Below are positions 1-64,000 of a stretch of 64,000 nucleotides of DNA, piece by piece. How positions within the stretch are numbered: position 1 is the first letter of the stretch; every line of letters starts with the position of its first letter. The notes under the pieces were generated by a model. The model was not told where the DNA came from and ran no database searches. It saw nothing but the letters and a program-made list of their open reading frames with translations. Origin of the DNA: Methanomicrobia archaeon (lineage in GTDB: Archaea > Halobacteriota > Syntropharchaeia > Alkanophagales > Methanospirareceae). The stretch lies in contig JAFGHB010000022.1 in NCBI GenBank assembly GCA_016930255.1, positions 14,989-78,988 of the forward strand, in the 5' to 3' direction. The translations under genes were made by a program, and so were the position numbers.

Positions 1-808
1 CGATAATGTCATAGCCGGTCGCAACGATGATTGTTCCCACATTATACTCCTCTATCTTCTCTTCCATATCAAAATCAATAGCCTTCGCACCACATGCCAA
101 TATGCATGGAGGGACTTCTACGTCTTCTTTACCCTCTTTCAGGTACGCGCGCACATTTTCAATCGTTGCTTTCCCGCACTTGCCCTTCTTTATCATCTGA
201 CAACGCTCGGGATCAACGCAGTACACGGCCGGAATTGCCTGCGGGAACGGCCTGTAGATCGACCCTCTCTTCCCCAGATTCTCGTCAAATTCGTTCGGGA
301 ATTTGTATGCGAATCGGCAATCCTGCTCGCAGAGCGCACAGCCGGTGCAAATTTCTTCAATGACGTATCGCGGCTTCCGCTTTACCTTCACTTTGAAATT
401 ACCAATGGAGCCTTCCACGCCGACCACCTCGGAATAACTCATCAGGTTTATGTTCTTGTGCTTCGAAACATCAACCATTCGCGGCGTTAAGATACACGCC
501 GAACAATCGAGAGTCGGGAACGTCTTATCAAGCTGTGCCATATGCCCGCCGATCGTCGCAGATCGTTCGACTACGTGCACCTTGAATCCGGCATCTGCCA
601 TATCCAACGCGGCGTACATCCCTGCTATTCCTCCGCCTATCACCAGTGCCTCTGGAATAATATCGACTTCCTTCTCTTCAACTTTCTCTAAACAAGAAGC
701 TTCAACTTTGCCCTTTATTGATTGCATCAAATTCCGCGTTTTTTCTTCTATATCGCTTTTCGGTTTCTCTTTTTCTACTTCTACTTCGGCTTCAGCTTCA
801 GTTGCCAT
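1..808 (-). CDS. hdrA: heterodisulfide reductase subunit A-like FAD/FeS oxidoreductase (HdrA family), partial; the far end of the protein lies outside the window
   Basis: Minus-strand ATG at 806-808 with an upstream GGTGGA SD. The translation MATEAEAEVEV...IIPEALVIGGGIAGMYAALDMADAGFKVHVVERSATIGGHMAQLDKTFPTLDCSACILTP...CTGCALCEQDC has the FAD-binding GGGIAG motif, the HdrA-typical DCSACILTP motif and a ferredoxin-type CxxCxxC. It is absent from the ORF track because it runs off the window edge. Confidence 0.7.
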   Translation of the reverse strand, partial: MATEAEAEVEVEKEKPKSDIEEKTRNLMQSIKGKVEASCLEKVEEKEVDIIPEALVIGGGIAGMYAALDMADAGFKVHVVERSATIGGHMAQLDKTFPTLDCSACILTPRMVDVSKHKNINLMSYSEVVGVEGSIGNFKVKVKRKPRYVIEEICTGCALCEQDCRFAYKFPNEFDENLGKRGSIYRPFPQAIPAVYCVDPERCQMIKKGKCGKATIENVRAYLKEGKEDVEVPPCILACGAKAIDFDMEEKIEEYNVGTIIVATGYDII

Positions 809-871
809 ACCTTTTCCACCCCTACTCTTTCTTCGTTACGCTACATATAAATCTTTTGCTTTTTTTCCGCG

Positions 872-2173
872 TCACGGTACTAACCTTCTCCGATCGCGCG
901 GGAAAAGCACTGCTTCCCGTACGTTATCGAGCTCGAGCATGCTCATGAGCAGTCGTTCAACGCCGAGCCCCCAGCCTGCATGGGGCGGCATGCCGAACCG
1001 GAACGCATTGAGATAAAACTCGAAACTATCCGGACTGAGACCTTTCGCTTCGATATTCTCCTTCAGCAGCTCGTACGAATGAACACGCTGCGAGCCCGAA
1101 GAGAGTTCTAATCGCGGATGCATCAGGTCAAATGCATCGCACGTATCCTTGCCCTCGATCGGCTGCGCGTAGAACGGCTTTATCGCACGCGGCCAATCGG
1201 TGATGAAATAGTGCTCGCCTATCGTCTTGCCAAGGATATGCTCTGCAGACGTGCTGAGGTCATCGCCCCATTCGATCAGCTCACCCGCTTCTAAAAGTAT
1301 GTCGATCGCTTCTTCATACCGTATGCGTCTAAACGGTGTTTTGGGCACCTGGAAATCCAACTCGAAGCTCTCCAGGCCGGGATATGCTGCGACCTTCGAG
1401 TAGACCGCGGCGATGAGCTCCTCTAAAAGCGCCATTACCGTTTCGTTCGAGACAAAGGCGACTTCAACGTCCGCGGATGTCGCTTCGTTGAGGTGCTTGG
1501 TGGTGTCGTGCTCCTCGGCGCGGAATATCGGCGCGATCTCGAAGACTGCGTCGAGCCCTGAAGCGATGAGCATCTGCTTGTACAGTTGCGGGCTCTGGTT
1601 CAAGAACGCTTCACGTTCGAAATAAGTAATGGGGAAGAGCGCGGTGCCACCTTCCGTCGCGGCACTCACGATCTTCGGCGTGTTTATCTCGATAAAGCCT
1701 CTGTCGCTGAGGAAATCCCTGATCGTTTTGAGCATACGGCTGCGAATGATAAAGATATGCTTCGTCCGTTCGGTTCGCACGTCCATGAATCGCGCATCAA
1801 GTCGCGTGTCCAGCTCGGCGCCCACTTTGCCCGTGGTGTCCAGCGGTAAAACTTGTGATGCGACGCTGAGCACGTCCATTCGCTCGGGTATGAGTTCATA
1901 ACCATTCGGCGCTTTTGGCTCGCCCTTTACTATCCCTTCGATCACGACGACGGACTCACGCGGGACTTTCTTCGCGCGTTCGAACAGTTCCGTATCTATT
2001 GTCTTCTTGAAGAGCGTAACTTGGGCATAGCCTTCACGGTCTCGCACGATAAGGAAAAAGACCCCGCCGAGATCCCGCTTCTCGTGCACCCAGCCTGCGA
2101 TACGCACGCGTTCGCCATCATCGTTCGTAGTTATTTCGTTCGAGTATTTCCGGTTCTCGATTGGGAGTTTCAT
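872..2173 (-). CDS. aspS: aspartyl-tRNA synthetase, archaeal/eukaryal type
   Basis: 433-aa ORF with an N-terminal OB anticodon-binding fold ([29 protein letters not shown]), class II aaRS motifs (FRAEE...[15 protein letters not shown]) and the typical archaeal AspRS length. Confidence 0.9.
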
Positions 2174-2656
2174 GTCTTGCTTTCATCCTAAGTGCTTCTT
2201 CCAAAAATAAGGCTTATACGTGTAGTATACGAGCACCTTAATTAAGAAACATTTATTTAGCTCCCGATCTATCTCCAAGGTGCAGTTCGAGCTCTCGCGC
2301 ATTCCGTGAATTTTTGCGTTCTCGCTAAAAGTACTTACACGACCAAGCCTTCCGCTTTTCAAAAAGCGATGTGTTTGCTTCGATATCTGTGCAATTGAGA
2401 AGGGACAAGATAAACGGATCCTGTTTTAAGAAGAGATTGGTGAGGGGTAAGGTCTGAGATATTTTTGAGGATTTTGATTATCATTCAGTGGACTAGTACT
2501 TTTTAGGTTAACCATAAGTGCTTCGATATCTGCCATGCTTCCGCTCCCCGTTTAACCTTCGTAGTCCTGTTAGCTATAAGATTAGCTAACAAAAATAGAA
2601 AAGCTTATATGTAGCATTTTACCTAACAGTACCTTTGGGAGGTATACCGCCGGAAG

Positions 2657-4027
2657 ATGAAAAAAGGCGTGAAGGTTTTGGGTGTGATTAATGATATTTA
2701 TCAGAAAGCGCCGATATTGGCAATTTGTGTGCTTTTTTTAGTAGCTATGGGCACAGTTTGCTTTGTATCTGCGTCTAATACGGCGTATAGCGTGCCAATT
2801 GGGGCAGAAGCAGAGGATTTGGCGGATAATAATTTGGTGCTCGCTTTTACCGGGGAGTTGGCTAATGGCGCTTTCAGCTCTCTCGAGGGATGGTCAGAAG
2901 ATATACGCGTAACCACGGATTCGTCAGATTCTTCTTACCCAGCAATTGCGGTGGATAGCACCAACAATGTCCATATAACCTGGTATGATTACAGGGACGG
3001 AAATGAGGAGATTTATTACACCAAGTTAGACAACAGTGGAACGACGCTGGTTGATGACACCCGCATAACCACGGATTCTGCAATTTCTGGGGGGCTCAGC
3101 AATTGCGGTGGATAGCACCAACAATGTTCATATAACCTGGGAAGATTACCGGGACGGAAACGCGGAAATTTATTACACCAAGTTAGACAGCAATGGAACG
3201 ACGCTGGTTGATGACACCCGCTTAACCACGGATTCTGCAGATTCTTCTTACCCAGCAATTGCGGTTGATAACACCAACTGTATCCACATAACTTGGGAAG
3301 ATTTGCGGGACGGAAATGAGGAGATTTATTACAAAAATAATTGTGGCGGTGCGCCACCAGAAAATCAACCACCAATCGTGGATTTTACGTACTCTCCGCT
3401 CCAACCGATTCTCGCTGAGACTGTAACCTTCAACGCCACCGCTTCGTACGACCCAGATGGTAATATCACAGGAGCTTTGGCGATGGAAACAGTACCAACA
3501 CAACAGAATCAACGATTACACATTCTTACGTTTCAATAGGTGAGTATACCGTGAACTTAACCGTAACCGATGACAAAGATGCAACGAATAAAACGTCCAG
3601 AGTGATTAAAGTTTTTCCGGACGTGCCCTACTTAGATACTGAACCAGGCACCTATCCAAGTATCTGCGGCCTCCATAACGGAACGATTGAGATGACACAT
3701 ACAGTTAACGTCAGTACAATCTATCTCTATCCGTGTACAGGCACTGGCGGGCATATCGAATACGCAAAGATATGGAACGCATCGTGGGAGGGGGCAGAGG
3801 CACACTGGCATGGGTACGTGGACAATTGGCACAATTGTTCGTTCGATACAAACTTTACGCTTGTGGCAGGTGCGATATACAACTACACGATCCGCACGGG
3901 CTCGTATCCGCAAATCCATCATCAACCCGAATTGTTGACTGCAAAAGGGTGGATCACGTGCTCGGAGTTCGTGGACATCAACGGTAAGAGGCACGAGGGC
4001 TGGATACCGGCGATTAGATTAGAATAA
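2657..4027 (+). pseudogene. membrane-anchored cell-surface protein with three tandem ~47-aa repeats and a PKD domain. It is interrupted by two single-base frameshifts, which may be homopolymer sequencing errors.
   Basis: Three consecutive ORFs (2657-3115, 3108-3539, 3551-4027) read as one protein once the frame changes at ~3090 (G6 run) and ~3470 are allowed for. The N-terminus has a TM helix (ILAICVLFLVAMGTVCFV). The repeat is SYPAIAVDSTNNVHITWxDYRDGNxEIYYTKLDxxGTTLVDDTRxTTDSA. The frame-corrected PKD domain is DPDGNITGSFGDGNSTNTTESTITHSYVSIGEYTVNLTVTDDKDATNKTSRVIKVF. Confidence 0.5.
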
Positions 4028-4148
4028 AAGTTCTTTCAGACAAGTCACTTTGAAGCACTTTGAGGCAAGAAGTAGAGTGACACCTATAAATAAAAGGAAT
4101 ACAGAAATAATAAAATAGCTATGAATCGCCGTCTGCAGGTGCTGAAAA

Positions 4149-4385
4149 ATGAAGAAATTTAACCTGACAGCTACGATATGGGAAGAAGAAGGCGTATATG
4201 TTTCAAAATGTCCTGAGTTGGGTGTTGCGAGTTGCGGCGATACACCGGAAGAAGCACTCAGTAATTTGAAAGAAGCAGTGGAGCTCTACCTCGATAATGC
4301 GAGAGAGTTGGGGCTTATTGTAGAGTTGGAAACCGCTCTTACGTCCTCACATAAATTCACTTCTACCTTTGAGGTAACTGCATGA
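4149..4385 (+). CDS. hicB: HicB-like antitoxin (UPF0150 family)
   Basis: 78 aa, TATIWEEEGVYVSKCPELGVASCGDTPEEALSNLKEAVELYLDN, matching the UPF0150/HicB fold signature. It overlaps the downstream hicA by 4 nt (ATGA). Confidence 0.7.
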   Translation: MKKFNLTATIWEEEGVYVSKCPELGVASCGDTPEEALSNLKEAVELYLDNARELGLIVELETALTSSHKFTSTFEVTA

Positions 4386-4623
4386 AGAAGCTGCCCGTGG
4401 TTTCTTCAGATGACGTAATCAAAGCATTGAAAAAAGAGGGTTTTGAATATGCTCCAAAGCGTGGTAAGGGAAGCCACACGGCACTTTTCAAAATTGATGA
4501 AAAAGGGCGTAAATTACTTGTTATTGTGCCAAAAAGAGAGAACTGCCCAAAGGCACTCTTTTATCCATTCTTCAACAAGCTAATTTATCGAAAGATGATT
4601 TCATTGAACTCTTGAAGACATAA
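4382..4623 (+). CDS. hicA: HicA mRNA-interferase toxin. It has a frameshift in an A-run near 4528-4533; the corrected C-terminus is ELPKGTLLSILQQANLSKDDFIELLKT.
   Basis: The N-terminus DVIKALKKEGFEYAPKRGKGSHTALFK...GRKLLVIVPKR is canonical HicA. The track ORF ends at 4615 in a shifted frame. The +1 frame continues with the canonical HicA tail and stops at 4621-4623. Confidence 0.65.
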
Positions 4624-4867
4624 TCAAAACAAAGACAGAGAACAACAGACTGCCAAGGATGCCCCTAATTTATTCCTGAATGGTGCGGTTAGGGCGGTCT
4701 TTAATTAGAAGTAACACTTTCAAAAACTTTGAGCCATCATTTGTGGCTGGGAAGGTTTGTAAGTCAAACCCATTAGAAAAAGGTTTAATCCAAAACGCTG
4801 CGCTGCTTCCTTTGGTAAAGCTTTTCTTTTTTAAGAAAAGGTTTGTTGATAAGGAGGGCCGTGCCTC

Positions 4868-6382
4868 TTATTCGAACAGCAGCCGGGCGAGCATGCTGCT
4901 CTTCTTCTCGTCTCTTTCATCGGCCTCCTCTGAATCATCCGAATCCCACTCGACCGTCTTCGATACCGCTGCTTTTCTCGCTGCTCCTCCCCCTCTTGTC
5001 TCCGCAGCTCTACCGCCGTGCTCGCTCTTTCGCACACGGACATCGACCATAATGGGCATCTCGATGCTCGGACTCGAAAGTAACGCGACGCCCTGCGGTA
5101 TCCGCTTGATCTCCTCTTCCATCTCGCTGCTCATAAACTCCAGACCTCTGCTCAACGCCTTGATATCGTTCGGATTCGTCACCTTCAGGATGATCTGCGT
5201 ATTGCACTGCGAGATGACGTTCTTATCCACCCGCGCGGGTCGTTGCGAGATGACGAGCAGCCCCAGCCCGAACTTCCGGCCCTCCGACGCGATGGTTCTC
5301 AAAATATTTGAGCTGACCGCCTGCCCGAATCCCCGTTCCGGACAGAAGTTGTGCGCCTCCTCGATAACGAGCACAAACGGCGGAATCTTGCCCATCTTCC
5401 TGCCTTCAAAAACCTCTTTGCAGAGTCGGTAAACGATTAACTGCTGTAATTTCGGCTCGGCACCTTTCATATCGAGTATAGACGCCTTACCCTCTTTAAC
5501 GAGCTCTTCTATTCGTGTCGGGCTGTCGGAGAGTATGCCGGTATCCCGGATCCGTTCGAGGAAGTGGATGATCTTCCATTTGGTGGTGCTCTTGCTCTCG
5601 ACCACCTCCTTGATGATATCGTCGATCGTGTAAAACTCCTTTCGCGCTTTGATTTCGTTTATACATTGGTATAAAACGCCTAATTGCGCGTCAGACAACG
5701 TGAAGAAGTCATATAATTCGTTTACGCTCAGATTGATCCCATCGATGCGAAATAGCCTGTCCGCAGCTGGATTTATCGAGAAATTCGCCGGTGTGTACAC
5801 CACAACTTGAGGGGCATACCCTTTCGGCGCGATCGCGAATTTATCCATCTGCCTCCGCTCTTCTTCGCTCTGGTTCTCGTATTTCAGTGAGAGATACTCG
5901 CCGTGCGGGTCAACGATAAGCAACGGGACGTTCTTGTCGAGCAGCTCCTCGATGAGCACGCCAGCCGTGTACGACTTGCCACTGCCCGTCTTCGCCAGGA
6001 TGCTGCAGTGTTTCTGGATTAGCTCGTCTTTCTTCAGATAGACCGGAATGTCACGCCCGTCAAGCATACCCAGGTGGATGCCCTTGTTTTTGAGCCCCAG
6101 CGTGTCCATGACGAAACTCTGATCTGCTTTGAAGATCTTGGCATCACGCGGGAGCGTACTTTTTGGCTGCATCAGAAAGCCGCGTTCGTCTTTATACCCG
6201 ATGATCTCCACGGTTGCCGTCTTCTCTTCGACGTCAACCATAGATACGACACGCCCGAGGATCCAGCCGTCTAATTCATTCCATACCTTTACGTACTCGT
6301 TCCTCCTTACCTCGCTGGAGACGGTAAAATCGAACTCGTGCAGTCCAACATCACCCGAAATCGTGCCTACTAACTTATACAT
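4868..6382 (-). CDS. herA: HerA-like hexameric ATPase/helicase (DUF87, FtsK/HerA superfamily)
   Basis: 504 aa with an N-terminal HAS-barrel-like region, Walker A (ILAKTGSGKSYTAG), LLIVDPHGEY and a Walker B region (VLVIEEAHNF), plus an acidic C-terminal tail. Confidence 0.7.
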   Translation of the reverse strand: MYKLVGTISGDVGLHEFDFTVSSEVRRNEYVKVWNELDGWILGRVVSMVDVEEKTATVEIIGYKDERGFLMQPKSTLPRDAKIFKADQSFVMDTLGLKNKGIHLGMLDGRDIPVYLKKDELIQKHCSILAKTGSGKSYTAGVLIEELLDKNVPLLIVDPHGEYLSLKYENQSEEERRQMDKFAIAPKGYAPQVVVYTPANFSINPAADRLFRIDGINLSVNELYDFFTLSDAQLGVLYQCINEIKARKEFYTIDDIIKEVVESKSTTKWKIIHFLERIRDTGILSDSPTRIEELVKEGKASILDMKGAEPKLQQLIVYRLCKEVFEGRKMGKIPPFVLVIEEAHNFCPERGFGQAVSSNILRTIASEGRKFGLGLLVISQRPARVDKNVISQCNTQIILKVTNPNDIKALSRGLEFMSSEMEEEIKRIPQGVALLSSPSIEMPIMVDVRVRKSEHGGRAAETRGGGAARKAAVSKTVEWDSDDSEEADERDEKKSSMLARLLFE

Positions 6383-6532
6383 CTTACACTCCCTGGATCG
6401 GATATCCGTTACCTCTCACTACCCACGTACGTACTTACGCGACGCGAAAGGATGCATCGTAACAGCTCATGCGTGACGGACGCCAAATGGAAATTATAGA
6501 GAGCAGATCCAATCAAATTGAATTGAATTATG

Positions 6533-6907
6533 CTATACTAATACCGCATTCACGATCCCCTCTTGACCCGGTCGGCTGGTTACGACCGCGTCGCCAAGTT
6601 CAGTCTCGATTACCGCGCCCTTTGTCGTAATGTTCCGGCGTGCGTAGAACGGATTTGCGGGATTCTTCTTCACGGTGATTATTTTAACCGTTTTCGTAGT
6701 TCCACTCTTCGGATCCGCGACATTTGCCAGTTCACATTTAAGTAGCCTCAGTTTACTGCGACCGCCGCGCGTTCTGATCGTTCGTCTTCGTGTCTCGCCG
6801 ATGGTCGTGTCTGCTGCGGGCCTACCCGCCTCGTGCTCCCGCTTCTTACGATTTCGATGAAGCCTTCCTCCCGTGGACTTTCGTCTTGATTTACCTTGCC
6901 ATCTCAT
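6533..6907 (-). CDS. rps8e: 30S ribosomal protein S8e
   Basis: 124 aa starting MRWQGKSRRKSTGGRLHRNRKK..., typical of archaeal S8e. Confidence 0.85.
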   Translation of the reverse strand: MRWQGKSRRKSTGGRLHRNRKKREHEAGRPAADTTIGETRRRTIRTRGGRSKLRLLKCELANVADPKSGTTKTVKIITVKKNPANPFYARRNITTKGAVIETELGDAVVTSRPGQEGIVNAVLV

Positions 6908-6910
6908 TTT

Positions 6911-7073
6911 TTACGGACCCACAAACCCACATTTGTCACACTTATATAAATTACTTTGCTTTCTGCACTTCGCGCATCTACCTATCTCGTTCTCTCCGCA
7001 GTTCGGGCACGGAAAGACGGTGAATCCCTTCTCCAGCAATTTTACTCCGCAGGATGTGCAATACTCGGTCATA
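6911..7073 (-). CDS. small Zn-ribbon protein (COG2888-like, predicted RNA-binding/translation-associated)
   Basis: The 54-aa [56 protein letters not shown] has four CxxC pairs. It is not in the ORF track because it is under 60 aa. It is preceded by an AAGAGGAG SD. Confidence 0.6.
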
Positions 7074-7682
7074 GCATGCTCCTCTTCTTTTTATTTCTAT
7101 TTCGATTTTTAGCTTTGAAGTTTTATCTGTCTCTTCGCCGGTCGCCGTCACGCTTGTCATAGCTACCACCGTGGACGGCATACTATACTTACATCTTCCT
7201 CCATTAATAATAACATCCGCTTCTATTTCTACTTCTTCAACCCGGGTCGGCGGAGTTTTACCGGATATGTTCGCGCTCGTTGCGGTTATCGGCCCCGTCT
7301 CGTGTATTATACGCAGTGCTATTTCGTTATCTGGGAATCGAACGCCAACGAGATCGGACCCCGCAGTTACGAGATCCGGCACGCACTTTTTTCCCCGTAA
7401 TAATACCGTGACCGGCCCGGGCAGCAGCTCTTTTAAAATGGCCATCAGTTCGGCGTCCACGTATGCAACGGTCTGTAGCATCTCGAATGATGAGACGGCG
7501 AGTGAGAGCGGGTTTGACAGGTCTCGACCTTTGAGTTCGTACACTTCCCGCACCGCATCCTCCGAAAGCGCATCGGCACCCAAACCGTACACCGTCTCCG
7601 TAGGGTACACGACCGTACCCCCACGCTTGATTGCAGCGATCGCGGCCCGTATCTGGTCTTCTACCTCTTTATCGGTTGACAT
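6978..7682 (-). CDS. tsaC: L-threonylcarbamoyladenylate synthase (YrdC/Sua5/TsaC family). The C-terminal ~30 aa overlap the Zn-ribbon gene in another frame and are doubtful.
   Basis: YrdC-domain motifs: [49 protein letters not shown]. The ORF is longer than a typical YrdC and runs about 95 nt into the downstream gene. A homopolymer indel may have removed the real stop codon. Confidence 0.7.
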
Positions 7683-7739
7683 TCCTTTTTCTTTGCGTGA
7701 TAGTACGAAATTAGGAGCAAATGTAAAGAGACCGGAATG

Positions 7740-8537
7740 TTACTTAAACCACTCTTCAGGACGCGTAAGAAACTCAAGCTGCTCGGGCTCTCGCAATAGG
7801 TCATACAGTGCTCTGTCCTTGCTCAGCATGAGCCCACGTGGCCAGGTCTCCTCAGGCTGTAAGAATCGTATATCCGGCACATCATCGTACTCGTCGTTCT
7901 TGATAAACTCGCCATACGTCAGTTCGAAATACGCTGCTCCTTTTCGCTGCTTTATTGGCTCGTAGATCGATGAGAACGTTCGTGCAACCCAGTTCGCCAT
8001 CTTTAACGCCGATTCGGACGGATTAATCGTAACGTGCCCATAATCAGGAGGAACGATAACTTTATCTCCTTTCTTCGCTTTTACCACGATTACGTCGGTT
8101 ATCTTTTCAATGCCTTGTATCTCTTCACGTTTTTGCAGTAAATAATGCGCTTCGCCCTCTAATACTCCGTACATCTCTGGGTAGGTCTGTTTTGAATCAT
8201 CGGGGCACGGATGATAGTGCCCTGCGGTTTTAACAAATTCCACGCCGAGGTTATTCGGCGGAATAATCGTGATGTCGTATCGCAATCCCAATTTGGCTAT
8301 CTTATTCGCGTCCGCTTCGTTCTTCGATACGTCTCTGAACATATAGTACAGTTCCATATCCATGCTCGCGTTCGCTAAAAAGCGTTTATTAAACAGAACC
8401 CCCTCCATATCCTTCAGTGTCCTCGCTTCAGGGTAGAACGTTCTCTCTCCAAATTTTAATTCCTGCCACGTTGCACTCATCTCGTTAAACACTCTTATTA
8501 ATAGCATGTTTACGATATTTAAATATGGATACTGCAT
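7740..8537 (-). CDS. pgiA: cupin-type glucose-6-phosphate isomerase (cPGI)
   Basis: Motifs shared with archaeal cPGI: DMEGV, TAGHYH, YPEMYGVLEGEAHYLLQK, VIVPPDYGHVTINPS. The true start may be downstream of the first Met of the ORF. Confidence 0.65.
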   Translation of the reverse strand: MQYPYLNIVNMLLIRVFNEMSATWQELKFGERTFYPEARTLKDMEGVLFNKRFLANASMDMELYYMFRDVSKNEADANKIAKLGLRYDITIIPPNNLGVEFVKTAGHYHPCPDDSKQTYPEMYGVLEGEAHYLLQKREEIQGIEKITDVIVVKAKKGDKVIVPPDYGHVTINPSESALKMANWVARTFSSIYEPIKQRKGAAYFELTYGEFIKNDEYDDVPDIRFLQPEETWPRGLMLSKDRALYDLLREPEQLEFLTRPEEWFK

Positions 8538-9757
8538 CCACGACGATAACCGTTCAATTCGGGAGATCGTCGAAGCTTTTCGAGATTATACAACGCCCGA
8601 TACCGCATATCGTTGTTGATTCGAGCAAGGAGCTGCACGGCTGGTGGAACGGAATAGAGCCGTACGGGAATCGAGAATGCACCTCGGAGAAGCTCCTGAT
8701 AAACCCGTATAACGGCTGCAGCCATAACTGCCTCTTCTGTTATTCGCACGCGTTCGGCGGCTATTTCAAACTATTTCGCGAGCACGGGGTCGTTACGGTA
8801 TTCAAAGATTTCGATAAACGGCTTGCGCGGCAATTGGATGGACTCACCGTTGCGAGCTGCGGCTATCTCTCTCCGGTTACCGACCCGTTCCAGCCGCTCA
8901 ATGACCGATACGAACTGAGCGAGCGGATCGTAAAGGTGTTTGTCGATCGTAATATCCCGGTGCAGTTCACCACGAAGGGTAAAATAAGCGAAACGGCACT
9001 CAACCTGATCAAGAGACAGGGTCACTCGTTTGGCGAGGTATCCATCCTGACGCCGGACGAAGCGAAACGACAGCGACTGATGGTGGGCGGCGCAACAACC
9101 GAGGAGCTGGTGCGAAACCTAGAGCGGCTTACGAACGCAGGCACGTTTGCCGTGTGCCGGATTGACCCGATAATACCGTATGTGACGGATAACCAGGAAG
9201 AACTGGACGATTTAGTACAGAGGGTGGTTGATGCTGGTGCGGGGCATATCATAACGAGCTGTCTGGACATTCCTCTGGTGATGAAGCACGAACTGTACGA
9301 AGAGCTGTCGAAAAGGTTCGACGTTCCCAAAACGCACTTTGCCGATTTGTATACCGAGACGATGAGCGGACGGCTTCACGCGAAGCTAGCATACCGGCGG
9401 AAGCTGTTCGGCATGATGCGGGCGATATGCGATCGAAATAAAGTGACGATGGGGCTCTGTATGGAATTTCAATCCCTCAAAGGGAAGTACGTCACGGGTT
9501 TGAACAGGGAGTTTATGAGCTCTTATAACTGCGAAGGCATCGACGTGCCGCTTTACGTACGTGCGGGCGACAGCAAGCGGTTTGAGCCCGTTCATAGTTG
9601 TAAGGGGAATTGCTTACAATGCCATATCATGGATAGCGCGCCGGTATGTGGTATTCCGGACTTGCAGCAGGCGAGCGCGTGGAAATTAAAAGATTACCGA
9701 AGGTGGAGCCTGCAGTTGAAAGAACGAAGCGCGAAACAGCGCACGTTCGAGGTATGA
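8525..9757 (+). CDS. radical SAM protein, SplB/DNA-photolyase-like (COG1533)
   Basis: CSHNCLFCYS is a CxxxCxxC radical-SAM cluster motif. The protein is 410 aa with extra C-terminal Cys motifs. Confidence 0.65.
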   Translation: MDTASTTITVQFGRSSKLFEIIQRPIPHIVVDSSKELHGWWNGIEPYGNRECTSEKLLINPYNGCSHNCLFCYSHAFGGYFKLFREHGVVTVFKDFDKRLARQLDGLTVASCGYLSPVTDPFQPLNDRYELSERIVKVFVDRNIPVQFTTKGKISETALNLIKRQGHSFGEVSILTPDEAKRQRLMVGGATTEELVRNLERLTNAGTFAVCRIDPIIPYVTDNQEELDDLVQRVVDAGAGHIITSCLDIPLVMKHELYEELSKRFDVPKTHFADLYTETMSGRLHAKLAYRRKLFGMMRAICDRNKVTMGLCMEFQSLKGKYVTGLNREFMSSYNCEGIDVPLYVRAGDSKRFEPVHSCKGNCLQCHIMDSAPVCGIPDLQQASAWKLKDYRRWSLQLKERSAKQRTFEV

Positions 9758-9839
9758 GTGCTGTTCGGACACTAAGAAGCTAAGATAAGACGAGTAGCTT
9801 TTTCTTTGGTGTGCTTAATAAGATAGACGTAAAGTAATC

Positions 9840-10769
9840 ATGAACACCGCGATTTATCTCATCAGAGCAGTGAGCCTCATTACTTTCGGCGTGATCGTGG
9901 CGAACGTCGTGCTCGAGAGCGATGCGATGCGGAAGTTATCGCCGCTTATACGACCGTTCTGTAGTGCTTCGAACCTGCCGCGTGAAGGTACTATCTCGCT
10001 TTTCGCTGCCTTTTTCAATCCCACCGCTGGGAAATCGACCCTGGCGGGGTTCTATCACGAGGGTAAACTAACCGATAACGAAACGATCGTAACGCTCGTC
10101 ATGAGCACATTTCCGACCGTCGTTGGCGAATCGCTGTTCAGGGTGCATGCGCCGATTGCGCTCGTGCTGTTAGGCCCCGTTATCGGCAGCATTTATATCG
10201 CGCTCACGCTGCTCTCCGCGTTTCTACAGTCATTCGGCGCGTTCGTCTATGCGAAATTGCGCTTCCCGCAGCCGGCGTGTGTTGACGAGGAGATATATGC
10301 AGCTGCAACGGAAACAACAAAGAATCAGAAACTGAAAACGGCACTGAAGAAATCAGTTGCCACGTTGAAAAAGGTAGTACCAATAATGGTCGTGGCGTTT
10401 TTAGTGGTCGATATTCTGTTTACGCTCGGTCTCATGGACAATATTAGTGTCATCTTTGATCCGATCCTGCGCGTATTGGATCTGCCAGGGGAAGTAATCA
10501 CCGCACTCGTTGCGGATTTAGCGCATTTCTCCGCAGGTTACGCGATTGTCGCCGCACTGCTCGCGAAAGGCGTGATCACGGCGAAGCAAGCGATATTAAC
10601 ACTGCTCATTGGCAGCATGCTCATGATAACGCTCGTCTACCTGAAGTACAGCCTTCCCATGTATATGTCGCTCTTCGGCAAGCTCGGGGCGAAGATCACC
10701 GCGATTATGTACCTGAACAGTATGGTTGCGAAGGTGCTGATGATTCTGCTCGTTGTGGTAGTGATGTGA
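9840..10769 (+). CDS. polytopic integral membrane protein, function unknown (possibly the nucleoside-recognition/Gate-domain type)
   Basis: 309 aa with multiple hydrophobic helices and normal GC. I do not recognise the family with any confidence. Confidence 0.45.
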   Translation: MNTAIYLIRAVSLITFGVIVANVVLESDAMRKLSPLIRPFCSASNLPREGTISLFAAFFNPTAGKSTLAGFYHEGKLTDNETIVTLVMSTFPTVVGESLFRVHAPIALVLLGPVIGSIYIALTLLSAFLQSFGAFVYAKLRFPQPACVDEEIYAAATETTKNQKLKTALKKSVATLKKVVPIMVVAFLVVDILFTLGLMDNISVIFDPILRVLDLPGEVITALVADLAHFSAGYAIVAALLAKGVITAKQAILTLLIGSMLMITLVYLKYSLPMYMSLFGKLGAKITAIMYLNSMVAKVLMILLVVVVM

Positions 10770-10883
10770 TGAGTGTTTTTATTAGATATGAGAAAAATAT
10801 AATTTTTTGAAAAATAAATATGTAGTTGAGATCGATAACTTTTAAATATCATTAAGTTTATATCTTTAGCATAGTGTTTTGAA

Positions 10884-11912
10884 ATGATAGAAAACGAAGA
10901 GTGGGACTTTAAAGAGTTTACGCCAGCTATTGCTTTATTAGTAGGTATTTCTGCAGTTTTGTTTAAAATAACAGAATACTTTAACACTAATATTGTAAAT
11001 TTAAGTAATCCTGCACTAATATCAGTTTATCTTTTGGTTTCCGTTTTAATCAGTGAAATTTTAATTATTTCGTTATTTATTTTAACGAAAGGGTATATGA
11101 TAGCGGCAAAGGATGAAGAATTGAAAGTATTAAGAAGAATAAATGCAATTTTAAACCGATGGCTGTTTGTTATTCCTATTTTTGTAATTATTTATTCATT
11201 TTTAAGCGTATTTTACCTTTTCGTTACAAGAAACTGGCAAGGTAACATAATCGGCTACTTTGATAGTTATTCTTGGTTGATGTTCTTTTTGGTTTCTGTA
11301 TTCATTTCCGCCATTCTGTTTACAGACATATATGAGAAGTTTAAGCTTTTATCATTTCAGTATTCAAAATATCTAGTAAAAAAGAAAATTAGATCTTTAG
11401 GTCACATATTCCAATCACCAGAAGATTTAAATAAATCAAATTTTGCTATAATTTTAACCTTATTATTCTATGCTTTTTTATTAATACTTATTCCTTTTGT
11501 ATTAATTATAATACCTACATTTTTGTTATGCGGCTCGTACTCGATCGAAATAGCAAATGCCTCCTATTCTTGCACTGATGAAATGATGGTGACGATATAT
11601 GATACGGGTGTGCCCTCATCAAGGTGTTATATCTCGTTATATAATTTGACAAACTCTAACGAGATATTCTTTGATAATAAGGACGATATAACAATTGAAG
11701 AATCCGGAAAAAATGAATCTCATAATGGATTTATGACTGGCGAGAAGAGAGATGGGATATATTATTTGTCTATAAATACTTCTAGTCTTGTTCCAAACTA
11801 TTATCTCTTAAAGTCCGAAGTAACGTACAATGATTTTCGAAACTTTGCCTTATTAAGAGCTACTAAACGAGACCATAAGTTGTTTTATCTTGCGCCTAAA
11901 AATATTAGTTGA
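10884..11912 (+). CDS. hypothetical multi-pass membrane protein encoded on a markedly AT-rich segment
   Basis: The 342-aa ORF is rich in I/L/F/K/N. The gene and its 110-nt upstream region are visibly more AT-rich than the flanking genes. Confidence 0.5.
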   Translation: MIENEEWDFKEFTPAIALLVGISAVLFKITEYFNTNIVNLSNPALISVYLLVSVLISEILIISLFILTKGYMIAAKDEELKVLRRINAILNRWLFVIPIFVIIYSFLSVFYLFVTRNWQGNIIGYFDSYSWLMFFLVSVFISAILFTDIYEKFKLLSFQYSKYLVKKKIRSLGHIFQSPEDLNKSNFAIILTLLFYAFLLILIPFVLIIIPTFLLCGSYSIEIANASYSCTDEMMVTIYDTGVPSSRCYISLYNLTNSNEIFFDNKDDITIEESGKNESHNGFMTGEKRDGIYYLSINTSSLVPNYYLLKSEVTYNDFRNFALLRATKRDHKLFYLAPKNIS

Positions 11913-11937
11913 AGTGCATTTCCCCAGAAAATCGAAA

Positions 11938-12855
11938 CTACCACACCCGCGCCGCCCGTTGCGCCAGCTCGTTCGCATCTTGCGCCTCGCGCAGCATGCT
12001 TTCATCCAGAAACAAATAAGCAGCTCGCTTGTTGTAGTACGGCGCGCCCTTTCTCGAAAACACCGTCAAAACCTTGCCGTCGTGGTTCACTGCAACACCT
12101 TCACATTGGTAGTGACTTCGTATGACCGTCTTCACTCCCGCCATACTGAGAAATGCGTCCGTCGTCGTCTTCCCAAAGAGCATCCCGGCACCGCGTACTG
12201 ACTCGAAACAGCCGTTGCCCTCGATCGGGTCGTTCCAGAGCAGCTCCTTGAACGTGCTCGTTCCCGGATGTCTCTCGCGTGCGCGCGCAATCTCATCGAG
12301 CGAGGTTATCACGCAAGGCACGCCGCCGTGCATCATCATATACCGTCCCGTAACCAGTACCGCGTAGGGTAAATACGACCACAGCTCTTTGAGGGCCCTG
12401 TAGAGATCCTTGCCCTGCTCACCAAAGCGCTTGACAAAGAACAAAGGCAGTTCATGGGGTCTGAACATCATATCCGGCGGGCCTTCGTGGTTGCCGCGCA
12501 GCAGTACCACGCGTTCACCTTTGCCTGCGAACAACTTCAACCTCAAGACCACATAGTACATCGCAACGCTTTCATCGCCCCGATCGCCGTAATCGCCCAA
12601 AAAGATAATTCGATCCGCGTTTAAAACCTCCTGCTGCTTCAGTATATGCATCAGGCTATCCAGATCGCCGTGGAGATCGCCGATAACGACCATACTTGTC
12701 ACCGTGTGAGGGTCGATGCGCACCAATCCGCCCCCCTTGCGAGCACCCAACTCTTCACGCAATCGATCCTTCGCTTCCGTAATCAGTGCCGCAAACTCCT
12801 CCGCAGACGCCTTGAACGCCTGCTTCACCCATTCATCAACTTCCTCTGCCTTCAT
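11938..12855 (-). CDS. serine/threonine protein phosphatase, PPP-family metallophosphoesterase
   Basis: GDLHGD, GDYGDRG, GNHE and HGG motifs typical of PPP (PP1/PP2A-like) phosphatases. Confidence 0.8.
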   Translation of the reverse strand: MKAEEVDEWVKQAFKASAEEFAALITEAKDRLREELGARKGGGLVRIDPHTVTSMVVIGDLHGDLDSLMHILKQQEVLNADRIIFLGDYGDRGDESVAMYYVVLRLKLFAGKGERVVLLRGNHEGPPDMMFRPHELPLFFVKRFGEQGKDLYRALKELWSYLPYAVLVTGRYMMMHGGVPCVITSLDEIARARERHPGTSTFKELLWNDPIEGNGCFESVRGAGMLFGKTTTDAFLSMAGVKTVIRSHYQCEGVAVNHDGKVLTVFSRKGAPYYNKRAAYLFLDESMLREAQDANELAQRAARVW

Positions 12856-12945
12856 TTCATAGTCGTTACGTATGTATACCGGAATGTGGATTTTTCTGCC
12901 CGAACAATAAATAATATTCGCGTGAGTCGTAAAGGTGTTTGTGGT

Positions 12946-14160
12946 ATGGCTATGGCCGAGTCAGCATCAAGCCGAGAACCGAAAGCGCAGCGAAACGGTC
13001 AATTGCTCTTATTCTCCACGCTCTTCCTCGTCTACAGCGTCGTTATTGGCGCGGTCATCACGATTCATCCCCTGTATCTGGAGCACTTTCTCGAAAAGCC
13101 GGAATTAGTAGGGCTCGTTGCGGCGCTCTCCTCGCTTGCCGGGATGCTCTTCAGCCTTCCCGCTGGTGTGCTCGCCGACAAACTCGGCCGGAAACGCTTG
13201 CTAATTGCTTCGTTCTTGCTCCTCGCGGCCGTACTTGTGGCGTTTTTCATCAATACAAGCCTGTACGCGTTAATCGGACTGCAACTAGCATTTGGGATGG
13301 CCATGGCGCCCGCATGGGTGATCAGCGAGGCGTTTATCAAGGATATTTCACCGAAAGGCCGGCGAGGCGAGTTCAGGTCCTTCTTTGGCACCTTCGCCAA
13401 TGCCGGCCTGTTTACAGGCCCCATCATCGGAGGGTTCCTCGCGGACCGATTCGCACTACGAACCCCGTATATCTTCTCCGCGCTGCTGCTCCTTGCGTCC
13501 TTAACACTGATCCTCAAATTACGCGATAATACCGGTAATCGGCGTGGAAACACCACTAACAACGAAACAGGTAAGGACGAATTGTTAGCAGTACTCAAAG
13601 AGTTCCGGGCGCATCGAGAGCTTATGGTTCTGGCGCTCTGCACCGTTGCACTCTTCTTCTGGTATTCTGCTCGCTGGGTCTTCGGGCCGCTGTTCCTCGA
13701 ACGCCTGGGCTACAGCCCCTTTATCATCGGGCTCTGGATCGGTGTTTCCGGCGCTCCGTACCTCTTTTTCCAAATACCGCTGGGTAAATTAGGCGATAAA
13801 ATCGGGAAAACCAGACTGATCTGTCTTGGCTTCGCTATCTCGACGATATTCATTATTCCCTTAGGATTCCTGCAGTCGCTTCCCAGCCTCTTACTAACCG
13901 TCTTTATCATATCGCTCGGCACGACCCTGGTCGAGCCGTTACTCGAGGCGCGCGTCACGGATATCGTGCCACGGGAACGATATGGTGCTTACTCCGGCAT
14001 CTTCGAACTTGCCAAGACCACCGGGGTCATGATAGGCCCGGTAAGTTCATCGCTCTTCGTTTTCCTGTTCGGCATCTCGTATTCCTTCTTACCCGCCGTT
14101 ATCTTCTTCATCCTGACCCTAGCACTTTTTCTCTACACGCGCCAATCGGTATGTACGTAA
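12946..14160 (+). CDS. MFS transporter
   Basis: Twelve predicted TM helices and the MFS signature LADKLGRKRLL between TM2 and TM3. The track ORF starts at 12646 but that start overlaps the phosphatase; an in-frame ATG at 12946 is the likely start. Confidence 0.8.
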   Translation: MAMAESASSREPKAQRNGQLLLFSTLFLVYSVVIGAVITIHPLYLEHFLEKPELVGLVAALSSLAGMLFSLPAGVLADKLGRKRLLIASFLLLAAVLVAFFINTSLYALIGLQLAFGMAMAPAWVISEAFIKDISPKGRRGEFRSFFGTFANAGLFTGPIIGGFLADRFALRTPYIFSALLLLASLTLILKLRDNTGNRRGNTTNNETGKDELLAVLKEFRAHRELMVLALCTVALFFWYSARWVFGPLFLERLGYSPFIIGLWIGVSGAPYLFFQIPLGKLGDKIGKTRLICLGFAISTIFIIPLGFLQSLPSLLLTVFIISLGTTLVEPLLEARVTDIVPRERYGAYSGIFELAKTTGVMIGPVSSSLFVFLFGISYSFLPAVIFFILTLALFLYTRQSVCT

Positions 14161-14216
14161 CGTAGAGCATAACCGTGCCGAAGAACGCGTTAAGCCATGA
14201 ATGGATTGAGTCCACT

Positions 14217-14771
14217 ATGCAACTAGGAAGAACCGGAATAACCGGAAAACCGAGGATCGGGAAGTCAACGATCATCAAGGAAGTGATACGGCGATTGAAG
14301 ACCGAAGGTATAGCGGTAGGTGGCATGCTCACAGCCGACATCCACGAAGGGGGGCGACGGGTCGGGTTCTCCATCGAGGATATACGCACGGGCGAGACGG
14401 GCATTCTGGCGCACGTGCAGCTCCACCGGCACGGCCCAAAGGTAGGCAAGTACACCGTCAATCTCACCGATTTGGATGCTATCGGTGCGCATTCGATAAC
14501 CTCTGCGCTTTTACAATCCGAACCGCAGATACTCATCATAGATGAAATCGGCCCGATGGAATTGAAGTCCACGCGCTTCCTCGACGCGGTAGAAAACGCA
14601 CTGAGCAGTAATAAACAGCTCATTGTTACCGTGCATCAGCGCTCAGCGCACGACTTGGTACGGCGGATAAAGAGCACGTTCGAGATACTGGAAATTACTG
14701 AAGCGAACCGAGAGGAAATGGTGACAGTAATCCTGAAGATGGGGGAGAACAGTCTTAATGGAGAGGGCTAG
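14217..14771 (+). CDS. nucleoside-triphosphatase THEP1 family (COG1618)
   Basis: Walker A GKPRIGKST, Walker B LIIDEIGPME, and the ~180-aa size typical of archaeal THEP1 NTPases. The ORF extends upstream to 14175. Confidence 0.65.
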   Translation: MQLGRTGITGKPRIGKSTIIKEVIRRLKTEGIAVGGMLTADIHEGGRRVGFSIEDIRTGETGILAHVQLHRHGPKVGKYTVNLTDLDAIGAHSITSALLQSEPQILIIDEIGPMELKSTRFLDAVENALSSNKQLIVTVHQRSAHDLVRRIKSTFEILEITEANREEMVTVILKMGENSLNGEG

Positions 14772-15015
14772 GGGCAAATCGCACGTCACCATACACTCTG
14801 AATAACCCCAGTTGCACATAAAGTCGGCTTTCAGTATCGCACAAATTTGCCGTCAGTTGTGCTCGTGAGGATAGAATTTGGAGTATCGCTAAACCCCAAC
14901 CAAAATTACCGTCAATTTTTGGGTTTGGCGTCTCATAAATATCCCCCGCCCTCAACACGAGAGAATGCCCTAAACTTCTCCATAGCTCTTCTTTGCTATT
15001 TTTTCCATCTCGCTC

Positions 15016-15288
15016 TTATTTTAAAACGTAACCGATGATTGCACCAAAAATCCCGTAAACTACTGCTGAGATGATTAACTCGCAGTGTGGGTACATAAAC
15101 AATGAGCTGATATAGCCTAAACCAAAACGAGCGAAGAAACGCACTAAAAATAGTGAGATGGCACTAATATGTCCTGTTACCAATGTGATAGCTGTACCAA
15201 TCACGCCGACTGCACCGCCTATTATCGCGCCTATCTGCCACGATTTCAACTTTTTTAACCAATATCTCTTTCCCATTTTAGCCCTCAA
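15016..15288 (-). CDS. small membrane protein, hypothetical
   Basis: 90 aa, two hydrophobic helices, overlaps the upstream gene by 11 nt. Confidence 0.35.
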   Translation of the reverse strand: MRAKMGKRYWLKKLKSWQIGAIIGGAVGVIGTAITLVTGHISAISLFLVRFFARFGLGYISSLFMYPHCELIISAVVYGIFGAIIGYVLK

Positions 15289-15802
15289 GAAGATCAGGAT
15301 AAGCTCTGATCACAGTGCTCTCAGCTTTTAATAGGTTCAGTGTGTCTTCGATCTCTTTATACTGCACATTCTCATCAAATTCGATGTATATCCATTCAAC
15401 TTCTTTTGCCTCCAGCGAGTATTTATCAAGATGCTCTTGAAGTTCCGTTATACTATATTCTCTATCATCTTTACCGAAACAATTTTCGAAGAAAACAAAT
15501 ATGTCTTCATCTTCCCGTTTTACTGCCGTGAGTTCTATCCGTTCCTCTTCCAATAAAGTCTCCTTTAACGTGTTAAACTCGGCCACGGGGATTACGGCGT
15601 AATAAAGCGGGCTGATCCAGTATACTCTTTTTGCGGTAAATGATACCGGTAGGTTCTCGCGCAAAAGCTCTTCGGTCCCAGACGTAATGTTATCATCTTT
15701 CAAACCTAAACGAATCCCACCAGCGTAAAGTCTACCCTCATACGTGTTCACTGCTATCACCCAAATAACGGCTGCTATGAGTACCAACACTACTACAATC
15801 AC
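15278..15802 (-). CDS. hypothetical N-terminally membrane-anchored protein
   Basis: 174 aa with one N-terminal TM helix followed by an acidic extracytoplasmic domain. Confidence 0.45.
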   Translation of the reverse strand: MIVVVLVLIAAVIWVIAVNTYEGRLYAGGIRLGLKDDNITSGTEELLRENLPVSFTAKRVYWISPLYYAVIPVAEFNTLKETLLEEERIELTAVKREDEDIFVFFENCFGKDDREYSITELQEHLDKYSLEAKEVEWIYIEFDENVQYKEIEDTLNLLKAESTVIRAYPDLLEG

Positions 15803-15893
15803 TAGATTTTTTTGTTCATGCCCTTTAATCCGCCTATCTTTACCTATTTCTTCTTCTCACTATATACCTGAACCAATAACGCCAATCGCACTC

Positions 15894-16313
15894 CTATCCC
15901 CGTCGCCTTCCACGGTATTTTACGAAAACTACCACCAACGATAGAAACACACATCCTGCCAGAATCCATAATAATATCGTTGTATTCGTAAAAATATCGT
16001 AAAAAGTATCACATAGTGATGGTTCGGGGCTTTCAGCCACGATAATCTCCCAACCATCGATCATCTCGTGGTGTAACCGCTCGTTCTCTGGTGTACGCTC
16101 GTAAACCCAGAGGGTAACTCTATATATTGACCTGTCTATGTCAGACGCAGCGATTTTCATCTCAGGGTCCTCTTTCCAGTTCTCTATTTGATCCCTGATC
16201 CAGGCTGCTTCTTCATCAGTTGCCGGTTCCGGAGCTAAGGTGGGTGCTGAACCGAGAGCGATACCTGTTGCTAGCACTGCTAAGATGATACCAATCGCAC
16301 ATAGCTCTTTCAT
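15894..16313 (-). CDS. small secreted/membrane-anchored protein. It carries the same C-terminal domain as the 16685-17629 gene product.
   Basis: Signal peptide, then MKIAASDIDRSIYRVTLWVYERTPENERLHHEMIDGWEIIVAE, then a C-terminal TM helix plus RGRRRG. The domain is shared with the 16685-17629 gene. Confidence 0.5.
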   Translation of the reverse strand: MKELCAIGIILAVLATGIALGSAPTLAPEPATDEEAAWIRDQIENWKEDPEMKIAASDIDRSIYRVTLWVYERTPENERLHHEMIDGWEIIVAESPEPSLCDTFYDIFTNTTILLWILAGCVFLSLVVVFVKYRGRRRG

Positions 16314-16400
16314 CTTCTTCTATCACTCCCTAATGTTTTATAAGTGCTTATTATTTACCTTATGTTTATTTTTGTTGATATTACTCTCATCCTCTTTATT

Positions 16401-16440
16401 TCTATAAAAAGGGAAAAAAGCTAACCTCTAAAGAGGTTAG
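16401..16440 (-). terminator. intrinsic-terminator-like hairpin followed by a T-tract (minus-strand sense)
   Basis: Perfect 10-bp inverted repeat GCTAACCTCT-AA-AGAGGTTAGC at 16419-16440, followed on the minus strand by TTTTTTCCCTTTTT. It lies downstream of the 16685-17629 gene. Confidence 0.5.
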
Positions 16441-16516
16441 CAAAAATTGTCGTAGCTCCTTACCCCCGATGTTTTAAAGTATCATTCATTTTTTCTCTTT
16501 GTGTCTTCTTATTCCA

Positions 16517-16640
16517 TTGGTCTGGTAGAGTCTTCGGCCACAATGATGTTCCAGCCATCGATCATCTCGCCGTGTAATCGCTCGTTCTCTGGTGTACGCT
16601 CATAAACTCAAAGGACAACCATCTTTTCCGCGTGATATAT
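16517..16640 (-). pseudogene. decayed fragment of the paralogous secreted-protein C-terminal domain
   Basis: The minus-strand translation ...VYERTPENERLHGEMIDGWNIIVAEDSTRPME is homologous to the C-terminal domain of the two flanking genes. It has an in-frame TGA in place of the conserved Trp and no start codon. Confidence 0.45.
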
Positions 16641-16684
16641 TGCAGTCGTGCTAATTCGCGTCTCCAGCATTTCTTATAATTCCC

Positions 16685-17629
16685 CTATTGCATCATATTT
16701 GTCTCAGCGGTGATCTCTGGTGACTTTTGGTCTTCTGCCACAATTATTTCCCATCCATCGATCATCTTTCTATGCAGTTGTTGGTTCTCCGATGTACGCT
16801 CATAAACCCACAGAGTAACTCTTTTTATCCCTCGGTCTATGTCCCATGCAGCAATTTGCATTTTGGGATTCTCTTTTAGGTCTTTTATCTTGGATTTCAT
16901 CAAAGCTACGTCATCATCGGTCACTTGAGCCAAACTTATCTTACTACTTGATACGTTACAATTTTCATCTATATACCAGGAATAAGAGGTAGTCGCATCT
17001 ATGTTGTCGCAACCGACATCGTTAGTGCTCTGAACTAAAACATACGTATCGTCCGTATCAGTGCCACAGGGCATCTGCCAATCCCCAGGCTCGATATCGT
17101 CCTCTCTATACTGAAAGAACCGCCAGTTATCAAAGTCACTCGTGCTGCCTCCCTCGTGCTCTGCGCAGACCGCATGATAAAATTCGAGATCGTTATTCCC
17201 TATGTAAGTATAATACACCGGGTCATCCTGACTTCCGTCATCCCAATCGGGATAGCAGTGCTCTGGATAAATGGCACTCCATTGCCAATAGCACTGCTCT
17301 ATTTCATCCTCAAAAGCCGGCGCGTATTGACTCTCTCCTGACCACCGTATAATCGCATTGTGCCTACACACTGCATCATTCCAGCTTTCCGATCCTCCCT
17401 GGCAATCGGATTGTCCACCTCGATAGTCCTCTATTACACCGGTCACGTATCCCCTAGATTCAATATCTAGATTTTCATCGATTACCTTACCGCCACATCC
17501 ACATCCTTCACATTCTGCTTCGGCTGTTTGGGAATCTCCTAGATAGAGTTGTGTAGATCCTAGAGCTACACCTGTTGCTATCACTACTAAAACACCAATC
17601 GTCCAAATCTTAGTCATCATTTTTTCCAC
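16685..17629 (-). CDS. Cys-rich acidic secreted protein with a C-terminal DIDR...LWVYERT...MIDGWEIIVAE domain
   Basis: Signal peptide (KIWTIGVLVVIATGVALGS), many Cys (CEGCGCGG...), and a C-terminal domain paralogous to the 15894-16313 product. It lies immediately downstream of conserved leader element copy A. Confidence 0.5.
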   Translation of the reverse strand: MEKMMTKIWTIGVLVVIATGVALGSTQLYLGDSQTAEAECEGCGCGGKVIDENLDIESRGYVTGVIEDYRGGQSDCQGGSESWNDAVCRHNAIIRWSGESQYAPAFEDEIEQCYWQWSAIYPEHCYPDWDDGSQDDPVYYTYIGNNDLEFYHAVCAEHEGGSTSDFDNWRFFQYREDDIEPGDWQMPCGTDTDDTYVLVQSTNDVGCDNIDATTSYSWYIDENCNVSSSKISLAQVTDDDVALMKSKIKDLKENPKMQIAAWDIDRGIKRVTLWVYERTSENQQLHRKMIDGWEIIVAEDQKSPEITAETNMMQ

Positions 17630-17640
17630 ATCACCCCCTA

Positions 17641-18045
17641 ACTTTTTTGGGTACTTATAAAGCGCCCCTCCTCGGCGCTTCGCCTTCCTTCTGCGGCTTT
17701 TCGCCCGTCAGGGATTCGCACCCTGTACGGGCCTCTCCTGCTTTTTTCTACACCTCATCTTCGCGCTCCTGAGCGCGAAATGTTGTGAGTTGTTTCAGCT
17801 TTAACTTAGTTAATAACCTATAGCACATTTATTATTAACCGTTGCCAATATTGCCGAAGGAAATCAATATTAGCTAACGCTGTCAGTGATCTGCACACCA
17901 AATAAGTTTCCTATAATCAGCCACGAGACTATCTCTGAGGAATCGGCCGATTCACAGAGGATCTTGGTGATCCCCATAGATTTCACCTTTAGAAGGAGGG
18001 AGGATAATTAACAAGCTTTCTTTCCTTTCCGCTTCCATAAAATTA
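17641..18045 (-). repeat. conserved leader element, copy A: promoter, structured 5' UTR and RBS shared by four operons
   Basis: Near-identical over ~200 nt to the copies at 20150, 22281 and 23645, and a further ~200 nt are shared with the 23645 copy. It contains the hairpin GCCCGTCAGGGATTCGCACCCTGTACGGGC (17703-17732), the palindrome TCGCGCTCCTGAGCGCGA, and GCGCC-CCTCCTC-GGCGC. The last reads, in mRNA sense, as an SD-like GAGGAGG in a hairpin loop. Confidence 0.7.
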
Positions 18046-18172
18046 TCCACCTTTGCTGCTCAAGCGCCCCTCCTCGACGCTCACTAATCACATCGTTCAA
18101 CCCCTGATAAAACCATCTTTTCGTTCACATTCGCCGAACGAAAAGCGAAGGTTTAAATAAAAATTGTATTTT

Positions 18173-19006
18173 CTACTCTTCACTGGCTGGTGAAGGAGTC
18201 AAAAGCGATTTCTCCCATTGATGCCCAACGTTGATAACTTCCCCCTGTTCAATGTCAACGAAAACCATTAATGTGACATTTCCTATTTTTATCGGAACTA
18301 CCGGGACTTCACCTGAAAAGTTCTCTTCGGGACCCGCTATCTCAATATGTGCTTTGCTTACATCCCCTATTTCGTATTCCTTGTTACGTATTTCTGCCCT
18401 AACCCGTTCATCCTTTAATGCAATTGCTATTGCATATCCCCTATCTTCTTCGCTTAAGTCGTGCTGCGGAGGCATCTCACCGTGCGTCAGATCTATTTCC
18501 GTAGCTAGCCCCCCGAAACGCTCCCATCGCCATTCTCCGTAATAAGGGTGCGGGGTAGCAAAATATCTTTTCCAATGAGCTTCTACTTGCACATCGTAGC
18601 TTTTACCGGCTTTTAAATCGAACGTATACTCAAAATGATAGGGTTGTCGATACTGTAACGTTATGTTTTCTGAGGAAGTTACCTCACGATCTCTACTATT
18701 AGGCACTCCAGCAAGCACGAGAATTCTCACGGGTAGGTCATCAGGCAGTGGTTCATCTTTGCTTGAACTTGAATACAGTGAGGAATCTTTATAGCGATAG
18801 GTAACATCTCCGGATAACGCCACCCGGTCCGTCGTTTCGTTGATACGAGTAACGTCCGTCCAGTTTAAATGCTCGATGTAGATATTACTATCTGGATTAC
18901 TGATTATGATGAGGTTCGTATGGAATAAAAGAAGATAGAGGACAATCAATACCGGAACGCCAACGGCAATGATTGCCTCAATGATATTCTTATTTCTTGT
19001 TCTCAT
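18173..19006 (-). CDS. hypothetical membrane-anchored protein; second gene of the peptidase operon
   Basis: 277 aa with one N-terminal TM helix. It overlaps the upstream peptidase gene by 17 nt. Confidence 0.45.
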   Translation of the reverse strand: MRTRNKNIIEAIIAVGVPVLIVLYLLLFHTNLIIISNPDSNIYIEHLNWTDVTRINETTDRVALSGDVTYRYKDSSLYSSSSKDEPLPDDLPVRILVLAGVPNSRDREVTSSENITLQYRQPYHFEYTFDLKAGKSYDVQVEAHWKRYFATPHPYYGEWRWERFGGLATEIDLTHGEMPPQHDLSEEDRGYAIAIALKDERVRAEIRNKEYEIGDVSKAHIEIAGPEENFSGEVPVVPIKIGNVTLMVFVDIEQGEVINVGHQWEKSLLTPSPASEE

Positions 19007-20138
19007 TTTTACTCTTCTGTTCCTTAACAGACGTAAACGTATCCGTTAGACCACTCGTCATCTCCGCATATATTCTCGTATACATTCTCTTCGAAGTTAA
19101 AAGATGCCTGCCTTGCCAATCGTACCATGACATCAAGTTTGTGCCCGTCCAGGTATTTGGGTCCCACAACGCGAAATTTTGCTGAGTGTCGTGATACCCA
19201 CGTACAACAACGGCATGACAGTTCCCCCACTGGCTCTCCTCGGTTATATAAAGTGGCCATTCGGTGTTTATTCTCTGCATTACGTGATTTATAGTACTCA
19301 GTAGTGAGCCCTGGTAATCGCCTTTATAGCAAGGAACATCGACTTCGTCGAAGTAAAGTTCTGCTTCTGTGGGAGACATCGGAGCATAACCATTCCATAC
19401 CCAAATGTCCCAGATATCTGGAGAATTGCTATTCCAATACTCTTCAAGCATTGCCGCACAGGTCTCACCACACGCTCTGCTGGCAGCATCGTAACCATGT
19501 CCATCGTAATACAACTCCCACTGACTACGCTGTGGTACATCAAGATATTTAGATCCTCTTGCGTCCATTGGTTGATCTGGATCATGAACGACCTCATCAA
19601 TCAGACCGTCTGAAGTACCGCGAAAAGCTACCTCATACTTCGTCTCATCAATAACTACTGATCCATGCAAGCCCCCGATACTATCTTCGAAGAATTCACC
19701 TTTGAGGGAAATCTGATTGCTCTTGTCGCTTAATTCGACGGCACACGCATACATTCTTGTAGCACCTTCATATCTTGTCATCGTTTTACCATGGAGATCC
19801 CTGTAAATCGGCTTAGCATCTTTGGGGACATTCCATCCCACGAAAATTTTCTCTGCTTTCCCTTCAAGATCCACGGCGTATGGCGTATCATCAATGGTAA
19901 TTGTACCTGCGAGCAAAAGGCAATTCTTCCCATCAATGGTACCGGATAGATACGCCTGAGCTGTTCTGTCCCCAGAAGGCTCGATTACTAGACCTCCTGG
20001 CTTATCTAAGCATAAAGTAATCTGCTTGCTTGTAGTAGCAGTTGATGCCGCATATTCTTTGGTCTGATCCTGAGCTATGGCCAGCCCGACACTGCATATC
20101 AGTATCCCTATTACGCCTATTACCCATATCTTCTTCAT
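18990..20138 (-). CDS. secreted papain-like cysteine peptidase, C39-like (Peptidase_C39_2-type)
   Basis: Signal peptide. The catalytic-Cys motif CGETCAAMLEEYW and the downstream His motif GNCHAVVVRGY resemble C39-like peptidase domains. Confidence 0.55.
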   Translation of the reverse strand: MKKIWVIGVIGILICSVGLAIAQDQTKEYAASTATTSKQITLCLDKPGGLVIEPSGDRTAQAYLSGTIDGKNCLLLAGTITIDDTPYAVDLEGKAEKIFVGWNVPKDAKPIYRDLHGKTMTRYEGATRMYACAVELSDKSNQISLKGEFFEDSIGGLHGSVVIDETKYEVAFRGTSDGLIDEVVHDPDQPMDARGSKYLDVPQRSQWELYYDGHGYDAASRACGETCAAMLEEYWNSNSPDIWDIWVWNGYAPMSPTEAELYFDEVDVPCYKGDYQGSLLSTINHVMQRINTEWPLYITEESQWGNCHAVVVRGYHDTQQNFALWDPNTWTGTNLMSWYDWQGRHLLTSKRMYTRIYAEMTSGLTDTFTSVKEQKSKNENKK

Positions 20139-20149
20139 CTTCTTCTAGC

Positions 20150-20460
20150 ACTTCCTAATTTTTGGTATTTCGCAAGCGCCCCTCCTCGGTGCCGCGCTTT
20201 CCTTCTTCGCCTTTTCGCCCGTCAGGGATTCGCACCCTGTACGGGCCTCTCCTGCTTTTTTCTACACCTCGTCTTCGCGCTCAGGAGCGCGAAATGCTGT
20301 GGCTTGTTTCAGCTTTAGATGATGAAATAATCTATAGCATATTTATTATTAACTGTGTTCGATATTACCGATAGAACTCAATATTAGCGAGTGCTTGCGG
20401 TGACCTGTACGTCAAACGAGTTCCTTATAATCTAGTGCATATTCTTTCAAACCTTTTTGA
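20150..20460 (-). repeat. conserved leader element, copy B
   Basis: Same GC-rich core as copies A and D, including the GCCCGTCAGGGATTCGCACCCTGTACGGGC hairpin and the TCGCGCTCAGGAGCGCGA palindrome (its centre is inverted relative to copy A). It sits directly 5' of the peptidase gene. Confidence 0.7.
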
Positions 20461-20528
20461 CGCTTTTTGAATGACGTCCGGTGAAAAAACGTTCGCCAAT
20501 CGAGTGATAGGAAAAATAAAAGGGGGAG

Positions 20529-21503
20529 TTAGTAAACCACCCCCAACGATTCCAGCTCTTCAGCTTGCACCGCGAGCACATAGTCGTGAAACGGCTCTTC
20601 CCTCCCTTCTGAATCAATGACCGTTCCAGTGAATGCGTATACCGGCAGAACAAAATCTTGTTTCGTTATTCGCGGTTCCATCCAATATCCAATGGATATC
20701 TCGTTGATAGTTGCTCGATCTGCCATCATCTCCAACGGTGGTTGTACACGGTTCTCGCCGGCAATTAGCTCTTTATATGCTTCTTCCGGTGTCTTTAGTG
20801 AAATTTCTCTGTAGGGCTCTATCGCTCTCCAATTCATTACTATTTCATGGACTTCACTATTATTACCTATGATCACTGCTAATTCATCGTGGCCATATAC
20901 TGGTAGGCCGTTGACGCTTCGAGAAAACCGCACGGCTAAGGACACATCGTAGGATATGATGGGTTCACTTGAACCCGCTCTCCAAATCTCGTATGTTTCA
21001 GAAACGCCCACATTTTTGAACTCTGCGTCTTCGGGCAATAGTTTTCTGGTCGAAAGATAGTCAGAAGCGATCTCCTTTGCATCGTTTTCGGATGGTAGGA
21101 TGGGCTGAGAGTCGACAGAAGCGGGATACTCCTTATAATACTGGATAGCTCCCGAAGCCTTATAAACGGTTACTTGCTTTCTTGTCCCTTCCGCCTCATC
21201 TACTAGACGAATCTTATCGTTTATACGAAGCTCTGCATTTTCAGTCAACCCAAATGTTCTACCAATGCCCTTTACGTAGTCGCTTGTAACCTCTGGAGTT
21301 ACCGTTTTATATACAAGATATGAATCACGTATCTCCGGAAAGGTGGCATTCAGCACGAATGTTGTTTCAGCACCTTCCTCGGACGGAGGGAATAGACCGG
21401 GAACCGCGTTAGTTCCTGTGTGCTCAACCCAAACCGTTGCAGCCGCAAATAGCACTGCTACCGTGACGACTATCCCTAAGATTACCCATAGTTTTTGTGT
21501 CAT
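20529..21503 (-). CDS. hypothetical membrane-anchored extracytoplasmic protein
   Basis: 324 aa, N-terminal TM, second gene after the 21519-22274 lipoprotein-like gene. Confidence 0.45.
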   Translation of the reverse strand: MTQKLWVILGIVVTVAVLFAAATVWVEHTGTNAVPGLFPPSEEGAETTFVLNATFPEIRDSYLVYKTVTPEVTSDYVKGIGRTFGLTENAELRINDKIRLVDEAEGTRKQVTVYKASGAIQYYKEYPASVDSQPILPSENDAKEIASDYLSTRKLLPEDAEFKNVGVSETYEIWRAGSSEPIISYDVSLAVRFSRSVNGLPVYGHDELAVIIGNNSEVHEIVMNWRAIEPYREISLKTPEEAYKELIAGENRVQPPLEMMADRATINEISIGYWMEPRITKQDFVLPVYAFTGTVIDSEGREEPFHDYVLAVQAEELESLGVVY

Positions 21504-21518
21504 TTTTTTTCTTCAATC

Positions 21519-22274
21519 CTAACTGCAACTATATGTCCACGTAGTATACCCTGAATTTACGGTTGGATCGGCGATAACAGAACCTTCACCCCAGATGTGG
21601 TCGTTCCCGCATGCTGAATTTTCGCCGATTATCCGTACCGTGTAATCTGAGCCATGTGTCTCGTCGATAGCGTGATACCACGCGTCTTTAACCGTCTCTC
21701 CGTCTAATAGATTATCTGCAAAATTACCGCCATCAACACAGTTCAGTGAAGAGGTTGTAAATCCACAGATCAAATGCACCCCATTGAGACCATAGTGGCT
21801 ACCCTTAAACCTATCTGGCTTTTCTGTTGAGTGACAGCCATGTAAGGCAATCCACTCCAAATCGTGATCTCCCCATTCGATCTCGTTGAAAAAACTCACC
21901 CACTTCGTATAGGTTGAAAGCTCCAGTCTGTTATTTTGCGCATGCCCCTGGTACCAGGCAATGTCGACACCATCGATGTACGTGGAATCTTGCCCATCGT
22001 GTTGAAAGTGCTCTTCTTTCGTGTTAGTATTACCTTTATCAAATTTTCGAGTCCAGCCAGCACTGCCCAATCCATTATAAAATGCTTTAGCGGAATCATC
22101 ACTATTTGGGAGATCACTGTGGGGCCAGCTATAATCTGTCACCCATTCAATGCCCACCTCAGGGGAGGTAGCATCGTTATCATCACCAGTCCCCGCAGTA
22201 GCACATGACATGAGAACCACCGAACTTACTGCTAGTATCAACGAAAGCTTCAAGCACACTGCTCTTCTTTTCAT
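21519..22274 (-). CDS. hypothetical secreted lipoprotein-like protein with conserved His/Cys motifs
   Basis: Signal peptide ending LMSCATAG; motifs IALHGCHS and GVHLICGF; no family recognised. Confidence 0.45.
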   Translation of the reverse strand: MKRRAVCLKLSLILAVSSVVLMSCATAGTGDDNDATSPEVGIEWVTDYSWPHSDLPNSDDSAKAFYNGLGSAGWTRKFDKGNTNTKEEHFQHDGQDSTYIDGVDIAWYQGHAQNNRLELSTYTKWVSFFNEIEWGDHDLEWIALHGCHSTEKPDRFKGSHYGLNGVHLICGFTTSSLNCVDGGNFADNLLDGETVKDAWYHAIDETHGSDYTVRIIGENSACGNDHIWGEGSVIADPTVNSGYTTWTYSCS

Positions 22275-22280
22275 TTATAA

Positions 22281-22355
22281 CACCTCCTAATTTTTTGGGT
22301 ATTTATAAAGCGCCCCTCCTCGGCGCCTCGCCTTCCTTCTGCGGCTTTTCGCCCC
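22281..22355 (-). repeat. conserved leader element, copy C (truncated to ~75 nt)
   Basis: CACCTCCTAATTTTTTGGGTATTTATAAAGCGCCCCTCCTCGGCGCCTCGCCTTCCTTCTGCGGCTTTTCGCCCC matches the gene-proximal part of copies A and D and then diverges. Confidence 0.65.
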
Positions 22356-22386
22356 TTCTTTGATATTTGATATTCTAAAGTTTGGC

Positions 22387-22785
22387 CTACACAACTAGCA
22401 TTATCCACAAAATAGCACCTATAATGACAAGAAAAAATCCGAGTTTTTTGTTACTATTTATTAGTATAGCTCCAGTTCCTATAATACTGAGACAAATACC
22501 CGAGTATATCCAAAATCTAAATACTACTCCAAATACAATAATATCGTACATGAAAAGGAGCATAAATGGGAGAAAGCTCACCGCTAGCACCGAAGGTATT
22601 TTACGAGACCACCCGCTATAAATTCCAACTATGAGTGGTAATGCAATTCGTCCGATTTGCGCGTAAAGCGGTCCATATTTTGGAGATATTTGCAATATTA
22701 CGGGGAAAAAAGGAAAGAGGAGGACTATAAAAAATACTAACAAAGTTAGTACCACGCTCCTCCATTTTATATGTTCATACTTCAT
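22387..22785 (-). CDS. hypothetical small polytopic membrane protein (AT-rich)
   Basis: 132 aa, four hydrophobic helices, AT-rich codon usage. Confidence 0.45.
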   Translation of the reverse strand: MKYEHIKWRSVVLTLLVFFIVLLFPFFPVILQISPKYGPLYAQIGRIALPLIVGIYSGWSRKIPSVLAVSFLPFMLLFMYDIIVFGVVFRFWIYSGICLSIIGTGAILINSNKKLGFFLVIIGAILWIMLVV

Positions 22786-22815
22786 GCGACTCTTCTCCTT
22801 CTATATTTTCATATT

Positions 22816-23637
22816 TCATGCGGTTAACTCGATAACTGGTGCTAACCCGTCGTTATCCCCCAAGTCATCATTGCCTAAGTCGGTATACCAAATATCTCCA
22901 ACGAACCCTTCATCTGCAAAGTCATCCTTTACAAAATCTTCTGCGTCTTCATAGCTGATATATTGGTGTCCCGTTCCCGTCCAACGCTCATAGTGTACGT
23001 TGGCATCACTCCAGTCATCCGCCCAGTGAGGATCTGAATATTCACTGCCGAAAATCCGTATGTGATACCTGTACCCAAAGTAATCACCGTTTTCAAGTTG
23101 ATAGTCTTGCACTTTCCAATAGGCTGTGCCACCATTCGCTGTGTCGTCGATGTACGTCCGCGCTGACCAACCTGTAGCACCATCCCATGTATTATCGATC
23201 CAATTCTGCATGTCATATTGAACATCCCAAGCGTTACCAGTATTATAAAATATCAGATTTATGGGATCATCTTCCACCCCGGGGGCGAGGACATCTTGAT
23301 AAGCCCAAAAATTTATGCATTTCTCGCCGACTTTGACTAGCTTCAACTTGACTTCAATATCATCTGGAGTCTCTTCTAGCTCCTCAGCCCAATCCTTAAT
23401 CGCTTGATTCACCAATTTTTCACCCTTTTCTCCCAAATTCTTTCGAAGGAAATTGAAATGCTCTTCGTTGGCTTCTAAGAATTCTTCCATACTTGGTTTC
23501 TTAATTGTTACGATCTCTTCCCTAATCTCTGAAGGGATCATCTTTTTGTTATTATCTGGAAGAACCGTAGCTGTTGTTGCAGCTATTGCAGTGATTAACA
23601 CCGCTACAACGATTGTCGAGATAAGCGTCTTTTTCAT
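22816..23637 (-). CDS. hypothetical acidic secreted protein
   Basis: 273 aa with a signal peptide (LISTIVVAVLITAIAATTA); rich in D/W/Y. It lies immediately downstream of leader copy D. Confidence 0.5.
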   Translation of the reverse strand: MKKTLISTIVVAVLITAIAATTATVLPDNNKKMIPSEIREEIVTIKKPSMEEFLEANEEHFNFLRKNLGEKGEKLVNQAIKDWAEELEETPDDIEVKLKLVKVGEKCINFWAYQDVLAPGVEDDPINLIFYNTGNAWDVQYDMQNWIDNTWDGATGWSARTYIDDTANGGTAYWKVQDYQLENGDYFGYRYHIRIFGSEYSDPHWADDWSDANVHYERWTGTGHQYISYEDAEDFVKDDFADEGFVGDIWYTDLGNDDLGDNDGLAPVIELTA

Positions 23638-23644
23638 TTTACCC

Positions 23645-24050
23645 TATCACCCCCTAACTTTTTTGGGTACTTATAAAGCGCCCCTCCTCGGCGCCTCGCC
23701 TTCCTTCTTCGCCTTTTCGCCCGTCAGGGATTCACACCCTGTACGGGCCTCTCCTGCTTTTTTCTACACCTCGTCTTCGCGCTTCTGAGCACGAAATGTT
23801 GTGAGTTATTTAAGCTTTAAATTAGTTAACATCCTATAGCCTATTTATTATTAACCGTTGCCAATATTGCTGCTAGGAAGTAGTATTAGCTAACGCGGTC
23901 AACGATATTAACGCTAGATAAGTTTCCTATAATCGGCTACGAGAACTATCCTGGGGGAATCTGCCGATTCAAAGAGGTTTCCGGTGATTTCCATGAACAT
24001 CGCCTTTAGAAGGGGGAATTAACGAGTCTTCTTTCCTTTTCTATCCGATC
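23645..24050 (-). repeat. conserved leader element, copy D (~400 nt)
   Basis: Nearly identical to copy A from the RBS (AAAAAAGTTAGGGGGTGAT) through the GC-rich hairpins and on into the distal ATTAGCTAACGC...ATAAGTTTCCTATAATC...CCTTTAGAAGG segment. Confidence 0.7.
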
Positions 24051-24127
24051 CGATTCGCTTCCTATCTTCACCAAAACCAATAAGGCCACGGAAAAACAGT
24101 TCTTTGATCGCCTAGCGACATGCGGCA

Positions 24128-24907
24128 TCACCTCAAAGATCGCTTGAAGATCGGTATCGCTTCCCGTTTATGCCGCGACGCTTCCACCATTCGTTTTACC
24201 CGTTCCACCACTTCGGATTCGTAACCGCTCGTGCTCTCTAAATCCCCCATTTCCAGTGCGGTAAGAGCACGATCCAAAGCCGCATAGCTCATACCGATCT
24301 CCGCTTCGTCTGTTTGGCCCGCCCAGAGACCTGCACTCGGCGCTTTCTCGATTATCTCTTCGGGAATGCCAAGCGCCTCCGCCAATTCCCGCTCTTCCGT
24401 CTTCAGCACGTCGCCGAGCGGCAGTATATCCGCAGCGCCATCGCCGTATTTGGTAAAATACCCAATAGAAAGCTCGCTCTTGTTCCCCGTGCCGACGACC
24501 AGATAGTTGAGCTGATTCGCGAAGTAATAAAGGCAGATCATCCGGAGACGCGGTTTGAGGTTCGCAATTGCCATATCTACGTCACCATCCACGTCACCAT
24601 CGTGCGGGCGCTCTTCCACATCTAACAACTCCAGCAAGAGCGTGAAGACCGGTGTGAGGTCGATCTCCTTCGTCTCGATGCCAAACCGAGCGGCAACCAG
24701 CTTCGCATGTGCTACGTCTTCGTTACGTGAAAAGCACGGGAGTATCAAGCCCAAGGTGGTATCGGGAAACGCTCGTTTACATAACACGGCAACGACGGAC
24801 GAGTCCAGTCCGCCACTCATGCCCACGACCACACCCCGGGCACCTGCTGCCTCCACGCGTTCTCGTATCCAGTCGCTTATACGCGATGCCAAGTCCGTTG
24901 GTTGCAT
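24128..24907 (-). CDS. nadE: NH3-dependent NAD+ synthetase
   Basis: PP-loop VVGMSGGLDSSVVAVLC and the ~260-aa NadE architecture. Confidence 0.85.
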   Translation of the reverse strand: MQPTDLASRISDWIRERVEAAGARGVVVGMSGGLDSSVVAVLCKRAFPDTTLGLILPCFSRNEDVAHAKLVAARFGIETKEIDLTPVFTLLLELLDVEERPHDGDVDGDVDMAIANLKPRLRMICLYYFANQLNYLVVGTGNKSELSIGYFTKYGDGAADILPLGDVLKTEERELAEALGIPEEIIEKAPSAGLWAGQTDEAEIGMSYAALDRALTALEMGDLESTSGYESEVVERVKRMVEASRHKREAIPIFKRSLR

Positions 24908-24987
24908 ACCCCTTCTCGCACCCTGCCCATCTACATTTATATCGGGAAGTACATGTTATAAGTTACCGTAAAGAATTTCACGAAACG

Positions 24988-25731
24988 ATGAGGAATAAGG
25001 GTTTCATTGCAATTATACCCGTTAAAGGCACAATTACCGCCGAGGGTTCGTATTTCGGAGTTATGGCCACATCGCAAGAGATACTCTGGGCGATCGAGGA
25101 TGCGGAGAAACGGAAGAAGGTAAAAGCAGTGGTATTCGAGATTAATTCGCCGGGCGGGACTCCCTTTGCCGCTAAGGAAGTAGCAACGCGTATAAAGGAG
25201 ATGGAGAAGCCGACCGTAGCGTGGGTACGAGAATACGCGACCTCAGGCGCCTACTGGATTGCGAGTGCATGCAATGAAATTGTCGCCGATGAGTTGAGCA
25301 CACTGGGCAGTATCGGCGTTTTGAGCATCAGACCGGATATTGGCGAGTTACTGAAGAAGTTCGGCATCGACGTGGAAACGCTCAAGACGGGCATGTATAA
25401 GGGGCTAGGGCTGCCGTACGAGAAGCCGACGGAGGAGGAACGGGAGTTGCTCACGAAGGAGCTGGACGAGATCAAGGATACGTTCTTGACCGCTATCGCT
25501 GAGAACCGGAACCTGAACGACGAGACCGTACAGGAATTAGCCACCGCCAAGGTGTATTTAGGACGGGAAGCACAGAAAATGGGTTTGGTCGACCATCTCG
25601 GCGGAAAGGACTTGGCGATCGCCCGGGCAAAGGAACGGAGCGGCATAAAACGTGAGAAGCTCCGGTATTATGAGGAGCGAAGGCGACGGGGATTTTTGCG
25701 ACGGTTGATTGAAGAGCTGCTGCTGCGGTGA
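24988..25731 (+). CDS. sppA: signal peptide peptidase SppA (S49 family, 36K type)
   Basis: FEINSPGG, GSIGV and a K/R-rich tail. The track ORF extends upstream to 24709 over the nadE end; ATG 24988 is the likely start. Confidence 0.75.
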   Translation: MRNKGFIAIIPVKGTITAEGSYFGVMATSQEILWAIEDAEKRKKVKAVVFEINSPGGTPFAAKEVATRIKEMEKPTVAWVREYATSGAYWIASACNEIVADELSTLGSIGVLSIRPDIGELLKKFGIDVETLKTGMYKGLGLPYEKPTEEERELLTKELDEIKDTFLTAIAENRNLNDETVQELATAKVYLGREAQKMGLVDHLGGKDLAIARAKERSGIKREKLRYYEERRRRGFLRRLIEELLLR

Positions 25732-25782
25732 CCGTATTGGATAGATGGATAGATGGAGGGGGTATTTGAATCCGATCTCAGC

Positions 25783-26121
25783 TTAATACGGCTCCCGATC
25801 GCCCCAAGACTCTTCGTCCTTACCGATTTGCGTCTTGTACGAATCAGAATCTTCGTGAATTCGTTCCATATAGCGCTTGCGCCACGTTTCGGCCTCTTGC
25901 TCGTGCTCTTCTCTCGCTGCTCGTTCTGCCACGTAGCGCTGTTTCCATTCCTCTACCTCGTTCAACGCTTCGTTAGAGAACCTGCCTTGGTTCCGCGCTT
26001 CCCATTGCGCCGTTTCGTAGTTATCACTCACGGTCTTGAGCCTTTTCGAGACCTGAGCTAACTTGACAAGTGCAATCAGCAAGCAAAGGAGGAGACCGAG
26101 CGCTATGAGCCACGCGATCAT
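25783..26121 (-). CDS. hypothetical membrane-anchored coiled-coil protein
   Basis: 112 aa, N-terminal TM, E/R/K-rich remainder. Confidence 0.4.
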   Translation of the reverse strand: MIAWLIALGLLLCLLIALVKLAQVSKRLKTVSDNYETAQWEARNQGRFSNEALNEVEEWKQRYVAERAAREEHEQEAETWRKRYMERIHEDSDSYKTQIGKDEESWGDREPY

Positions 26122-26295
26122 TTATTTGTTAGACCCCCAGGCATGAAGAACGTTTACAACCATTGGTTTCACTCCGAGCAGACCGCGAATTGTATGCTTT
26201 ATTAAAGTTCCCTTCCTTTTAAAAGTACATATACACAGTACAGTACTGCGTTACGTTACTGGGCCATCCCGGCAGAGAACGGAGAGCGAACGATT

Positions 26296-26763
26296 ATGCG
26301 TGAGAACGAAGCGAATGAGAAGCCGACAAGAATACCCTGGGACGACTACTGGATGAATATTGTCAACGACGTCGCGACGCGTTCGACCTGTTTGCGGAGA
26401 AAGATAGGCGCGTTAGTGGTGAAGAACGATATAATCGTTTCAACGGGCTATAACGGCGCACCACGAGGTTTTCCGCACTGTCTCGATGTCGGATGCCGGC
26501 GTGACAAACTGAATATCGCGTCAGGTGAACGACATGAAGAGTGCGTGGGCGTGCACGCGGAACAGAATGCGCTCTTACAAGCGGGTCGGGACGCGGACGG
26601 CGCGACGCTCTATGTCAATGCGTTTCCGTGCAAGATCTGCGCGAAACTGATAATAAACGCGGGGATACAGCGCGTCGTGATCTCCGGTGAATACAGCGAT
26701 ACAGAAGGGCTGGAGTATTTGAAGCAGGGTGGTATAACGCTTACCTTTATGCAGCGCGATTAA
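26296..26763 (+). CDS. dCMP/cytidine deaminase family protein
   Basis: HAEQNAL and PCKICAKLIINAGI zinc-binding motifs. Confidence 0.8.
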   Translation: MRENEANEKPTRIPWDDYWMNIVNDVATRSTCLRRKIGALVVKNDIIVSTGYNGAPRGFPHCLDVGCRRDKLNIASGERHEECVGVHAEQNALLQAGRDADGATLYVNAFPCKICAKLIINAGIQRVVISGEYSDTEGLEYLKQGGITLTFMQRD

Positions 26764-26770
26764 CAGGCTT

Positions 26771-27175
26771 ATGAACAAATCGAGTAGACCGCAGTACACG
26801 TTGGATTGCGAAACGTATACGGAGTTAGAGCGTGTAATAGAGGAGATGGACGATTCTGTCGACGCGGTTATTGTCGAGGGCGTCCGGGACAAAACGGCGC
26901 TGGAGGAACTGGGCATCACGAAGGAGATTATCATGTGCTCTTCGCGGCCGGATACCGAGTTCGTCGATTATCTCTGCAGTAGATACAAGCGCGTTACGAT
27001 ACTGACCGACTATGACCGCGCGGGCAAGAGCGTTAACAAGCGATTAATCGCACGGCTGGAACGCGCAGGTGTGAAGGTGGATAATCAGTACAGGGAGCGA
27101 ATCGGACGGATTCTGGGGCTACGCGGCATGAAGGACATCGAATCGGTAAACTCGCTCAAGAAACGGATTATTTGA
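26771..27175 (+). CDS. small Toprim-domain protein
   Basis: AVIVEGVRD...ILTDYDRAGK, a Toprim acidic motif arrangement. Confidence 0.6.
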   Translation: MNKSSRPQYTLDCETYTELERVIEEMDDSVDAVIVEGVRDKTALEELGITKEIIMCSSRPDTEFVDYLCSRYKRVTILTDYDRAGKSVNKRLIARLERAGVKVDNQYRERIGRILGLRGMKDIESVNSLKKRII

Positions 27176-27887
27176 CGCCTAAGAGCTCCAGCATGCTCCT
27201 GAGTTCCTTGACACTGAATTGGCCCGGTGCTACTGCTTCCTCACCTTCGATATACCCGTAGGTCAATACCGATCCGTACAGTGGCGCTATGAGACGCAGA
27301 TGCTTACCCACAGGGCCCATACCGATCGTTGTGATCACCTTGCCCGTTTGTGTGAGCGTATCAGTAAGATCGAGTACCAGCAGTGCATCGCTGAATGTTT
27401 GCGGCGTCACCGCGATCTTCGCAATGCTCGCGCCCTCGTCGTACATGTGTGTAACGATCGCTTCGAGCTCCGAACGTGATGGCGTACCGTTAAAATCATG
27501 AAACGAGCAAATAACAGGAACGCGAAGGCTTTTCGCCTTCTCTACTAACATCTGTTTTTCCTCCGGCGGAGAAGAAAGCTCGATGTCTACCGCATCCACG
27601 TTAACGGTGTCGAGGATGCTGATGAGCAGTGCAATTCGCTCCAATTCGGTGCCAGTGAACGCGCCGCCTTCTTCCTTCCTTCTGTTCGTTGCAATCACCG
27701 GCACGTCGAGCTGCGATACGAATCCTTGTAGCTTCTTTATATCGCGATCTTCCTCGTTCATGAGGTCTATCCGCAATTCTATAGCGTCAGCGCCCTGGTC
27801 TCGCGCGCGCGTCGCGTCGTGGACGGACAGCGTGCTCAGTACGCCGACGATAACCGGTGCGTTTCCCAGTAATGCTAACGCGTTCAT
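27168..27887 (-). CDS. aroD: 3-dehydroquinate dehydratase type I
   Basis: 239 aa, TIM-barrel AroD-like motifs (DAIELRIDL, catalytic Lys region). Confidence 0.75.
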   Translation of the reverse strand: MNALALLGNAPVIVGVLSTLSVHDATRARDQGADAIELRIDLMNEEDRDIKKLQGFVSQLDVPVIATNRRKEEGGAFTGTELERIALLISILDTVNVDAVDIELSSPPEEKQMLVEKAKSLRVPVICSFHDFNGTPSRSELEAIVTHMYDEGASIAKIAVTPQTFSDALLVLDLTDTLTQTGKVITTIGMGPVGKHLRLIAPLYGSVLTYGYIEGEEAVAPGQFSVKELRSMLELLGVK

Positions 27888-28039
27888 TTTTACTTACTTG
27901 CGGGTTGAAGCAGCACGAGAGCCGAGGTTGGTTCTTGTAGAGATGATTATTGGCCAAGCTTCTTAAGGATTTCGTGCCGGTCCTTACAACGAGACAACCC
28001 CGCGCCTTCTCCGCTTTACTTACTCACTCACTTACTCAG

Positions 28040-28666
28040 TTACGCTAAACTTTCGATAAACTCCTGCTCTAAAACGGGCGCAGGCACGATATCGAGGAAC
28101 ATGACGCACGATTCACGCAGAATCTCCAGAAATCGGTTCGCTTCGTCTTGCGATAAGCCATAAAATTCGGTGAGATCGCCAAACGGTGTCAGTACGATGC
28201 ACGTGCCGACACTAGTGGTTTTACCCTTCGAGAATCTGTCTACTGAGACGTCCTTCAAAAACGTTTTGATCAATGCAGACGCGTCGTAATCAGCTATGGT
28301 CCCCGTCATTGCGGCGCGGTTCACGTGTCGAAGGTACACGTCTTTGAACGTCTCGTAAAAGTACCGCTCGATGTCGTCCAGAGCCTCGTCGAAGTCAGAG
28401 AACGAGGTGTTCTTGCATAACGCGTTGAGGAACTCTTCACCGGCGGCCAGCGCGTCCTTCAGCTCCTGCTCATCATCCTTCAGGAAAAGGGTAAGGAAGG
28501 GTTTCAATCGCGCTCCGAATAGAAACTCGTCGCTACGCAGCATCGGGACGTCAGTCCGGTAGCGCACCCGGAATCGTACTATCAGTGTCGTTAGGTAAAC
28601 ACCCAGTGCTTTCGCATCGGTGTCTATCCGCTCCTGCCCGAACCAGGATACCGGTTCTTCTGTCAT
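28040..28666 (-). CDS. hypothetical protein
   Basis: 208-aa ORF with a coherent composition; no recognised motifs. Confidence 0.4.
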   Translation of the reverse strand: MTEEPVSWFGQERIDTDAKALGVYLTTLIVRFRVRYRTDVPMLRSDEFLFGARLKPFLTLFLKDDEQELKDALAAGEEFLNALCKNTSFSDFDEALDDIERYFYETFKDVYLRHVNRAAMTGTIADYDASALIKTFLKDVSVDRFSKGKTTSVGTCIVLTPFGDLTEFYGLSQDEANRFLEILRESCVMFLDIVPAPVLEQEFIESLA

Positions 28667-28869
28667 CAGGTATAATAAAGGTGTGAGAGGATATTAGGTT
28701 TACGCGTCGCATCGTGTCGCGCCGTACTGCGCCACACCGCAGCACGGGGAACACTCTTTGTAGACGAGGACAGGAAGAGCTGAAACGGTGAATGACGGGC
28801 TTTTGAATGCTCAGCAGTCAGAGGGCAGAAACTTGTTTATCGGTAAACAATAGTATAGCTTAATAGGAG

Positions 28870-30003
28870 GTGATAGAACTGGTTCGCATTAGACCGTTCG
28901 AGGCAGGCGATACTACCCGGCTGTTAGCGATCGAGAAGTTGTGTCCGCACGGTAACGAGCAGTGCGCTGTGGGCGTGGACAAAAAATCGAGCATCACCGC
29001 ACGCTATGCGCTGTATGATAACTGGAACGTCCTTGTAGCCGAAGCGGACGATGAGGATGATGAGGCTGAGGCGGGAGCTGGTGAAGTTGGTGGTTGGATC
29101 GGCTGGACGGTGAAGCAGTCGCCCACGCAGCACGAGCCGTACGTCTATCTCGCCGAGGTGATGGTGCATCCGGACTTCCGGCGAAAGGGGGTGGCTACCA
29201 CCCTGGTGAACGAGGCGGAGCAGCATGCACAAGAAACGGGATCGAATCACCTGTATTGCTACATCTACGGCCCGAACGATGCGTCGAAAGCGTTGTTCGA
29301 GCAGCTGGGCTATTCGAGCATGAGAGCGCTCAAATCATGTGCCGTAACGGCCTATAAAAAAGCGGAGATCGCAGAGGATCACTATACGATCGAACGCGTT
29401 ACGATACGAGATATTCCCGCGGTCGTGCGTCTTATCAACGAGTATTATGCAGGGTACGCGCACTTCGCGCCTTACACGCCTGAAGGGTTTGTTTCGCATC
29501 TGACCGGAATGCCGGGCTACGGCCTGGAGCGGTTCTGGGTCGCTCGCTCGCAAGACGGGGCGGATAGTGGTAGGGTGGTGGCCTGCGCGGGTTTATGGGA
29601 TTGGTCAGTACTGGCAGAGATGTGCTATACGCACGAGCCGCGCCTGTGGAAGGTGATGCGCGCGCTCTATGGCTTCCTGAGCCTCTTTGGTCCCATGCCG
29701 CGGATACCAGCCGAGGGCGAGTATTTCAGGGTCTATTTCATGACCGATCACGCATTCGAGCCTGACCATGCCGCGGCGATGTCAGCCCTTATTAGCACGC
29801 TCAATAACGTCGTGCTCGATGCCAACCGCGATTTCTTCGTCGCCAATCTCGATCCGGACGACCCGCTCGTTGAGGTCATCAAAAAGTTCAAACCGCAGAT
29901 CGATACGTGGCATATCTATGCCAAAGCGATCGAACGCGACGTTAAATCAGAACTACCAGCGTTCAGTCCCTTCTACGTTGATATCAGGGATTGTATTCTC
30001 TGA
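28870..30003 (+). CDS. GNAT-family N-acetyltransferase with a C-terminal extension
   Basis: GTG start preceded by a TAGGAGG SD; acetyl-CoA-binding motif RRKGVATTLV. Confidence 0.6.
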   Translation: MIELVRIRPFEAGDTTRLLAIEKLCPHGNEQCAVGVDKKSSITARYALYDNWNVLVAEADDEDDEAEAGAGEVGGWIGWTVKQSPTQHEPYVYLAEVMVHPDFRRKGVATTLVNEAEQHAQETGSNHLYCYIYGPNDASKALFEQLGYSSMRALKSCAVTAYKKAEIAEDHYTIERVTIRDIPAVVRLINEYYAGYAHFAPYTPEGFVSHLTGMPGYGLERFWVARSQDGADSGRVVACAGLWDWSVLAEMCYTHEPRLWKVMRALYGFLSLFGPMPRIPAEGEYFRVYFMTDHAFEPDHAAAMSALISTLNNVVLDANRDFFVANLDPDDPLVEVIKKFKPQIDTWHIYAKAIERDVKSELPAFSPFYVDIRDCIL

Positions 30004-30149
30004 GTTCTTTTCGAAGCAAGGCGGTGAACCCCCCCATCGACATGGATAAGAAGGAGATGTTGCGGTAGAGAGTTATGAGTCTACAAAACAGTGATTATGC
30101 GAAAGATTTATAAATTGCTTCACCTAGATAAGAATCAGTTGTTTATGGA

Positions 30150-31868
30150 GTGAATAGAATGGAGGATAATATACAATCTTCACGGGTGATATTCTTTTTA
30201 GGTGCTGGTGCATCCGTTGCTGCTGGGGTTCCCGATACGTATTCCTTTGTTGAAGAATTTAGAGAGAGTATAAGTGACGCTGCTAAAAAAGAATCAATTA
30301 ATCAAATAATCGAGACTCTAGAGGAGTGGAAAGGATCAGAGATTGACATTGAACTCTTATTAGAGACATTAACAAAACTTGAAAGGAAAGATGAAGAACC
30401 ACTAACATCGTTTTTTAAAGAAGATAAGTTCGCTTTAAGCGATTTAACTCTAATAGAACCATTGATAAAAGATTTGAAAGATTTTATTAAAAGCAAAGCT
30501 ATTGTATCAGAGGAGTCAATAAAATATTTGGAACCAATTCTTGGATTCTTGGAAGAACCTTTAGATATTATATCGGTGAATTATGACACCTGTATAGAGC
30601 AGTTCTGTAATGTTTACAGACGTGTCTATCAGGATGGTTTTGAACTTGAATGGAATCCAAAGACTTTTGCTAAGGAACACACAGATATTCGTCTTTATAA
30701 GTTACATGGATCAGTAATGTGGTATCAAAGCGACAAAGCAGGTTACGTCAAAGTACCTATTAGGACAATGGAAAGCGAAATAGAACTTATTACTCGTGAG
30801 AAAGCTATTAACCTCATGCTTTACCCAATGCAAAAGTGGGATTATGCCGAACCGCTTTTAGAACTGCTCGTGGAGATAAAACATCGTCTTGAGTCAGAAA
30901 CGTGCAAGTTTTTGGTTATCGTGGGGTATTCTTTCAGAGATGAACATATCAGAAGGCTACTTTGGGATGCAGCGAGGAAAAACAAAAAACTCACGTGTAT
31001 ATTGATAGATCCGAAGGCATATCAGATTTACTCTAATAAACTTAAATATTATGATGATGCGTCAAAAATTCCCTCATCATTGTATGAACGTGTTGTTTGT
31101 TTGCCGTATAAATTTGAGAAAGTATTCCCTTCCGTCAAAAATTATTACTTACTCAATCTGCAGAATGGTCTTGGTCGTTATGATTCTTTACGTCAACAAG
31201 AAACCATTGAGGGTAAAAAGATAGACTGGATTGCTTGCATCCCTGAGTTGGTAAATGCAGAACATTGTGAAATAGTAGAGCACTTACTTGATCGAATTAA
31301 TGTAACTAAATTTGAAAGAAATTTAGAATTGAACCTTAATTTGCTACTGAAAATGTTTGTTAATTACTCAGCCAGTAACCAAACAGAGAAGGCAGCTGAA
31401 TATTTCCAAAAATTCATTAGTTTTCTTCAAACAATCTTTGTGGAAAGATTAGATCTAGAGGTTTCGAGAGAGCCTAGATTCCCTTCTATTCTGTGGAATT
31501 GCATTCCCACCGATTCAGGTAGGAGTTATCATGATACGAACCAAATAAAGATATTCATTGAAAATTTGTTTGATTTTTGTAACGAGAGAGTAGAGTGGGT
31601 TCAAGAGTCAAGCGATGATTTTTGGAAGGTTAACGAAACGCTAAACTCACTAAATATATATCTGGAGGAGTTTGTAGATGAAACCAAGGATTTTGGAGCG
31701 TATATTACTCTGAGGACTAAAGAAATAGCGGATGTCGTAGGGGATGTCGAAGAATTTAGAAAAAAATACCAAGGAAAAGCGCTTGCGTCGAATGAAGAAC
31801 AAAATGAGCTGAGATCAAAGATTGTGAACATCGAGAAAAACATTTTAACAGGAATTTTAGGGGAGTAG
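30150..31868 (+). CDS. SIR2-like (SIR2_2/DSR-type) domain protein with an uncharacterised helical C-terminal domain; candidate NAD-consuming defence protein
   Basis: VIFFLGAGASVAAGVP (SIR2 GAGxS motif), IISVNYDTCIEQ (SIR2_2 NYD motif), IRLYKLHGSVMW (SIR2_2 KLHGS motif). It is 572 aa, and the gene plus flanks are distinctly AT-rich. Alternative start ATG at 30159. Confidence 0.65.
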   Translation: MNRMEDNIQSSRVIFFLGAGASVAAGVPDTYSFVEEFRESISDAAKKESINQIIETLEEWKGSEIDIELLLETLTKLERKDEEPLTSFFKEDKFALSDLTLIEPLIKDLKDFIKSKAIVSEESIKYLEPILGFLEEPLDIISVNYDTCIEQFCNVYRRVYQDGFELEWNPKTFAKEHTDIRLYKLHGSVMWYQSDKAGYVKVPIRTMESEIELITREKAINLMLYPMQKWDYAEPLLELLVEIKHRLESETCKFLVIVGYSFRDEHIRRLLWDAARKNKKLTCILIDPKAYQIYSNKLKYYDDASKIPSSLYERVVCLPYKFEKVFPSVKNYYLLNLQNGLGRYDSLRQQETIEGKKIDWIACIPELVNAEHCEIVEHLLDRINVTKFERNLELNLNLLLKMFVNYSASNQTEKAAEYFQKFISFLQTIFVERLDLEVSREPRFPSILWNCIPTDSGRSYHDTNQIKIFIENLFDFCNERVEWVQESSDDFWKVNETLNSLNIYLEEFVDETKDFGAYITLRTKEIADVVGDVEEFRKKYQGKALASNEEQNELRSKIVNIEKNILTGILGE

Positions 31869-32032
31869 TTAACGTCAAATTTTTGACGGATTCACACTAC
31901 CTATTACAAAGGCATTGGATTATGGTATTAAGCAGTAAAAGAGACTTCAAATCACATCGCATGGTAATGATCAGGATTAAAAAAATAACTACGAATAACC
32001 TCAAGTTGATTATAGGAGCATCGTAACCGAAA

Positions 32033-32242
32033 ATGAGTGATTGGATTGTCGGCTATCTCATGGGCATGGCCGCTGGTATCGCTGTAGGGTTTGCGAGTGG
32101 CCTGGCAGCGGGCAAGAAGCAGAAACCGTGGTCTGAACTGACCGAGCAGGAAAAGAAGATGCGGAAGCTCCTCATCGGTACAGGAATCGCTCTTCTGGTG
32201 TTGGGCGTTGTTGTCTTCGCAGTACTTACGTTCGGGCTCTAA
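32033..32242 (+). CDS. small hypothetical membrane protein
   Basis: 69 aa, two TM helices. Confidence 0.35.
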   Translation: MSDWIVGYLMGMAAGIAVGFASGLAAGKKQKPWSELTEQEKKMRKLLIGTGIALLVLGVVVFAVLTFGL

Positions 32243-32518
32243 GTTCGCGCGTTAGAAGTTATCCTTTCTGTGCTCTGGTCAGGGCAATTCCGTTATTTAA
32301 AGCTGCCCGAACCGAAAAGAGGAACGGACTATTGCAGAAGTGGGGGGACACCGCCTGAGCAAAGTACTGACTGCATGCAACCGATCCCGGAAGATAATGG
32401 TGCAGTGCGGTGCGGTGAGGTAAGAACGCGCATAAGGAACCAGGTATCTTCCAGTCTGGTCGAGCAAGGTAAGTATAAAATATCCGCATCCCAATTGTAG
32501 ACAAGGGAGTGTTTACGT

Positions 32519-32716
32519 ATGGAGACGAAAGTGAAAGATTTGACTGTTACTGAACTGCAATCGTTAATAACCGATACAATCAGAGGTGCCCTAGAAGACG
32601 TCATCGAGGATATAGTAGCGCTCTCAAGTGACGAGCATCTCCGCTCTATTGCAGAGGCACGACGCGATTATAAAGAAGGTAACGTGAAGCCGCTTGAGGA
32701 TATCCTTGATGTATAA
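32519..32716 (+). CDS. putative type II antitoxin (RelB/ParD-like)
   Basis: 65 aa, acidic, immediately upstream of a RelE-like ORF and overlapping it by 8 nt. Confidence 0.5.
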   Translation: METKVKDLTVTELQSLITDTIRGALEDVIEDIVALSSDEHLRSIAEARRDYKEGNVKPLEDILDV

Positions 32717-32956
32717 GATCGTAGTTACCCAGCGGGCGCTGAGAGACCTGGAGACATTGAGAGGAATACGCAACAGAGAATCACGCTGAAACTCAAGGAA
32801 TACGCTGAAGAGCCTCTTACGTATGCACGAAAGTTAATCCACACTAAAATAGGAACGTACCGATTCAGAATTGGAGATTACCGTGTCATCTTTGATATTG
32901 AGGACGAGTACCTGGTAATTTTGAGAATCGGGCATCGAAGTAGTATTTACAAATAG
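32709..32956 (+). CDS. relE: RelE/ParE-family toxin; one-base frameshift near 32757 (likely G2 read as G1)
   Basis: MYKIVVTQRALRDLETL in frame 0, continuing in frame +2 as RNTQQRITLKLKEYAEEPLTYARKLIHTKIGTYRFRIGDYRVIFDIEDEYLVILRIGHRSSIYK, which is a typical RelE. Restoring one G gives an intact 81-aa toxin. Confidence 0.6.
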
Positions 32957-33102
32957 TGAGATAGAACTATTTAATGGATAAAGATTCATTCATTTGGATT
33001 GGTCCGCAGTATTCTGAGTCCTACATGTAGCTATCACACGCTGCCAGTACAAAGGTGAGGGTAGAGTTATCTTAACCAAATCCCGTCATATCAGTAACCA
33101 CT

Positions 33103-33588
33103 ATGAATGAAATACGATACGCGCCAATTGGAGTTATCCATTCACCGTTCAAAGAGCCGCAGAGCATGCCCATACAGGCCGCAGCCGCACACGATGTCGA
33201 GGGCACGGTTGAGATCTTTCCGGAATACGCGGACGGGCTCACCGACATAGAAGGCTTCTCGCATATCTATCTGATCTTTCATTTCCATCTTTCGCACGGC
33301 TATTCCTTAACGGTAAAGCCCTATCTCGACGATCAGTTACACGGCGTCTTTGTTACCCGGGCACCGGCACGTCCCAACCCTATCGGCCTATCGATTGTGC
33401 GGCTCCTCAAAGTAGAGGGCGTGAAACTCTACGTTCGCGATCTCGATATCGTCGATGGTACGCCGCTTTTGGACATCAAGCCGTACGTTCCTGAATTCGA
33501 CGCCCGAGAAGTAGAGAAGATCGGGTGGCTTAACCAGCACGTGCATAAGCTGCATACAACAAAAGATGACGGGCGATTCATACTATAA
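33103..33588 (+). CDS. TsaA/YaeB-family SAM-dependent methyltransferase (TrmO-like)
   Basis: IGVIHSPF...RPNPIGLSIVRL...DGTPLLDIKPY are hallmark TsaA motifs. Confidence 0.75.
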   Translation: MNEIRYAPIGVIHSPFKEPQSMPIQAAAAHDVEGTVEIFPEYADGLTDIEGFSHIYLIFHFHLSHGYSLTVKPYLDDQLHGVFVTRAPARPNPIGLSIVRLLKVEGVKLYVRDLDIVDGTPLLDIKPYVPEFDAREVEKIGWLNQHVHKLHTTKDDGRFIL

Positions 33589-33691
33589 ACCCGCCCCGAA
33601 ACCCTCCCCTCCGTAAGCAGCGCTGAAAGAAGCTTCTACCTGCCCCTAAAGAGGAACCTTTATATGTCCTGGCGCGTCGATAGAAATAACC

Positions 33692-34357
33692 ATGGCAACC
33701 GTGTTAAAACAGCAAGAAAGCCTTAACGCAGCCTTTTATAAAAGAGCTGGCGTTGGTTTCGCATGCGCGGGCATCGGCGTGATCATCATCATATTTTTTA
33801 CTCGAGCTGTGGTTGTTGGCGGCTTCTTACTTATCGCAGGAACGGTTTTGATACGAGGAGGGCATAAATTTCACCTCGGTGCAGTGGGCGAAAATCGCGT
33901 GGCGAACGTACTGGCCCGCTTCCCTGACGAGTGGTTTATCTTCAATGACATGGTTGTCGGACGTTCTCAAATTGATCACCTTGTTGTCGCTCCTGTTGGC
34001 GTTTTCACCATCGAGACAAAGAACTACCGGGGCACGATCTACGGAAACGCGGCAAAGCAGAAGTGGTCCCAGGTTATCAACCATCACGAAACAACTTTCT
34101 ATAACCCGGTTAAGCAAGGGATCGGTCATTCTGTAGCATTGAGCAAATTCCTCGCGGAATGCGGTTTAAAGAACGTCTGGGTTGACACGATCGTGGTTTT
34201 CGCCGAGCCACGGGTGAATCTTAAGGTGTTCTCGCCCAAAGTGCCGGTAATCTATCTATCCGAATTACGTGAATTGTTAAACAAGCAAAAACAGGTTATG
34301 GACTCTGGCTACTGCACTAAGATCGCTACCTGCGTGTCCACGTTAATTCCTGCTTAG
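33692..34357 (+). CDS. NERD (nuclease-related domain) membrane protein
   Basis: N-terminal TM helices, then GENRVANVL...FNDMVV...IDHLVVAPVGVFTIETKNYRG, consistent with a NERD domain. Confidence 0.6.
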   Translation: MATVLKQQESLNAAFYKRAGVGFACAGIGVIIIIFFTRAVVVGGFLLIAGTVLIRGGHKFHLGAVGENRVANVLARFPDEWFIFNDMVVGRSQIDHLVVAPVGVFTIETKNYRGTIYGNAAKQKWSQVINHHETTFYNPVKQGIGHSVALSKFLAECGLKNVWVDTIVVFAEPRVNLKVFSPKVPVIYLSELRELLNKQKQVMDSGYCTKIATCVSTLIPA

Positions 34358-34524
34358 TGTAAGTAAAGAACAGGCCTCGTTGAAGTCATTACATTACCGC
34401 TTTCTGCTTTGAGCGTGATAAGCGGCGAAAAAAACAAATCGGCTGAGAAAGAAGTAGCACCCCCTTTATAAGCAGGTATAAAAAACAGCAGCTCTACTGC
34501 TCATTCATTCATTTCTTATTTCTC

Positions 34525-34690
34525 CGCTTTAGCTTCAACATTGGCTTTAAACACGCCGCAGCCAGCCGACATAGTTAGTCCTGCTCATACCAGCTCGTCA
34601 TATTCATCCGAGCACCGTCACGCTCGTCAAAGTACGTGCATCTCCTGCCCGTCTTGCCTTGTATAAGTCCTTCATTGTCTTATTCGTTAG
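34525..34690 (-). pseudogene. decayed copy of the small Cys-rich zinc-finger gene found at 41542-41703
   Basis: About 140 nt with clear nucleotide homology to 41545-41700. It translates as MKDLYKARRAGD..., frameshifted and lacking the CPK motif. Confidence 0.4.
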
Positions 34691-34787
34691 AATTCCGTAC
34701 CTCACACGCCGTTGTCCCAAGAAGTAAAAAAACAGAAGGTTTATCCCTTAGGATAGGATATAGAAAATCCGGTGGTGATGAAAACAC

Positions 34788-35444
34788 ATGTATGCCGAAC
34801 TCTCAAATAAACTAAAGGGTATTCTGAGGCTCGAAAGCTCTCCGATTGCTATTGCGTTCTCTACCGAACCTCCGGAAGGCGTTGAACAACTGAAAGGGCG
34901 AATGAGACTCTGTCAAATGCTCGATAAAGTCAGACTTGACGGAGAATCGTTCTATACGGTCTACGAGAACCATGAGTGTGACGGAGGCGCTTATAGCTGT
35001 GGGATGATAACGCCGAGTGAACGGCTGAAGACCGGCGAGTTCCTTGCCCGGGATTTGGGGCTCTTTGGCTCTACGAGAGCTGCAAGGCGATTTATCAGCT
35101 CGATCCCGAGAATCGAACCAGAAACCGTCAAAGTGGTTTCTTTTTCGCCGCTCGAATCCGCAACATTTGAACCTGACATCGTTGTTCTCATCTGCAATGC
35201 GAAGCAAGGCATGAAAATCGCCGAGGCCGCTGCATACGAATCGGGTAAGAATACCCTGGGCTTAACAGGGCCGCCTATCTGTTCAGCAGTGGTTGCTTAC
35301 CCCTTTTTGTCCGGAGAAGTTGTTTACAGCCTGGGTGATATGGGTGCAAGGAGGTCTATGAAACTCAAAGATGAGGATATCTTCGTTGCGATACCCGCAG
35401 AGCTGTTGCCCGAGATCGTGGCGAATCTTGGAAAACTGAGATAG
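34788..35444 (+). CDS. DUF169-family protein
   Basis: 218 aa, SPIAIAF...CQM...YSCG-type motifs seen in DUF169 (COG2043). Confidence 0.55.
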   Translation: MYAELSNKLKGILRLESSPIAIAFSTEPPEGVEQLKGRMRLCQMLDKVRLDGESFYTVYENHECDGGAYSCGMITPSERLKTGEFLARDLGLFGSTRAARRFISSIPRIEPETVKVVSFSPLESATFEPDIVVLICNAKQGMKIAEAAAYESGKNTLGLTGPPICSAVVAYPFLSGEVVYSLGDMGARRSMKLKDEDIFVAIPAELLPEIVANLGKLR

Positions 35445-35554
35445 AGTTAGTTGCAATGAACCTTCTTTCCTCGCGCTTGTTCGGTCTACGCGTAACCTTC
35501 TCGCACCCGTTATCTTTAGGTTAGTAAAACTCTAATGCAGTTTCACCGAGAAGA

Positions 35555-36202
35555 ATGAAAATCGAGAGCATTCCCGCCCTGGGATCTTATATCTACGCAT
35601 TTATTGCGCGCAAGAGCCCGCCGTTACGGGACTTGTGTAAAGCGGTGGCGGCTGAGGTTACCGGAACGATCACCGCAGGACGGATATTGGATATCGGAAC
35701 CGGCCCGGGCTATCTGCTTATCGAGATCGCTGCACGCGCGCCCGGTTTAGAACTCGACGGTATTGACCTCTCGCCCGCAATGGTGAAAATAGCGCGTAAA
35801 AACGCAGCAAAGAAGGGCGTTGCGGACCACGTGCGGTTTCAACGCGCGAATGCCGCCGATCTGCCCTTTGACGATGGCTCTTTCGACTTAATCCTAAGCA
35901 CGCTCAGCTTCCATCACTGGTCACGACCGCTCGAGTGCCTCACGGAGATTCGTCGTGTCCTCAAAGCGCAGCACGAAGCCTAGATCTATGACGCGCGGCG
36001 CGATACCACGAACGAGGTCAATGCAGCATTCAGAAATGAATATGGCCGGTTCTTAGCGTTCCTCTTCCTGAGGCTCGTACGGGCGCACTCATCGGTCACC
36101 TTACGCGAGCTGGAAATGCTGCTCGCTGCTCCTGAACTGCGCTTCGCGCGAGCTACCATCATTGATCGTGGCGTCTTCCTTAAATTGCAACTCGTGAAGT
36201 AA
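35555..36202 (+). CDS. class I SAM-dependent methyltransferase with an in-frame TAG codon at 35981-35983
   Basis: ILDIGTGPGYLLIEIA (motif I), LPFDDGSFDLILS (motif II/III). The frame continues unbroken after the TAG (IYDARRDT...LQLVK) to TAA at 36200-36202, giving a normal ~215-aa methyltransferase. Confidence 0.55.
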
Positions 36203-36354
36203 AGTGTAGTGAAGTGAACCAATAAAAGAGGACGCTTCGCCTACCTTAACGTACGTCTCGGTAACGGGTGTGCATAAAGCGAACTTTATTTTATATATAA
36301 TGGGATCTAACTATAGAGCGATACTTAATTGCGAGATGGGGGTGATAAGAAGCA

Positions 36355-37215
36355 ATGGTGGTTGAACAAATCTCTCGTTCTACCACACCGGTCGTCCTTG
36401 CCAAAGGCGATACGGTGGTCTCACAGGGTACCGGTTTCTTTTATTTATACCTGCATCGGAACCTCAATCTTAAAATTCTCTACCTCGTTACCGCGTATCA
36501 CGTTCTGACCGGCTCGAGCCCGTCAGAGCAAAAGCCGCCTCAAGGCGACAGCATCACGTTCCAGTTTCATCGTTCCGCGGAAGTACCCGGCGATATTAAG
36601 ATCGTGCACCTCCCCTTGTTTACGAAGGACGAGAAACCACGTTGGATAACAAGTTCATCCTGTCCTGAAGCCGATTTAGCGGTAATACCACTCCTCAACA
36701 CCCTGTACAACGGCTGCGACGTAAAAGCGCTCTCCCCGGAATGGGCCGAGGGCGATATAAAGATCAGACCAGCGACGACCGTGACGCTGGTCGGGTATCC
36801 GGACGGATTTTATGACAAAACGAATGCGCTGCCCGTCTGGCACACGGGAAGTGTGGCAAGTGAACCCGAAATTGATTTCGATGCCAAACCTCTGTTTCTC
36901 GTAGACGTGTCTGCCGTTTCCGGTATGTCCGGCGCTCCCGTCTTCGCCATATCCTATGGCACGTATCAACGGAAGAACGGCAGTATAAAGGGAGAGGTTC
37001 AAAAGTTCCTGGGTCTCTACGCACACACGAGTGGGAAGCCTGGGGGTAAGGAGAAGTATCTCGAATTAGAAGAAAGCCACGACAAGAAATCAGGCCTTGT
37101 CGAGTACGAAGCTCGTACGATAGGTCATGTCTGGAAAGCGAGTCTCATTAAACAGACATTAGACAGTATTGATTTCGACCAGTATAATAAGGAGATCCTG
37201 GTGAATTTTATGTAA
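36355..37215 (+). CDS. trypsin-like (chymotrypsin-fold, S1-type) serine peptidase, no signal peptide
   Basis: GTGFF, TAYHV (His), DLAVI (Asp), GMSGAPVF (GxSGxP with the catalytic Ser). Confidence 0.65.
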   Translation: MVVEQISRSTTPVVLAKGDTVVSQGTGFFYLYLHRNLNLKILYLVTAYHVLTGSSPSEQKPPQGDSITFQFHRSAEVPGDIKIVHLPLFTKDEKPRWITSSSCPEADLAVIPLLNTLYNGCDVKALSPEWAEGDIKIRPATTVTLVGYPDGFYDKTNALPVWHTGSVASEPEIDFDAKPLFLVDVSAVSGMSGAPVFAISYGTYQRKNGSIKGEVQKFLGLYAHTSGKPGGKEKYLELEESHDKKSGLVEYEARTIGHVWKASLIKQTLDSIDFDQYNKEILVNFM

Positions 37216-37224
37216 TTGCGGCAT

Positions 37225-37248
37225 GTTGCCGTTGCCGTTGCCGTTGCC
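37225..37248. repeat. hexanucleotide microsatellite (GTTGCC)x4
   Basis: GTTGCCGTTGCCGTTGCCGTTGCC, immediately 3' of the protease gene. Confidence 0.8.
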
Positions 37249-37374
37249 GATAGATCGCTCGCTCTACTCTCTACGCTCAAAAATGTTATTTGTACATTCC
37301 ATCCGCTAATTACGCGTTGACCTGAAAAGAACCAATTGAACCCACAAACGTTTTCTCTCGTATCGGCACCCTCG

Positions 37375-37881
37375 TTATCGCGCCCACTCCCGCCTCATGC
37401 AGTTCTCGATGGCAACATCCTTTGTGGGATATAAATCGAGGATTATTTCATCGGGACGGAACCACAGTTTTATCTCGCGCTCTGCCTCTGTTTCATCGGA
37501 AGAGACATGAATGACATTCTCAAAAAGGCCTGATCTAAGTATTCTACCGTACCCGCCCCGGATAGAGGTCGGTTCTGCCTCTTCGGGATTGGTTGCGCCG
37601 GCAAGTTCTCTGCATTTTCTTATCGCGTCCTCACCCCAATAAACCAACGCCATCACTTTCCTGCAGCTGTGCAGTTCCCCCTGTATATACCGTATCAACT
37701 CTTCAAAGAACGGCTCATCTTTAAGGTGCCCATAGTGCTCCTCCGCCAACTCCCGTGAGACACGCACCATTTTCGCCGCCACAATCTTCAGCTTTGCTTC
37801 TGATAATCTCGTTAAAATGTTCCCGGTCAACGATTTTCTCAACCCATCTGGCTTGATGAGAACTAATACCGCCTGATCCAT
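37375..37881 (-). CDS. ndk: nucleoside diphosphate kinase
   Basis: LVLIKPDGL, GATNPEEAEPTSIRGGYG and NVIHVSSD motifs of Ndk. Confidence 0.75.
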   Translation of the reverse strand: MDQAVLVLIKPDGLRKSLTGNILTRLSEAKLKIVAAKMVRVSRELAEEHYGHLKDEPFFEELIRYIQGELHSCRKVMALVYWGEDAIRKCRELAGATNPEEAEPTSIRGGYGRILRSGLFENVIHVSSDETEAEREIKLWFRPDEIILDLYPTKDVAIENCMRREWAR

Positions 37882-38158
37882 ACGTTTTGCCTCGTTCTTA
37901 CGTTCTCCCTTCTCAGTTATAAAACTGAGTGCTGTCTATAATTTTTCAGTACTCTTACCGCTCGTGCTACAAAAGAGGAAGGCAATAGGTCTCAATACGT
38001 CCGTCCGTCAGCGTTAAATAAATAGCGGGACAGGTGCTAAATCCGAAGCAAGATAGAACGCATGGGTGCTTACATGATATAAAGCCACCAAAAGCGAAAG
38101 CTTTATTTGAGTGCTGAACTAATTGAGGTAACGCAGGAGGATACTGCTAGTATAAGAC

Positions 38159-38854
38159 ATGAATAAAAAACCTGTGGCGGTGGGAGTTGTGGTGGTTGTC
38201 GTCGTAATGATGCTGGGCTTTTACGTTTGGGGAGGTTTCCAGAAAACGAACGATATGACAACTGTCGATGAGAGCGGTAGTACGTCCATCGATGAACCCG
38301 TTCTGAGATCCACAATTGATCAAATGCCTGTGGAAGTCCTAAGCGATGCTGAAAAGGCGGGCATCCTGTATATGCGCGAAGAGGAAAAATTAGCCCACGA
38401 CGTGTACCTCACGCTCTACGAGCAGTGGAATCTACCAATTTTTAATAACATTGCGCGGTCTGAACAGACCCATACTGATGCGGTTAAGACGCTTATCGAT
38501 AAATATGGATTGGTCGACCCGGCTACGGCTACAATCGGATCGTTCAGCAACCCTGAACTTCAAGCGCTCTACGAAAACCTTGTCAATGATGGAAGCATAT
38601 CATTGCAAGACGCACTCAACGTTGGCGCTGCGGTAGAGGAAATTGACATACTTGATTTGCAAGAGTACCTTGCAGAGACCGATAACGAGGACATAACGCT
38701 GGTGTACGAAAACCTGATGAAGGGATCACGAAATCACTTACGGGCTTTTGTTTCAACCCTCGAACGGCAAGGTTACGACTATACACCGCAATACCTGAGC
38801 CAAGAAGAATTTGATGCGATCGTAAGCAGCCCCTTAGAACGAGGACGGTCCTGA
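38159..38854 (+). CDS. DUF2202-like ferritin-like-fold protein, membrane-anchored
   Basis: N-terminal TM, then repeated EE..AHDVY.../...LVYENLMKGSRNHLRAF helices reminiscent of DUF2202. Confidence 0.5.
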   Translation: MNKKPVAVGVVVVVVVMMLGFYVWGGFQKTNDMTTVDESGSTSIDEPVLRSTIDQMPVEVLSDAEKAGILYMREEEKLAHDVYLTLYEQWNLPIFNNIARSEQTHTDAVKTLIDKYGLVDPATATIGSFSNPELQALYENLVNDGSISLQDALNVGAAVEEIDILDLQEYLAETDNEDITLVYENLMKGSRNHLRAFVSTLERQGYDYTPQYLSQEEFDAIVSSPLERGRS

Positions 38855-38972
38855 TTCTTATCCCCACCCAAAATGGCTGGGGGCTATACAAAAGGGGATA
38901 ATGGACTGTACAGCCCGTAGTGAAAACCGTGCGAGAGGTCGCCGAAACGGCTCGGGAGGAAGCAAGTGGTAA

Positions 38973-39656
38973 CTACCGCCCCAAAAAGCTTTCAGTTACA
39001 TTACCCGTGTTCGAATAGCCGCGGCTTTCCCAGTAGCCTCGGTACGTAACGTCGTCCGATAATTCGATCTCCGTTATCCATTTTATCCACTTGTAGCCCC
39101 ATTTACTCTCTGCTACGAGCTCGAACGGGAACCCGCGCTCTGGCGGAAGCGTAACGTTGTTCATTTTATACGCCATGATGATATCATTATCCTGGATATA
39201 CTCAAGCGGAAAAGACGTGGTGTAGCCGTCATAGGCGTGGAATATAACGACCGTTGCATTTGAGTCGGGATTCGCTTCCTGTAGTAAATCCCCAACCAAC
39301 ACACCCTCCCAGAGAATCGTTACACCCCAGCCCTCGACGCAGTCCAATCGCACCACTTTTTTCCGGGGGTCGAAGGCACCAACGACCTCATCATACGAAT
39401 ACGTTTGAGGATTCTCCACAAGACCCGTGATTCTAAGCGCATAGCTCTCTTTGTCTACGTGCTGCGGGCCTTTTATCGAATTCTCTCGGAAATCATCGAT
39501 CGAAGAAAGGTCTTCGCCTTCATACGCGGTAATCTCAACATAATCCACGGGTTCTGCTTCTTCTGCTTCTTCTTGTTGAACGCAGCCACTGAACAAAATG
39601 CTCGCTGCAATGACGAATACCAGAAAACCAAAAGTGAGGAACTTCGAGTGCTTCAT
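38973..39656 (-). CDS. molybdopterin-dependent oxidoreductase (sulfite-oxidase/YedY-like catalytic subunit), lipoprotein
   Basis: Lipobox-like LFSGC; Oxidored_molyb-like LRITGLVENPQTYSYDEV...RLDCVEGWGV. Confidence 0.6.
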   Translation of the reverse strand: MKHSKFLTFGFLVFVIAASILFSGCVQQEEAEEAEPVDYVEITAYEGEDLSSIDDFRENSIKGPQHVDKESYALRITGLVENPQTYSYDEVVGAFDPRKKVVRLDCVEGWGVTILWEGVLVGDLLQEANPDSNATVVIFHAYDGYTTSFPLEYIQDNDIIMAYKMNNVTLPPERGFPFELVAESKWGYKWIKWITEIELSDDVTYRGYWESRGYSNTGNVTESFLGR

Positions 39657-39783
39657 GGTTTTTCAGGTCTATACTAATGAGATTGTACTGGTCGGTTAAA
39701 AAGTTTTGTGAACGGAAACCCGTTAAGGTCGAAACGTCGACGTGAGTATGGAGTGTAGAGAGAAATCGAACCGGATAAGAGCG

Positions 39784-40224
39784 TTACGTGAGTTGCTGGT
39801 TATTCACGTGCGTGCTCATGCTACTGCTACTGGTCACCCACTCTCCCGCCTTGAAATCCAATGCTAACGAGTTGATGCAGTATCGTTTCCCGGTTGGTTT
39901 CGGGCCGTCGTCAAATAAGTGGCCGAGGTGACTGCCGCAGTTCTTACAGACAATCTCCGTACGTTCCTCATCAAATCTCGTATCGGGCTTCAACTCCACG
40001 GCATCCTGAACAACATCAAAGAAACTCGGCCAGCCACAGCCCGAATCGAATTTTGTATCCGATTCAAATACCTTATTGCCGCACGCTTTGCAATAATAGC
40101 TCCCACGTGCCTTGGTTTTATAATACTCCCCACTAAATGCAGTCTCGGTACCTCTCTCCCTCAAGATATGATACTCCTCGGGCGTCAGTTTCTTTTTGTA
40201 CTCCGCTTCGCTTCTTCTCTTCAT
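39784..40224 (-). CDS. msrB: peptide-methionine (R)-S-oxide reductase
   Basis: CxxC...CGWPSF...RYCINS...CxxC, the MsrB zinc and active-site motifs. Confidence 0.8.
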   Translation of the reverse strand: MKRRSEAEYKKKLTPEEYHILRERGTETAFSGEYYKTKARGSYYCKACGNKVFESDTKFDSGCGWPSFFDVVQDAVELKPDTRFDEERTEIVCKNCGSHLGHLFDDGPKPTGKRYCINSLALDFKAGEWVTSSSSMSTHVNNQQLT

Positions 40225-40373
40225 GGTACGTACGGTACTTATGTAAAGCTTCTCCTAGCAATTACTGGTCACTTCAGGGCCGGGTTATCGCCCACCCGCC
40301 CGTTATTTAAGAGAGGCGGCATATCGCCCAATCACTGCAGTGCTTTGCGAGTCTGTATCGCGTGATGTAATAG

Positions 40374-40634
40374 TTACAGCCCTGATTGTTCTTTGTCTGA
40401 TCCTCGTGTACAATAAAAGCCGTGTGTAAGCCCCATCTCCGCTGTTACCGGGCATCTACCACAGATGCAGCCTTCTTCTTCGGTAATACAGGTGCTCTTC
40501 CCTATCGTCGGGAAACAAAATCCGCCTTTTTCTCCACATTCAACCCAGCTTGGACATCCCGCACAGATGCACATGCTTAAAACCATCTTCTTCTTCCCTT
40601 CCAGTTCTTGAGGATCCATTGCCATAAAAACCAC
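40374..40634 (-). CDS. small Cys-rich protein, hypothetical
   Basis: 86 aa with 12 Cys (CICAGCPSWVEC...CICGRCP). Confidence 0.4.
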   Translation of the reverse strand: MVFMAMDPQELEGKKKMVLSMCICAGCPSWVECGEKGGFCFPTIGKSTCITEEEGCICGRCPVTAEMGLTHGFYCTRGSDKEQSGL

Positions 40635-40928
40635 CTCGTTATTTATTAGCCGAATACACTATTGTCTGGACGAACTATATATACTATGCGTTTTCCCTAC
40701 AGCAGAGACTATTGGCGACCTCTCCCGATCTGAGTGAACGAAGTTCCGAGGAAAAACGTCAAATTGTGTCGTATCCGTATCCACATTCGCAGAACTCACA
40801 GCCGTTACAAAGGACTTTGGATAGCCCAATTCAGTAGTGTGGAACCGTGCATGAGGACGGGAATCCATGAGTGTCAGTACAGCTAGCGAAAAAATTTTAA
40901 GCTAATCCACATTGATTATTAACCGGAG

Positions 40929-41324
40929 GTGAAAAAGACGATGAGAAAAGCTGCAGTGTGTCTACTAGTCGTAGCAGCACTCATACTTGGTATGATCTTC
41001 GCGGGTTGTATCGAAGAAGATGAAACTCCTTCGCCCGTACCGTCAGAACAATACGACACACCCACGCCGGGAAGTCAGAATACGTTTAGCCTTGAAGAGG
41101 TCGCACAACACAATTCAGCTCAGGATTGTTGGATCGTGGTTCAGGGTAAGGTGTATAATGTCACCACTATACCCTGCCATGGTGGCGGTGGAGGGCCGTT
41201 ACTACTCGAAAGTTGTGGAACAGATGCGACGGAACTATGGGAAACAAAGCCGGTTACGGAAGAACCGCACTCCCAGAGTGCCCAGGACATCTTGGATAAT
41301 TACTATATCGGCGATTTAGAATAG
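40929..41324 (+). CDS. cytochrome b5-like heme/steroid-binding domain lipoprotein
   Basis: Lipobox IFAGC; LEEVAQHNSAQDCWIVVQGKVYNVT...H.GG...G.DAT resembles a cyt-b5-like domain. Confidence 0.45.
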   Translation: MKKTMRKAAVCLLVVAALILGMIFAGCIEEDETPSPVPSEQYDTPTPGSQNTFSLEEVAQHNSAQDCWIVVQGKVYNVTTIPCHGGGGGPLLLESCGTDATELWETKPVTEEPHSQSAQDILDNYYIGDLE

Positions 41325-41541
41325 CAACAAAAACAGCAAGTAGACCTCGAAAACCTCAGGCTAGAAAAGGCCACTCAAAGTTCAACGTCTCCACAATACC
41401 CACCTATACACGAATTTTCGATAGATAGTTAGTGCATAGTCTCACGTAAAGAACGGTGCAGGACGCTGCAGATCCAGAAGCAGAGGATGATGGATGCATG
41501 CGGGAGTACTGATTGTTTTGGAGCCGGAAACGGCCAAAAAC

Positions 41542-41703
41542 TTATTCCTCCCTGGCTTTAAAGACGCCACAGCCGACATATTTCTGCTCGTACCAGATCG
41601 TCATATTCATTTTGGGGCAGAGATACCGCTCATTCTCTACTTTACTCTCGTCGAAATACGCGCACTTCCTGCATAAATCCTTCATTGTCGTTTCAACCCG
41701 CAT
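41542..41703 (-). CDS. small CxxC zinc-finger protein
   Basis: MRVETTMKDLCRKCAYFDESKVENERYLCPKMNMTIWYEQKYVGCGVFKAREE. The track ORF extends to 41784. It has a decayed paralog at 34525-34690. Confidence 0.4.
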   Translation of the reverse strand: MRVETTMKDLCRKCAYFDESKVENERYLCPKMNMTIWYEQKYVGCGVFKAREE

Positions 41704-42116
41704 GCTGAACCAACCGCCATTAGCCCTGCGTATAGATCTATATTCGCTTTGTACGTGAAAAACATTGCGGCGACTGCACTGCACTGTACATCCCTAAGCA
41801 CGAGAGAGACGGATAGGTATGACCCACATTTTCACCACGTACTAACTAAACTACTGCTGACGAGTGCTGAGTGCCGCTTGCGCCCTTCATAACCCCCTCC
41901 CCGTCACAGACAGACCGTGGCGCAAAAGCGTCACCGCATAAAAGCATGAAGAAGGACAGGTGGTGGTTTCTTACTTTCACTGGCTGGTAACGGAGAAAAA
42001 AGCGTGTTCCGTCCAAAAGTCGGGAGCACCCCTGCAGCGAAACGGTAGTTAAAAGAAAAATAAATAGATAACCCCCAATAGTTTGTATTAGTGATTCCGT
42101 TATCTGATTGCAGGAT

Positions 42117-42189
42117 GGCCGGGGTGTGGTAGAGGCTATCCCTGGGGACTGTGGATCCCTAGACCTGGGTTCGAATCCCAGCCCCGGCC
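42117..42189 (+). tRNA. tRNA-His (anticodon GTG) with a genomically encoded G-1
   Basis: Acceptor GCCGGGG/CCCCGGC; anticodon arm GGGGA-CTGTGGA-TCCCT (anticodon GTG at 42151-42153); T arm CTGGG-TTCGAAT-CCCAG; discriminator C; extra 5' G at 42117 pairing with C73. The D arm is imperfect. CCA is not encoded. Confidence 0.65.
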
Positions 42190-42461
42190 CTTTTACAAGC
42201 AACTACTTTGAAACGGCGCGATGCAAGCTGCTCGTGCTCTGGCAGTTAAAGCTAGCCTTCTTTAAACGGAATACTCGAATGCCCGTTCTCCGAGACTATT
42301 TATGTTATTCTTCTTCCAAAGTCGCTTCGGTTCTCGGGTTTGAATAAAAGAGATAAATGTGGCAGAATACTTCCCATACTCCACACACACTAAAATCAAG
42401 CAAAAGCGATAAGTTTAAATATATAGTTGGAGATTCTTGTTTATATGGTGAAATTTGAAAA

Positions 42462-42671
42462 ATGAAAACTGAAGAAGCGCGAACCGCACACGAGTACTTT
42501 ATAGGATTATTCGCAGGATTATGGTCTGGAATTATAGTATCGGTGATTAATGTTATGGTGGAAAGGGAAGCTTCTATTTGGGTGGCTGTCCCAGTTGTGT
42601 TTGTGGCTGCTGTGATTATGGCGTTCATCGGATGGGGGATGGTTAAGTTTCTAATTCTGCGAGACCCTTAA
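42462..42671 (+). CDS. small hypothetical membrane protein
   Basis: 69 aa, two TM helices, within a 950-nt AT-rich spacer after the tRNA. Confidence 0.3.
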   Translation: MKTEEARTAHEYFIGLFAGLWSGIIVSVINVMVEREASIWVAVPVVFVAAVIMAFIGWGMVKFLILRDP

Positions 42672-43139
42672 GCACTTTCATCTCCATCATTTTGAAATAA
42701 TAAATGCACCGTTAAACCCTAAGCATGGGCTAGTTCCTTAACCTTCTGAGCCGTATCCTCCCTAACCGTTAAGATCGCCCAGCCCTTCTCAGGCATACGT
42801 GACTTGTCGGTAAACGTCGGTATAAAATTGACTAGTCAAATATCTGCGTGGTTAGTCGTGAGTTCATAGAATACACGACAAAACGGGGAGCTTTGAAACC
42901 TTGTTTAGGATATAATAAACTGAAGATCCGTTCAATCCTTCTGAGGATTTTTCTAAAATTGGAGAAGTGCCAAAATTTGTAGCCAACCGCTATCCTTTGG
43001 TGCAACCTGTAAACGACAAATCTCACATGTGGGGAGGCGTTGCTTCGTTGATTCTTCAATCTTCTTGGCCAGGCTTTTCTTGCGCGTTCGCGGTAAAGCT
43101 TTTATTAACAGTTTTGCAAAGAAAAGATGAAGTGTTACG

Positions 43140-43781
43140 ATGGCTCTTAATTTTCTCCTGCGTACTATTGTAGATAATTCCGGCTTCGTGAGGACGACAA
43201 CGCGATTTTTCGCCAATCGAGGCATCTCGCCGAATGTGTTGTCCCTGCTCTCGCTCGTCTTTGCCGCGCTCGCCGGCTTACTATTCGGCTTATCCCGCAC
43301 GAGCATGTCTTTCAACCTCTTTTTATTAGTCGCGGGCGTTTTTGTATGCCTGAATGCCGTTTTGGACGGTCTGGACGGACTTGTCGCGCGAGAGATCGGT
43401 AATGCAAGCAGAAAGGGCGATTTCCTTGACCATGTGGTCGACCGTTATTCAGACGTATTCATCATCGGCGGTATCGTCTTCGGCGGCTATGCAGGCTGGC
43501 AAATTGGCGTTGTCGCGATTATTGGCGTCTTGCTCTCTTCCTACATGGGCACACAGGCGCAGGCAGTCGGGCTGAGCAGGATGTACGGCGGACTGCTTGG
43601 CAGAGCGGACCGCATGATACTTATAATAGCTGCAACGGCGCTCACATTGGTCTATCCCTATCCGATTCCCGCGTCAGGACTCGTGAGCTTGTCCTTCCTC
43701 GGCTGGGCACTCCTCGTCTTTGCTCTTGTCTGCAACGCAACGGCGCTCCAGCGGTTCGTTTACACCTGGAGAAGGCTCTAA
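43140..43781 (+). CDS. CDP-alcohol phosphatidyltransferase family protein (archaeal phospholipid synthase)
   Basis: DGLDGLVAREIGNASRKGDFLDHVVD matches the D-G-x2-A-R-x8-G-x3-D-x3-D signature. Confidence 0.7.
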   Translation: MALNFLLRTIVDNSGFVRTTTRFFANRGISPNVLSLLSLVFAALAGLLFGLSRTSMSFNLFLLVAGVFVCLNAVLDGLDGLVAREIGNASRKGDFLDHVVDRYSDVFIIGGIVFGGYAGWQIGVVAIIGVLLSSYMGTQAQAVGLSRMYGGLLGRADRMILIIAATALTLVYPYPIPASGLVSLSFLGWALLVFALVCNATALQRFVYTWRRL

Positions 43782-43840
43782 CTCGATAACAGAATGCAAA
43801 CTGTCAGCCAGCGCACCTAATTCCGTTCGGAGTGCCTTAC

Positions 43841-44230
43841 CTACCGTGCACGCACTATCCGCACGGCGAGCACGGCCGCATTCGTGCCGTTGTCGATACC
43901 CACTACGCCTACCGGCACGCCCGGGGGCATTTGAACCATGGACAGGAGCGCATCCATGCCCCTTAACGGCCCGCTTACCGGAACGCCGATGACTGGCTTA
44001 TCCGTTTTCGACGCGATGATCCCCGGCAAAGCCGCCGCGAGCCCTGCAATCGCTATGAATACCGCGACATCGCCGCTCTCCTTCAAATAGCAATCCAGCT
44101 CTTCTGGGTTCCGGTGCGCGGAGAGCACCTGCACATCGTAAGGAATGTTGTGCTCTTCCAATACCGCGATCGCTTTATCCGCCACCGCTTGATCGCTCTT
44201 CGAGCCCATTACGATAGCTACTTTAGTCAT
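43841..44230 (-). CDS. purE: N5-carboxyaminoimidazole ribonucleotide mutase
   Basis: [19 protein letters not shown] and GVPV motifs of PurE. Confidence 0.8.
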
Positions 44231-44255
44231 GATCTTTCGGATTGCGCATTTAGGT

Positions 44256-45230
44256 TTAGGCCTTTATCCGCTCCTCCATCACCTCGGTGAACTCTTCTGG
44301 ATCCTTTATCCGTTTCAGCTCGTCTTTTCCGATTAACACGGTATCATCTATCTGCACGTATTTGACATTCCCGTTCACGACGAATACCGACTTCGTTCTC
44401 GTAACCTGCGATAAGCTGCTCACTATCCTCGCCCGTTTTATCATGCGCTCGGTATATTCGCTTACGCCGGTAAGGATCTTCGGACATTCGACTCGCGCTT
44501 TCGACGGCGGCTCAGGGAACGAAACAGCGCTAAAAGGAGCGTAAGACGTCGTAAAAATTTCAAAGCCGATCTCTTCCATCATACCCAAAATGCGCTTCTC
44601 CAAGCTCGAAATCGCTTCGTCCGCGCCCTCTTTTAATACCTCCGCGGAAGGTTCCTCTGATTCGGCATTTAAGAGCTCTAAAGGCACTATGAGTACGGTA
44701 TCTAAGATCTCCTCGAGTTTCAGCGCGATGTCGATGGTCGTACTCATGCCGCCCTCTTCGTATTTGCTCACGCTCCTCCGCGAGATGCCTAATTCCGAGG
44801 CGATATCGCCCAGGGACAATTCCTTCTTCTCCCGCGCCGTCTTCATCGCTGCCCCGTCGATATTGACATACACGCCGCCGGTGGCCGAATAAACGTAGGG
44901 ATCCACGCCCTCCACAAAGTAATCGTAAAGTGTATGCGGGTTTAAAGCAGGGATACCGTATCGATGATAGACCACATCGTCTTCCAGAAAGGACACGCCT
45001 TTTCGCTCGCCGATGACCAGCGGAGACGCGAGTAAGCAAAATGCCGCGCGTTTTATGCTCTTCGCTACGTCTTCGTTAAGGCCGTCTATATTACGCATTA
45101 TCTTCGCCAGCAGGGTCACTTCGCTTCGTCGCGCCGCTAAATCGAAACTCCGCGCCTCACATCTCTGTGATACGATAAAGCCCGCATCCTGCAATATTCC
45201 CAATACCTGAGAGATCAGATCGTCCTTCAT
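44256..45230 (-). CDS. archaeal HTH (XRE-type) transcriptional regulator, COG1395 family
   Basis: Central [24 protein letters not shown] flanked by conserved archaeal domains; 324 aa. Confidence 0.65.
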
Positions 45231-46090
45231 CTGGCCTTCAACGAGCTAGCTTTGTCCGAGGATGATAGTTCCCGTGCCCGCTTTGTTGCTTCACTTACCG
45301 CTTCCATCAGCGCTGCCTTTACACCGACCGTGTCCATCACACGAAGCCCGCGTATCGTCGTCCCACCGGGAGAAGCAGTCCGATGTGTTATCGAAGACGG
45401 CTCGTTACCTGCAAGGATCATCTTCGCAGCGCCCAGGGCGGTCTGGGCAGAGATCGAAAGCGCCACATCATAGGGCAAGCCCTCGTAGACGCCGCCTTCA
45501 GACATTGCCTCGATCACTGCGGCGAAGAAAGCGATGCCACTGCCGCTTAATCCCGTAACAATATCAAGATCGCTCTCTTTCAAGCTATAAACGGCACCGA
45601 GCGCACTGAAGATCTCCCGTGCGAGCTCCACATCCTCTTCTCCTGCGTACGCGCCTTTACAAATCGCCGTTACGGATTCACCCACGAGCACGCCGATATT
45701 CGGCATCACTCGGATTACCTTCTTGCCTGTGCCCAGGGCACTCTCGATCGCGTGCGTTGGTACGCCAGCAGCTACCGATATGATTATTTTACTCCCAGAT
45801 ATGAACGGTGCAATCTCCTCCACGACCCTCTGTACATCGTTTGGCTTAACGGCCAAAATGGTCACGTCTGATTGCTCCGCGACCTCGCCGTTGCTCTCGC
45901 AGACGACGACGCGCGATTCTGAGTCGCCCACAAAGGATTCGAGACTTGCCTTCCGTACGTCGCTGATAAAAATCCGCTCGTTCAATCCGCCGCCGTTATC
46001 AGCAGCAAGAAGCCCCCGCAGAATAGACGCCCCTATGTTGCCCACGCCGATAATGCCGATTTTCTTCCCCTCGACCACGCTCACGTTCAT
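45227..46090 (-). CDS. proC: pyrroline-5-carboxylate reductase
   Basis: Rossmann KIGIIGVGNIGASI and the C-terminal ProC dimerisation region. Confidence 0.85.
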   Translation of the reverse strand: MNVSVVEGKKIGIIGVGNIGASILRGLLAADNGGGLNERIFISDVRKASLESFVGDSESRVVVCESNGEVAEQSDVTILAVKPNDVQRVVEEIAPFISGSKIIISVAAGVPTHAIESALGTGKKVIRVMPNIGVLVGESVTAICKGAYAGEEDVELAREIFSALGAVYSLKESDLDIVTGLSGSGIAFFAAVIEAMSEGGVYEGLPYDVALSISAQTALGAAKMILAGNEPSSITHRTASPGGTTIRGLRVMDTVGVKAALMEAVSEATKRARELSSSDKASSLKAR

Positions 46091-46311
46091 TCCTTCAATG
46101 GATTTATAAGCACAACATTATTGCCACGGAGTATAACAGAGCCCAGAGAGCGTTTCTTTTCGCCTTGCAAGATCTCGCTCGCACCGCTCAAATGCAGATT
46201 CAAATAGTCATCAACCGATGTCAGCACGCCCTCCAGCACGCACTGCTCACCCTTCATCTCTACGTGTATCTCTCTTCCCACCAGACTCTGAACTTTTTTG
46301 TTTGGAAACAT
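46087..46311 (-). CDS. Sm-like archaeal protein (LSm)
   Basis: 74 aa; Sm1/Sm2 motifs (VEMKGEQCVLEGVLTSVDDYLNLHL / ILRGNNVVLI). Confidence 0.7.
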   Translation of the reverse strand: MFPNKKVQSLVGREIHVEMKGEQCVLEGVLTSVDDYLNLHLSGASEILQGEKKRSLGSVILRGNNVVLINPLKE

Positions 46312-46360
46312 AGCTTCAACTCCTCTTATCTTTTCTATTTTACTTCCTTATTTAAAAACC

Positions 46361-47662
46361 ATGCTCCATGAGCTTGTGGTTACCGGTAAAATCGTAAATC
46401 CTGAAGGGATACACGAGGCTCAGATCGGCATTGACGGGGCGTTTATTACCGCGTTGAAAAAGCAGGGTTTACGCGGCGAGCGGGAAATAGACGCGCGGGG
46501 ATGTCTCATCTTTCCGGGATTTATTGATATGCACGTGCATTTACGGGAAGACGGCAGTCACAAGTGGGGTTACAAGGAAGATTTCACGTCGGGCACTGCG
46601 GCTGCGCTTCACGGCGGTGTAACGACCGTCGTTGACATGCCCAACACCCCGTTGCCCGGCATAACTGCCGAGCGGATACGAGAGAAGAAGGAACTCGCTC
46701 GCACAAAGTCGAAAGGCTTGCTTGACATTCTTTTCTGCGGTGCTGTAGCAGAATCCAATCTGAAGACGCTTGCGGATATGCAAGAAGACGTTGTAGCATA
46801 TAAGATCTACCTTGCCAGGACGGGCGGGTTATACATAGATGAGAAAACGTTACCACACGCACTTACGGCGGTAGAAGCGACTTCTAAACCCGCCGTCATC
46901 CATTGTGAAGACCAGCATATCATAGACCGTAAGCAAGAAGAATCGCGATCACGAGGCGGCGGTGGGAAGAACCATGGGGAACTCCATTCAGAGCTAAGAC
47001 CCGCGGAAGCTGAGTTGTCCGCGGTCAGAAACGTTTTATCCGCCGCTTCTACTGCACGAGAATTTAAAATAAGCATCGCACACATCTCCGTTTCCGAGAC
47101 CGTAAGCCTCCTGAGGCAACACAAAAACGTGCACGGCGAGGTCACGCCGCATCACTTGTTCTTCACCAGAGACGATCTATTGTCGAAGAAGGCGTTTTTA
47201 AAGACGAATCCACCGCTGCGAACGGAAGCGAACAGGCAGCGACTGCTGACTGCATTCAAAGCGGGCGCAATCGATTTCTTAGCGACCGATCACGCACCGC
47301 ACACGCAGGAGGAGAAGGCACACGACATCTTAGATGCGCCTGCCGGCGTTCCACATTTGGATACGTACGGTAATTTCGTGTCATGGTTGATTGCGCGTTG
47401 CGATGTCTCGCCAACTCTCATGGCACGCGTCTGCTCGTTCAATCCTGCGCGCTTTCTGGGCTTGAACGATAGAGGCAGGATAGAAGTAGGTAAGCGGGCG
47501 AATCTGACCATCCTGGATTTACAGAAGCCCGTTAAAATCAGCAGTGATCGGTTATATACAAAATGCGGGTGGTCGCCGTTTGAAGGGTACGAGTTTCCGG
47601 GTGCGGTGCGGCATACCATTTCCAGTGGCGTCGTTGCGACCGAATACGATGAAGTCTTTTGA
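46361..47662 (+). CDS. pyrC: cyclic amidohydrolase (dihydroorotase-like)
   Basis: Metal-binding DMHVHLRE and DHAPH motifs of the dihydroorotase/hydantoinase family. ATG 46361 is chosen over the 46298 ORF start to avoid overlapping the Sm gene. Confidence 0.65.
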   Translation: MLHELVVTGKIVNPEGIHEAQIGIDGAFITALKKQGLRGEREIDARGCLIFPGFIDMHVHLREDGSHKWGYKEDFTSGTAAALHGGVTTVVDMPNTPLPGITAERIREKKELARTKSKGLLDILFCGAVAESNLKTLADMQEDVVAYKIYLARTGGLYIDEKTLPHALTAVEATSKPAVIHCEDQHIIDRKQEESRSRGGGGKNHGELHSELRPAEAELSAVRNVLSAASTAREFKISIAHISVSETVSLLRQHKNVHGEVTPHHLFFTRDDLLSKKAFLKTNPPLRTEANRQRLLTAFKAGAIDFLATDHAPHTQEEKAHDILDAPAGVPHLDTYGNFVSWLIARCDVSPTLMARVCSFNPARFLGLNDRGRIEVGKRANLTILDLQKPVKISSDRLYTKCGWSPFEGYEFPGAVRHTISSGVVATEYDEVF

Positions 47663-47752
47663 CGTATCTATCCTATCGCTCCAGCGTAAAAGCATAAAAA
47701 TTGCTAGAGGTTTGTTTACTATGACTAAGGTACACACGAGTAACGTACTACT

Positions 47753-48301
47753 ATGAGCGCTATTATAGTGACCATTGTTGCTGCACTCTGGCTGATGCTG
47801 CCGGCGTACGTAACGAATTCGAGCGCGGCGTTCTTTGGCGGCAAGACGCCCATTGACCGGGGCATGTATTGGGGTACGAGCAGGTTACTGGGTGATGGCA
47901 AGACGTATGAAGGCCTCGTAAAGGGCATCGCGTGCGGCATCCTCGTCGGCATCGTTCAGACCCTTTTTGCGGGCACTTATGTGGATATGCCTTCTTTCGG
48001 TACCTTTCCGTTCTTTTTCGTGACACTCATCTGCCTGTCGGCAGGAGCCATGCTTGGCGATCTGCTCGGTAGTTTTGCAAAACGGCGAGTCGGGCTGAAA
48101 CGAGGTGCGTCTCTACCGCTGGTGGATCAGCTCGATTTCGTGGTTGGCGCCTGGCTGCTTTTGTTCCTCTTCGCCCGCACGTGGTTTCGTAACGCCTTCT
48201 CACTGGAGGTGATCATTGTGGTGGTTCTTATCACCCCGCTCTTGCATCTGCTTACCAATTACATCGGCTTCAAGATAGGAAGGAAGCAAGTTCCGTGGTG
48301 A
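47753..48301 (+). CDS. carS: CDP-archaeol synthase (DUF46)
   Basis: 182-aa polytopic membrane protein with the GKTYEG and FAKRRVG motifs typical of CarS. Confidence 0.65.
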   Translation: MSAIIVTIVAALWLMLPAYVTNSSAAFFGGKTPIDRGMYWGTSRLLGDGKTYEGLVKGIACGILVGIVQTLFAGTYVDMPSFGTFPFFFVTLICLSAGAMLGDLLGSFAKRRVGLKRGASLPLVDQLDFVVGAWLLLFLFARTWFRNAFSLEVIIVVVLITPLLHLLTNYIGFKIGRKQVPW

Positions 48302-48414
48302 ATCGACGAACGGTGCTAAAAACCGTCGCGTCATTGGACGCGACGATATTAAACGGCCGCCGGTGAAAAAAGCGCAATGTTTAATTAGAAGGTCGGCATA
48401 CATCTTTTACAATT

Positions 48415-49674
48415 ATGGGTAAGACGAAGAAGGCCGAAGGCGAGGAGGAAGGAATAAGGATAGCCCAGGTTTCGTGTGGCACACTCTACGGTAATGTGCA
48501 GCACGAGATAGAGAAGGCTGCAGCGGAAGTGGGTGCAGAGCTCTTCGTGCCCGAAATTGATCTGGATTATCTCAAGGCAAAGGTGGACGAATTCGGTTAC
48601 GACATGAAGACGAGCCTGGGTTTGAGTGTCGCGTTAGCGCGTGGCTTCGCCGTTGCGGAAGGTCTGAGCGATGCGGACGCGGTATTTCTGGCGGGCTGTC
48701 ACAAATGTCCGCGCGGGGCTGTTATTCGGACGGAGATCAGGAAGATCATACAAGAAAAGACCCGCTTGCCCATCGTTATGTATCCGTTTTCAGAACGGAC
48801 AAAGGCAGGGGAGCTGTTGACGCGAATGGAGGCGCTGGTGACGATTGTGAGACGGAGATGGATACTGGAGCGCACGGTGCAGGAGGGCCTTACCGCGGGC
48901 ATTGATTCCGGCTCGACAACGACAAAGGCAGCGATCATGCAGGACAACGAGGTGCTGGGAGCGACGTGGTCACCTTCACGGGACGTGATAAAGACTGCGG
49001 AGAAAGTATTCGAGAAGGCGCTGGAGATCGCAGGCGTGAAACGCGGGGATATAGAAGCGCTGGGGACCACCGGTTACGGTCGGCACCCGTTAGGAGAGCA
49101 TTTCAAGGCGGATCTGGTGCAAGAGGAGCTGACCGTGAACTCGAAGGCCGCAATGTATCTTGCGGGCATCGAGAAGGGAGAAGCTATGATCATCGACATC
49201 GGCGGCATGGACAATAAGATAATTACCGCTTATGATGGCATTCCTGATAACTTCACGATGGGCGGGATATGCGCTGGTGCTTCAGGAAGATTCCTGGAGA
49301 TGGTCGCACGTCGACTGGGCGTCGACGTGGTCGAGATGGGTAAGTTAGCGTTAAAGGGCGACCCGAATAGAATAAAGACAGACAGTTACTGCATCGTGTT
49401 CGGCATTCAGGATCTTGTATCCGCGTTATCAAGCGGCGCGCGCAAAGAAGACGTGGCGGCTGCAGCGTGCCACTCGGTCGTGGAGCAGGTGAAGGAGCAG
49501 TTATTACAGGAGATTGACCTCAGGCAGCCCGCGATAGAGGTTGGCGGGACTTCGTTGGTGGAGGGCGTGCCGGTAGCGATGAACGACGTTCTGGGCTTTG
49601 AAGTAATTGTGCCGCAGTATCCGCAGTATATCGGTGCCGTGGGCGGGGCGCTGCTCTCGTCGTCCTTTAGGTGA
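48415..49674 (+). CDS. BadF/BadG/BcrA/BcrD-type ATPase (methanogen-marker-15-like activase family)
   Basis: Acetate/sugar-kinase-fold motifs GIDSGSTTTKAAI and IIDIGGMDNK; N-terminal Cys-containing domain. Confidence 0.55.
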   Translation: MGKTKKAEGEEEGIRIAQVSCGTLYGNVQHEIEKAAAEVGAELFVPEIDLDYLKAKVDEFGYDMKTSLGLSVALARGFAVAEGLSDADAVFLAGCHKCPRGAVIRTEIRKIIQEKTRLPIVMYPFSERTKAGELLTRMEALVTIVRRRWILERTVQEGLTAGIDSGSTTTKAAIMQDNEVLGATWSPSRDVIKTAEKVFEKALEIAGVKRGDIEALGTTGYGRHPLGEHFKADLVQEELTVNSKAAMYLAGIEKGEAMIIDIGGMDNKIITAYDGIPDNFTMGGICAGASGRFLEMVARRLGVDVVEMGKLALKGDPNRIKTDSYCIVFGIQDLVSALSSGARKEDVAAAACHSVVEQVKEQLLQEIDLRQPAIEVGGTSLVEGVPVAMNDVLGFEVIVPQYPQYIGAVGGALLSSSFR

Positions 49675-49678
49675 CGCG

Positions 49679-50098
49679 ATGTTGCGATTTATCGGTGTGG
49701 TAGAGAAAGCGAACGAAAAAGGAGTTTCGCAGATACGAATTTTCGACGAGTTTCGTGACGGTTTGGAAGGATTAGATAGCTACTCGCATATAATCGTCCT
49801 CTATTGGTTCCATTTACGCGATACCGAGGAGGAGCGAAGCGTGCTCAAAGTAGTCCCGCGGCGACATTCGGGCGCGCCAGAAGTGGGCGTCTTCACCTCC
49901 AGGAGCCCAAGCAGACCGAATCCGATAGGGTTATGTGTGGTGAAGCTGGTGAGGCTGAAGGGGGCTGTTTTGTCGGTGAAAGGGCTCGATGCGTTTGAAG
50001 ACACGCCGATAATCGACATCAAGCCGTACAATTCACGGGCGGATTCGGTTCCCGATGCCGTGGTTCCACCGTGGGCACTTCGTGGTCCCAAAACATGA
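49679..50098 (+). CDS. TsaA/YaeB-family methyltransferase, second paralog
   Basis: RPNPIGLCVVKLV...DTPIIDIKPY. The track ORF starts at 49607, overlapping the upstream gene. Confidence 0.7.
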   Translation: MLRFIGVVEKANEKGVSQIRIFDEFRDGLEGLDSYSHIIVLYWFHLRDTEEERSVLKVVPRRHSGAPEVGVFTSRSPSRPNPIGLCVVKLVRLKGAVLSVKGLDAFEDTPIIDIKPYNSRADSVPDAVVPPWALRGPKT

Positions 50099-50109
50099 GG
50101 GATTAGTTC

Positions 50110-50625
50110 GTGGAGAGCAGTGGAATGGACGTTAAGATCGTTCGCAGTCAGAGGCGGAAGAAGACAATCAGTGCACACGAAGTAGATGGTGAAATCCACT
50201 TATATCTGCCGATGGGGCTCTCACGCGCGGAAGAAGACAAGTACGTGCTGTGGGCGGAGAAGCGTTTTGAAGCACAGCGTCGTAAAAAGGAACTCAGAGC
50301 AAACAACGCTGACGCCGAACTGAAAAAACGCGCTCAGGCACTCAACAAGCGGTATTTCAGCGGCGAACTCACGTGGGAACGAATATGCTACACGACCGGG
50401 CAGAATGGAAGCACGTTTGGGATTTGCAACACGAAGAACAGAACGATCAGGATTTCGGATCGTTTACTGCAGATGCCGACGTTCGTGCATGACTACGTCG
50501 TGGTGCACGAGCTCGCGCACTTGCACGTGCCGAGACACGGACCTGAGTTCTGGGTGCTCGTCAATCGATATCCGAAAACGGAGCGTGCGCGCGGCTATTT
50601 AATGGCGGTTGGCATGACCGATTGA
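50110..50625 (+). CDS. DUF45/YgjP-family metal-dependent hydrolase (SprT/WLM-like HExxH)
   Basis: HELAHL HExxH motif in a C-terminal region typical of DUF45. Confidence 0.6.
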   Translation: MESSGMDVKIVRSQRRKKTISAHEVDGEIHLYLPMGLSRAEEDKYVLWAEKRFEAQRRKKELRANNADAELKKRAQALNKRYFSGELTWERICYTTGQNGSTFGICNTKNRTIRISDRLLQMPTFVHDYVVVHELAHLHVPRHGPEFWVLVNRYPKTERARGYLMAVGMTD

Positions 50626-50786
50626 GATGAATGCATGAATGGTGGAGTCCTCAAACTTAAAAAGTACTTTTAAAGTATCATGTAGATATACATAAAGTTT
50701 ATGCTCTGATTTAATGATCGTGAACGTAAGATCATTGAGAAGGGAGAAGCAGAGGCGAAAGAGAGGAACGGAAGAAGGAGAAGAAA

Positions 50787-52355
50787 ATGAGAAAGAAAGA
50801 AGGGTATAAAGATGATTTCATTTTATCATTGGAAGCCGATAGGTGGCTCTTTCATGCGGATCTCCTCGTTGACAAGGCGCACGTGGTGATGCTAAAGGAG
50901 AGGGGGATCATAAAGAAGGAGGGCGCGGCTATTCTGAACTGCTTAGTGGATATAGAGGAGCGCAGCGAGGATTTTATCGAGCACGAGCTTCCCAAATACG
51001 AGGATGTGCACACGGCGATCGAATCGGTGGTGATACGGGAGATAGGCGCGGACGTCGGCGGGCGGATGCATACCGGGCGGTCGCGCAATGACGAAGTGGC
51101 GACGTGCATACGCATAGCGCTCCGTGCTGAGCTGTTCGAGCTGCTGGAGGCGGTGAACGACTTGCGAAGCGCGTTACTCGATAAAGCGGATAAGAATGTC
51201 AATACGCTCATGCCGGGCTACACGCATTTGCAGCATGCACAACCAACCACCTTCGCACACTACGCGTTGGCGCACGCCGATGCGTTCGCTCGCGATTTCG
51301 CACGGCTCATAACCGCATACGAGCGTACGAACGTCAGTCCCCTGGGTGCCGCCGCATTTGCCTCGACGGGTTTTCCGATCGATCGGGATCAAACGGCGAA
51401 GCTGCTCGGGTTCGATTCCGTGCTGGAACACTCGATGGATGCTGTATCCACACGCGATTTCGTCATTGAGTCGATTGCGTGCTTCTCCAATCTGATGACC
51501 AACCTGAGCAGACTGGCGGAAGAGCTTATACTCTGGAGCACGTCCGAGTTCGATCTCATCCGCGTTCCTGAGGACTATGCGACGGGAAGCTCGATCATGC
51601 CGCAGAAACGGAACCAGGACTACGCAGAACTGGTACGTGCGCGAGCAGGCACGGTCCACGGCTGTTTGCTGAGCGTGCTTTCGATCTGCAAAGCGTTACC
51701 CTATTCGTATAATCGGGATTTACAGGAAGTGACGCCGCACCTGCTGCGCGCCGTGAAGACCACGACCGCGTCGGTAGCCGTAATGAAGAGCATGATCCAA
51801 GGCCTGGAAGTGAAGCAGGAGGCGCTGGAGAAGCAGGCGTCACGCGGCTTCACCACGGCAACCGAGCTGGCGGATACGATTGTTCGAGAGACCGGCACGC
51901 CGTTCAGAACCGCGCATAAAATCGTCGCTTCGTTAGCTTCCGTTCTGACGGAAGAGAACTGGGGAGTGCTGACCGATAAGGAGGCTGAGAAAGCGTTCGT
52001 GGCTGAAATCATTCGGATGATAGACGATATCGCTCTGGAGATCACCGGTGAGAAGCTGAGCGAGAAGAAGGGACTGACGGAGAAGAAAGTAGCGGAAGCG
52101 CTGAACATCGCGTCGAACGTGCAGAAACGGCGCGTGAAAGGGGGACCCGCGAAGAAAGAAGTGCAGCGGATGCTCGGCAAGCGGAAAGCGGATCTGGAGA
52201 GGGACGAGAAGGAGCGGCAGGAGAAGGAGGAGCGGGTGAAGAAGAGCCTGGACGAGCTGGACCGCGAGGTGAAGCGGAAGAAGCGCGTTATTACCGTGAT
52301 ACGAAAGCCGAATCCGAACGTCGTCGTCGAACGCATAAAAGAGATGCGAAAATGA
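50787..52355 (+). CDS. argH: argininosuccinate lyase, with a ~40-aa K/E-rich C-terminal extension
   Basis: GRMHTGRSRNDEVATC lyase signature; SIMPQKRN; 522 aa. Confidence 0.85.
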   Translation: MRKKEGYKDDFILSLEADRWLFHADLLVDKAHVVMLKERGIIKKEGAAILNCLVDIEERSEDFIEHELPKYEDVHTAIESVVIREIGADVGGRMHTGRSRNDEVATCIRIALRAELFELLEAVNDLRSALLDKADKNVNTLMPGYTHLQHAQPTTFAHYALAHADAFARDFARLITAYERTNVSPLGAAAFASTGFPIDRDQTAKLLGFDSVLEHSMDAVSTRDFVIESIACFSNLMTNLSRLAEELILWSTSEFDLIRVPEDYATGSSIMPQKRNQDYAELVRARAGTVHGCLLSVLSICKALPYSYNRDLQEVTPHLLRAVKTTTASVAVMKSMIQGLEVKQEALEKQASRGFTTATELADTIVRETGTPFRTAHKIVASLASVLTEENWGVLTDKEAEKAFVAEIIRMIDDIALEITGEKLSEKKGLTEKKVAEALNIASNVQKRRVKGGPAKKEVQRMLGKRKADLERDEKERQEKEERVKKSLDELDREVKRKKRVITVIRKPNPNVVVERIKEMRK

Positions 52356-52493
52356 GCTAGATAGATGGGAATGAAAATTTTTCTGAGTTCTACTTACTGA
52401 ACTCAGATATATTAGTCTTTTATTTATCATCTAGTATACTAAGTTAGTTTACCCGCATGTGTTCGATTATGGTCAAAACTTACGGAAGAGTAT

Positions 52494-55364
52494 TTGGAGA
52501 TGAGTACATACACTAATACTGGAAGCGGATCTGAAAAGCGAATCGTGGAAAAGCTTCAGAACGTACGAATCTTTGTAGCTTCGCCGGGTGACGTAGCAGA
52601 AGAGCGAGAACAGTTGCGAAAGGTTGCTGATAAACTAAACCATTCAATCACGCATGAACTGGGATTCAACTTAGAAGTCGTAGGATGGGAAACTCATGTT
52701 ATTCCCGAAATGGGTGACCGACCGCAGGCAATCATAAATAAACAGATTGACCCGTACGATGTTTTTGTTGGCATCATGTGGAAGAGGTTTGGAACACCTA
52801 CTGGCGAAGCGGAATCGGGAACTGAGGAAGAGTTCAATATCGCTTTTGAATGCCGCAAAAAGTTTGGTATCCCTTGCATCATGTTTTACTTTAACCAAGA
52901 GCCATTCATGCCTCGAACTCAGCATGAGATAAAGCAGTTAGAGAAAGTGATAGAATTTCGAGAGCGTCTGTCTCAAGAAGGGTTAATTTGGGAGTATACA
53001 GGAGCCGAGAGGTTTAAAGATATTGTTGATACACATTTGTCGAAACTTATTGTTCAGTGGAGCAAAAGAGAGGAAGAAGAGACTTCTAAACCTAAAAAAG
53101 AACAAGTGCTTGAACCATATTTCGCCCAGCCATACGCATTGCAGGAGAACTTCGTGGGCAGGCAAAAAGAGCGGGAGTTGCTCTCGGAATGGTTAGAGCA
53201 GGATCCTACGTCTATGCTGGCATTAGTAGCGATTGGCGGTATGGGCAAATCAGCTTTGTCGTGGTACTGGCTTAACGAAGATGTACTGGGAAAAGGCAAG
53301 CAATTCGACGGAGTTGTCTGGTGGTCTTTTTATGATAAAGAAGCGAGTTTTGAAAGGTTTTTAGACAATTCCATACGTTACGCCAGTAGACAGGCGATTG
53401 ACCCCAAAGAGCTAGAATCAATGTGGGATAAGATGCGCGTATTTTTCAAATTATACGGAGAGAGCAATTACCTTGTGGTCCTCGACGGCGTAGAGCGGTT
53501 GCTTAGGGCATATGCCGGCTTGGGATCACCTTATCAGGGAGAGGCTGTAAAGGAGGATGAAAAACAGGAATTCCGTGCCTGTATTGATCCAAATGTAGCG
53601 AAATTTCTTCAATGGCTTTCTGCGGGTTATCCTCAGACTAAAAGCCTTATTACAACACGTCTCTTTCCTAAAGAACTTGAGGGTATTGCTGGATGCCGAT
53701 ATGTAAATCTGGAACGGATGATTAACGAAGATGCCGTCGAATTTTTCCACCGTCAGGGCGTTACCGGCGCACGGGCGGAAATTGAAACGGCTTGTGGTAG
53801 CGTTGATTATCTTCCTCTTTCTCTCCGACTGCTTTCTGGTATGATTGCGAGCGACCCCAAAAATCCAGGGGATATACAGGAATGGCGGAAATACAACCCA
53901 TTGCCTGAATTGAAAGGTAAAGAAGGACACCACATCTTAGATCTCGCTTATAATTCTCTGGATGAACAAAAGCAGAAGTTTATCAGCAGACTTGCGGCGT
54001 TCAGAAACCCGATGGATTACGATGCGGTTTCTATTTTCAACGAGTTTGGCACTGAGGAAAAATTTAATGAGGTTCTGCGTGAACTCGTGGAAAGGGGTTT
54101 AATATTCAGAGACGAGAAAAGCAATAAATTCGATTTGCATCCGATTGTGCGAAGATACTGCTACGAGCGATTAAAAAATAAAGAAAGCATCCATTCAGTG
54201 CTCATGGATTATTTTGCTTATATCCCAGCACCAGAAAAAGTCGAATCAGTGGACGACTTGGCACCAGTTATCGAGCTGTATCACCATACGGTAAGTACAG
54301 GCAAGTATGACGAAGCTATTGATTTATTTGGCAACAGGCTTGCAGCGCCGTTATTTTATGTATTTGGTGCATATCAAGCAAGAATAGAACTGCTTCGTGC
54401 GCTCTTTCCTGATGGCGAGGATAAACCACCAAGATTGAAAGATGAATCTACTCAAGCATGGACGCTGCAAGCACTTGCAAATAGTTACTTAATGTCGGGT
54501 CAGCCTAAAAAAGCCCTCAGAATTTTAGAAACTGCTATTGACCTTGATAAAAAAATTGGAGGGATGAATTGGAAAAAAGTTGGTCTGAATATTCTTGCCT
54601 GGATTCAAATGCAAATCGGGGAACTTGACCTTGCTGAAACAAATCTCAAAAAACAAATTGAATTCTGCCGCGAAATCAAAGACATAATTAGAGAAGCGGT
54701 TGGTCATGCGGAATTAGGCCGATTGTTTGCCTATGAGGGCGAATTCGCGGAATCTCAAGAAGAATTGAATCGAGCACAAAAAGGCGTTGATGATTTTAGG
54801 GAAAAAGGAGGAAGAACAGGGTATATTTCAGTTGTTAGAGCGTACAAATCCATCCGTTCCATTTTTATGTTTAACGCCGACGAGGCTATGAAAGCAGCCA
54901 AAAAAGCCCGTGAACTTGCTGTGATTGACTACACAGAACGAGATGTCATCCAAGCAGAATGCCTCCTCGGAGCCTCCTACTTGATGCAAGAGAATTTAAC
55001 AGAAGCCGAGCAGCATCTATCCGACGCTCTTACGAGAGACCGAAAAATCAATCTCGTGGAATTAGAGCCTGATATTCTGCTGGAGTTTGCTAAACTCAGG
55101 TTTAAACAGAATTACAAGAAAGAAGCGCTGGAAAAGGCGGAAGAAGCGCTGCAGATCGCGGACCGTTGCGAGTACCGGCTGAAGCAGGCTGATATTCACA
55201 ACTTTTTGGCGGCGTTCTATCTGGATGCCGGTGAGGTGGAGAAGGCGAAAGAGCATGCAGAAAAAGCAAAGGAAAGGGCGGAGTGTGGCTACGTTCCAGC
55301 GTTAAAGAAGGCGGAGAAGCTTTTCAAAGAGATCGAACAAAGAAGTAAAGTAAATAAGGGATAA
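52494..55364 (+). CDS. STAND-class NTPase: N-terminal DUF4062-like domain, NB-ARC ATPase, C-terminal TPR array; candidate defence/signalling protein on an AT-rich segment
   Basis: The N-terminus has VRIFVASPGDVAEEREQL...FVGIMWKRFG (DUF4062-like). The NB-ARC domain has Walker A VAIGGMGKSAL, Walker B YLVVLDGVE, SLITTRL (TTR motif) and DYLPLSL (GLPL motif). The C-terminal ~400 aa are TPR-like helical repeats. Low GC. Confidence 0.6.
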   Translation: MEMSTYTNTGSGSEKRIVEKLQNVRIFVASPGDVAEEREQLRKVADKLNHSITHELGFNLEVVGWETHVIPEMGDRPQAIINKQIDPYDVFVGIMWKRFGTPTGEAESGTEEEFNIAFECRKKFGIPCIMFYFNQEPFMPRTQHEIKQLEKVIEFRERLSQEGLIWEYTGAERFKDIVDTHLSKLIVQWSKREEEETSKPKKEQVLEPYFAQPYALQENFVGRQKERELLSEWLEQDPTSMLALVAIGGMGKSALSWYWLNEDVLGKGKQFDGVVWWSFYDKEASFERFLDNSIRYASRQAIDPKELESMWDKMRVFFKLYGESNYLVVLDGVERLLRAYAGLGSPYQGEAVKEDEKQEFRACIDPNVAKFLQWLSAGYPQTKSLITTRLFPKELEGIAGCRYVNLERMINEDAVEFFHRQGVTGARAEIETACGSVDYLPLSLRLLSGMIASDPKNPGDIQEWRKYNPLPELKGKEGHHILDLAYNSLDEQKQKFISRLAAFRNPMDYDAVSIFNEFGTEEKFNEVLRELVERGLIFRDEKSNKFDLHPIVRRYCYERLKNKESIHSVLMDYFAYIPAPEKVESVDDLAPVIELYHHTVSTGKYDEAIDLFGNRLAAPLFYVFGAYQARIELLRALFPDGEDKPPRLKDESTQAWTLQALANSYLMSGQPKKALRILETAIDLDKKIGGMNWKKVGLNILAWIQMQIGELDLAETNLKKQIEFCREIKDIIREAVGHAELGRLFAYEGEFAESQEELNRAQKGVDDFREKGGRTGYISVVRAYKSIRSIFMFNADEAMKAAKKARELAVIDYTERDVIQAECLLGASYLMQENLTEAEQHLSDALTRDRKINLVELEPDILLEFAKLRFKQNYKKEALEKAEEALQIADRCEYRLKQADIHNFLAAFYLDAGEVEKAKEHAEKAKERAECGYVPALKKAEKLFKEIEQRSKVNKG

Positions 55365-55394
55365 GGAAACAAATCCTTAGAAGAGAGAAAGAAA

Positions 55395-55742
55395 ATGAAA
55401 ACCAAACGAATCGCAATCGCGACCGTGATAGGATTCTTGTGCGGGCTGTTCTGCGCGTACGGGACGATCTTGATCGCAGCATCGAAACCGTCGCTTGTTG
55501 TTACCACCGGGCTGCTGGCCGTGGTCGTGTATAATCGCGTGCTCATCGGTCTGTTCGTTGGCCTCGGCGATGACATTCCGTTGCATCCCGTGCTGAGAGG
55601 TGCGTTGATCGGCGTCATTATCAGTCTCGCAATGGCGCTCATGAACATGATCGATGTCGGTATAAGTGACGGTGCAGCCTTTATCGGATTCGGCATCGTC
55701 TACGGCATCATCGCGGATGTCGTGGCCACGAAGTTCGCCTGA
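55395..55742 (+). CDS. small hypothetical membrane protein
   Basis: 115 aa, four hydrophobic helices. Confidence 0.4.
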   Translation: MKTKRIAIATVIGFLCGLFCAYGTILIAASKPSLVVTTGLLAVVVYNRVLIGLFVGLGDDIPLHPVLRGALIGVIISLAMALMNMIDVGISDGAAFIGFGIVYGIIADVVATKFA

Positions 55743-55758
55743 AGGGATACAGAAACCC

Positions 55759-57012
55759 TTATTTCAGCCGGAAGAACAACCGCATCAACTCTTGCGAGCG
55801 TGCATCGAGTACCTTTTCCGCACGCTTCTGCGCAGACTGTTCGTCAAACCGACCTTCCTTCTTCTGCTCCTGCGGATCAAGGGAATCGTATATGGCAAAC
55901 GGCACGGGCTCTCGCGTATGCGTGCCCACGGACACCGGCGTGTAATGGTCCGGCATGACCAGGATCCGGTAGCCCTCAGTTTCTGCATAGTTTTCGTTCA
56001 AGCCGCTGAGAACGGTGCCGACCACCAACTCATCGAACTCTTCGATCGCGTTCACTTTCAGATCGATATCGCCGAGATGCCCGGCTTCGTCCGGCGCCTC
56101 GACATGTACGAGCACGAAATCATTATCCGCCAGGCTGCGTAGCGCGTACTCCGCCTTGCCGGTATAATTCGTGTCCAGATAACCCGTAGCGCCCGGCACA
56201 TCAATCGCATCCAGTCCGGCACACCGCCCAATGCCTTTTATCAGGTCCACGCCCGAGATCACCGAGCCCCGCTGCACGCCGTACAGCGCGCTAAACGACG
56301 GCATCTGCGGCTTCTCACCACCGCTCCAGAGCCAGACCATATTCGCCTTCTTTTCGCCGCGTGCCGCACGCTTAACGTTGACCTCATGGTTCTCTAAAAC
56401 GTCCTTCGAAGCGAGCATGACCGCTCGTAAAATCGCCTCTTTCGGGAGGTACGCTTCGATACGCTCGCCCACGATATCGTGTGGTGGTGCGCACCCGATC
56501 TCCTTCTCTTCCTGAAAAGCAAAATCGTTCGGCTTGGATTCGAGCACAAAAATGTTCCGGTAGCTCACGCCGGCATAAAAGGTAAATTCCCAGCCCTCAT
56601 CAAGCCACTTACCGCGAAGTGCCGCATTGAGCGCCGCTATTAAACCCCGCGCCTCTTCGGTTGTTACGTGCCCGCCACTGAAATCCGCTAAAATGCCGTT
56701 GCGCTCGGTGATTAGATTACAGCGAAAGGCAATATCGCCGGCTTCGAGCGGAATCCGCAGTGCCATCGCCTCTAACGGACCCCTCCCGGTATGATATCTC
56801 GCAGGGTCATACCCAAGAATCGAGAGGGTGGCTATATCGCTCCCGGCGGTCATTCCCGCTGGAATCGTCTGCACCAACCCACAGGTACCTGCCGCCGCGA
56901 TGTGATCGAGATTGGGTGTGGAGGCAAGTTGCAGTGCCGTCTTGTTACCACGCTCGGGAATCGGATAATCAGCCATGCCGTCCCCTATTAAAAGTACATA
57001 CTTCATGCTCAT
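55759..57012 (-). CDS. apgM: 2,3-bisphosphoglycerate-independent phosphoglycerate mutase, archaeal type
   Basis: MKYVLLIGDGMADYP...; alkaline-phosphatase-superfamily metal motifs; 417 aa. Confidence 0.85.
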   Translation of the reverse strand: MSMKYVLLIGDGMADYPIPERGNKTALQLASTPNLDHIAAAGTCGLVQTIPAGMTAGSDIATLSILGYDPARYHTGRGPLEAMALRIPLEAGDIAFRCNLITERNGILADFSGGHVTTEEARGLIAALNAALRGKWLDEGWEFTFYAGVSYRNIFVLESKPNDFAFQEEKEIGCAPPHDIVGERIEAYLPKEAILRAVMLASKDVLENHEVNVKRAARGEKKANMVWLWSGGEKPQMPSFSALYGVQRGSVISGVDLIKGIGRCAGLDAIDVPGATGYLDTNYTGKAEYALRSLADNDFVLVHVEAPDEAGHLGDIDLKVNAIEEFDELVVGTVLSGLNENYAETEGYRILVMPDHYTPVSVGTHTREPVPFAIYDSLDPQEQKKEGRFDEQSAQKRAEKVLDARSQELMRLFFRLK

Positions 57013-57074
57013 ACCTCAGCAGTATCTCTATTTGTTTTTAAAGCATACGTTCAACTTATAATTGTTGAGGAGAC

Positions 57075-57644
57075 ATGGAGACCGATATACCACTGAGAGA
57101 TGTAATGGTACAGGAGGTCGTACGGGGGGAGAGAGATCTAACCGTACTGGAAGCGGCGAAGCTGATGAGGAAGTATAAGGTGGACAGTATCATAGTGCTC
57201 GATCACGGCGAGCCGGTGGGAATCGTTACCGAAGGCGATATCATCAGCGGCGTGGTGAGTCAAGATCTCAAGCCGAGCACGAGGAAACTGAATGACATAA
57301 TGACGTCACCCTTGGTAACCGCATCTCCTAACGACCGCGTCTCAGCCATAGCGCGGAAAATGGCGAAGGAACGGATAAGGAAGATACCCGTAATCGAAGC
57401 CGGTAAGCTCGTGGGCATCGTTGCCGATGTCGATATTCTCTCTGTTTCGTCCCAGATGAATTCGATCCAGGCAGAATTGCTAGAGATGAGTATGGAACGA
57501 GAAGAACTGGAATTAGAGGACGAGAGTGTCGGGCAGGGACTCTGCGAGAAATGCGGGAGCTTCTCGAATTACCTGGTAATGAAAAGCGGGCTCATGGTCT
57601 GTGATACGTGTAAAGAGGAGTTAGAAATGGAAGGGTTGGATTAA
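57075..57644 (+). CDS. CBS-domain pair protein with a C-terminal zinc ribbon
   Basis: Two CBS motifs and a C-terminal CEKCG...CDTC. Confidence 0.7.
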   Translation: METDIPLRDVMVQEVVRGERDLTVLEAAKLMRKYKVDSIIVLDHGEPVGIVTEGDIISGVVSQDLKPSTRKLNDIMTSPLVTASPNDRVSAIARKMAKERIRKIPVIEAGKLVGIVADVDILSVSSQMNSIQAELLEMSMEREELELEDESVGQGLCEKCGSFSNYLVMKSGLMVCDTCKEELEMEGLD

Positions 57645-57661
57645 GTAAGTACGCTAGCTAG

Positions 57662-58609
57662 CTAGTCCCCGATTCCCGCCTTGGTCACAGAGAACACCGC
57701 CTCGGCTTCCGGAAGATTCGGTGAATCAACTAAGCGTGCTATTCGCTTCTCTCCTTTTGACTTACGCAGGTATAACCTGAACGTCACGGTATGGCCGAGC
57801 ACATGGCCGCCGATGGGCCGTGTCGGGTCGCCGAAGAAGGCGTCCGGTCTCACCTGTACCTGATTCGTTATCATTATCACCGCGTTATTAAGGTCCCCAA
57901 ACCGCAAAGCGTCGTGCAGATGCTTGTTTATCTTCTGCTGACGGTCCGCTAACGTGCCTCTGCCGACATACTCACTCCTGAAATGGGCTGTTGCCGAGTC
58001 TATTATCAGTAACCGCACGGGCTTTTCCGTCTCTTTCAACTCCCCTGCGAGCTGTTCCGCCTTATCCACCAGCAGTATCTGATGATTCGAGTTGTATGCG
58101 CGTGCGATGTGTATGTTCTTGAGAACCTCATCGAAATCGAGTTCTACCGCTTCAGCCATATCCTTTATCCGTTCCGGCCTGAAGGTATTCTCGGTATCAA
58201 TTATTATGACCGAGCCGTTTAATCCGCCCTTATCCAGTGGTAACTGCACGTTCACGGCGAGCTGATGCGCTATCTGCGTCTTGCCACTGCCGAATTCGCC
58301 ATAAAACTCGGTTATCGATCGCGTCTCGATACCGCCGCCTAATAATGTATCCAGCGATTGCGATCCCGACGTGAGCTTGCCGACCTCCTGCCGGCGCTCT
58401 AATATCTTATCTCCGGTCTCAAACCCGCCGATGTCCGCAGCCTCTCGCGCGGCATTGATTATCTTCGCTGCAGTCGCTTCACCGATCTCCGCAGCGGCCA
58501 CCAACTCGGCAGGAGATGCCACCGCTATCGCCTCTAACGAATTATAACCACCATCACGTAACTTCTCCGCAATTGCAGGTCCAACACCGGGTAATTCCTC
58601 TAAATCCAC
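57662..58609 (-). CDS. radA: DNA repair and recombination protein RadA
   Basis: N-terminal HhH ([12 protein letters not shown]), Walker [10 protein letters not shown], 315 aa. Confidence 0.9.
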
Positions 58610-58683
58610 GATTATTCACCTCTTCGGTACTAAAACGATGACTAATTATACACCGTTATTTGAGCACTTAAACCTTTCGCACC

Positions 58684-59184
58684 TCAGAATACAAACACCA
58701 GTACTACGACGACCGAGCCGAATTTCCCCTTCTCTACCTCTACCGACTCCACCAACAACGCCTCTTCAAGTATGTTCATATCGCGAATCGTAGCCATCGT
58801 CTGTAACTTCTCCTGCACCTTCTCCGCCAGATATTCTCGTGCATGATGCCCATGATGCTCGCAGATGATGCCGAACTCTCTTTGCGCTCTACCGCCTTCT
58901 GTTTTTGCGCCTAACCAGCCGTAGCCGACACCTGCGCCAATGACTTCGCCCGACTTGCCATCTGCTCGTGAGAGCACGCAGAACGTTATGCTTCCCGGAG
59001 TTATTGTCACGTTACGTCGTTCCGTAACCTCTGCATTCGCCGGCAGGATAGACGAGACCTCGACCAGATTGCATTCGCTTATCCCTGCATCCCGCAACGC
59101 GAGATCGAACGCGTTCGCTTGCTCCTTGTCCATACCCACACCGGACGTAACGAAGAACGCTGTGGGTACCATGTGTCCATCCAT
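58684..59184 (-). CDS. pdaD: pyruvoyl-dependent arginine decarboxylase
   Basis: FFVTSGVG and a cleavage-site serine region typical of PdaD; 166 aa. Confidence 0.8.
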   Translation of the reverse strand: MDGHMVPTAFFVTSGVGMDKEQANAFDLALRDAGISECNLVEVSSILPANAEVTERRNVTITPGSITFCVLSRADGKSGEVIGAGVGYGWLGAKTEGGRAQREFGIICEHHGHHAREYLAEKVQEKLQTMATIRDMNILEEALLVESVEVEKGKFGSVVVVLVFVF

Positions 59185-59209
59185 TTTTTTCCTCTTTATC
59201 TTTATCCTA

Positions 59210-60187
59210 CTAGTACTTATACAACTTTTCCGCTTCTTCGAATGCGGGATATGCCGTCCCCGTTCTTTTGGTGCTCAGGTATACTGCCGCGCAGGCATTA
59301 GCGAAGCGCAGGCACTCCTCAGCTTCTTTACCGTTTAAGACGGCATAGATAAAACCTGCATTGAAGACATCGCCCACGCCCGTCGGACTTAGCGGCTCTA
59401 CATCAAACGCGGGAAAGCTTAGCTCGAACTCGTGGCTTATCCACGCAGAACCCTGCGCACCCCGGTGCAGAATCACGTTTTGGCAGCCCTTCTCCAACAC
59501 ATCGCGCGCTCCGTTCCTCCCTATCTTTTCACTCAAGCTCTGCAGCTCCGCGTCGTTAACAAAGAGGAACTCGGTATCCGGTAAGAGATTGAAAACAGTT
59601 TGCCGTGCACGCACAGTCCATCCGAGATACGCGCTCCAACCAATATCTACACCAGTACACGCACCTGCTGATTGCGCGACTCTGAGGAGCTTGTTATTGG
59701 CGGCGAAGAGCCCTTCGGTGTTCCAGTGACCGGCACGCATCACGAACCGCGCTTTTCGGAGAAGTTCTGTGTTCGCATCCTCTTCCCTGAGGTCTACATT
59801 TGCGCCACGGTCGGACAACATTGACCTGCTGCCATCGTCAAAGGCGATGCTCACCGTTATACCGGGATGCTGATGCTCTTCTCTCTTCGCTAGCGCAGCA
59901 AAGCAGTCCACACCTAACTTCAGTAACTCGGAGCGCACCCAGTGCGAAAGCGCATCAGTGCCTAGTTTACAGATAAGTGCGGTATTCAAGCCAAGGGCGG
60001 CACATGCAGCCGCACAGTTTCCTGCCTGGCCGCCTAGCTTGAGCATAAATTCACAGCCGAGCTGCTTGTCGCGCTCAGGATAATCCGCAATCGGCATCGT
60101 GATTATGTCACAGAACACATCACCGATGACCACGACATCATATCTCTCTACTATTTGCTTTGCCGTCATCATGTGCCACCCGTCCAA
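59210..60187 (-). CDS. PfkB-family carbohydrate/nucleoside kinase
   Basis: GG motif (LKLGGQAGN) and C-terminal DTTGAGD-like GVGDVFNAGF. Confidence 0.75.
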   Translation of the reverse strand: MDGWHMMTAKQIVERYDVVVIGDVFCDIITMPIADYPERDKQLGCEFMLKLGGQAGNCAAACAALGLNTALICKLGTDALSHWVRSELLKLGVDCFAALAKREEHQHPGITVSIAFDDGSRSMLSDRGANVDLREEDANTELLRKARFVMRAGHWNTEGLFAANNKLLRVAQSAGACTGVDIGWSAYLGWTVRARQTVFNLLPDTEFLFVNDAELQSLSEKIGRNGARDVLEKGCQNVILHRGAQGSAWISHEFELSFPAFDVEPLSPTGVGDVFNAGFIYAVLNGKEAEECLRFANACAAVYLSTKRTGTAYPAFEEAEKLYKY

Positions 60188-60282
60188 ACCTATTTATTTA
60201 TATCACTGCGATAGTAGCTGAACATATAGAAATAGAATAGACGATACGGGCTTATAAAAACGTGAGGAGGTGAACACGACAC

Positions 60283-60624
60283 ATGGATCAAATACCAAGA
60301 CCGAAATTCGTGGTGCGAAAGCATCCGGAGTTTAAGCGCTTTTATTCGTCAGGCGTCTTCGGCGGCCATACGCCGTACGAATTCAAGATGATCGTGTATC
60401 AGGAGGGCTACGAGGATGTCACGGAAGGTACGGTGACGGGACGGGAACCACCAGTGATACTGCGGGAGTTACAGGCGGAGATAACGATGTCACCGGAACA
60501 GGCGAAGGCACTGCTGAGCTGGTTGGAGCGACATGTAAAGGCGTACGAGGAGCAGTTCGGCAAGATTCCATCGCCACCGATACCGGAGGAGCCGACAAGG
60601 CCTCCTGAAGGCATGTACGGCTAG
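60283..60624 (+). CDS. hypothetical protein
   Basis: 113-aa ORF; no recognised motif. Confidence 0.4.
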   Translation: MDQIPRPKFVVRKHPEFKRFYSSGVFGGHTPYEFKMIVYQEGYEDVTEGTVTGREPPVILRELQAEITMSPEQAKALLSWLERHVKAYEEQFGKIPSPPIPEEPTRPPEGMYG

Positions 60625-60633
60625 CGAGGCACG

Positions 60634-61995
60634 CTAAAAGGTAAAGCTCTTCGGTAATCGCTTATGCGTGAATTCCTTCGCATCACTACCCACATAGGGT
60701 GCGACGGTCTGCCCTGAACCGACCAAGAGATATTTATAGATAACCAGCCCTTCTAAGCCGACTGGCCCCCGCGCATGCACCTTGTACGTGCTGATACCGA
60801 CTTCGGCACCCTTGCCGTATCGGAATCCATCGCTGAACCGTGTGGATGCGTTATGCATGACCGAAGAGGAGTCGACGAACTGCAGAAACTTCAGCGCGGT
60901 GTTCTTATTATCCGTAACGATCGCATCGGTATGGCCGGATCCGTAGGCATTGATATGCTCGATAGCCTCGTCAACGCCGTCAACCACTTTGATAGCGATA
61001 ATCAGGTCGTTATACTCGGTACGCCAATCCTCTTCTGTTGCGGACTTGAGCTCCTTGTTCTCCTTCAAAATGTCCATCGTTTTAGGACAGGCGCGTACCT
61101 CGACACCTGCTGCCAGGTACCGGTCGACCATGCGCGGTAGGAACTCGCGTGCAATTGCAGCATCCACAAGCAGCGTCTCCGCAGCGTTACAAACCGCAGG
61201 ATATTGCACCTTTGCATCGTAACTGATATCCAGCGCCATAGCCACGTCAGCGTCCCGGTCGACGTACACGTGGCAGATTCCATCAGCATGCCCGAGGACC
61301 ATGATACTGGTGTTCTCCTGGATGTATTTCACCAGCTGGTTGCTTCCCCGTGGCACGATGAGGTCGATATAGTCGGACAATCGGAGCATCTCCTTAACGT
61401 CCTCTCGTGTTTCCAATAGCTGGATCCAGCCCCCAGGGATACCGTTGCCTTCGGCCGCCGCCGTTGCGACAAGGTCAAAGAGCGCTTCGTTTGAATACCG
61501 CGCTTCCGATCCGCCCTTGAGCAGCACGGCATTGCCGGTCTTCAGGCAGAGCGCGGAAATTTGCACGAGCACATCGGGTCGTGATTCGAAGATCGTACCG
61601 ATCACGCCGATGGGGCAGGAAACCTGAAAGAGCTCTAAACCTTCGTCTAACTCAATCGCGGCGAGCGTTTTCCCAACGGGATCCGGTAATTTCTCGACGT
61701 CCTTTACGCTCAGGATCATCTCGTTTATCTTCGCATCGTCCAGGATCAGCCGATGGAGAAGCGCTTGGGACATCTTCCCCGCCTCTACCAACTCGCGAGC
61801 AAGGGCGATGTCTTTGCTATTCGCCGCCAGTATCGCTTTCCGTTTTGCATCAAGCGCTTCTGCGATTTGGAGCAAGGCGCTGTTCTTCTCAGCCGTTGTC
61901 GCGCTCCCCAATTTAATCGAGGCTGCACGCGCCATCTTCGCTTTCTCTACTATTCCGGTACCAGACGCTAATCCGGGGTCCTTACCCTGTGTCAT
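60634..61995 (-). CDS. proA: glutamate-5-semialdehyde dehydrogenase (gamma-glutamyl phosphate reductase)
   Basis: ALDH-fold ProA motifs (ESRPDV, GNAVLLKGG, catalytic Cys region CNAAETLL). Confidence 0.85.
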   Translation of the reverse strand: MTQGKDPGLASGTGIVEKAKMARAASIKLGSATTAEKNSALLQIAEALDAKRKAILAANSKDIALARELVEAGKMSQALLHRLILDDAKINEMILSVKDVEKLPDPVGKTLAAIELDEGLELFQVSCPIGVIGTIFESRPDVLVQISALCLKTGNAVLLKGGSEARYSNEALFDLVATAAAEGNGIPGGWIQLLETREDVKEMLRLSDYIDLIVPRGSNQLVKYIQENTSIMVLGHADGICHVYVDRDADVAMALDISYDAKVQYPAVCNAAETLLVDAAIAREFLPRMVDRYLAAGVEVRACPKTMDILKENKELKSATEEDWRTEYNDLIIAIKVVDGVDEAIEHINAYGSGHTDAIVTDNKNTALKFLQFVDSSSVMHNASTRFSDGFRYGKGAEVGISTYKVHARGPVGLEGLVIYKYLLVGSGQTVAPYVGSDAKEFTHKRLPKSFTF

Positions 61996-62041
61996 CTTCG
62001 TAACCTCCTCGGTTATAGGAATGGTATGATCTCGTGATAGA

Positions 62042-63181
62042 TTATCTTATGTACTGCCCGCCGTCCAACGGTGCTGCCGTCCAGAGGTCCCAGCTATCGT
62101 CAGGAAGTGGCTGAAGATTGTTCATTTCGTACTGATCCCGGTTGGTGTTATAGGTATCATAAAATCCGTTCTCGACCTCGTAGACCTCACCCGTTTCGGG
62201 ATCGTACACGCGTTCGTTACCCAGGATCGCGTCGCTTCGCTTCTCCGCGACGATGTCGTCCACCTTGTTTCTACTCTCCCAGCCGTCCATGATGATGTCC
62301 GATGCCTCGCTGAGCGTCTTGCCGGCTTCGAGAATGGCGCCATACGTCTGCGCTTGCTGCTGCATGCAGTTCTGGGCGTATGATTGAGAGACGGTGAAAC
62401 TCTGCATTGATGCGGCAAGGGAGTTTTCGAGATAGCGGAATTCCTGCTTGGGCGCGGTAATGCCCATAACCTGGAAGCCGTACGCGATATCGCCGCCGGG
62501 ACCGCCCATTGCGGGCAGAACGGGCGCGACGGTAACCAGGAAAAGCCCTTCTGCTACCGCACCATCCTGGACAAACAATCCTCGTACGAGCTCGGTTGTG
62601 CCGCCGGAAATGAAACTCGATTGTGAGGTTGTAGAAATGACTTCAAAGTGCTCCAGCGGCGGTGCCTGCGGCATGAACGACTGCGCGATGCTCGTTTCCG
62701 TGATGAGATGGAACTGTTGGAGGAAATTCTCAGGTGTTAGGGGGTCAACCACGGGCATCTCGATATACTGGATTGGATAGCCGCCCATGCTCATGTAGTC
62801 GTAGTCAATCTGCTTCTGCTCTTCGCTCATGTAGACCGGGCCAACCTCGCCGAAGAAGAAGACCTGCCGCAGCGGGTCCTGGGGGTCGCGGAGCAAGAAC
62901 GCGAAATCGGCGCACGAGCCTGCGGTATAAATGTTCCAGCCCTGTGGTTTATCGATCGTGAAGAATCCACCGTTAAAGGTTTCCAAGCTCAGCGCGACGG
63001 GTTCTTCAGACGTTTGCGGGGTTTCTGAGGCCCCGCCGGTCTCTGCAACGTCTGATGAAGGTTCGCCGGAGATCTCCGGTTCGGATACTTCCTCCTCGAC
63101 GCATCCCAAACAGGCAACGACCGAAACGAGCACGATGAGCACAAGAAAAACAGCACGTTTTCTTCTCATTTTCAGCTTCAC
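62042..63181 (-). CDS. hypothetical secreted lipoprotein
   Basis: Signal peptide with a lipobox-like VACLGC, then an acidic Glu/Pro linker. Confidence 0.45.
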   Translation of the reverse strand: MKLKMRRKRAVFLVLIVLVSVVACLGCVEEEVSEPEISGEPSSDVAETGGASETPQTSEEPVALSLETFNGGFFTIDKPQGWNIYTAGSCADFAFLLRDPQDPLRQVFFFGEVGPVYMSEEQKQIDYDYMSMGGYPIQYIEMPVVDPLTPENFLQQFHLITETSIAQSFMPQAPPLEHFEVISTTSQSSFISGGTTELVRGLFVQDGAVAEGLFLVTVAPVLPAMGGPGGDIAYGFQVMGITAPKQEFRYLENSLAASMQSFTVSQSYAQNCMQQQAQTYGAILEAGKTLSEASDIIMDGWESRNKVDDIVAEKRSDAILGNERVYDPETGEVYEVENGFYDTYNTNRDQYEMNNLQPLPDDSWDLWTAAPLDGGQYIR

Positions 63182-63234
63182 GCTCCGTTGTTGGTTTTTC
63201 TCATTATTTAAGGTTTTCTTTTTTGTTCTGTGTT

Positions 63235-64000
63235 TTAGTGTTTGGCCAGGAATGCCAAGACGAACCGGGAAAGTTCAGGGAGCTTTTCTGGAATGAGCAC
63301 GTTATGAGCGACACCGTCCAGTATTACCCACGTTGAGCCTTGGATAGCGTGATGGATCTGTTCGGAGAAGCGGAGCGGGACGAACGTATCCTCGCGACCG
63401 GAAATGATCAGCGTCGGAAGCGCGAGCCGGGATAGCCGATCCGCTACATTGAACTCCACACACGCATCAATGGCACGGACAAGAGCAGTGGCGGAATTCA
63501 TCGCGACCATTTCCTCCTTAACCATTGCGATCTCATCGGCATGTGCAGCGGCGAACTCTGGAGTGACAGTTCGTTTAACCGCATCATCGAAGAATGCCGG
63601 GCAACCGCCCGTAATCAGGCTGTTTCGAAGCTTTTTGAACGTATCCTGCAAAGCAGGATCGGTATAGCTAAACGTGGAGAGGAGTATGAGCGAACGAACT
63701 TTTTCGGGATGTTCGAGGGCACATTGCTGGGCTATGGCTCCGCCCAGGGAAAGCCCGAGCAGATGGGCCCGTGGGATATCCAGTTCTCGCAGAAACTCAC
63801 AAAGGTCATCGGAGAATTGCCGGATGGAATACGGCATATCAGGTTTCCCTGAGCGTCCATGGCCTCTGACATCCAGGGCGATGGTCCGGTACTTTTTGGC
63901 TAAATCGGGCATCAGCGGCGTCCACAGGCGGGCATCATCGGACAGCCCGTGAAGCAAGATAAGGGGAAAACCAGCCCCTTCTTCATGGTAATTGAGCTCT
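63235..64000 (-). CDS. alpha/beta-hydrolase-fold protein, partial at the window edge
   Basis: The ...YHEEGAGFPLILLHGLSDDARLW frame continues without a stop to position 64000. GLSLGG nucleophile elbow. The apparent ATG at 63984 is out of frame. Confidence 0.7.
   Translation of the reverse strand, partial: ELNYHEEGAGFPLILLHGLSDDARLWTPLMPDLAKKYRTIALDVRGHGRSGKPDMPYSIRQFSDDLCEFLRELDIPRAHLLGLSLGGAIAQQCALEHPEKVRSLILLSTFSYTDPALQDTFKKLRNSLITGGCPAFFDDAVKRTVTPEFAAAHADEIAMVKEEMVAMNSATALVRAIDACVEFNVADRLSRLALPTLIISGREDTFVPLRFSEQIHHAIQGSTWVILDGVAHNVLIPEKLPELSRFVLAFLAKH

Follow-up and report, generated by a model that had tools for sequence, protein, structure and literature searches.

The split reading frame at positions 2657-4027 (+) of the window, by which the whole 64-kb (64,000-nt) stretch of DNA analysed is meant, is best explained by the recent inactivation of a gene that encoded a modular protein, secreted or exposed at the cell surface, in an uncultured archaeon of the class Methanomicrobia. 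The gene lies in a 1.55-kb segment that is missing from related strains. A probability of about 75% is assigned to this explanation. An undamaged copy would encode a signal or anchor helix followed by a seven-bladed beta-propeller of 52-aa blades, a PKD domain and a C-terminal PHR-like beta-sandwich, and the product would probably have been located at the cell surface. A sequence-only reading of the same DNA had described a surface-protein gene that combines tandem repeats with a PKD domain and is interrupted by two frameshifts. That description holds, as the array, both breaks, the PKD domain and a signal-like N-terminus are all present. The alternative of a true pseudogene, which it had also named, fits best in view of the blade deficit, the frameshift, a 10-nt deletion and the absence of the gene from relatives.

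Three defects have accumulated in this copy. Only 3 of the usual 7 blades are left, the frame is shifted in the loop of blade 2 (3089-3098), and a 10-nt deletion in the core of the PKD domain has removed the residues S-Y-N-W. Translation from the ATG would halt at 3115 after one blade. Because of this stop, and because the downstream pieces are without a secretion signal, no functional surface protein is expected, and loss of function is the probable outcome. Three independent defects together with the absence from relatives point to a young pseudogene, and the fact that all three pieces are still open in their own frames suggests that inactivation was recent; stop-free pieces are, however, equally expected of an intact gene with two assembly errors. 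The pseudogene itself is of little consequence, a frameshifted accessory surface-protein gene being ordinary. The locus illustrates the turnover of repeat-rich surface genes through blade loss, small indels and whole-gene loss or gain between strains, and its blade repeat and 136-aa C-terminal domain hold modest interest for work on the cell surfaces of ANME-type archaea.

Reading frames and the two frame breaks

The source record is a GenBank metagenome-assembled genome (MAG), 'Methanomicrobia archaeon', with a contig of 106,725 nt. Frame 0 opens with the ATG at 2657 (+) and continues until a stop at 3113-3115, frame +1 is free of stops from about 3096 to 3539, and frame 0 is open once more from about 3473 to the TAA at 4025-4027; between the two breaks frame 0 holds many stop codons. 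The first piece (2657-3115, +, frame 0, 152-aa ORF) is GenBank JW878_03485, 'hypothetical protein'. Its signal or anchor helix, at about aa 18-40, is followed by a linker and the closing strand GWSEDIRVTTDS, after which come blade 1 and the first part of blade 2. The second piece (3108-3539, +, frame +1, 143-aa ORF) completes blade 2 and goes on to blade 3, a linker and the N-terminal half of the PKD domain. The third piece (3551-4027, +, frame 0, 158-aa ORF) encodes the end of the PKD domain and the C-terminal domain. Its protein is identical to a metagenomic protein, P0121, and MBN1762132.1, 'PKD domain-containing protein' (170 aa), is the same ORF with an earlier start. At least two of the pieces are therefore annotated as separate proteins in GenBank, and a corrected annotation would join JW878_03485 and MBN1762132.1 in one pseudogene. 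The N-terminus, MKKG...APILAICVLFLVAMGTVCFVSA-SN, has a signal- or anchor-like hydrophobic stretch, and the gene is 60-70% identical at its N-terminus to three homologues (P0001, P0019, and P0038). As the genomic contexts of these three are not syntenic with the window, they are regarded as family members and not as orthologues. Searches of genome and metagenome contig collections with the frame-repaired protein returned no orthologue and paralog-level relatives only, and tblastn detected no paralogs inside the window. A putative ribosome-binding site, GGGAGGT (2637-2643, +), ahead of the ATG and a putative TATA-like element, TTATAT (2605-2610, +), can be read from the sequence.

Breaks near 3090 (frame 0 to +1) and near 3470 (back to frame 0) had been proposed in the sequence-only reading, and both are confirmed. 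At the first, frame 0 is sensible up to ...TDSAISGG and frame +1 is sensible from AIAVD, which places the shift within GGGGGGCTCA (3089-3098, +) in the loop of blade 2. Removal of one G gives DSAISGGSAIAVD, whose loop has the common length, that of 78 of 90 blades, and which has a serine where 79 of 90 blades have proline. Addition of CC (CTC-CCA) gives DSAISGGLPAIAVD, which keeps the proline and whose loop is as long as in 7 of 90 blades. The break is thus either one extra G or a loss of CC along with the conserved proline, and a slip in the G run is possible. The G6 run had been put at 3090-3095, and it actually occupies 3089-3094. The tie of the break to this homopolymer is not secure, since the break can be placed only within 3089-3098 and the lost CC fits it too. 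An exact look-up of the 152-aa ORF and a search with the N-terminal 93 aa returned no record besides the source MAG covering this break, which could be a sequencing or polishing error.

The second break is of another kind. It lies at 3468-3473 (+), where frame +1 gives way to frame 0 at a 10-nt deletion junction, ACA|GG-AGC, at 3470/3471, and the window reads GAT GGT AAT ATC ACA|GG AGC TTT GGC GAT GGA. The homologous PKD core is DPDG[SN]I[VT]SYNWSFGDG; missing here are Ser-Tyr-Asn and the first base of Trp. The same 10-nt gap appears in a DNA alignment with the gene of a homologue (P0042). Eight residues separate D.DG from FGDG in 23 of 24 homologous PKD domains, as against five in the window, and the tryptophan before FGDG, found in 22 of the 24, is absent, so the window protein does not have the core motif intact at its usual spacing. 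There is no homopolymer at the site, and the second break, once read as another homopolymer frameshift, is instead a 10-nt deletion relative to all homologues. The proposed one-base change does restore the frame here; it does not restore the lost S-Y-N-W. The net changes (+1-10 or -2-10) are multiples of three, which is why the tail is back in frame 0. The PKD domain (3363-3601, +) that is interrupted by this break is nevertheless well recognised, as had been claimed. In the frame-repaired protein PKD_4 (PF18911) matches over aa 236-315 with 52.1 bits against a cut-off of 27 (E=7e-14), and PKD (PF00801) with 37.7 bits against 23.5. In this the domain is like those of PKD surface proteins of methanogens and ANME archaea. 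Dozens of archaeal proteins have a design in which the N-terminal module varies (propeller, NosD beta-helix, SBBP) and in which PKD and the C-terminal domain found here come after it. The window protein differs from them in its 10-nt deletion and the loss of the conserved S-Y-N-W.

The protein of the third piece was found on a 2140-nt Logan contig (L031) from run SRR13394437, which is 100% identical to window positions 3098-5237. The second break and the right-hand end of the gene both fall inside this contig, in which a second assembler gives the same 10-nt deletion, although the run may be the same read set as that of the MAG, so that the independence is that of the assembler only. A literature search returned no paper on this run. 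The contig starts at 3098 because an exact 31-mer is common to repeat copies 1 and 2. An assembly error, which the sequence-only reading had kept in play, is unlikely at break 2 given the identical sequence over 3098-5237.

The blade repeat and the C-terminal domain

Tandem Repeats Finder reported an array at 2906-3333 with a period of 157, 2.7 copies and a score of 609. Read directly, the copies begin at 2906, 3062 and 3219 and have a unit of 156 nt (52 aa), which the second copy, with 157 nt, exceeds by one base. The three 141-nt (47-aa) units described before are therefore replaced by 2.7 copies of a 156-nt unit. Blade 1 (2906-3061, +) has 156 nt and 52 aa, blade 2 (3062-3218, +) has 157 nt and holds the first frame break, and blade 3 (3219-3333, +) is a terminal blade whose last residues, EIYYK, are those seen in homologues and lead into the linker NNCGGAPPENQPP. 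The blade array of one homologue, P0003, ends in the same manner with EIYYKSNCGGAPP. Copies 1 and 2 are 87% identical at the DNA level over 156 nt. Over the common 114 nt every pair falls at 81-87%, and 2940-3088 matches 3097-3245 at 92%. The strong tandem repeat claimed earlier thus stands, and the figure of about 90% identity is replaced by these values.

The repeat family had been left unnamed. It is a sialidase/BNR-like, 'PDIAV-motif' beta-propeller blade, each repeat unit being one four-stranded blade of a seven-bladed propeller as modelled on P0003. The AlphaFold2 model of this homologue has pLDDT >90 over residues 51-410 and shows seven four-stranded blades, one per repeat. Foldseek matched the model to CylK (7roo, E=3e-17) and to the lectin CV39L (6gxs, E=3e-12, target TM 0.72), with further matches to GH145 BT3686 (5mul) and sialidase-like proteins. 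The repeat would resemble BNR-kind propellers (BNR_4, BNR_2 PF13088; 6gxs, 5mul, 7roo) in its 52-aa four-strand blades and, in the predicted structure of P0003, in the closed ring of seven. The window protein is unlike them in having 3 blades and a sub-threshold BNR_4 match, and identity to the solved structures is 8-18%. For BNR_4 (PF15892) it scores 22.2 bits, under the cut-off of 27.3, and P0003 passes with 36.7 bits. TIGR04275 (beta_prop_Msarc) gives 33.1 bits (E=3.5e-8) for the window protein and 16-36 bits for homologues, under the curated 85. NF053835 (PDIAV motif-containing lipoprotein) has no match to the window protein at E<=1, and scores 74 bits (E=1.4e-20) with P0003 and 58 bits with P0019 against a cut-off of 90. 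The blade motif P-x-I-A-V-D ... W-x-D-x-R-D-G-N-x-E-I-Y-Y is common to TIGR04275 and NF053835. By these scores (33 vs 85 and 74 vs 90 bits) the blade repeat is related to these two families and not a member of them. SBBP and TolB-type models match the homologues below their cut-offs, and the 52-aa repeat is above threshold in no curated model tried.

Blades were counted with an HMM built from the blades of homologues and run on 104 proteins, including the frame-repaired window protein. Seven blades were found in 75 proteins, six in 18, five in 6, four in 3 and nine in one, and the window protein is the sole one with three, so that its blade matches do not make up a seven-bladed ring. The first (GWSEDIRVTTDS...) and last (...EIYYKNNCGGAPP) blades of the window array resemble the terminal blades of homologues, which indicates that internal blades are missing. 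They were likely lost through unequal recombination between the near-identical 156-nt units. Fewer than seven blades is by itself no proof of non-function, as some homologues have 4-6. Among the homologues, those with 4-5 blades (L010, 472-1848 and 1971-2942; L011) lie on short contigs, and their blade DNA is 86-100% identical; L010 holds two tandem paralogs, and another homologue (P0038) has two identical 52-aa blades. Blade number in the family may vary via recombination or may be under-counted as assemblers collapse repeats.

The C-terminal domain (3617-4024, +) consists of 136 aa, is all-beta with a PHR-like beta-sandwich and ends in WIPAIRLE before the stop. The earlier description of the gene had lacked this domain, as well as the seven repeats of homologues and the absence of the whole gene in relatives; the tandem repeats and PKD domain that it did contain are retained. 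No Pfam family matched the domain, and no sequence-profile match was obtained to the PHR domain (PF08005). The likeness to the PHR domain (BTBD2, MYCBP2; 3no8, 3gbw) and to phage baseplate and carbohydrate-binding-module-like sandwiches is a resemblance of fold only, with identities of 7-11%. A match of the window domain to a multicopper oxidase (3aw5, E=1e-4) was considered and rejected, because it came via an HWHG motif that is unconserved in homologues and because the family profile had no match among PDB sequences. The domain stands at the C-terminal end in about 110 of 126 homologues, typically ending in WIPAI[RK]L plus one residue, and the N-terminal modules before it are very diverse, including NosD beta-helices, SBBP and other propellers, and PKD domains. 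A beta-sandwich of 136 aa outside any Pfam family closes more than 100 modular archaeal proteins, and it may serve them as a common binding or anchoring module. In addition, DUF4082 is weakly matched by 8 of 120 members of the domain family, and on one contig (L009) three genes end in the same DNA motif (5347-5372, 9835-9863, and 12832-12860).

The strain-variable segment and its neighbourhood

The whole gene lies in a segment of 1553 nt (2473-4025, +) that also includes 185 nt upstream and extends to the T of the stop codon, so that the segment boundary coincides with the gene end. The segment is absent from four related JGI metagenome contigs (L032, L033, L034, and L036), which align to the window until 2472 and resume at 4021-4026. 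The empty-site junction, GAGGAT|AAAAGTTC, is identical in all four, and its sole homology is a 2-nt 'AT' microhomology. The context is ...TTTTTGAGGAT|AAAAGTTCTTT..., with one substitution just upstream in L033, and the flanks are 88-99% identical to the window. The right junction of the segment is spanned by the Logan contig. On either account, insertion here or deletion in the relatives, the population can do without the gene. The empty site was at first taken as ancestral in the present analysis from pairwise identities; this was withdrawn after site patterns were counted (27 unique to the window, 21 to L036, and 8 to L032, with a mosaic near the junction), as these counts do not show the ancestral state. 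No terminal inverted or direct repeats and no mobile-element ends were found at the segment, and its first 185 nt, ahead of the gene, do not resemble the sequence that precedes the genes of homologues. The single clean present/absent junction, seen across diverged strains, could be read as cassette-like transfer of whole surface-protein genes, with the PHR-like domain as a shared anchoring or sorting module and recombination handle, and this is a speculative and rather unlikely interpretation. If it were true, the gene here would be no long-standing resident but a cassette that arrived recently and is already damaged.

Several minor features lie around the segment. An exact 14-nt direct repeat, TGCTTCGATATCTG, occurs at 2376-2389 in the conserved flank and at 2519-2532 in the variable segment, 143 nt apart, which is beyond chance expectation in 1.9 kb. 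The upstream neighbour, on the other strand, is an aspartyl-tRNA synthetase gene, for whose protein an exact look-up returned no record, and the next two genes after the third piece are a HicB/HicA pair. This toxin-antitoxin pair lies directly 3' of the variable segment (4149-4615, +, and 4630-4863), and the exact HicB protein is present on seven contigs. HicA has 77 aa here and 80 or 65 aa in sister contigs (loci L032-L035), with another length difference in L034 relative to window 4630-4863, and the HicBA neighbourhood resembles a small hotspot of strain variation.

Competing explanations and other genes in the window

Since the source is a metagenome-assembled genome, the gene could in reality be intact and both breaks could be errors from the assembly or sequencing of near-identical repeats. 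The first break touches the G6 run and adjoins the 31-mer common to copies 1 and 2, and the three pieces are without internal stops, all of which would agree with such an artefact. The second break does not agree with it, being a 10-nt deletion in unique sequence, away from any homopolymer, that a different assembler has reproduced base for base. After frame repair the PKD domain still lacks four conserved residues, including the tryptophan present in 22 of 24 homologous domains, and a join via a shared k-mer would leave the frame unchanged. No breaks of this sort were seen elsewhere in the window. Its other ORFs of at least 100 aa look intact, apart from a methyltransferase gene with an in-frame TAG, the one further defect observed. 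Two frame breaks so close together, within 400 nt in a single gene, therefore exceed the background error rate. An artefact is thus improbable and could account for the first break at most. Phase variation, in which slippage of the G run would turn the surface protein on and off, had also been suggested. The product is of surface type, the G6 run lies at or beside the first break, and a switching role has been proposed for homopolymer tracts throughout the prokaryotes, some archaea included (PMC2831843). In these respects the locus is like bacterial contingency loci. It is unlike them in its second, irreversible lesion, its tract of only 6 G, its archaeal host and the absence of the gene in related strains, which have lost or never had the gene rather than differing in tract length. 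No single reversible repeat-length change restores the frame, as the 10-nt non-repeat deletion remains. Two independent lesions would have to revert, and the deletion cannot, so it blocks any product that a repaired G run might give. In addition, the first break is perhaps outside the G run, six other G/C runs of 6-7 nt (G6, C6, and C7) in the window lie in intact ORFs or outside long ORFs and break no ORF, and the propeller is incomplete in any case with only 3 of 7 blades. Phase-variable expression is on these grounds excluded for practical purposes.

A functional but unusual product would have to arise by programmed frameshifting, +1 and then -1, to give a three-blade protein that oligomerises to a closed propeller, or else by separate use of the ORFs. 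The shifts do cancel (+1/-10 or -2/-10) and bring the C-terminal domain back in the starting frame, and some homologues have 4-5 blades. Propellers formed by oligomers of two or three blades are also known in other lectins. This explanation is very unlikely all the same. Neither site shows a recognisable recoding signal, there being no X-XXY-YYZ slippery heptamer at ACA-GGA-GCT, and the stops in frame 0 between the breaks are many. The downstream ORFs have no signal peptide, and the breaks are common to no homologue. Frameshifting would, moreover, still yield a damaged PKD domain from which conserved residues are gone. Recent inactivation of the gene remains the preferred explanation.

Other genes of the window gave several observations in their own right. 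The gene with the in-frame TAG (35981-35983; ...RVLKAQHEA*IYDARRD...) encodes a class I SAM-methyltransferase (35555-36199, +), its frame is open to about 36199, and Pfam models align across the TAG (Methyltransf_23, aa 27-191). Either the gene has become a nonsense pseudogene, or readthrough or recoding takes place at the amber codon, pyrrolysine being one example of such recoding for an archaeon of the class Methanomicrobia. Two further genes have architectures typical of anti-virus defence genes. One encodes a 956-aa protein (52494-55364, +) with DUF4062, TPR repeats and a weak NB-ARC match (21.6 bits, under 23.5) in a STAND-type NTPase layout, and the other a 572-aa protein with a SIR2_2 domain (30150-31868, +). 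On the minus strand a run of signal-peptide proteins (16685-23637) includes a Peptidase_C39_2-like protein (18990-20138) and a DUF6345 protein (21519-22274), and this run may be a secreted-protein gene cluster. The genes at 15894-16313 and 16685-17629 have the C-terminal motif ...WVYERT.EN..LH..MIDGWEIIVAE in common.

What the first reader, a model, noticed from the sequence alone, without database searches (positions are those of the whole stretch)
15016..24100. About 9-kb island of co-oriented secreted/membrane-anchored proteins with a shared C-terminal domain, a decayed domain copy and a C39-like peptidase
All ten ORFs are on the minus strand and have signal peptides or N-terminal anchors. 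Two adjacent genes (15894-16313 and 16685-17629) end in the same ~45-aa domain, DIDR.I.RVTLWVYERT.EN..LH..MIDGWEIIVAE. A third, stop-interrupted copy of that domain with no start codon lies between them at 16517-16640, which points to recent duplication, recombination and decay. The island holds a papain-like C39-type peptidase (CGETCAAM...HAVVVRGY), Cys-rich and acidic secreted proteins, and AT-rich membrane genes. Together with the shared leader modules this looks like a co-regulated, fast-evolving extracellular module: secreted hydrolases, surface proteins, or a bacteriocin-like processing and export set.
Basis: partly seen in the sequence, partly recalled or inferred. Interest (0 to 1): 0.6.

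Follow-up and report, generated by a model that had tools for sequence, protein, structure and literature searches.

The report
Secreted cysteine-peptidase gene island in ANME-1
This 9-kb stretch of an uncultured methane-oxidising archaeon (ANME-1/Methanophagales type) is a low-GC cluster of exported proteins built around two predicted secreted cysteine peptidases, each followed by a membrane-anchored partner gene; several of its genes share one promoter/leader cassette, so it is a real but fairly ordinary accessory "secretome" island, not a bacteriocin system.

Summary
Ten co-oriented minus-strand ORFs (15016-23637) all start with a hydrophobic signal or anchor. Two adjacent genes share a ~65-aa C-terminal domain, a stop-interrupted third copy lies between them, and one gene is a Peptidase_C39_2 cysteine peptidase.

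New findings:
1. The window comes from a Methanophagales (ANME-1)-type MAG. The island is 41-47% GC, against 51-54% in its housekeeping flanks.
2. The DUF6345 gene (21519-22274) models as a clan CD (gingipain/caspase-like) fold with an invariant His and invariant Cys residues. It forms a conserved pair with the next gene in Methanosarcina, Methanoplanus and ANME contigs.
3. The C39_2 peptidase also has a conserved downstream partner. The four-gene core recurs in the same order in a related MAG.
4. The decayed copy is the cut-off second tandem repeat of the upstream gene, not a separate gene. Orthologs carry 1-4 repeats.
5. A GCGCCGAGGAGGGGCGC hairpin/SD cassette precedes four of the island's genes (a fifth, promoter-type copy lies upstream of one leader) and many other exported-protein genes in ANME-type contigs. 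A 300-400-nt leader expansion was found only in this genome.

The bacteriocin processing/export reading is not supported. The Cys-rich domain and the repeat domain remain of unknown function. Interest is moderate.

The parts
22816..23637 (-). 273-aa acidic exported protein, first gene of the island
   Evidence: It has an N-terminal hydrophobic segment and 54 D+E. No Pfam or NCBIfam hit. It has 173 homologs among cluster representatives, some fused to PA14. N127, H192, H215 and H224 are invariant. One relative gives a weak LssY_C hit, E=0.002. A 50%-identical homolog in L068 sits behind the same hairpin cassette.
22387..22785 (-). 132-aa polytopic membrane protein (about 4 TM segments)
   Evidence: Hydropathy analysis. 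No family hits.
21519..22274 (-). Secreted DUF6345 protein, predicted clan CD (gingipain/caspase-like) cysteine peptidase
20529..21503 (-). 324-aa N-terminally anchored partner of DUF6345, with a weak FTP/PepSY-like propeptide motif
   Evidence: It starts 15 nt after the DUF6345 stop. The pair is conserved in M. horonobensis, M. limicola and ANME-type contigs. The FTP motif (PF07504) is hit in 5 of 10 family members, best E=7.6e-5; the window copy scores only 0.13. No PDB sequence relative.
18990..20138 (-). Secreted Peptidase_C39_2 (papain-fold) cysteine peptidase with a ~175-aa beta-rich N-terminal region and a frameshifted 3' end
   Evidence: Pfam hit. C223, H308, D326 and N328 are invariant among orthologs. 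The conserved ortholog tail ASFNFEENVYENICGDDEWSNGYVYVC lies in another frame (ORF 19024-19260). Orthologs of 68-73% identity were found only in Methanophagales-type MAGs.
18173..19006 (-). 277-aa N-terminally anchored partner of the C39_2 peptidase
   Evidence: It lies directly downstream of the peptidase in L014, L015, L016, L017 and L019 as well. No family hit. No profile similarity to the DUF6345 partner.
16685..17629 (-). 314-aa exported protein: conserved Cys-rich domain (about residues 60-230) plus one intact copy of the repeat domain (16715-16921)
   Evidence: Homologs and alignment. AF2 gives residues 136-302 at high confidence and residues 1-135 at low confidence. No significant structural or sequence relative in PDB.
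16527..16694 (-). Decayed second tandem repeat of the 16685-17629 gene (frameshift plus two in-frame stops)
   Evidence: Region 16314-16684 is 82.5% identical to the intact 3' end plus downstream spacer of ortholog P0007 in L002. Orthologs carry 1, 2 or 4 repeats.
15894..16313 (-). 139-aa protein: signal peptide, one repeat domain (16020-16220), C-terminal TM helix plus Arg-rich tail
   Evidence: Relatives P0015/P0016 have 3 tandem repeats followed by the same type of anchor.
15278..15802 (-). 174-aa N-terminally anchored acidic protein
   Evidence: Two homologs (56-60% identity) lie just upstream of DUF6345 in L017.
15016..15288 (-). 90-aa glycine-zipper-type small membrane protein, last gene of the island
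   Evidence: The only hit is a sub-threshold Bacteriocin_IIc match (14.4 bits against a cut-off of 27.1).
23638..24127 (-). Long leader copy upstream of 22816-23637, filling the whole spacer down to the nadE stop
   Evidence: 85% identical over ~400 nt to the 17630-18028 leader. Hairpin motif at 23676-23695.
22275..22386 (-). Short (truncated) leader with hairpin and SD upstream of DUF6345
   Evidence: Hairpin motif at 22308-22327.
20139..20528 (-). Long leader copy upstream of the C39_2 peptidase
   Evidence: 82% identical over 274 nt to the 17645-17918 leader. Hairpin motif at 20174-20193.
17630..18172 (-). Compound leader upstream of the Cys-rich gene: terminator hairpin (18117-18145), ancestral promoter plus hairpin (18062-18081), then a ~400-nt leader expansion that ends in a second hairpin copy (17660-17679) followed by the SD
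   Evidence: The ortholog locus L002 has the terminator, hairpin and SD with no 400-nt insert.
16420..16441 (-). Intrinsic-terminator-like hairpin plus T-run after the decayed repeat
14942..14964 (-). Terminator-like hairpin after the last island gene

Best explanation
The region is an accessory, lineage-typical 'secretome' island of an ANME-1/Methanophagales-type archaeon. It encodes an extracellular cysteine-peptidase toolkit plus surface-anchored proteins.

Shown:
- There are five apparent transcription units, all on the minus strand.
- Every product has an export signal or an N-terminal anchor.
- The core is two conserved gene pairs. One is a secreted clan CD-fold DUF6345 protein with a membrane-anchored partner. 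The other is a secreted papain-fold C39_2 peptidase with a different membrane-anchored partner.
- Around the core sit proteins built from a lineage-restricted ~65-aa alpha/beta repeat domain. Its copy number varies between orthologs, and it is often followed by a C-terminal TM anchor.
- Four island genes, and many other exported-protein genes in ANME-type contigs, are preceded by the same 5' cassette.

Inferred:
- The proteins are exported by Sec and cleaved at A-x-A sites.
- The soluble peptidases act outside the cell, on the cell's own envelope or matrix proteins or on external proteins.
- Each anchored partner holds, folds or inhibits its peptidase at the membrane, as a trans-acting propeptide would. 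This rests on the weak FTP motif in the DUF6345 partner; no such evidence exists for the C39_2 partner.
- The repeat domains act as stalk or spacer modules.
- The shared cassette has a TTTTATCA box about 32 nt upstream of a GC hairpin whose loop, GAGGAGG, is SD-like, followed by the true SD. It makes the genes one co-regulated set, with the hairpin at or near the mRNA 5' end.
- The island is evolving fast and is partly decaying in this genome.
For: Export signals.

C39_2: with invariant Cys/His/Asp.

DUF6345: Pfam hit, clan CD fold, invariant GHG, C147 and HxxCG. In the model His111 follows the third core strand and Cys147 follows the fourth, as in clan CD.

Conserved pairs and order. L017 has DUF6345, partner, peptidase and 18173-like in the same order at 70-81% identity.

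FTP motif in the partner family.

Repeat domain in 1-4 copies, attached to different heads and to TM or PGF-CTERM anchors.

Decay.

Cassette: 5 copies only in the island, 0 expected by chance. The same cassette lies upstream of the peptidase, DUF6345, Cys-rich and 22816-like genes in other ANME-type loci. 25 of 120 metagenome pattern hits have SD and/or TATA context, and 22 of 34 downstream ORFs begin with a hydrophobic signal.

Flanks are housekeeping genes, NTPase_1 and NAD synthase, and the island has lower GC.
Against: - No enzymatic activity, substrate or expression data exist.
- The DUF6345 model has only moderate confidence (pLDDT 64.5). The catalytic Cys cannot be assigned between C147 and C170 without a residue-level superposition.
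- The FTP hit in the window's own partner is non-significant (E=0.13). The 18173 partner has no detectable family.
- The two partners are unrelated to each other.
- Half of the island's proteins remain without any functional lead: the Cys-rich domain, the repeat domain, and the products of 15278-15802, 22387-22785 and 15016-15288.
- The peptidase carries a 3' frameshift and the Cys-rich gene is truncated, so parts of the island may be non-functional in this genome.
- The cassette also precedes some non-exported small proteins, so it does not strictly define a secretome regulon.
- Signal peptides were judged by hydropathy only.
Confidence: 0.55

Rival explanations
1. Outward-directed antagonism or partner-remodelling arsenal. 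The C39_2 enzyme acts as a cell-wall (peptidoglycan stem-peptide) hydrolase against bacteria in the methane-oxidising consortium, and the DUF6345 peptidase and the other secreted proteins are co-effectors. The anchored partners would serve as immunity or inhibitor proteins.
For: In the literature searched, Peptidase_C39_2 is listed mainly as a catalytic domain of phage endolysins and other cell-wall lytic enzymes. A secreted enzyme followed by an adjacent anchored protein resembles a toxin-immunity layout. The content is fast-evolving and accessory.
Against: No cell-wall-binding domain (SH3, LysM, PG_binding) is present in any island protein. There are no PADLOC or PHROG hits and no viral relatives. 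An archaeon has no peptidoglycan of its own, so it would not obviously need immunity against a peptidoglycan hydrolase. Nothing here tests the substrate.
Confidence: 0.15
2. Bacteriocin-like precursor, processing and export locus. A C39 peptidase would cleave double-glycine leaders of small peptides such as the 90-aa product, which would then be exported.
For: The C39-like family name. The 90-aa protein gives a weak Bacteriocin_IIc hit (E=0.039, 14.4 bits).
Against: The hit is far below the cut-off of 27.1 bits. The peptidase is PF13529, has its own signal peptide, and is not fused to or next to an ABC transporter. No ABC_tran or ABC_membrane domains occur in any of the ten ORFs. The 90-aa protein is a 2-3-TM glycine-zipper membrane protein with no GG leader.
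Confidence: 0.03
3. Horizontally acquired mobile or viral element. The low GC and repeated leaders would reflect an integrated element rather than host genes.
For: GC is 6-10 points lower than in the flanks. The repeated 300-400-nt element looks like an insertion flanked by a 19-nt direct repeat at one site.
Against: The region has no integrase, transposase or flanking tRNA. There are no PHROG hits and no relatives in viral contigs. The genes and their 5' cassette occur in several other ANME-1-type MAGs, next to different genes. The DUF6345 pair occurs in cultured methanogens.
Confidence: 0.05
4. Largely decaying, non-functional remnant of a secretome cluster in this particular genome.
For: The Cys-rich gene is truncated and has a dead repeat. 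The peptidase has lost its conserved 27-aa C-terminus through a frameshift. Leader insertions lie between the ancestral promoter and the gene.
Against: Eight of the ten ORFs are intact and 66-81% identical to orthologs, with catalytic residues kept. The truncations leave the main domains intact. An independent read-set assembly encodes the identical peptidase, so the frameshift is at least not unique to this assembly. MAG consensus errors still cannot be excluded.
Confidence: 0.12

Closest known systems
Peptidase_C39_2 (Pfam PF13529; papain-fold clan CA), as found in phage endolysins and other secreted cysteine peptidases
   Same: Full-length HMM match above threshold. Catalytic Cys (ACGETCAAM), His (CHAVVVRGY) and Asp/Asn are conserved.
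   Different: It is archaeal, with a Sec signal and a ~175-aa unknown beta-rich N-terminal region. It has no cell-wall-binding domain, a conserved downstream anchored partner gene, and a frameshifted tail in this genome.
Clan CD cysteine peptidases (gingipains C25, clostripain C11, metacaspases/caspases C14, legumain C13, CHAT)
   Different: No sequence-level similarity: no PDB or Pfam peptidase hit. The protein is small (about 225-aa mature form), with no pro-domain and no Ig-like or CTD domain. Its partner is encoded as a separate gene. No activity has been shown, and the dyad assignment is ambiguous (C147 or C170).
FTP/PepSY propeptide domains of M4/M36 peptidases (intramolecular chaperone/inhibitor)
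   Same: The partner family of DUF6345 gives FTP-motif hits (PF07504) in 5 of 10 members and DUF4901 (YcdB/YcdC repeat) hits in 2. It is encoded right next to a peptidase.
   Different: The hits are sub-threshold, and the window copy scores E=0.13. The partner is a separate membrane-anchored protein next to a cysteine peptidase, not the propeptide of a metallopeptidase.
Bacteriocin/competence-peptide C39 peptidase domains of ABC exporters (PF03412)
   Same: Distantly related papain-like fold and the family name.
   Different: Different Pfam family. There is no ABC transporter and no GG-leader substrates, and the enzyme is itself secreted.
Variable surface lipoprotein loci of Mycoplasma (vsp/vlp): an analogy from my own knowledge, not tested here
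   Same: Clustered co-oriented genes share a conserved promoter, 5' UTR and signal-peptide module in front of divergent mature regions that contain tandem repeats of variable number.
   Different: No evidence here of phase variation or invertible promoters. The proteins include enzymes, and the organism is an archaeon.
Archaeosortase-type C-terminal sorting signals (PGF-CTERM)
   Same: The 15894-16313 product and relatives end in a short motif, a TM helix and a basic tail. One repeat-domain relative (P0021) carries a genuine PGF-CTERM.
   Different: No NCBIfam or Pfam sorting-signal model matches the window proteins. Their motif (..F.N/HP.LW.L.GC..) is different, and it also occurs at the end of membrane-bound HTH regulators in related loci.

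Membership tests
Peptidase_C39_2 (PF13529) | HMM score above the Pfam gathering threshold over the whole domain | tested here: met
   41.2 bits against a cut-off of 24, model positions 1-143 of 143, residues 199-328.
Peptidase_C39_2 (PF13529) | Papain-type catalytic Cys and His (plus Asp/Asn) conserved | tested here: met
   C223, H308, D326 and N328 are invariant in 4 orthologs. Activity was not tested.
Bacteriocin-processing C39/ABC exporter system | C39 domain fused to or next to an ABC transporter, with double-glycine-leader precursor genes | tested here: not met
   No ABC domains in any island ORF. The peptidase has its own signal peptide. The Bacteriocin_IIc hit is below threshold.
DUF6345 (PF19872) | HMM score above the gathering threshold | tested here: met
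   146 bits against a cut-off of 26.9, E=1.3e-42.
Clan CD cysteine peptidases | Caspase-hemoglobinase alpha/beta fold | tested here: met
Clan CD cysteine peptidases | His-Gly after a hydrophobic strand and a catalytic Cys after the following strand | tested here: inconclusive
   G110-H111 are invariant and G112 is nearly invariant after strand 105-109. C147 is invariant after strand 141-145. A second invariant pair, H167/C170, lies on strand 168-172. No residue-level superposition was available.
Clan CD cysteine peptidases | Peptidase activity | not testable with these tools
   Needs biochemistry.
FTP/PepSY propeptide-like inhibitor domains | Significant match to PF07504 or PF03413 | tested here: inconclusive
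   FTP is hit in 5 of 10 partner-family members, best E=7.6e-5. The window protein scores E=0.13, 12.5 bits against a cut-off of 21.
PGF-CTERM/archaeosortase substrates | Match to a sorting-signal model at the C-terminus | tested here: not met
   No NCBIfam or Pfam hit for any island protein.
Prophage or integrated mobile element | Integrase or transposase, att/tRNA boundary, viral protein families | tested here: not met
   No such Pfam hits, no PHROG hits, the only tRNA is at 42118, and there are no viral-contig relatives.
Known structured RNA (riboswitch or leader) for the shared 5' region | Match to an Rfam covariance model | tested here: not met
   No hit at the gathering threshold in the window, and none at E<=1 in 17600-18200.
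Anti-phage defence systems | Match to PADLOC models | tested here: not met
   Only one spurious 11.7-bit DpdE hit.

The most novel reading that the evidence does not exclude
The GCGCCGAGGAGGGGCGC hairpin displays an SD-like GAGGAGG loop about 0-75 nt upstream of the real SD. Together with a homologous signal-peptide module, it could be a dedicated post-transcriptional (or operator) control element defining an ANME-1-wide regulon of exported proteins. This island would then be the fast-evolving extracellular protease arm of that regulon, containing a previously unrecognised archaeal clan CD peptidase family (DUF6345) that works with a trans-encoded, membrane-anchored propeptide-like partner. 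Such a system could shape the cell envelope or the interspecies matrix of methane-oxidising consortia.
Probability: 0.2. Interest if true: 0.7.

Novelty: new variant of a known kind. Interest (0 to 1): 0.42.

Why it matters
ANME-1 archaea are uncultured and carry out a large part of marine methane oxidation, and their cell envelope and extracellular biology are poorly understood. This locus offers four leads:
- A testable function for a Pfam domain of unknown function: DUF6345 as a clan CD-type cysteine peptidase with a conserved partner gene, also present in cultured Methanosarcina and Methanoplanus where genetics is possible.
- A second secreted papain-fold peptidase with its own partner.
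- A lineage-specific repeat domain whose copy number changes between close relatives.
- A recognisable 5' cassette that could be used to list a candidate exported-protein regulon in ANME-1 genomes.

None of this overturns current views. It is a useful annotation lead, not a surprise.

Tried and rejected
**Papain-like fold for the Cys-rich domain.** C76, H152 and N168-W169 have papain-like spacing in the alignment. This idea is not supported and is dropped.
- hhalign against the C39_2 profile gave 4% probability.
- The PDB profile search found nothing.
- Foldseek found nothing below E=0.27.
- The N-terminal half of the model is low-confidence.

**Long 300-400-nt leader as a widespread RNA or mobile element.** Not supported.
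- Exact-pattern scans of genome, viral and metagenome collections gave 0 hits.
- Rfam gave nothing.
- Three copies are too few for covariation: 4 of 76 pairs show compensatory changes, and the covariation term is about 0.
- The fold z-score of -4.5 is suggestive only.

**A degraded HTH regulator hidden inside the leader.** tblastn with the HTH proteins of related loci found nothing in the island.

**The two partner proteins as homologs of each other.** hhalign found nothing.

**Defence system or prophage.** PADLOC and PHROGs gave nothing.

**Other points.**
- The afdb50 fold library was unavailable.
- Sequence-level PDB searches for DUF6345, its partner, the peptidase and the 22816 family all came back empty or as noise.
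- Island insertion relative to related genomes could not be tested, because none of the fetched loci contains the nadE or NTPase flanks.

Full report
**Observation.**
- Each begins with a strongly hydrophobic 19-aa stretch.
- Two products are polytopic small membrane proteins (15016-15288 and 22387-22785).
- Three have uncleaved-looking N-terminal anchors (15278-15802, 18173-19006, 20529-21503).
- The rest look like Sec signal peptides. Clear A-x-A sites are seen for the DUF6345 protein (orthologs ASA|GTGDD) and for the peptidase (AIA|QDQ).
- These assignments rest on my own hydropathy script, not on a trained predictor.
- The island (15-24 kb) has 41-47% GC, against 51-54% on both sides.
- It is bracketed by housekeeping genes: an NTPase_1/THEP1 gene at 14175-14771 (+) and NAD synthase at 24128-24907 (-).

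**Source.** The 16685-17629 product is identical to a protein of a 'Methanomicrobia archaeon' MAG on a 106-kb contig. Its relatives, and those of the peptidase, come almost only from Methanophagales (ANME-1), 'Methanosarcinales' and 'Halobacteriota' MAGs and from metagenomes. The window is therefore best read as ANME-1-type archaeal DNA.

**Shared domain and its decayed copy.**
- DNA repeat family D3 and tblastn show exactly three copies of a ~65-aa domain in the window. Two are intact and 61% identical (16020-16220 and 16715-16921). One, at 16527-16694, has two in-frame stops and lies in a different frame from the upstream gene.
- Orthologs explain the decayed copy. P0002 (77% identical) continues past the point where the window gene stops ('..AEDQKSPEITAETNMMQ*' in the window, '..AEDQKPPELTAETISDVIRDLQEVPEMQ..' in P0002) into a second repeat. 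P0003 has four repeats and P0007 has one.
- The window's 16314-16684 spacer is 82.5% identical over 361 nt to the intact 3' end of the P0007 gene plus its downstream spacer in locus L002. It ends in the same terminator-like hairpin (16420-16441).
- The 'third copy' is therefore the cut-off terminal repeat of the 16685-17629 gene, not a separate gene fragment.
- The domain occurs in 1-4 tandem copies. It sits behind unrelated N-terminal regions: the Cys-rich domain, a PKD/PGF-CTERM protein, a Heavy_Cys_CGP protein and others. It usually sits in front of a C-terminal TM helix with a basic tail.

**The Cys-rich domain.** It has many invariant Cys, Trp and His residues but no detectable relative by sequence or structure. 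My papain-like guess is not supported.

**Two peptidases.**
- The 18990-20138 product is a bona fide Peptidase_C39_2 member with invariant Cys223, His308 and Asp326.
- Relative to four orthologs, its last ~27 conserved residues (ASFNFEENVYENICGDDEWSNGYVYVC) are encoded in another frame (ORF 19024-19260). This means a 1-nt frameshift replaces the C-terminus. An independent read-set assembly encodes the identical protein.
- The family alignment has an invariant Gly-His111 (followed by nearly invariant Gly112) after a hydrophobic strand, an invariant Cys147 after the next strand, and a further invariant His167-x-x-Cys170-Gly. This fits the clan CD His/Cys dyad, but I could not do a residue-level superposition.
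- In the literature searched, DUF6345 appears only as a name in a proteome table.

**Conserved gene pairs and synteny.**
- DUF6345 is followed within 12-15 nt by a homolog of the 20529-21503 product in Methanosarcina horonobensis, Methanoplanus limicola and ANME-type contigs.
- That partner family gives weak hits to the FTP propeptide motif: 5 of 10 members, best E=7.6e-5, with the window copy at 0.13.
- The C39_2 peptidase is followed by a homolog of the 18173-19006 product in five other loci.
- Locus L017 has DUF6345, partner, peptidase and 18173-like in the same order as the window, at 70-81% identity. It also has two 15278-like genes upstream.
- In several relatives a membrane-anchored HTH_20/ArsR-type regulator sits immediately upstream of these secreted-protein genes. 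No such gene is in the island.

**Shared 5' modules.**
- A 20-nt motif containing the hairpin GCGCC-GAGGAGG-GGCGC occurs five times in the window, all inside the island, with 0 expected by chance.
- In related loci, a short cassette precedes the peptidase, DUF6345, Cys-rich and 22816-like genes and other exported proteins. The cassette runs: terminator hairpin of the upstream gene, TTTTATCA, about 32 nt, the hairpin, 0-75 variable nt, GGAGGTGA, then the start codon.
Of these, 25 had the SD and/or TATA context, and 22 of 34 distinct downstream ORFs (pooled over all fetched loci carrying the motif plus an SD) begin with a hydrophobic signal. The rest are small non-exported proteins or probable chance hits.
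- From the usual archaeal geometry (TATA centred about 26 nt upstream of the start; established knowledge), transcription would start just before the hairpin. This is an inference.
- The SD and signal-peptide regions of the 15894, 16685 and 18990 genes are also homologous at the DNA level (D4 and D11).
- Specific to this genome, a 300-400-nt leader is present in three copies (17621-17920, 20135-20434, 23637-23936; 77-88% identity) plus a truncated fourth copy.
- At the Cys-rich gene this leader sits between the ancestral hairpin (18062-18081) and a second hairpin copy (17660-17679). It therefore looks like an insertion flanked by a 19-nt direct repeat when compared with L002.
- The leader folds better than shuffled sequence (z=-4.5). 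It has no Rfam match, no match in any collection, and too few copies for covariation analysis. Its role is unexplained.

**Interpretation.**
- The best-supported reading is an accessory extracellular module. It has two secreted cysteine peptidases (one clan CA, one clan CD-like), each with a membrane-anchored partner that I infer tethers, folds or inhibits it. It also has surface proteins built from a lineage-specific repeat domain, and its genes are expressed from a common 5' cassette.
- The substrate is unknown. It could be the cell's own envelope or matrix proteins, external proteins, or bacterial cell walls. The last option is suggested by the endolysin association of C39_2.
- The bacteriocin reading fails its defining features: there is no ABC exporter and no GG-leader peptide.
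- A mobile or viral origin has no support.
- Signs of decay in this genome (truncated repeat, frameshifted peptidase tail) mean that part of the island may be non-functional here.

**Novelty and score.**
- The components are new members or variants of known kinds of secreted peptidases. The island as a whole is an ordinary type of accessory locus.
- The clan CD assignment for DUF6345, together with its conserved partner gene, is a useful and testable lead. So is the recognisable ANME-1 5' cassette.
- Interest is moderate (0.42).

Noticed in passing
window 30150-31868 (+), within the 30-32 kb patch of 35-37% GC: A 572-aa protein with a SIR2_2 domain (E=4e-11) sits in a strongly AT-rich patch. 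It may be a defence-type gene in a second low-GC islet.
   Followed up: partly
window 10884-11912 (+), GC 32%: A 342-aa ORF with no Pfam hit lies in the most AT-rich kilobase of the window, next to a calcineurin-like phosphoesterase gene (11938-12855).
   Followed up: partly
window 19024-19110 (-) versus 18990-20138: The C39_2 peptidase has a 1-nt frameshift near its 3' end. The C-terminal 27 residues conserved in all orthologs are encoded in a different frame. The shifted reading frame runs on to overlap the start of the next gene.
   Followed up: yes
L002 9274-9795; L004 7909-8586 and 11144-11746; L005 4772-5503; L008 7360-7863; L010 6134-6535: In relatives, membrane-anchored HTH_20/ArsR-type regulators lie directly upstream of homologs of the island's secreted proteins. 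In the ANME-type loci L004 and L005 (the ones whose sequences were read) their C-terminal TM anchor (..HPGLWFLFGCLF..YLGRKK) resembles the anchor that ends the repeat-domain proteins. No such regulator is in the window's island.
   Followed up: partly
window 17760-17779 and 20274-20293: The 20-bp perfect palindrome TTCGCGCTC-NN-GAGCGCGAA inside the long leader has its two central bases inverted between copies (AG versus CT). A third copy keeps pairing through a G-to-T change. This could be an operator or an RNA hairpin.
   Followed up: partly
window 17705-17735, 20219-20249, 23721-23751 (approximate, minus strand): The long leader contains GCCCGTA-CAGGG-TGCGAAT-CCCTG-ACGGGC. This is a two-tier hairpin whose upper part looks like a tRNA T-arm (5-bp stem, 7-nt TKCGAAT loop). 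ARAGORN and Rfam do not call it.
   Followed up: partly
L022, L023, L105, L136 (metagenome loci): The same hairpin-plus-SD element also precedes a few small proteins that are apparently not exported, so it is not exclusive to secreted-protein genes.
   Followed up: no
L004 3120-4862 and 1785-2879: The related 'Halobacteriota archaeon' locus carries a serpin (protease inhibitor) and a Heavy_Cys_CGP protein near its Cys-rich/repeat-domain genes. This hints at a protease/inhibitor theme in these clusters.
   Followed up: no
window 42118-42190 (+): tRNA-His (GTG), the only tRNA or Rfam hit in the window. It is unrelated to the island.
   Followed up: yes

What the first reader, a model, noticed from the sequence alone, without database searches (positions are those of the whole stretch)
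17641..24050. Four copies of a conserved, highly structured 200-400-bp leader module in front of non-homologous secreted-protein operons
Copies at 17641-18045, 20150-20460, 22281-22355 and 23645-24050 sit directly 5' of four minus-strand operons whose coding sequences are unrelated: a Cys-rich protein, a C39-like peptidase, a lipoprotein and an acidic secreted protein. Identity runs from the ribosome-binding site (AAAAAAGTTAGGGGGTGAT, mRNA sense) through about 200 nt, and stops exactly at the start codons. Copies A and D share a further ~200 nt, ending in an AT-rich TATA-like stretch (TTAATAATAAATGTGCTATAGG). The module contains three structures: an 11-bp hairpin GCCCGTCAGGG-ATTCGCA-CCCTGTACGGGC; an 8-bp palindrome TCGCGCTC-NN-GAGCGCGA, whose centre is inverted between copies and which is degenerate in D, suggesting selection for structure or for a dyad operator; and GCGCC-GAGGAGG-GGCGC, a strong SD-like sequence held in a hairpin loop ~40 nt upstream of the real RBS. 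On the plus strand the main hairpin is followed by CTTTTTTCT, which looks like a terminator, so an antisense or bidirectional small transcript is conceivable. This fits a shared propagated promoter and 5'-UTR regulatory RNA, or an operator for one regulator, controlling a rapidly diversifying set of extracellular proteins. I do not recognise it as any known riboswitch or mobile element.
Basis: seen in the sequence. Interest (0 to 1): 0.85.

Follow-up and report, generated by a model that had tools for sequence, protein, structure and literature searches.

The report
Shared promoter-leader module, secreted-protein cassettes
An uncultured ANME-1-like archaeon places one conserved upstream unit (a likely promoter, a structured untranslated leader and a very strong ribosome-binding site) in front of several unrelated secreted-protein genes, and these repeated units also appear to act as recombination points that reshuffle the genes between related genomes.

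Summary
There are four same-orientation copies (A 17630-18046, B 20139-20460, C 22275-22355 truncated, D 23638-24127) and a fifth short remnant (18055-18146), each 5' of an unrelated minus-strand gene for a secreted protein.

No Rfam family matches, the ends carry no terminal inverted repeats, and no integrase lies nearby. Relatives from six other lineages carry the same 80-nt core upstream of other secreted-protein genes.

The first hairpin is supported as an RNA structure on the mRNA strand: 93% of cells are paired, two pairs show compensatory changes, and there are 14 G·U cells against 4 A·C cells. Its top resembles a tRNA T-arm.

The second hairpin is conserved in sequence, not by covariation. 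It presents GAGGAGG, and in the short forms it sits about 30 nt after a TATA-like box.

The distal half shows no RNA covariation and consists of three dyads upstream of a TATA-like box. The whole module is 73-100% identical between genomes whose nadE third codon positions are only 50% identical.

Five gene arrangements follow nadE, and one exchange breakpoint lies inside module B.

Best reading: a propagated promoter, leader and ribosome-binding-site expression module that also serves as a recombination substrate. The antisense small-RNA idea is disfavoured. I rate this a new variant of a known kind.

The parts
17630..18046 (-). Module A (full length), 5' of the Cys-rich 314-aa secreted-protein gene (16685-17629; the likely start ATG is at 17618-17620).
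20139..20460 (-). Module B, 5' of the C39_2 peptidase gene (18990-20138) and the 277-aa gene (18173-19006). The distal part, beyond about 20330, travels with the upstream cassette.
22275..22355 (-). Module C. It is truncated to the GA-rich spacer, the second hairpin and the ribosome-binding site, and lies 5' of the DUF6345 gene (21519-22274) and the 324-aa gene (20529-21503).
23638..24127 (-). Module D (full length). It starts directly after the nadE stop codon and lies 5' of the 273-aa acidic protein gene (22816-23637) and a 132-aa membrane ORF (22387-22785).
18055..18146 (-). Remnant of the short-form (type-2) module. It comprises a terminator-like hairpin (18117-18145), a TATA-like GTTTTATCA (18105-18113), second hairpin GCGTC-GAGGAGG-GGCGC (18064-18080) and a ribosome-binding site followed by ATG. 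It is homologous to the L041 and L045 modules.
17703..17732 (-). First hairpin of A (also B 20217-20246 and D 23719-23748): GCCCGU-A-CAGGG UGCGAAU CCCUG-ACGGGC. The upper stem and loop resemble a tRNA T-arm.
17679..17702 (-). Purine-rich spacer GAAAAG(C/G)CG(C/A)AGAAGGAAGGCGA(A/G) between the two hairpins. It is the best-conserved stretch (91-100% between genomes).
17662..17678 (-). Second hairpin of A (also B 20176-20192, C 22310-22326 and D 23678-23694): GCGCC GAGGAGG GGCGC. It displays a Shine-Dalgarno-like loop about 45 nt upstream of the real ribosome-binding site.
17630..17639 (-). Ribosome-binding site AGGGGGUGAU of A (D 23646-23655; B about 20149-20158, degenerate). It is preceded by the conserved UACCC-A6-KUU.
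17760..17779 (-). 9+9-bp palindrome TTCGCGCTC..GAGCGCGAA (B 20274-20293; D 23776-23795, degenerate). The centre is inverted between A and B. Its 5' half is absent from L005, L009 and L014; the 3' half is still recognisable in L009.
17827..17839 (-). TATA-like GTTAATAATAAAT (B 20341-20353; D 23843-23855), invariant in all full copies. The predicted transcription start is about 30 nt downstream, giving a leader of roughly 165 nt.
17844..17987 (-). Distal regulatory half with three dyads: GCCAATATTG-N11-CAATATTAGC (17844-17874), GAATCGGCCGATTC (17940-17953) and GGTGAT..ATCACC (17966-17987).

Best explanation
The repeat is a portable cis-acting expression module. It is not a gene of its own and not a transposon.

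Its distal half (about 200 bp) is a regulatory region made of three dyad-symmetric protein-binding-type sites, followed by a TATA-like box (GTTAATAATAAAT).

Its proximal half is transcribed as a leader of about 165 nt on the mRNA strand. That leader contains a stable stem-loop with a T-arm-like top (first hairpin), an invariant purine-rich tract, a short hairpin presenting GAGGAGG (second hairpin), and an unusually long Shine-Dalgarno sequence (AGGAGGUGAU) 7-9 nt before the start codon.

The oldest and minimal unit is the second hairpin plus the ribosome-binding site. In the short-form modules this hairpin sits where the transcript should begin.

Inferred mechanism: the leader gives high, co-ordinated expression of secreted proteins. 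I propose that the first and second hairpins protect the 5' end, and that the Shine-Dalgarno-like loop recruits 30S subunits. This would resemble the STAB-SD stabiliser of Bacillus, which blocks a 5'-3' exonuclease. Euryarchaeota have such an enzyme, aRNase J (PMC7144898). The distal dyads would let one regulator control all the cassettes.

Because the modules are direct repeats, homologous recombination between them deletes, adds and exchanges the gene cassettes they flank. That makes the region downstream of nadE a hypervariable island.

Shown: the repeats themselves, their spread across lineages, the RNA structure of the first hairpin on the sense strand, constraint above neutral, and an exchange breakpoint inside a module.

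Inferred: the transcription start, the stabiliser and translation role, the regulator, and secretion of the downstream proteins.
For: - Repeats and anatomy.
- Fixed orientation and a fixed distance to the start codon in 14 or more copies from the window and from L004, L005, L009, L011, L014, L015, L033-L040, L041-L043 and L045.
- The downstream genes are unrelated (C39_2, DUF6345, an M12 reprolysin-like peptidase, and several with no Pfam family), and those examined begin with hydrophobic, signal-peptide-like N-termini.
- First hairpin: 93.2% of cells paired against 30-57% for slid controls; 2 pairs with double-sided changes; covariation score 0.182 against 0.107 for shuffles (0 of 500 shuffles as high).
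- Sense-strand folds are always more stable than antisense folds, for example -13.8 against -6.6 kcal/mol. G·U cells number 14 against 4 A·C cells.
- Indels of 1, 3 and 5 nt inside the core exclude a coding function.
- The TATA-like motif matches those upstream of nadE, pfkB and tRNA-His in the same genome.
- In all short forms a TATA-like box lies about 30 nt upstream of the second hairpin.
- Module identity between genomes is 73-100%, while nadE third codon positions are 50% identical.
- The distal half shows no RNA covariation and consists of dyads.
- Five arrangements are found downstream of nadE.
- A segment with 47-50 of 50 bases identical in nearly every 50-nt window (96% over the whole blastn match) ends inside module B, while the flanking housekeeping genes are 75% identical.
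- STAB-SD precedent: PMC4113751. aRNase J in Euryarchaeota: PMC7144898.
Against: - There are no transcript data, so the transcription start, the leader length and even transcription across the element are predictions.
- Covariation in the first hairpin rests on very few independent events (essentially one clade: L009, L014, L037). The shuffle control does not correct for relatedness.
- The second hairpin has no covariation, so it could equally be a DNA site.
- Copy C lacks the first hairpin, so that hairpin is dispensable for at least one gene.
- High identity among copies and between genomes could partly reflect gene conversion or lateral exchange rather than purifying selection.
- Metagenome assemblies can be chimeric at repeats, which weakens the breakpoint argument.
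- Only 64 kb of this genome was scanned, and the copies found there are clustered. A genome-wide regulon is therefore not shown.
Confidence: 0.6

Rival explanations
1. The conserved pieces act as DNA, not RNA. The second hairpin (GCGCC-N7-GGCGC), the palindrome and the distal dyads would be operators for one or a few transcription factors, and the 'leader' conservation would reflect protein-DNA contacts around the transcription start.
For: The second hairpin is a dyad with no covariation. In the short forms it sits at the predicted transcription start, the classic position for an archaeal repressor. Membrane-anchored winged-helix regulators lie directly next to short-form modules in L041 and L045, and an HTH_5/HTH_20 (ArsR-type) gene lies next to the full-length copy in L037. 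The distal half is made of dyads and shows no RNA covariation.
Against: The two half-sites of the second hairpin behave asymmetrically. The 3' arm and the loop are almost invariant, while the 5' arm drifts (GCGCC, GCGTC, GCACC, GCATC). The first hairpin shows compensatory changes and a strand-specific excess of G·U pairs. The core has a strong purine/pyrimidine strand asymmetry. No homologue of those regulators occurs in the window or in L004 and L011.
Confidence: 0.15
2. The core encodes a roughly 90-nt antisense or trans-acting small RNA on the plus strand. It would have a CCUCCUC (anti-Shine-Dalgarno) loop, a CU-rich seed, and a terminal hairpin followed by a U-run.
For: On the plus strand the main hairpin is followed by CTTTTTTCT in A, B and D, and by T6-T8 in L004, L011, L015 and L005. 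The plus strand also folds with z = -4.8. A CU-rich RNA could pair with the purine-rich ribosome-binding sites.
Against: - Every diverged copy folds worse on the plus strand.
- G·U cells number 14 on the mRNA strand, against 4 cells that would be G·U on the plus strand.
- The T-run is only T4 in L009, L014 and L037.
- The only plus-strand TATA-like box (CTTATAAAG) abuts the second hairpin, and it is missing in B, L005, L014 and the short forms.
- Copy C and the short forms keep the second hairpin and the ribosome-binding site but lack the proposed terminator hairpin.
- The element always keeps a fixed distance and orientation to a start codon.
Confidence: 0.07
3. The copies are simply recent local duplications or gene-conversion tracts of an ordinary intergenic region. 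They would have no function beyond providing a promoter and ribosome-binding site, and the hairpins would be incidental.
For: All window copies lie within 6.5 kb, and none was found in the other 57 kb. Copy boundaries differ from copy to copy. Recombination between copies is evident.
Against: The 80-nt core is 90-93% identical in genomes where everything around it is unalignable (L005, L009, L014). In those genomes it again precedes secreted-protein genes. The spacer and the second hairpin are 89-100% identical where synonymous sites are 50% identical. The stem of the first hairpin changes compensatorily.
Confidence: 0.1
4. The module is a non-autonomous mobile element (MITE-like), or an integron-type cassette recombination site.
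For: It is repeated, it sits at cassette boundaries, and contigs from several assemblies break at it.
Against: There are no terminal inverted repeats or target-site duplications at the ends. Copy ends are ragged (450, 330, 75 and 45 nt). The module contains the ribosome-binding site of the downstream gene. No integrase or transposase was found among the window ORFs scanned against Pfam. The genuine IS elements that did insert into it, in L015 and L033, show their own inverted repeats and target duplications.
Confidence: 0.04

Closest known systems
Putative mobile promoters / promoter propagation (Matus-Garcia, Nijveen & van Passel 2012, PMC3488235)
   Same: Highly similar upstream regions (at least 80% identity over 50-100 nt or more) lie in front of non-homologous genes within one genome and across genera. 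They are read as re-used regulatory DNA.
   Different: Here the unit is much longer (up to 450 nt) and includes a structured leader and the ribosome-binding site. It is tied to one functional class (secreted proteins), is arranged as a tandem array, and demonstrably marks recombination junctions. The host is an uncultured archaeon.
STAB-SD 5' mRNA stabiliser of Bacillus thuringiensis cry3A (Agaisse & Lereclus 1996, as reviewed in PMC4113751)
   Same: A Shine-Dalgarno-like sequence lies in the 5' UTR, far from the start codon and close to the (predicted) 5' end of the stable transcript. The host lineage has a 5'-3' exonuclease of the RNase J type (PMC7144898).
   Different: Here the Shine-Dalgarno-like sequence is held in a 7-nt hairpin loop. 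30S binding, stabilisation and the position of the 5' end are all untested, and the domain of life differs.
Conserved upstream expression cassettes of bacterial variable surface-protein loci (from my own knowledge: Mycoplasma vsp/vlp 5' regions; Borrelia upstream homology sequences)
   Same: A conserved promoter, 5' UTR and sometimes signal-peptide block precedes a set of variable extracellular protein genes. It doubles as a substrate for recombination that changes the repertoire.
   Different: In those systems the genes are paralogues, and switching is often driven by a site-specific recombinase or by gene conversion into an expression site. Here the genes are unrelated families, each copy appears independently expressible, and no dedicated recombinase is seen.
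tRNA acceptor/T-arm minihelix and T-loop motif
   Same: The upper stem and loop of the first hairpin, CAGGG-UGCGAAU-CCCUG, differ at 3 of 17 positions from the T-arm of the window's own tRNA-His, CUGGG-UUCGAAU-CCCAG. The stem is stacked on a 6-bp GC-rich helix, like an acceptor stem.
   Different: There is no cloverleaf. ARAGORN and the Rfam tRNA model do not report it. Position 55 is G, not U, and a purine bulge interrupts the helix.

Membership tests
Any Rfam 15 family (riboswitches, leaders, small RNAs) | A match to a curated covariance model | tested here: not met
   A gathering-threshold scan of the whole window found only tRNA-His. A permissive scan of 17500-24200 at E<=10 gave three chance matches to lncRNA models, all outside the modules.
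Riboswitch | A conserved multi-helix aptamer with covariation, coupled to an expression platform that alternately hides the ribosome-binding site or forms a terminator | tested here: not met
   RNAalifold predicts only two independent simple hairpins. Pairing of UACCC with the Shine-Dalgarno sequence is weak and not conserved. There is no junction or pseudoknot.
Putative mobile promoter (PMC3488235) | At least 80% nucleotide identity over 50-100 nt of upstream region, in front of non-homologous coding sequences of the same genome | tested here: met
   Four 64-nt copies at 80-97% identity, and 300-nt copies at 77-88%. The downstream proteins share no family.
MITE / IS-derived element | Terminal inverted repeats and target-site duplication at defined ends | tested here: not met
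   No terminal inverted repeats in or around A and D. Copy ends are ragged.
Integron gene-cassette array | An adjacent tyrosine-recombinase integrase and attC-type sites at cassette 3' ends; cassettes mostly promoterless | tested here: not met
   No integrase or recombinase among the 30 window ORFs scanned against Pfam. Each cassette carries its own promoter-like module at its 5' end.
STAB-SD-type 5' stabiliser | A Shine-Dalgarno-like sequence complementary to the 16S 3' end, located in the 5' UTR and not serving a start codon | tested here: met
   GAGGAGG is the loop sequence in all copies except L015 and L033-L036, which have GGGGAGG, and lies about 45 nt upstream of the real AGGAGGUGAU. No start codon lies 5-10 nt downstream in A, C and D. 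B and the short forms have a TTG at +7, so the result is inconclusive for those.
STAB-SD-type 5' stabiliser | Lies at or near the 5' end of the stable transcript, and stabilises it by binding 30S and blocking a 5'-3' exonuclease | not testable with these tools
   There is only positional inference: a TATA-like box about 30 nt upstream of the second hairpin in the short forms.
tRNA / tRNA-like element | A cloverleaf, or at least an uninterrupted acceptor plus T-arm minihelix with a UUCRANY T-loop | tested here: inconclusive
   The T-arm-like stem and loop are present. The helix is interrupted by a bulge, position U55 is G, and neither ARAGORN nor the Rfam tRNA model reports it.
Small protein-coding gene / upstream ORF | A conserved reading frame | tested here: not met
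   The ATG of a 16-codon upstream ORF is present in A, L011b, L015 and L034 but absent from B, D and both L004 copies. Indels of 1 and 5 nt lie inside the core. The plus-strand ORFs are not shared between copies.

The most novel reading that the evidence does not exclude
The module would be an archaeal 'punctuation and stabiliser' leader. In this reading the first hairpin mimics a tRNA acceptor/T-arm minihelix and is cut by RNase P or tRNase Z. That cut would release each cassette's mRNA from read-through transcripts of the tandem array. The second hairpin, with its Shine-Dalgarno-like loop, would then dock a 30S subunit and shield the new 5' end from aRNase J. The same portable unit would also be the recombination handle by which ANME-1 archaea swap secreted-protein cassettes between lineages.
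Probability: 0.12. Interest if true: 0.8.

Novelty: new variant of a known kind. Interest (0 to 1): 0.5.

Why it matters
ANME-1 archaea are uncultured methane oxidisers for which almost nothing is known about gene regulation or RNA biology.

A compact, sequence-defined expression module shared by unrelated secreted-protein genes would provide:

- a handle for predicting a co-regulated extracellular repertoire (peptidases and unknown proteins) from sequence alone;
- a candidate new cis-acting RNA motif, possibly a 5' stabiliser or processing signal, that can be tested in tractable methanogens and might serve as an expression part;
- a concrete example in archaea of how repeated regulatory DNA drives cassette turnover in a chromosomal island.

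If it proves to be only a re-used promoter, it is an ordinary though tidy case of promoter propagation.

Tried and rejected
- Rfam at both the gathering and the permissive threshold: nothing.
- Viral contig scan for the core: 0 hits.
- The genome contigs and metagenome contigs pattern scans gave 14 loci, of which 8 were chance matches in other, largely GC-rich sequence, two of them named bacterial genomes (L002, L003, L006-L008, L010, L012, L013).
- I looked for the module upstream of homologues of the 139-aa protein in MAGs labelled Methanocellales or Methanomicrobia and in unnamed metagenome contigs (L016-L032). None was found with nhmmer or with the covariance model R1.
- I looked for further copies in the rest of the window with R1: none.
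- Terminal inverted repeats: none.
- Conserved small ORFs on either strand: rejected.
- A proximal TTTATAAG box as the promoter: rejected as the main promoter. It would start transcription downstream of the conserved Shine-Dalgarno sequence, and it is absent from B, L005, L014 and the short forms.
- An RNA structure in the distal half: the RNAalifold covariation term is unfavourable, at +0.81.
- A link to the winged-helix regulators seen next to short-form modules: no homologue in the window or in the close relatives.
- K-turn or C/D-box reading of CUGA and GAUGA: considered by eye only and dropped, because these motifs are not conserved between copies.
- PDB sequence search with the DUF6345 protein: no hit.

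Full report
**1. Observation**

The region 17.6-24.1 kb contains four same-orientation copies of one upstream module. The repeat finder groups 17621-17920, 20135-20434 and 23637-23936 as a 300-nt family (77-88% identity). It also reports four 64-nt copies (17643, 20157, 22291, 23659) at 80-97% identity.

The 30-nt hairpin occurs three times and the GCGCC-CCTCCTC-GGCGC motif five times. Dinucleotide shuffles give 0 and 0.07.

A MAFFT alignment shows:
- A and D align over about 450 nt.
- B aligns over about 330 nt.
- C aligns over only the proximal 75-80 nt.

All copies end at the start codon of a minus-strand gene. Those genes are a Cys-rich 314-aa protein, a Peptidase_C39_2 protein, a DUF6345 protein and a 273-aa acidic protein, and they share no family. 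All begin with hydrophobic, signal-peptide-like N-termini. The signal peptides after A and B, and that of the neighbouring 139-aa gene, resemble each other (KIWxIG...).

**2. Host and context**

The window is part of a 106,725-nt contig of an NCBI MAG labelled 'Methanomicrobia archaeon' (locus tags JW878_). Its RadA protein is 87-89% identical to proteins named Methanophagales / ANME-1.

The rest of the window is ordinary chromosome: AspRS, RadA, phosphoglycerate mutase, argininosuccinate lyase, P5C reductase and others. No integrase or transposase lies near the cassettes.

**3. What it is not**

- No Rfam family matches at either threshold.
- There are no terminal inverted repeats.
- It does not code for protein. 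The core carries 1-, 3- and 5-nt indels, and no ORF is shared between copies.
- It is not an assembly artefact. Independent assemblies from other samples carry it in the same context.

**4. Comparative evidence**

Pattern scans and protein-guided look-ups recovered genuine copies in several places:
- a syntenic MAG contig, L004;
- metagenome contigs L011, L015 and L033-L036, also syntenic downstream of nadE;
- more distant genomes, L005, L009, L014 and L037-L040, where only the core of about 80-110 nt is alignable (90-93% identity) and again precedes genes for secreted proteins.

L009 and L014 together show that this second lineage also has consecutive unrelated genes each preceded by a module.

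A 'short form' has only the second hairpin, a GA-rich tract and the ribosome-binding site. It occurs in L004, L011, L041-L043, L045 (two copies, before a Cys-rich protein and a C39_2 peptidase) and in the window at 18055-18146.

Homologues of the 139-aa protein in MAGs labelled Methanocellales or Methanomicrobia and in unnamed metagenome contigs lack the module. Its distribution is therefore narrow.

**5. Anatomy and constraint**

On the mRNA (minus) strand the order is:
1. three dyads: GGTGAT-N10-ATCACC, GAATCGGCNGATTC and GCTAATATTG-N11-CAATATTGGC;
2. an invariant GTTAATAATAAAT;
3. a variable spacer of about 15 nt;
4. a conserved UAAAGCUGA... stretch;
5. a 9+9 palindrome;
6. an A-run;
7. the first hairpin;
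8. an invariant purine tract;
9. the second hairpin;
10. UACCC-A6-KUUAGGAGGUGAU;
11. 7-9 nt, then the ATG.

ATAAAT(A/G)-type boxes lie 25-55 nt upstream of nadE, pfkB and tRNA-His in this genome. The module's box is therefore a credible TATA box, which predicts a leader of about 165 nt. That is unusually long for this window.

Between the window and the L011 and L034 genomes, nadE third codon positions are only 50% identical. Over the same comparison the module is:
- 73-76% identical in the distal half;
- 86-91% at the TATA box;
- 81-95% over the A-run and first hairpin;
- 91-100% in the spacer;
- 89-100% in the second hairpin.

The whole unit is therefore constrained or exchanged, not drifting.

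**6. RNA or DNA, and which strand**

RNAalifold on ten copies predicts only the two hairpins.

On a 12-copy alignment with the structure I named:
- 93.2% of cells pair, against 30-57% when partners are slid.
- Two pairs of the first hairpin have changes on both sides.
- The covariation score is 0.182 against 0.107 in shuffles, with 0 of 500 shuffles as high.

The compensatory changes come from one clade, so this evidence is modest.

Strand evidence is consistent. Every diverged copy folds better on the mRNA strand: L004b -13.8 against -6.6, L009 -14.4 against -7.5, L014 -15.7 against -10.1 kcal/mol. There are 14 G·U cells against 4 A·C cells.

The upper stem and loop of the first hairpin (CAGGG-UGCGAAU-CCCUG) closely resemble the T-arm of the window's tRNA-His (CUGGG-UUCGAAU-CCCAG). 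No tRNA finder reports it.

The second hairpin shows no covariation. Its loop is GAGGAGG (GGGGAGG in the L015/L034 lineage) and its 3' arm GGCGC (GGUGC in L034), both otherwise invariant, while the 5' arm drifts uncompensated. It is selected as sequence.

In all short forms a TATA-like box lies about 30 nt upstream of the second hairpin. This places the hairpin at the predicted 5' end of the transcript.

The distal half has an unfavourable covariation term (+0.81) and is best read as protein-binding dyads.

**7. Recombination**

Five arrangements follow nadE:
- window: D-273aa/132aa-C-DUF6345/324aa-B-C39/277aa-A-Cys-rich;
- L011: module-Cys-rich;
- L034 and L036: module-C39;
- L015: module interrupted by an IS;
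- L033: module-C39, with an IS at the start codon.

A sixth, L004, starts inside a module at its contig end, so nadE is not seen there. It carries module-DUF6345/324aa-module-M12 peptidase/126aa-short form-277aa.

All of these are explained by unequal crossing-over or deletion between direct repeats.

L004 matches the window at 47-50 of 50 bases in nearly every 50-nt window from 22355 to about 20330. That stretch is the cassette plus the distal part of module B. Identity then drops to about 82% in the core of B and is lost in the next gene. Flanking housekeeping genes are 75% identical. The exchange breakpoint therefore lies inside a module, near the AT-rich box.

The CAGG/CCTG flip in the centre of the palindrome is a small DNA-level inversion.

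**8. Mechanism (inferred)**

The best reading is a portable promoter, leader and ribosome-binding-site module that gives strong, co-regulated expression of secreted proteins.

For the second hairpin I propose a STAB-SD-like role. In Bacillus, a Shine-Dalgarno-like sequence near the 5' end binds a 30S subunit and blocks RNase J1 (PMC4113751). aRNase J, a 5'-3' exonuclease, is conserved in Euryarchaeota (PMC7144898).

The first hairpin may add 5' protection, or may serve as a processing or protein-binding site. Copy C shows that it is dispensable.

None of this is tested. Transcription starts are predictions.

**9. Rivals**

- DNA operators only: confidence 0.15. This is plausible for the second hairpin and for the dyads.
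- Plus-strand small RNA: 0.07. It is contradicted by the strand asymmetry, by the missing promoter and by copies that lack the 'terminator'.
- Neutral duplication: 0.1. It is contradicted by cross-lineage conservation.
- MITE or integron: 0.04. There are no inverted repeats, target duplications or integrase.

**10. Comparison and verdict**

The module meets the operational definition of a putative mobile promoter (PMC3488235). It works like the conserved upstream expression blocks of bacterial variable surface-protein loci.

It is longer and more structured than those. It is tied to secretion, it is arranged in tandem, and it occurs in an uncultured archaeal lineage. Its RNA core is not in Rfam.

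I class it as a new variant of a known kind, with interest 0.5. The tRNA-minihelix processing plus stabiliser reading is not excluded (probability about 0.12) and would be considerably more interesting.

Noticed in passing
L015:2735-2745 and contig end; L033:8540-9790: Two different IS elements have inserted into the module in natural populations. In L015 the insertion follows TTTATAA (inverted repeats CCTTAACTCCG, duplication TTATA). In L033 it is at the start codon of the C39 gene (inverted repeats GGCTTCATCCCGAAAAG, duplication AGAAGATGA). Either insertion would cut the gene off from its module.
   Followed up: partly
window 15894-16880; L004 3891-4724: A roughly 60-aa domain (…WIRDQIENWKENPEMKIAA…VTLWVYERTPENExLHxxMIDGWEIIVAE) recurs in several places: at the C-terminus of the Cys-rich protein, in the 139-aa protein, as a pseudogene fragment at 16533-16619, and three times in an L004 protein. 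It is a lineage-specific repeat domain with no significant Pfam match, only a weak DUF7346 hit below the threshold.
   Followed up: partly
window 2906-3333: A tandem repeat of 157 nt, 2.7 copies at 83% identity, spans three consecutive plus-strand ORFs (2657-3115, 3108-3539, 3551-4027). At least two reading frames are involved. The unit is not a multiple of 3, so this looks like a frameshifted repeat-protein gene or a sequencing error.
   Followed up: no
window 18170-18212 and 41967-42009: A 43-nt sequence containing the inverted repeat CTTCAC-TGGCTG-GTGAAG occurs twice at 77% identity. One copy is at the 3' end of the 277-aa gene and the other is about 110 nt upstream of tRNA-His.
   Followed up: no
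window 4868-6382, 30150-31868, 52494-55364: Defence-type domains are scattered across the window: a HerA/DUF87 ATPase, a SIR2_2-domain protein and a 956-aa DUF4062-TPR protein. They are not adjacent to each other or to the cassette island.
   Followed up: no
L041:385-858 and 1956-2444; L045:5051-5524: Winged-helix regulators of about 157 aa with C-terminal hydrophobic, membrane-anchor-like segments (HTH_20 / HVO_A0261_N) sit directly upstream of short-form modules in two lineages. No homologue occurs in the window.
   Followed up: partly
window 22387-22785: The NCBI protein accessions of the two flanking genes (MBN1762152 and MBN1762153) are consecutive, so the 132-aa membrane ORF between the 273-aa gene and module C appears not to be annotated in the NCBI record. 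Whether it is a real gene is open.
   Followed up: no
window 20330-22355 vs L004 368-2400: The DUF6345 + 324-aa cassette is nearly identical between two genomes (47-50 of 50 bases in almost every 50-nt window) whose flanking housekeeping genes are only 75% identical. This suggests recent lateral exchange of a cassette, or alternatively a chimeric metagenome assembly at the repeats.
   Followed up: partly

Follow-up and report, generated by a model that had tools for sequence, protein, structure and literature searches.

The gene considered here lies on the forward strand of the window (the whole stretch of DNA that was analysed, 64,000 nucleotides long), where an open reading frame spans positions 30150 to 31868 and encodes 572 aa when read from a GTG codon. 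This frame, reported by the first-pass annotation, holds, but its length of 572 aa does not: translation almost certainly begins at the ATG in position 30159, for a coding sequence of 569 aa plus stop (30159..31868, +), because a putative Shine-Dalgarno-like GGAGTG is read 6 nt before it (30147..30152, +), the homologues begin in comparable fashion (MEDNIQ, MDNNM or MGDNIE), and an identical public protein (P0001, 'MAG: SIR2 family protein [Methanomicrobia archaeon]') also has 569 aa. About 45-50 nt before the ATG the sequence reads TTTATAAAT (30107..30115, +), a putative archaeal TATA box that falls within the segment travelling with the gene (in the copy at locus L012 the homology begins at 30096). 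A palindrome with a T-run, CGTCAAA-TT-TTTGACG (31873..31888, +), begins 5 nt past the stop codon and may serve as a terminator; the terminator scan did not flag it. The sigma-70 promoter scan remained at shuffle level (this model is uninformative for an archaeon), and a search of both flanks against Rfam, on either strand, returned no match.

The SIR2 gene is the only one held by an AT-rich block (30044..32000, GC about 0.35 in composition profiles) that has host-like DNA on both sides (GC 0.51-0.57). With a GC of 0.356 against a window mean of 0.489 (z = -3.0) it is the lowest-GC 1.7-kb stretch of the window, and its GC3 (0.33) compares with values of 0.55-0.66 in the housekeeping neighbours. 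Copies with high similarity were recovered from unrelated contexts: one (L012) shares 89% nucleotide identity with the window from 30096 onward only (63 nt before the ATG) and has unrelated flanks, while in another (L042) an identity of 74% is confined to the gene and the context is different. In addition, family members were AT-richer than their own flanks in all 29 loci (29/29), the taxonomic spread is patchy (about 12 phyla from both domains, represented by archaeal and bacterial MAGs), and turnover is evident from several copies with truncations, premature stops or broken frames. The AT-richness of the gene and its flanks, seen on first reading, is thus corroborated, and so is the horizontal acquisition proposed from it, since the foreign composition and the highly similar copies in unrelated contexts together support a mobile gene. 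The flanks of the gene contained no integrase, transposase or tRNA target, and no direct or inverted repeats that were convincing. An imperfect 20-nt inverted repeat (30019/32337, 80% complementary) was treated as chance. Full-length relatives were likewise absent from the viral contigs, phage and plasmid records searched (the viral scan was pattern-based and can miss relatives). In a syntenic sister lineage (L041) the gene is intact at the same site.

Within 5 kb of the SIR2 gene we found a ParE toxin-antitoxin pair, a NERD protein and a PDC-S45-like gene. The toxin-antitoxin-like pair begins 651 nt downstream, at the distance given for a 'relBE-like' pair in the first-pass annotation; the position was right, the relBE label was not, as the toxin belongs to the ParE/RelE superfamily (PF05016, E = 2.5e-13), is of the ParE family and has a frame broken by a frameshift. 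The sole HerA homologue of the window (4868-6382, -) is 24 kb away, as had been noted, among housekeeping genes (it adjoins Sua5, GPI and AspRS); it was rejected as a partner on account of this distance, its housekeeping setting and the lack of any HerA recurrence in 30 family loci.

The N-terminal part of the protein (aa 1-315; 30159..31103, +) forms a SIR2_2 / SIRim-type domain, recognised by Pfam, PADLOC, the AF2 model and Foldseek, and consists of a Rossmann core with a helical insert (aa 27-130). Pfam SIR2_2 (PF13289) scored 43.6 bits against a cutoff of 24.5 (E = 4e-11), and the 25 PADLOC matches listed were all inside this region; the best among them was the pAgo-associated Aga_SIR2 (PDLC02408, 113 bits, E = 5e-33, aa 7-292, nearly the whole profile), and models named simply SIR2 were also among the best of those listed. 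The signatures first read by eye proved to be in place, namely the GAGAS NAD-binding glycine loop (aa 15-19; 30201..30215, +; G15, G17 and S19 invariant), the N141-Y142-D143 catalytic motif (30579..30587, +; invariant in 57/57 sequences and aligned to the NYD of PsSIR2, 8w9l) and K181-L-H183-G-S185 with the catalytic histidine (30699..30713, +; K181, H183, G184 and S185 invariant in 57 homologues). SIRim domains are delimited by a GxG loop, an xxNxD motif, a catalytic His, the lack of a Zn-binding Cys tetrad and a sheet of at least seven strands (10.1101/2024.09.18.613514); the present protein combines the PF13289 match and these motifs with the absence of a tetrad (inspection of the sequence revealed no CxxC zinc module) and with about 10 strands in the sheet region of aa 1-315, a count taken from the predicted model. 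By sequence and predicted structure the SIR2 domain belongs to the defence type, and its catalytic residues are intact. A classical sirtuin deacylase (PF02146, CobB type) was dismissed for want of a model match (no PF02146 at E <= 1 in Pfam; NCBIfam deacylase NF001752 at 14 bits against a cutoff of 221) and of a CxxC / Zn ribbon.

The C-terminal domain (aa 316-569; 31104..31865, +) was modelled by AF2 with confidence (pLDDT 88, pTM 0.85) as a helical fold with a three-stranded beta meander (aa 432-458), in keeping with the helical tail of about 250 aa, matching nothing recognisable, that had been described from the letters. Its conserved points are W357 and an N-A-E-H motif (aa 366-369), and elsewhere it is variable. 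Neither sequence-profile nor structure searches found a relative in Pfam, PADLOC or the PDB, a Foldseek comparison with viral structures returned no match at E <= 0.001, and no internal repeat was found within the domain. Its identification as SLOG or TPR (both already dismissed on first reading), APAZ or STAND NTPase was discarded, as none matched by sequence or structure; DASH_Dad1 and progesterone receptor were regarded as noise (E > 0.001), and the label 'prefoldin subunit 5' (given by JGI to the family member P0022) as reflecting a resemblance limited to a coiled-coil-like hairpin. An exhaustive profile search recovered the domain in 177 of 1.84 billion protein representatives, always either in fragments or as the C-terminal end of proteins about 560-660 aa long, with SIR2_2 upstream in all ten of the unusual-length matches checked (10/10); it was not seen on other effectors in this search. 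With no shuffling of the tail between effectors, the case for a modular sensor is weaker here than it is for Avs or CBASS sensors. The two parts of the protein evolve at different rates: column identity is 0.72-0.88 for the SIR2 domain against 0.35-0.56 for the C-terminal one, and dN/dS is 0.12-0.28 versus 0.43-0.68. At non-synonymous sites the tail thereby changes two to four times faster. A domain-wide tail dN/dS below 1 is ambiguous, fitting relaxed constraint as well as diversifying selection. Sister SIR2 proteins (39-43% identity) have unrelated C-terminal regions.

The window gene is not an orphan, as it belongs to a sizeable, unnamed metagenomic family of proteins of about 570 aa, distributed patchily over archaeal and bacterial MAGs (carriers include Methanoperedens, ANME-1, methanogens, Bathyarchaeia and several candidate bacterial phyla), from which the pattern-based genome scan can miss relatives. 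No flanking family occurred in more than 3 of 30 loci, HsdM being the one that recurred in three unrelated loci, and no HerA, pAgo/PIWI or TIR/ThsB partner was recurrent beside the gene in these loci; the stand-alone organisation ascribed to the gene at the outset therefore extends to the family, with no partner gene conserved across the 30 loci. The neighbourhoods were variable. Near family members we encountered an Eco57I-type methyltransferase with DUF4145, an ABC-3C CTD10/DUF2326 system, Mrr, and RloB with AAA_21; type I restriction-modification genes also lie near family members, the 141 neighbour proteins include PADLOC matches, and at one locus (L033) a related SIR2 of 415 aa follows hsdM. 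Members of the family are thus often found near restriction-modification or other conflict genes (as a raw occurrence), and many copies lie outside defence islands as singletons among housekeeping genes.

The claim that no described SIR2 architecture fits the protein was upheld for DSR1/2, ThsA, SIR2-HerA, SPARSA and Avs5 alike, and we did not find this combination of SIR2 and helical tail described in the literature (absence there being no proof). DSR1 and DSR2 (Garb et al., 10.1101/2021.12.14.472415) would provide the best functional analogy: they too are single genes with an N-terminal SIR2 domain and the same N and H residues (DSR2 defence requires N133 and H171, the equivalents of N141 and H183 here), followed by a C-terminal, non-enzymatic helical region, which in DSR2 binds a phage protein. 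However, the DSR2 chain 8w56_A has 973 residues against 569 aa here, its Foldseek match is weak (E = 5e-4, TM 0.26/0.17), no PADLOC DSR model is among the 25 matches listed, and the C-terminal domain of our protein contains no recognisable solenoid and has no detectable homology; by family model, by length and by middle and C-terminal domains it falls outside DSR1/DSR2.

The structural neighbours of the SIR2 domain, as ranked by Foldseek, were headed by the SIR2 of SIR2-HerA and followed by ThsA, SPARSA, FAM118B, KomBC and DSR2. The SIR2-HerA (Nezha) structures 8sub, 8w9l, 8wld and 8j4u are closest (E about 1e-10, TM to target 0.54-0.62) and their NYD and KLHGS motifs align with ours, but identity is only 17-20%, and their SIR2 subunits have about 340-400 aa, lack a C-terminal domain and need an adjacent HerA, of which there is none beside the gene in the window or in any of the 30 loci. 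SPARSA SIR2-APAZ proteins (8jl0/8in8) are similar in overall length (573-587 aa) and differ in their tail: ours is not APAZ, the structural alignment with 8jl0 ends at about 308 columns, SIR2-APAZ chains match only profile positions 5-30, the PADLOC SIR2-PNTD (APAZ) models match aa 9-59 only, and no pAgo is nearby. ThsA of Thoeris resembles the protein as read here in that a C-terminal regulatory domain follows its SIR2_2 NADase effector (Foldseek 8bto, E = 3e-5), but the PADLOC ThsA1 model reached only 18.9 bits (E = 1e-4), Pfam found no SLOG, Macro or TIR domain, and there was no ThsB/TIR neighbour. Similarly, Avs5 (SIR2-STAND) does not fit a protein in which Pfam found no NTPase domain and whose tail, in the AF2 model, forms a helical bundle lacking any P-loop fold. 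In plasmid records the nearest annotated relatives were SIR2-only genes such as WP_012592957.1 of Shewanella baltica pS22302 (24.9% identity over aa 1-302); these lie in restriction-modification operons, a defence context, and differ in having about 380-415 aa and no C-terminal domain.

From bacteria to humans, the depletion of NAD+ by SIR2 domains recurs as an immune strategy, and the systems that employ it differ in how they sense infection. We reason that the gene encodes a variant of this defence-sirtuin theme, a single-protein, NAD-depleting abortive-infection sensor-effector, a reading to which we assign a probability of roughly 55% and in which we infer the NADase activity, the role in defence, and both the sensory and the autoinhibitory roles of the tail. 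The SIR2_2 domain would be the effector, binding NAD+ through the GAGAS loop and hydrolysing it by means of N141, D143 and H183, in the manner of other defence sirtuins. In uninfected cells the C-terminal domain would hold the enzyme inactive; once it recognised a cue from the invader (most probably a viral protein, given the parallels with the C-terminal domain of DSR2 and with Avs sensors) the SIR2 domains would be released or oligomerised, and the ensuing collapse of NAD+ would leave an infected cell that no longer supports virus replication. More tentatively, and at rather less than even odds, the tail may be a receptor of previously unseen fold that directly recognises a structural protein or a replication protein made by the viruses of anoxic habitats, which would make the family a third, compact class of defence sirtuins ('DSR3-like'). 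The viruses meant are those of Methanoperedens, ANME-1, methanogens and Bathyarchaeia (archaeal and bacterial viruses). If this were true, the family would be among the first abortive-infection NADase systems native to methane-cycling archaea, and the unrelated tails that sister clades carry on a shared SIR2 chassis would amount to a swappable sensor repertoire.

To our knowledge, the virus-host biology of the carrier lineages is almost unexplored, and their defence repertoires have mostly been deduced from bacterial models. The family offers a compact, 570-aa candidate sensor-effector with a confidently modelled tail that matches no known domain. Should it prove active, the defence sirtuins would gain a new trigger-recognition module, the archaeal viral components that set off immunity could be identified, and structural and engineering studies would have a small, single-gene NADase switch at their disposal. 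Should it turn out to be inactive or to have no role in defence, it would warn that not every SIR2_2 fusion ought to be taken for an immune gene.

The tail could equally be an oligomerisation scaffold rather than a sensor. A version in which it mainly assembles a tetramer, ring or filament, with concentration- or ligand-driven oligomerisation being sensed within the SIR2 domain, is in our view unlikely, even though related SIR2 proteins are oligomeric or filamentous (according to structure titles, the SIR2-HerA dodecamer, ThsA helical assemblies, FAM118B filaments and KomBC helices) and aa 185-230 of the SIR2 domain, conserved yet of low pLDDT, could for the latter reason be mobile in the model. 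Conservation would be expected of an assembly interface, but no other part of the protein evolves as fast as the tail, and the sister proteins have unrelated sequence in its place. We hold it about as doubtful, or slightly more so, that the protein is an NAD-using modifier which ADP-ribosylates or deacylates a specific protein or nucleic acid selected by the tail, in a defensive or regulatory capacity. The SIR2 fold allows transfer chemistry besides hydrolysis, the N/D/H residues are common to both activities, and many copies have housekeeping surroundings; against this, the zinc-binding substrate module and any classical sirtuin match (by the Pfam and NCBIfam searches given above) are absent, all the characterised SIR2_2-type relatives recovered are immune-system NADases, and a conserved housekeeping role is opposed by the patchy distribution, the foreign-looking composition and the pseudogenised copies.

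An improbable alternative makes the protein the effector subunit of a multi-gene system, with a partner elsewhere (HerA, pAgo or ThsB-like) and the tail as docking or signal-binding module. It would accord with the SIR2-HerA SIR2 as the nearest structure, the pAgo-associated SIR2 as the nearest HMM and the presence of a HerA homologue in the window, but that homologue is distant and beside Sua5, GPI and AspRS, neither HerA nor PIWI nor TIR families recur in the 30 loci, and the NCBIfam model SIR2_antiphage (NF042942) scored 45.5 bits against a cutoff of 500. Least probable, to our mind, is that the gene serves a mobile element as a selfish toxin or addiction gene, or is a decaying remnant that no longer functions in this genome. 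The foreign composition, the relatives with premature stops or broken frames and the degraded ParE toxin gene nearby would suit such an origin, whereas no integrase, transposase or repeat boundaries were found flanking the gene, it did not occur on the plasmid, phage or viral records searched, and no antitoxin-like partner is conserved in the 30 loci. Moreover, the window copy is intact, its SIR2 domain is under purifying selection (dN/dS 0.25), and the sister lineage keeps the gene intact at the same site.

The ORF listing of the window places a reading frame at 30150..31868 (+ strand), which the first-pass annotation had taken whole as the gene of a stand-alone SIR2_2 protein. Its GTG at 30150 falls within a Shine-Dalgarno-like GGAGTG, and an ATG follows at 30159. 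Because this GGAGTG overlaps the GTG, the close homologues begin with MEDNIQ, MDNNM or MGDNIE, and a public protein of 569 aa (P0001, titled 'MAG: SIR2 family protein [Methanomicrobia archaeon]') is identical in sequence, we took the gene as 30159..31868; the frame thus stands, with the start moved to the ATG and a product of 569 aa. The AT-richness noticed at first reading was borne out by a GC content of 0.356 vs a window mean of 0.489 (z = -3.0; 1.7-kb windows, sd 0.044), and by a GC3 of 0.33 vs 0.55-0.66 in the neighbours (dCMP deaminase, aroD, GNAT, TrmO, NERD). The lowest-GC 1.7-kb window within the 64 kb begins at 30301, and the compositional anomaly is strong.

The signatures that had suggested a SIR2 fold were located at aa 15-19 (GAGAS), 141-143 (NYD) and 181-185 (KLHGS), and the match to Pfam SIR2_2 (PF13289) exceeds the gathering cutoff. 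In an alignment of 57 full-length homologues, G15, G17, S19, N141, Y142, D143, K181, H183, G184 and S185 are invariant, the catalytic N141, D143 and H183 among them. A profile search of PDB sequences aligned NYD and KLHGS with the same motifs of the SIR2 subunits of SIR2-HerA. Among the PADLOC matches listed, all 25 lie within aa 7-305, headed by the pAgo-associated SIR2 model PDLC02408 (E = 5e-33) and followed by models named plain SIR2; the ThsA model gave only 18.9 bits, and the NCBIfam SIR2_antiphage equivalog 45.5 bits vs a cutoff of 500. For the confident AlphaFold2 model (pLDDT 86.7, pTM 0.85), the closest PDB structures by Foldseek were the SIR2 of SIR2-HerA (8sub, 8w9l, 8wld; E about 1e-10, 17-20% identity), then ThsA, SPARSA SIR2-APAZ, human FAM118B, KomBC and DSR2, with every alignment spanning only about 300-370 columns, i.e. 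the SIR2 domain. The protein lacks a CxxC motif and its predicted SIR2 region holds ~10 strands, features that fit the SIRim immune subfamily (10.1101/2024.09.18.613514), not classical deacylating sirtuins; it belongs to the SIR2_2/SIRim superfamily. The most conserved stretch of this domain (aa 185-230, nt 30711-30848; column identity 0.80-0.88) is also modelled with the least confidence (pLDDT 54-67), and could serve as a mobile element in gating or oligomerisation.

The C-terminal domain (tail, residues 316-569) was modelled separately from an alignment of 24 sequences, giving a confident prediction (pLDDT 88.2, pTM 0.85) of a long-helix bundle with a single three-stranded beta meander. No Pfam family was found in it at a meaningful E-value (24 members searched), searches of PDB sequences and of viral structures returned no match, and no internal repeat was detected. 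The tail is not an APAZ, SLOG, Macro, TPR or NTPase domain, and the original view of a helical tail resembling nothing recognised, neither SLOG nor TPR, is upheld by these searches and by the model. In an exhaustive HMMER search (E <= 0.001), the tail profile matched just 177 of 1.84 billion cluster representatives; these are either fragments or proteins some 560-660 aa long, in which the tail runs from about residues 310-340 to the C-terminus. SIR2_2 lay upstream in all ten matches of unusual length that were checked. Since the tail is confined to the C-terminal position with SIR2_2 upstream, it forms part of one fixed architecture.

A word-indexed search recovered 969 relatives, more than 100 of them full-length (about 560-600 aa, 42-84% identity), with Methanoperedens, Halobacteriota, Helarchaeota, Thermodesulfobacteriota, KSB1 and Ruminiclostridium among the source names; relatives of 337-419 aa are without any tail. 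The GTDB species representatives hold about 24 family loci, every one in MAGs, from taxa that include Methanoperedens, Methanotrichaceae, ANME-1, Bathyarchaeia, Nitrososphaera, Elusimicrobiota, Dehalococcoidia, Zixibacteria, WOR-3 and KSB1; a local HMM finds the tail kept in 19. Members from Archaea and from Bacteria lie about equally far from the query (50-55% identity), implying transfer between the two. Searches of IMG/VR contigs and of phage and plasmid records yielded no full-length relative; the nearest plasmid SIR2s (a Shewanella SIR2 inside a restriction-modification operon and an Enterobacter SIR2-HerA pair) share 23-25% identity in the SIR2 domain only.

The two domains evolve unequally: mean column identity is 0.72-0.88 in the SIR2 domain vs 0.35-0.56 in the tail, and dN/dS against three relatives (Nei-Gojobori) 0.25, 0.28 and 0.12 vs 0.56, 0.68 and 0.43. 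Three sister SIR2 proteins encoded in ANME-1 and WOR-3 MAGs (loci L031, 9833-11740; L032, 246-2066; L034, 7766-9253) are 39-43% identical over the SIR2 domain and end in C-terminal regions some 200-300 aa long, none of which was recognised by the tail HMM or matched by Pfam. For L031 and L032, hhalign probability against the window tail was <1%, in single-sequence comparisons of limited sensitivity. Judging from these sequences, tails may have been swapped on a common SIR2 chassis.

Horizontal acquisition, proposed from base composition, gained support from other genomes: the family gene is AT-richer than its flanks in 29/29 loci (delta GC -0.014 to -0.24), and two copies sit in unrelated contexts. 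Locus L012 is 89% identical in nucleotides only from 30096 on, a point 63 nt before the ATG, so that a TATA-like box (TTTATAAAT) is included, the DNA upstream being unrelated; in L042 a 74% identity is confined to the gene, which has other surroundings there. In L041, a syntenic sister lineage, the gene is flanked as in the window, by the GNAT gene on one side and the matching downstream DNA on the other. Taken together, these comparisons indicate a single-gene cassette that moves and can then be vertically retained; the gene is solitary and horizontally mobile. Between its GNAT and SIR2 genes, L041 holds an additional ~450 nt (699-1151), missing in the window, with a 102-aa ORF without Pfam match.

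Orthologue neighbourhoods were divided. Some are plain insertions among housekeeping genes; several are conflict contexts, with an Eco57I-type methyltransferase beside DUF6602 and DUF4145 at one locus, and elsewhere an ABC-3C CTD10/DUF2326/MC6-7 system, Mrr, RloB with AAA_21, or type I restriction-modification near the family gene. For 141 proteins encoded around the family gene at 25 loci, PADLOC matches (E <= 1e-10) include mad2 (6), MTase_I (3), AriA (3) and Specificity_I (2), an uncontrolled tally that is suggestive.

The window protein thus combines an intact defence-type SIR2 catalytic domain with a unique, confidently folded, rapidly evolving domain. Its closest functional resemblance is to the DSR proteins; on the features tested it falls outside DSR1/2, SIR2-HerA, SPARSA, Thoeris and Avs5, in keeping with the claim that it matches none of the described SIR2 defence architectures. 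DSR2 defence needs the residues equivalent to N141 and H183 (N133 and H171), and DSR1, DSR2, SIR2-HerA and SIR2/pAgo deplete NAD+ upon infection (10.1101/2021.12.14.472415). Elsewhere, the DSR2 C-terminal region is reported to bind the phage tail tube. We favour, at a probability of about 0.55, a tail-controlled, cue-triggered NAD-depleting abortive-infection protein: the tail would keep the NADase switched off and recognise an invader-derived cue, probably a protein, and activation, possibly via oligomerisation, would lead to NAD+ collapse and an aborted infection. The first-pass observation is confirmed, and its interpretation as a candidate NAD-depleting defence gene supported as far as computation goes.

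The other readings all appear unlikely, and are taken here in descending order of probability. The tail might chiefly be an assembly scaffold, which we doubt; an enzyme that modifies a substrate and does not deplete NAD, built on the same invariant residues, seems a little harder to credit. Less probable still is dependence on a trans-acting partner: when 587 flanking ORFs from 30 loci were clustered, no flanking family occurred in more than three loci, and of the clusters that reached three, two are the RsmB-side synteny of Methanoperedens-type loci (L013, L017, L018), one a small ORF common to L013, L018 and L030, and the remaining one HsdM-type methyltransferases from three unrelated loci. 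Improbable above all is a selfish or decaying gene. Several copies in the family appear to be inactivated. The L042 copy (7704-9431) is interrupted by an in-frame stop around codon 35, its called protein (P0008) lacking the GAGAS loop; the L026 copy is truncated, ending at 384 aa, and the L029 and L030 frames are broken. As sequenced, these interrupted copies fit gain-and-loss dynamics, with assembly errors as an alternative.

Neither Pfam, NCBIfam nor PADLOC (2023) holds a full-length model for the protein, and a literature search found no description of the SIR2-tail architecture. The effector and its logic are known; the putative sensor domain is new, and the host range little explored. Another SIR2 fusion would by itself not surprise specialists, and the interest lies in the structurally orphan tail, the fixed compact architecture and the occurrence in methane-cycling archaea.

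Over the 7 kb past the gene, a degraded ParE pair, a NERD membrane protein and a PDC-S45-like gene are interleaved with housekeeping genes. The pair (32519-32956, + strand), first read as relBE-like and ~650 nt downstream, is present 651 nt past the stop, where GC falls locally to 0.43-0.45; its antitoxin-like ORF (32519-32716, +) encodes 65 aa, and the toxin is of the ParE family (PF05016, E = 2.5e-13), readable only across a frameshift joining two frames near 32755-32765, hence a pseudogene or an assembly error. The NERD-domain protein (33692-34357, +; PF08378, E = 3e-27) carries a hydrophobic segment at its N-terminus and matches PADLOC PglW weakly. The 286-aa PDC-S45-like protein (36355-37215, +), encoded 4.5 kb past the SIR2 gene, matches this PADLOC phage-defence candidate near full length (E = 1.7e-33; profile positions 16-281 of 293), and the RT-Protease and LmuA models weakly. 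The only HerA/DUF87 ATPase of the window (4868-6382, - strand) is, as already noted, far from the SIR2 gene and not linked to it; it sits among housekeeping genes (Sua5, glucose-6-phosphate isomerase, AspRS) and matches PADLOC HerA models only in part. A 956-aa STAND-type protein (52494-55364, +; DUF4062, NB-ARC and MalT-like TPR; GC3 0.43), its N-terminus matching PADLOC PDC-S60 (E = 9e-43), is a candidate Avs/NLR-like defence gene. A second block as AT-rich as the SIR2 gene (10251-11960; GC 0.357, GC3 0.28), containing a 342-aa ORF (10884-11912, +) without Pfam or PADLOC match, is probably another foreign insertion.
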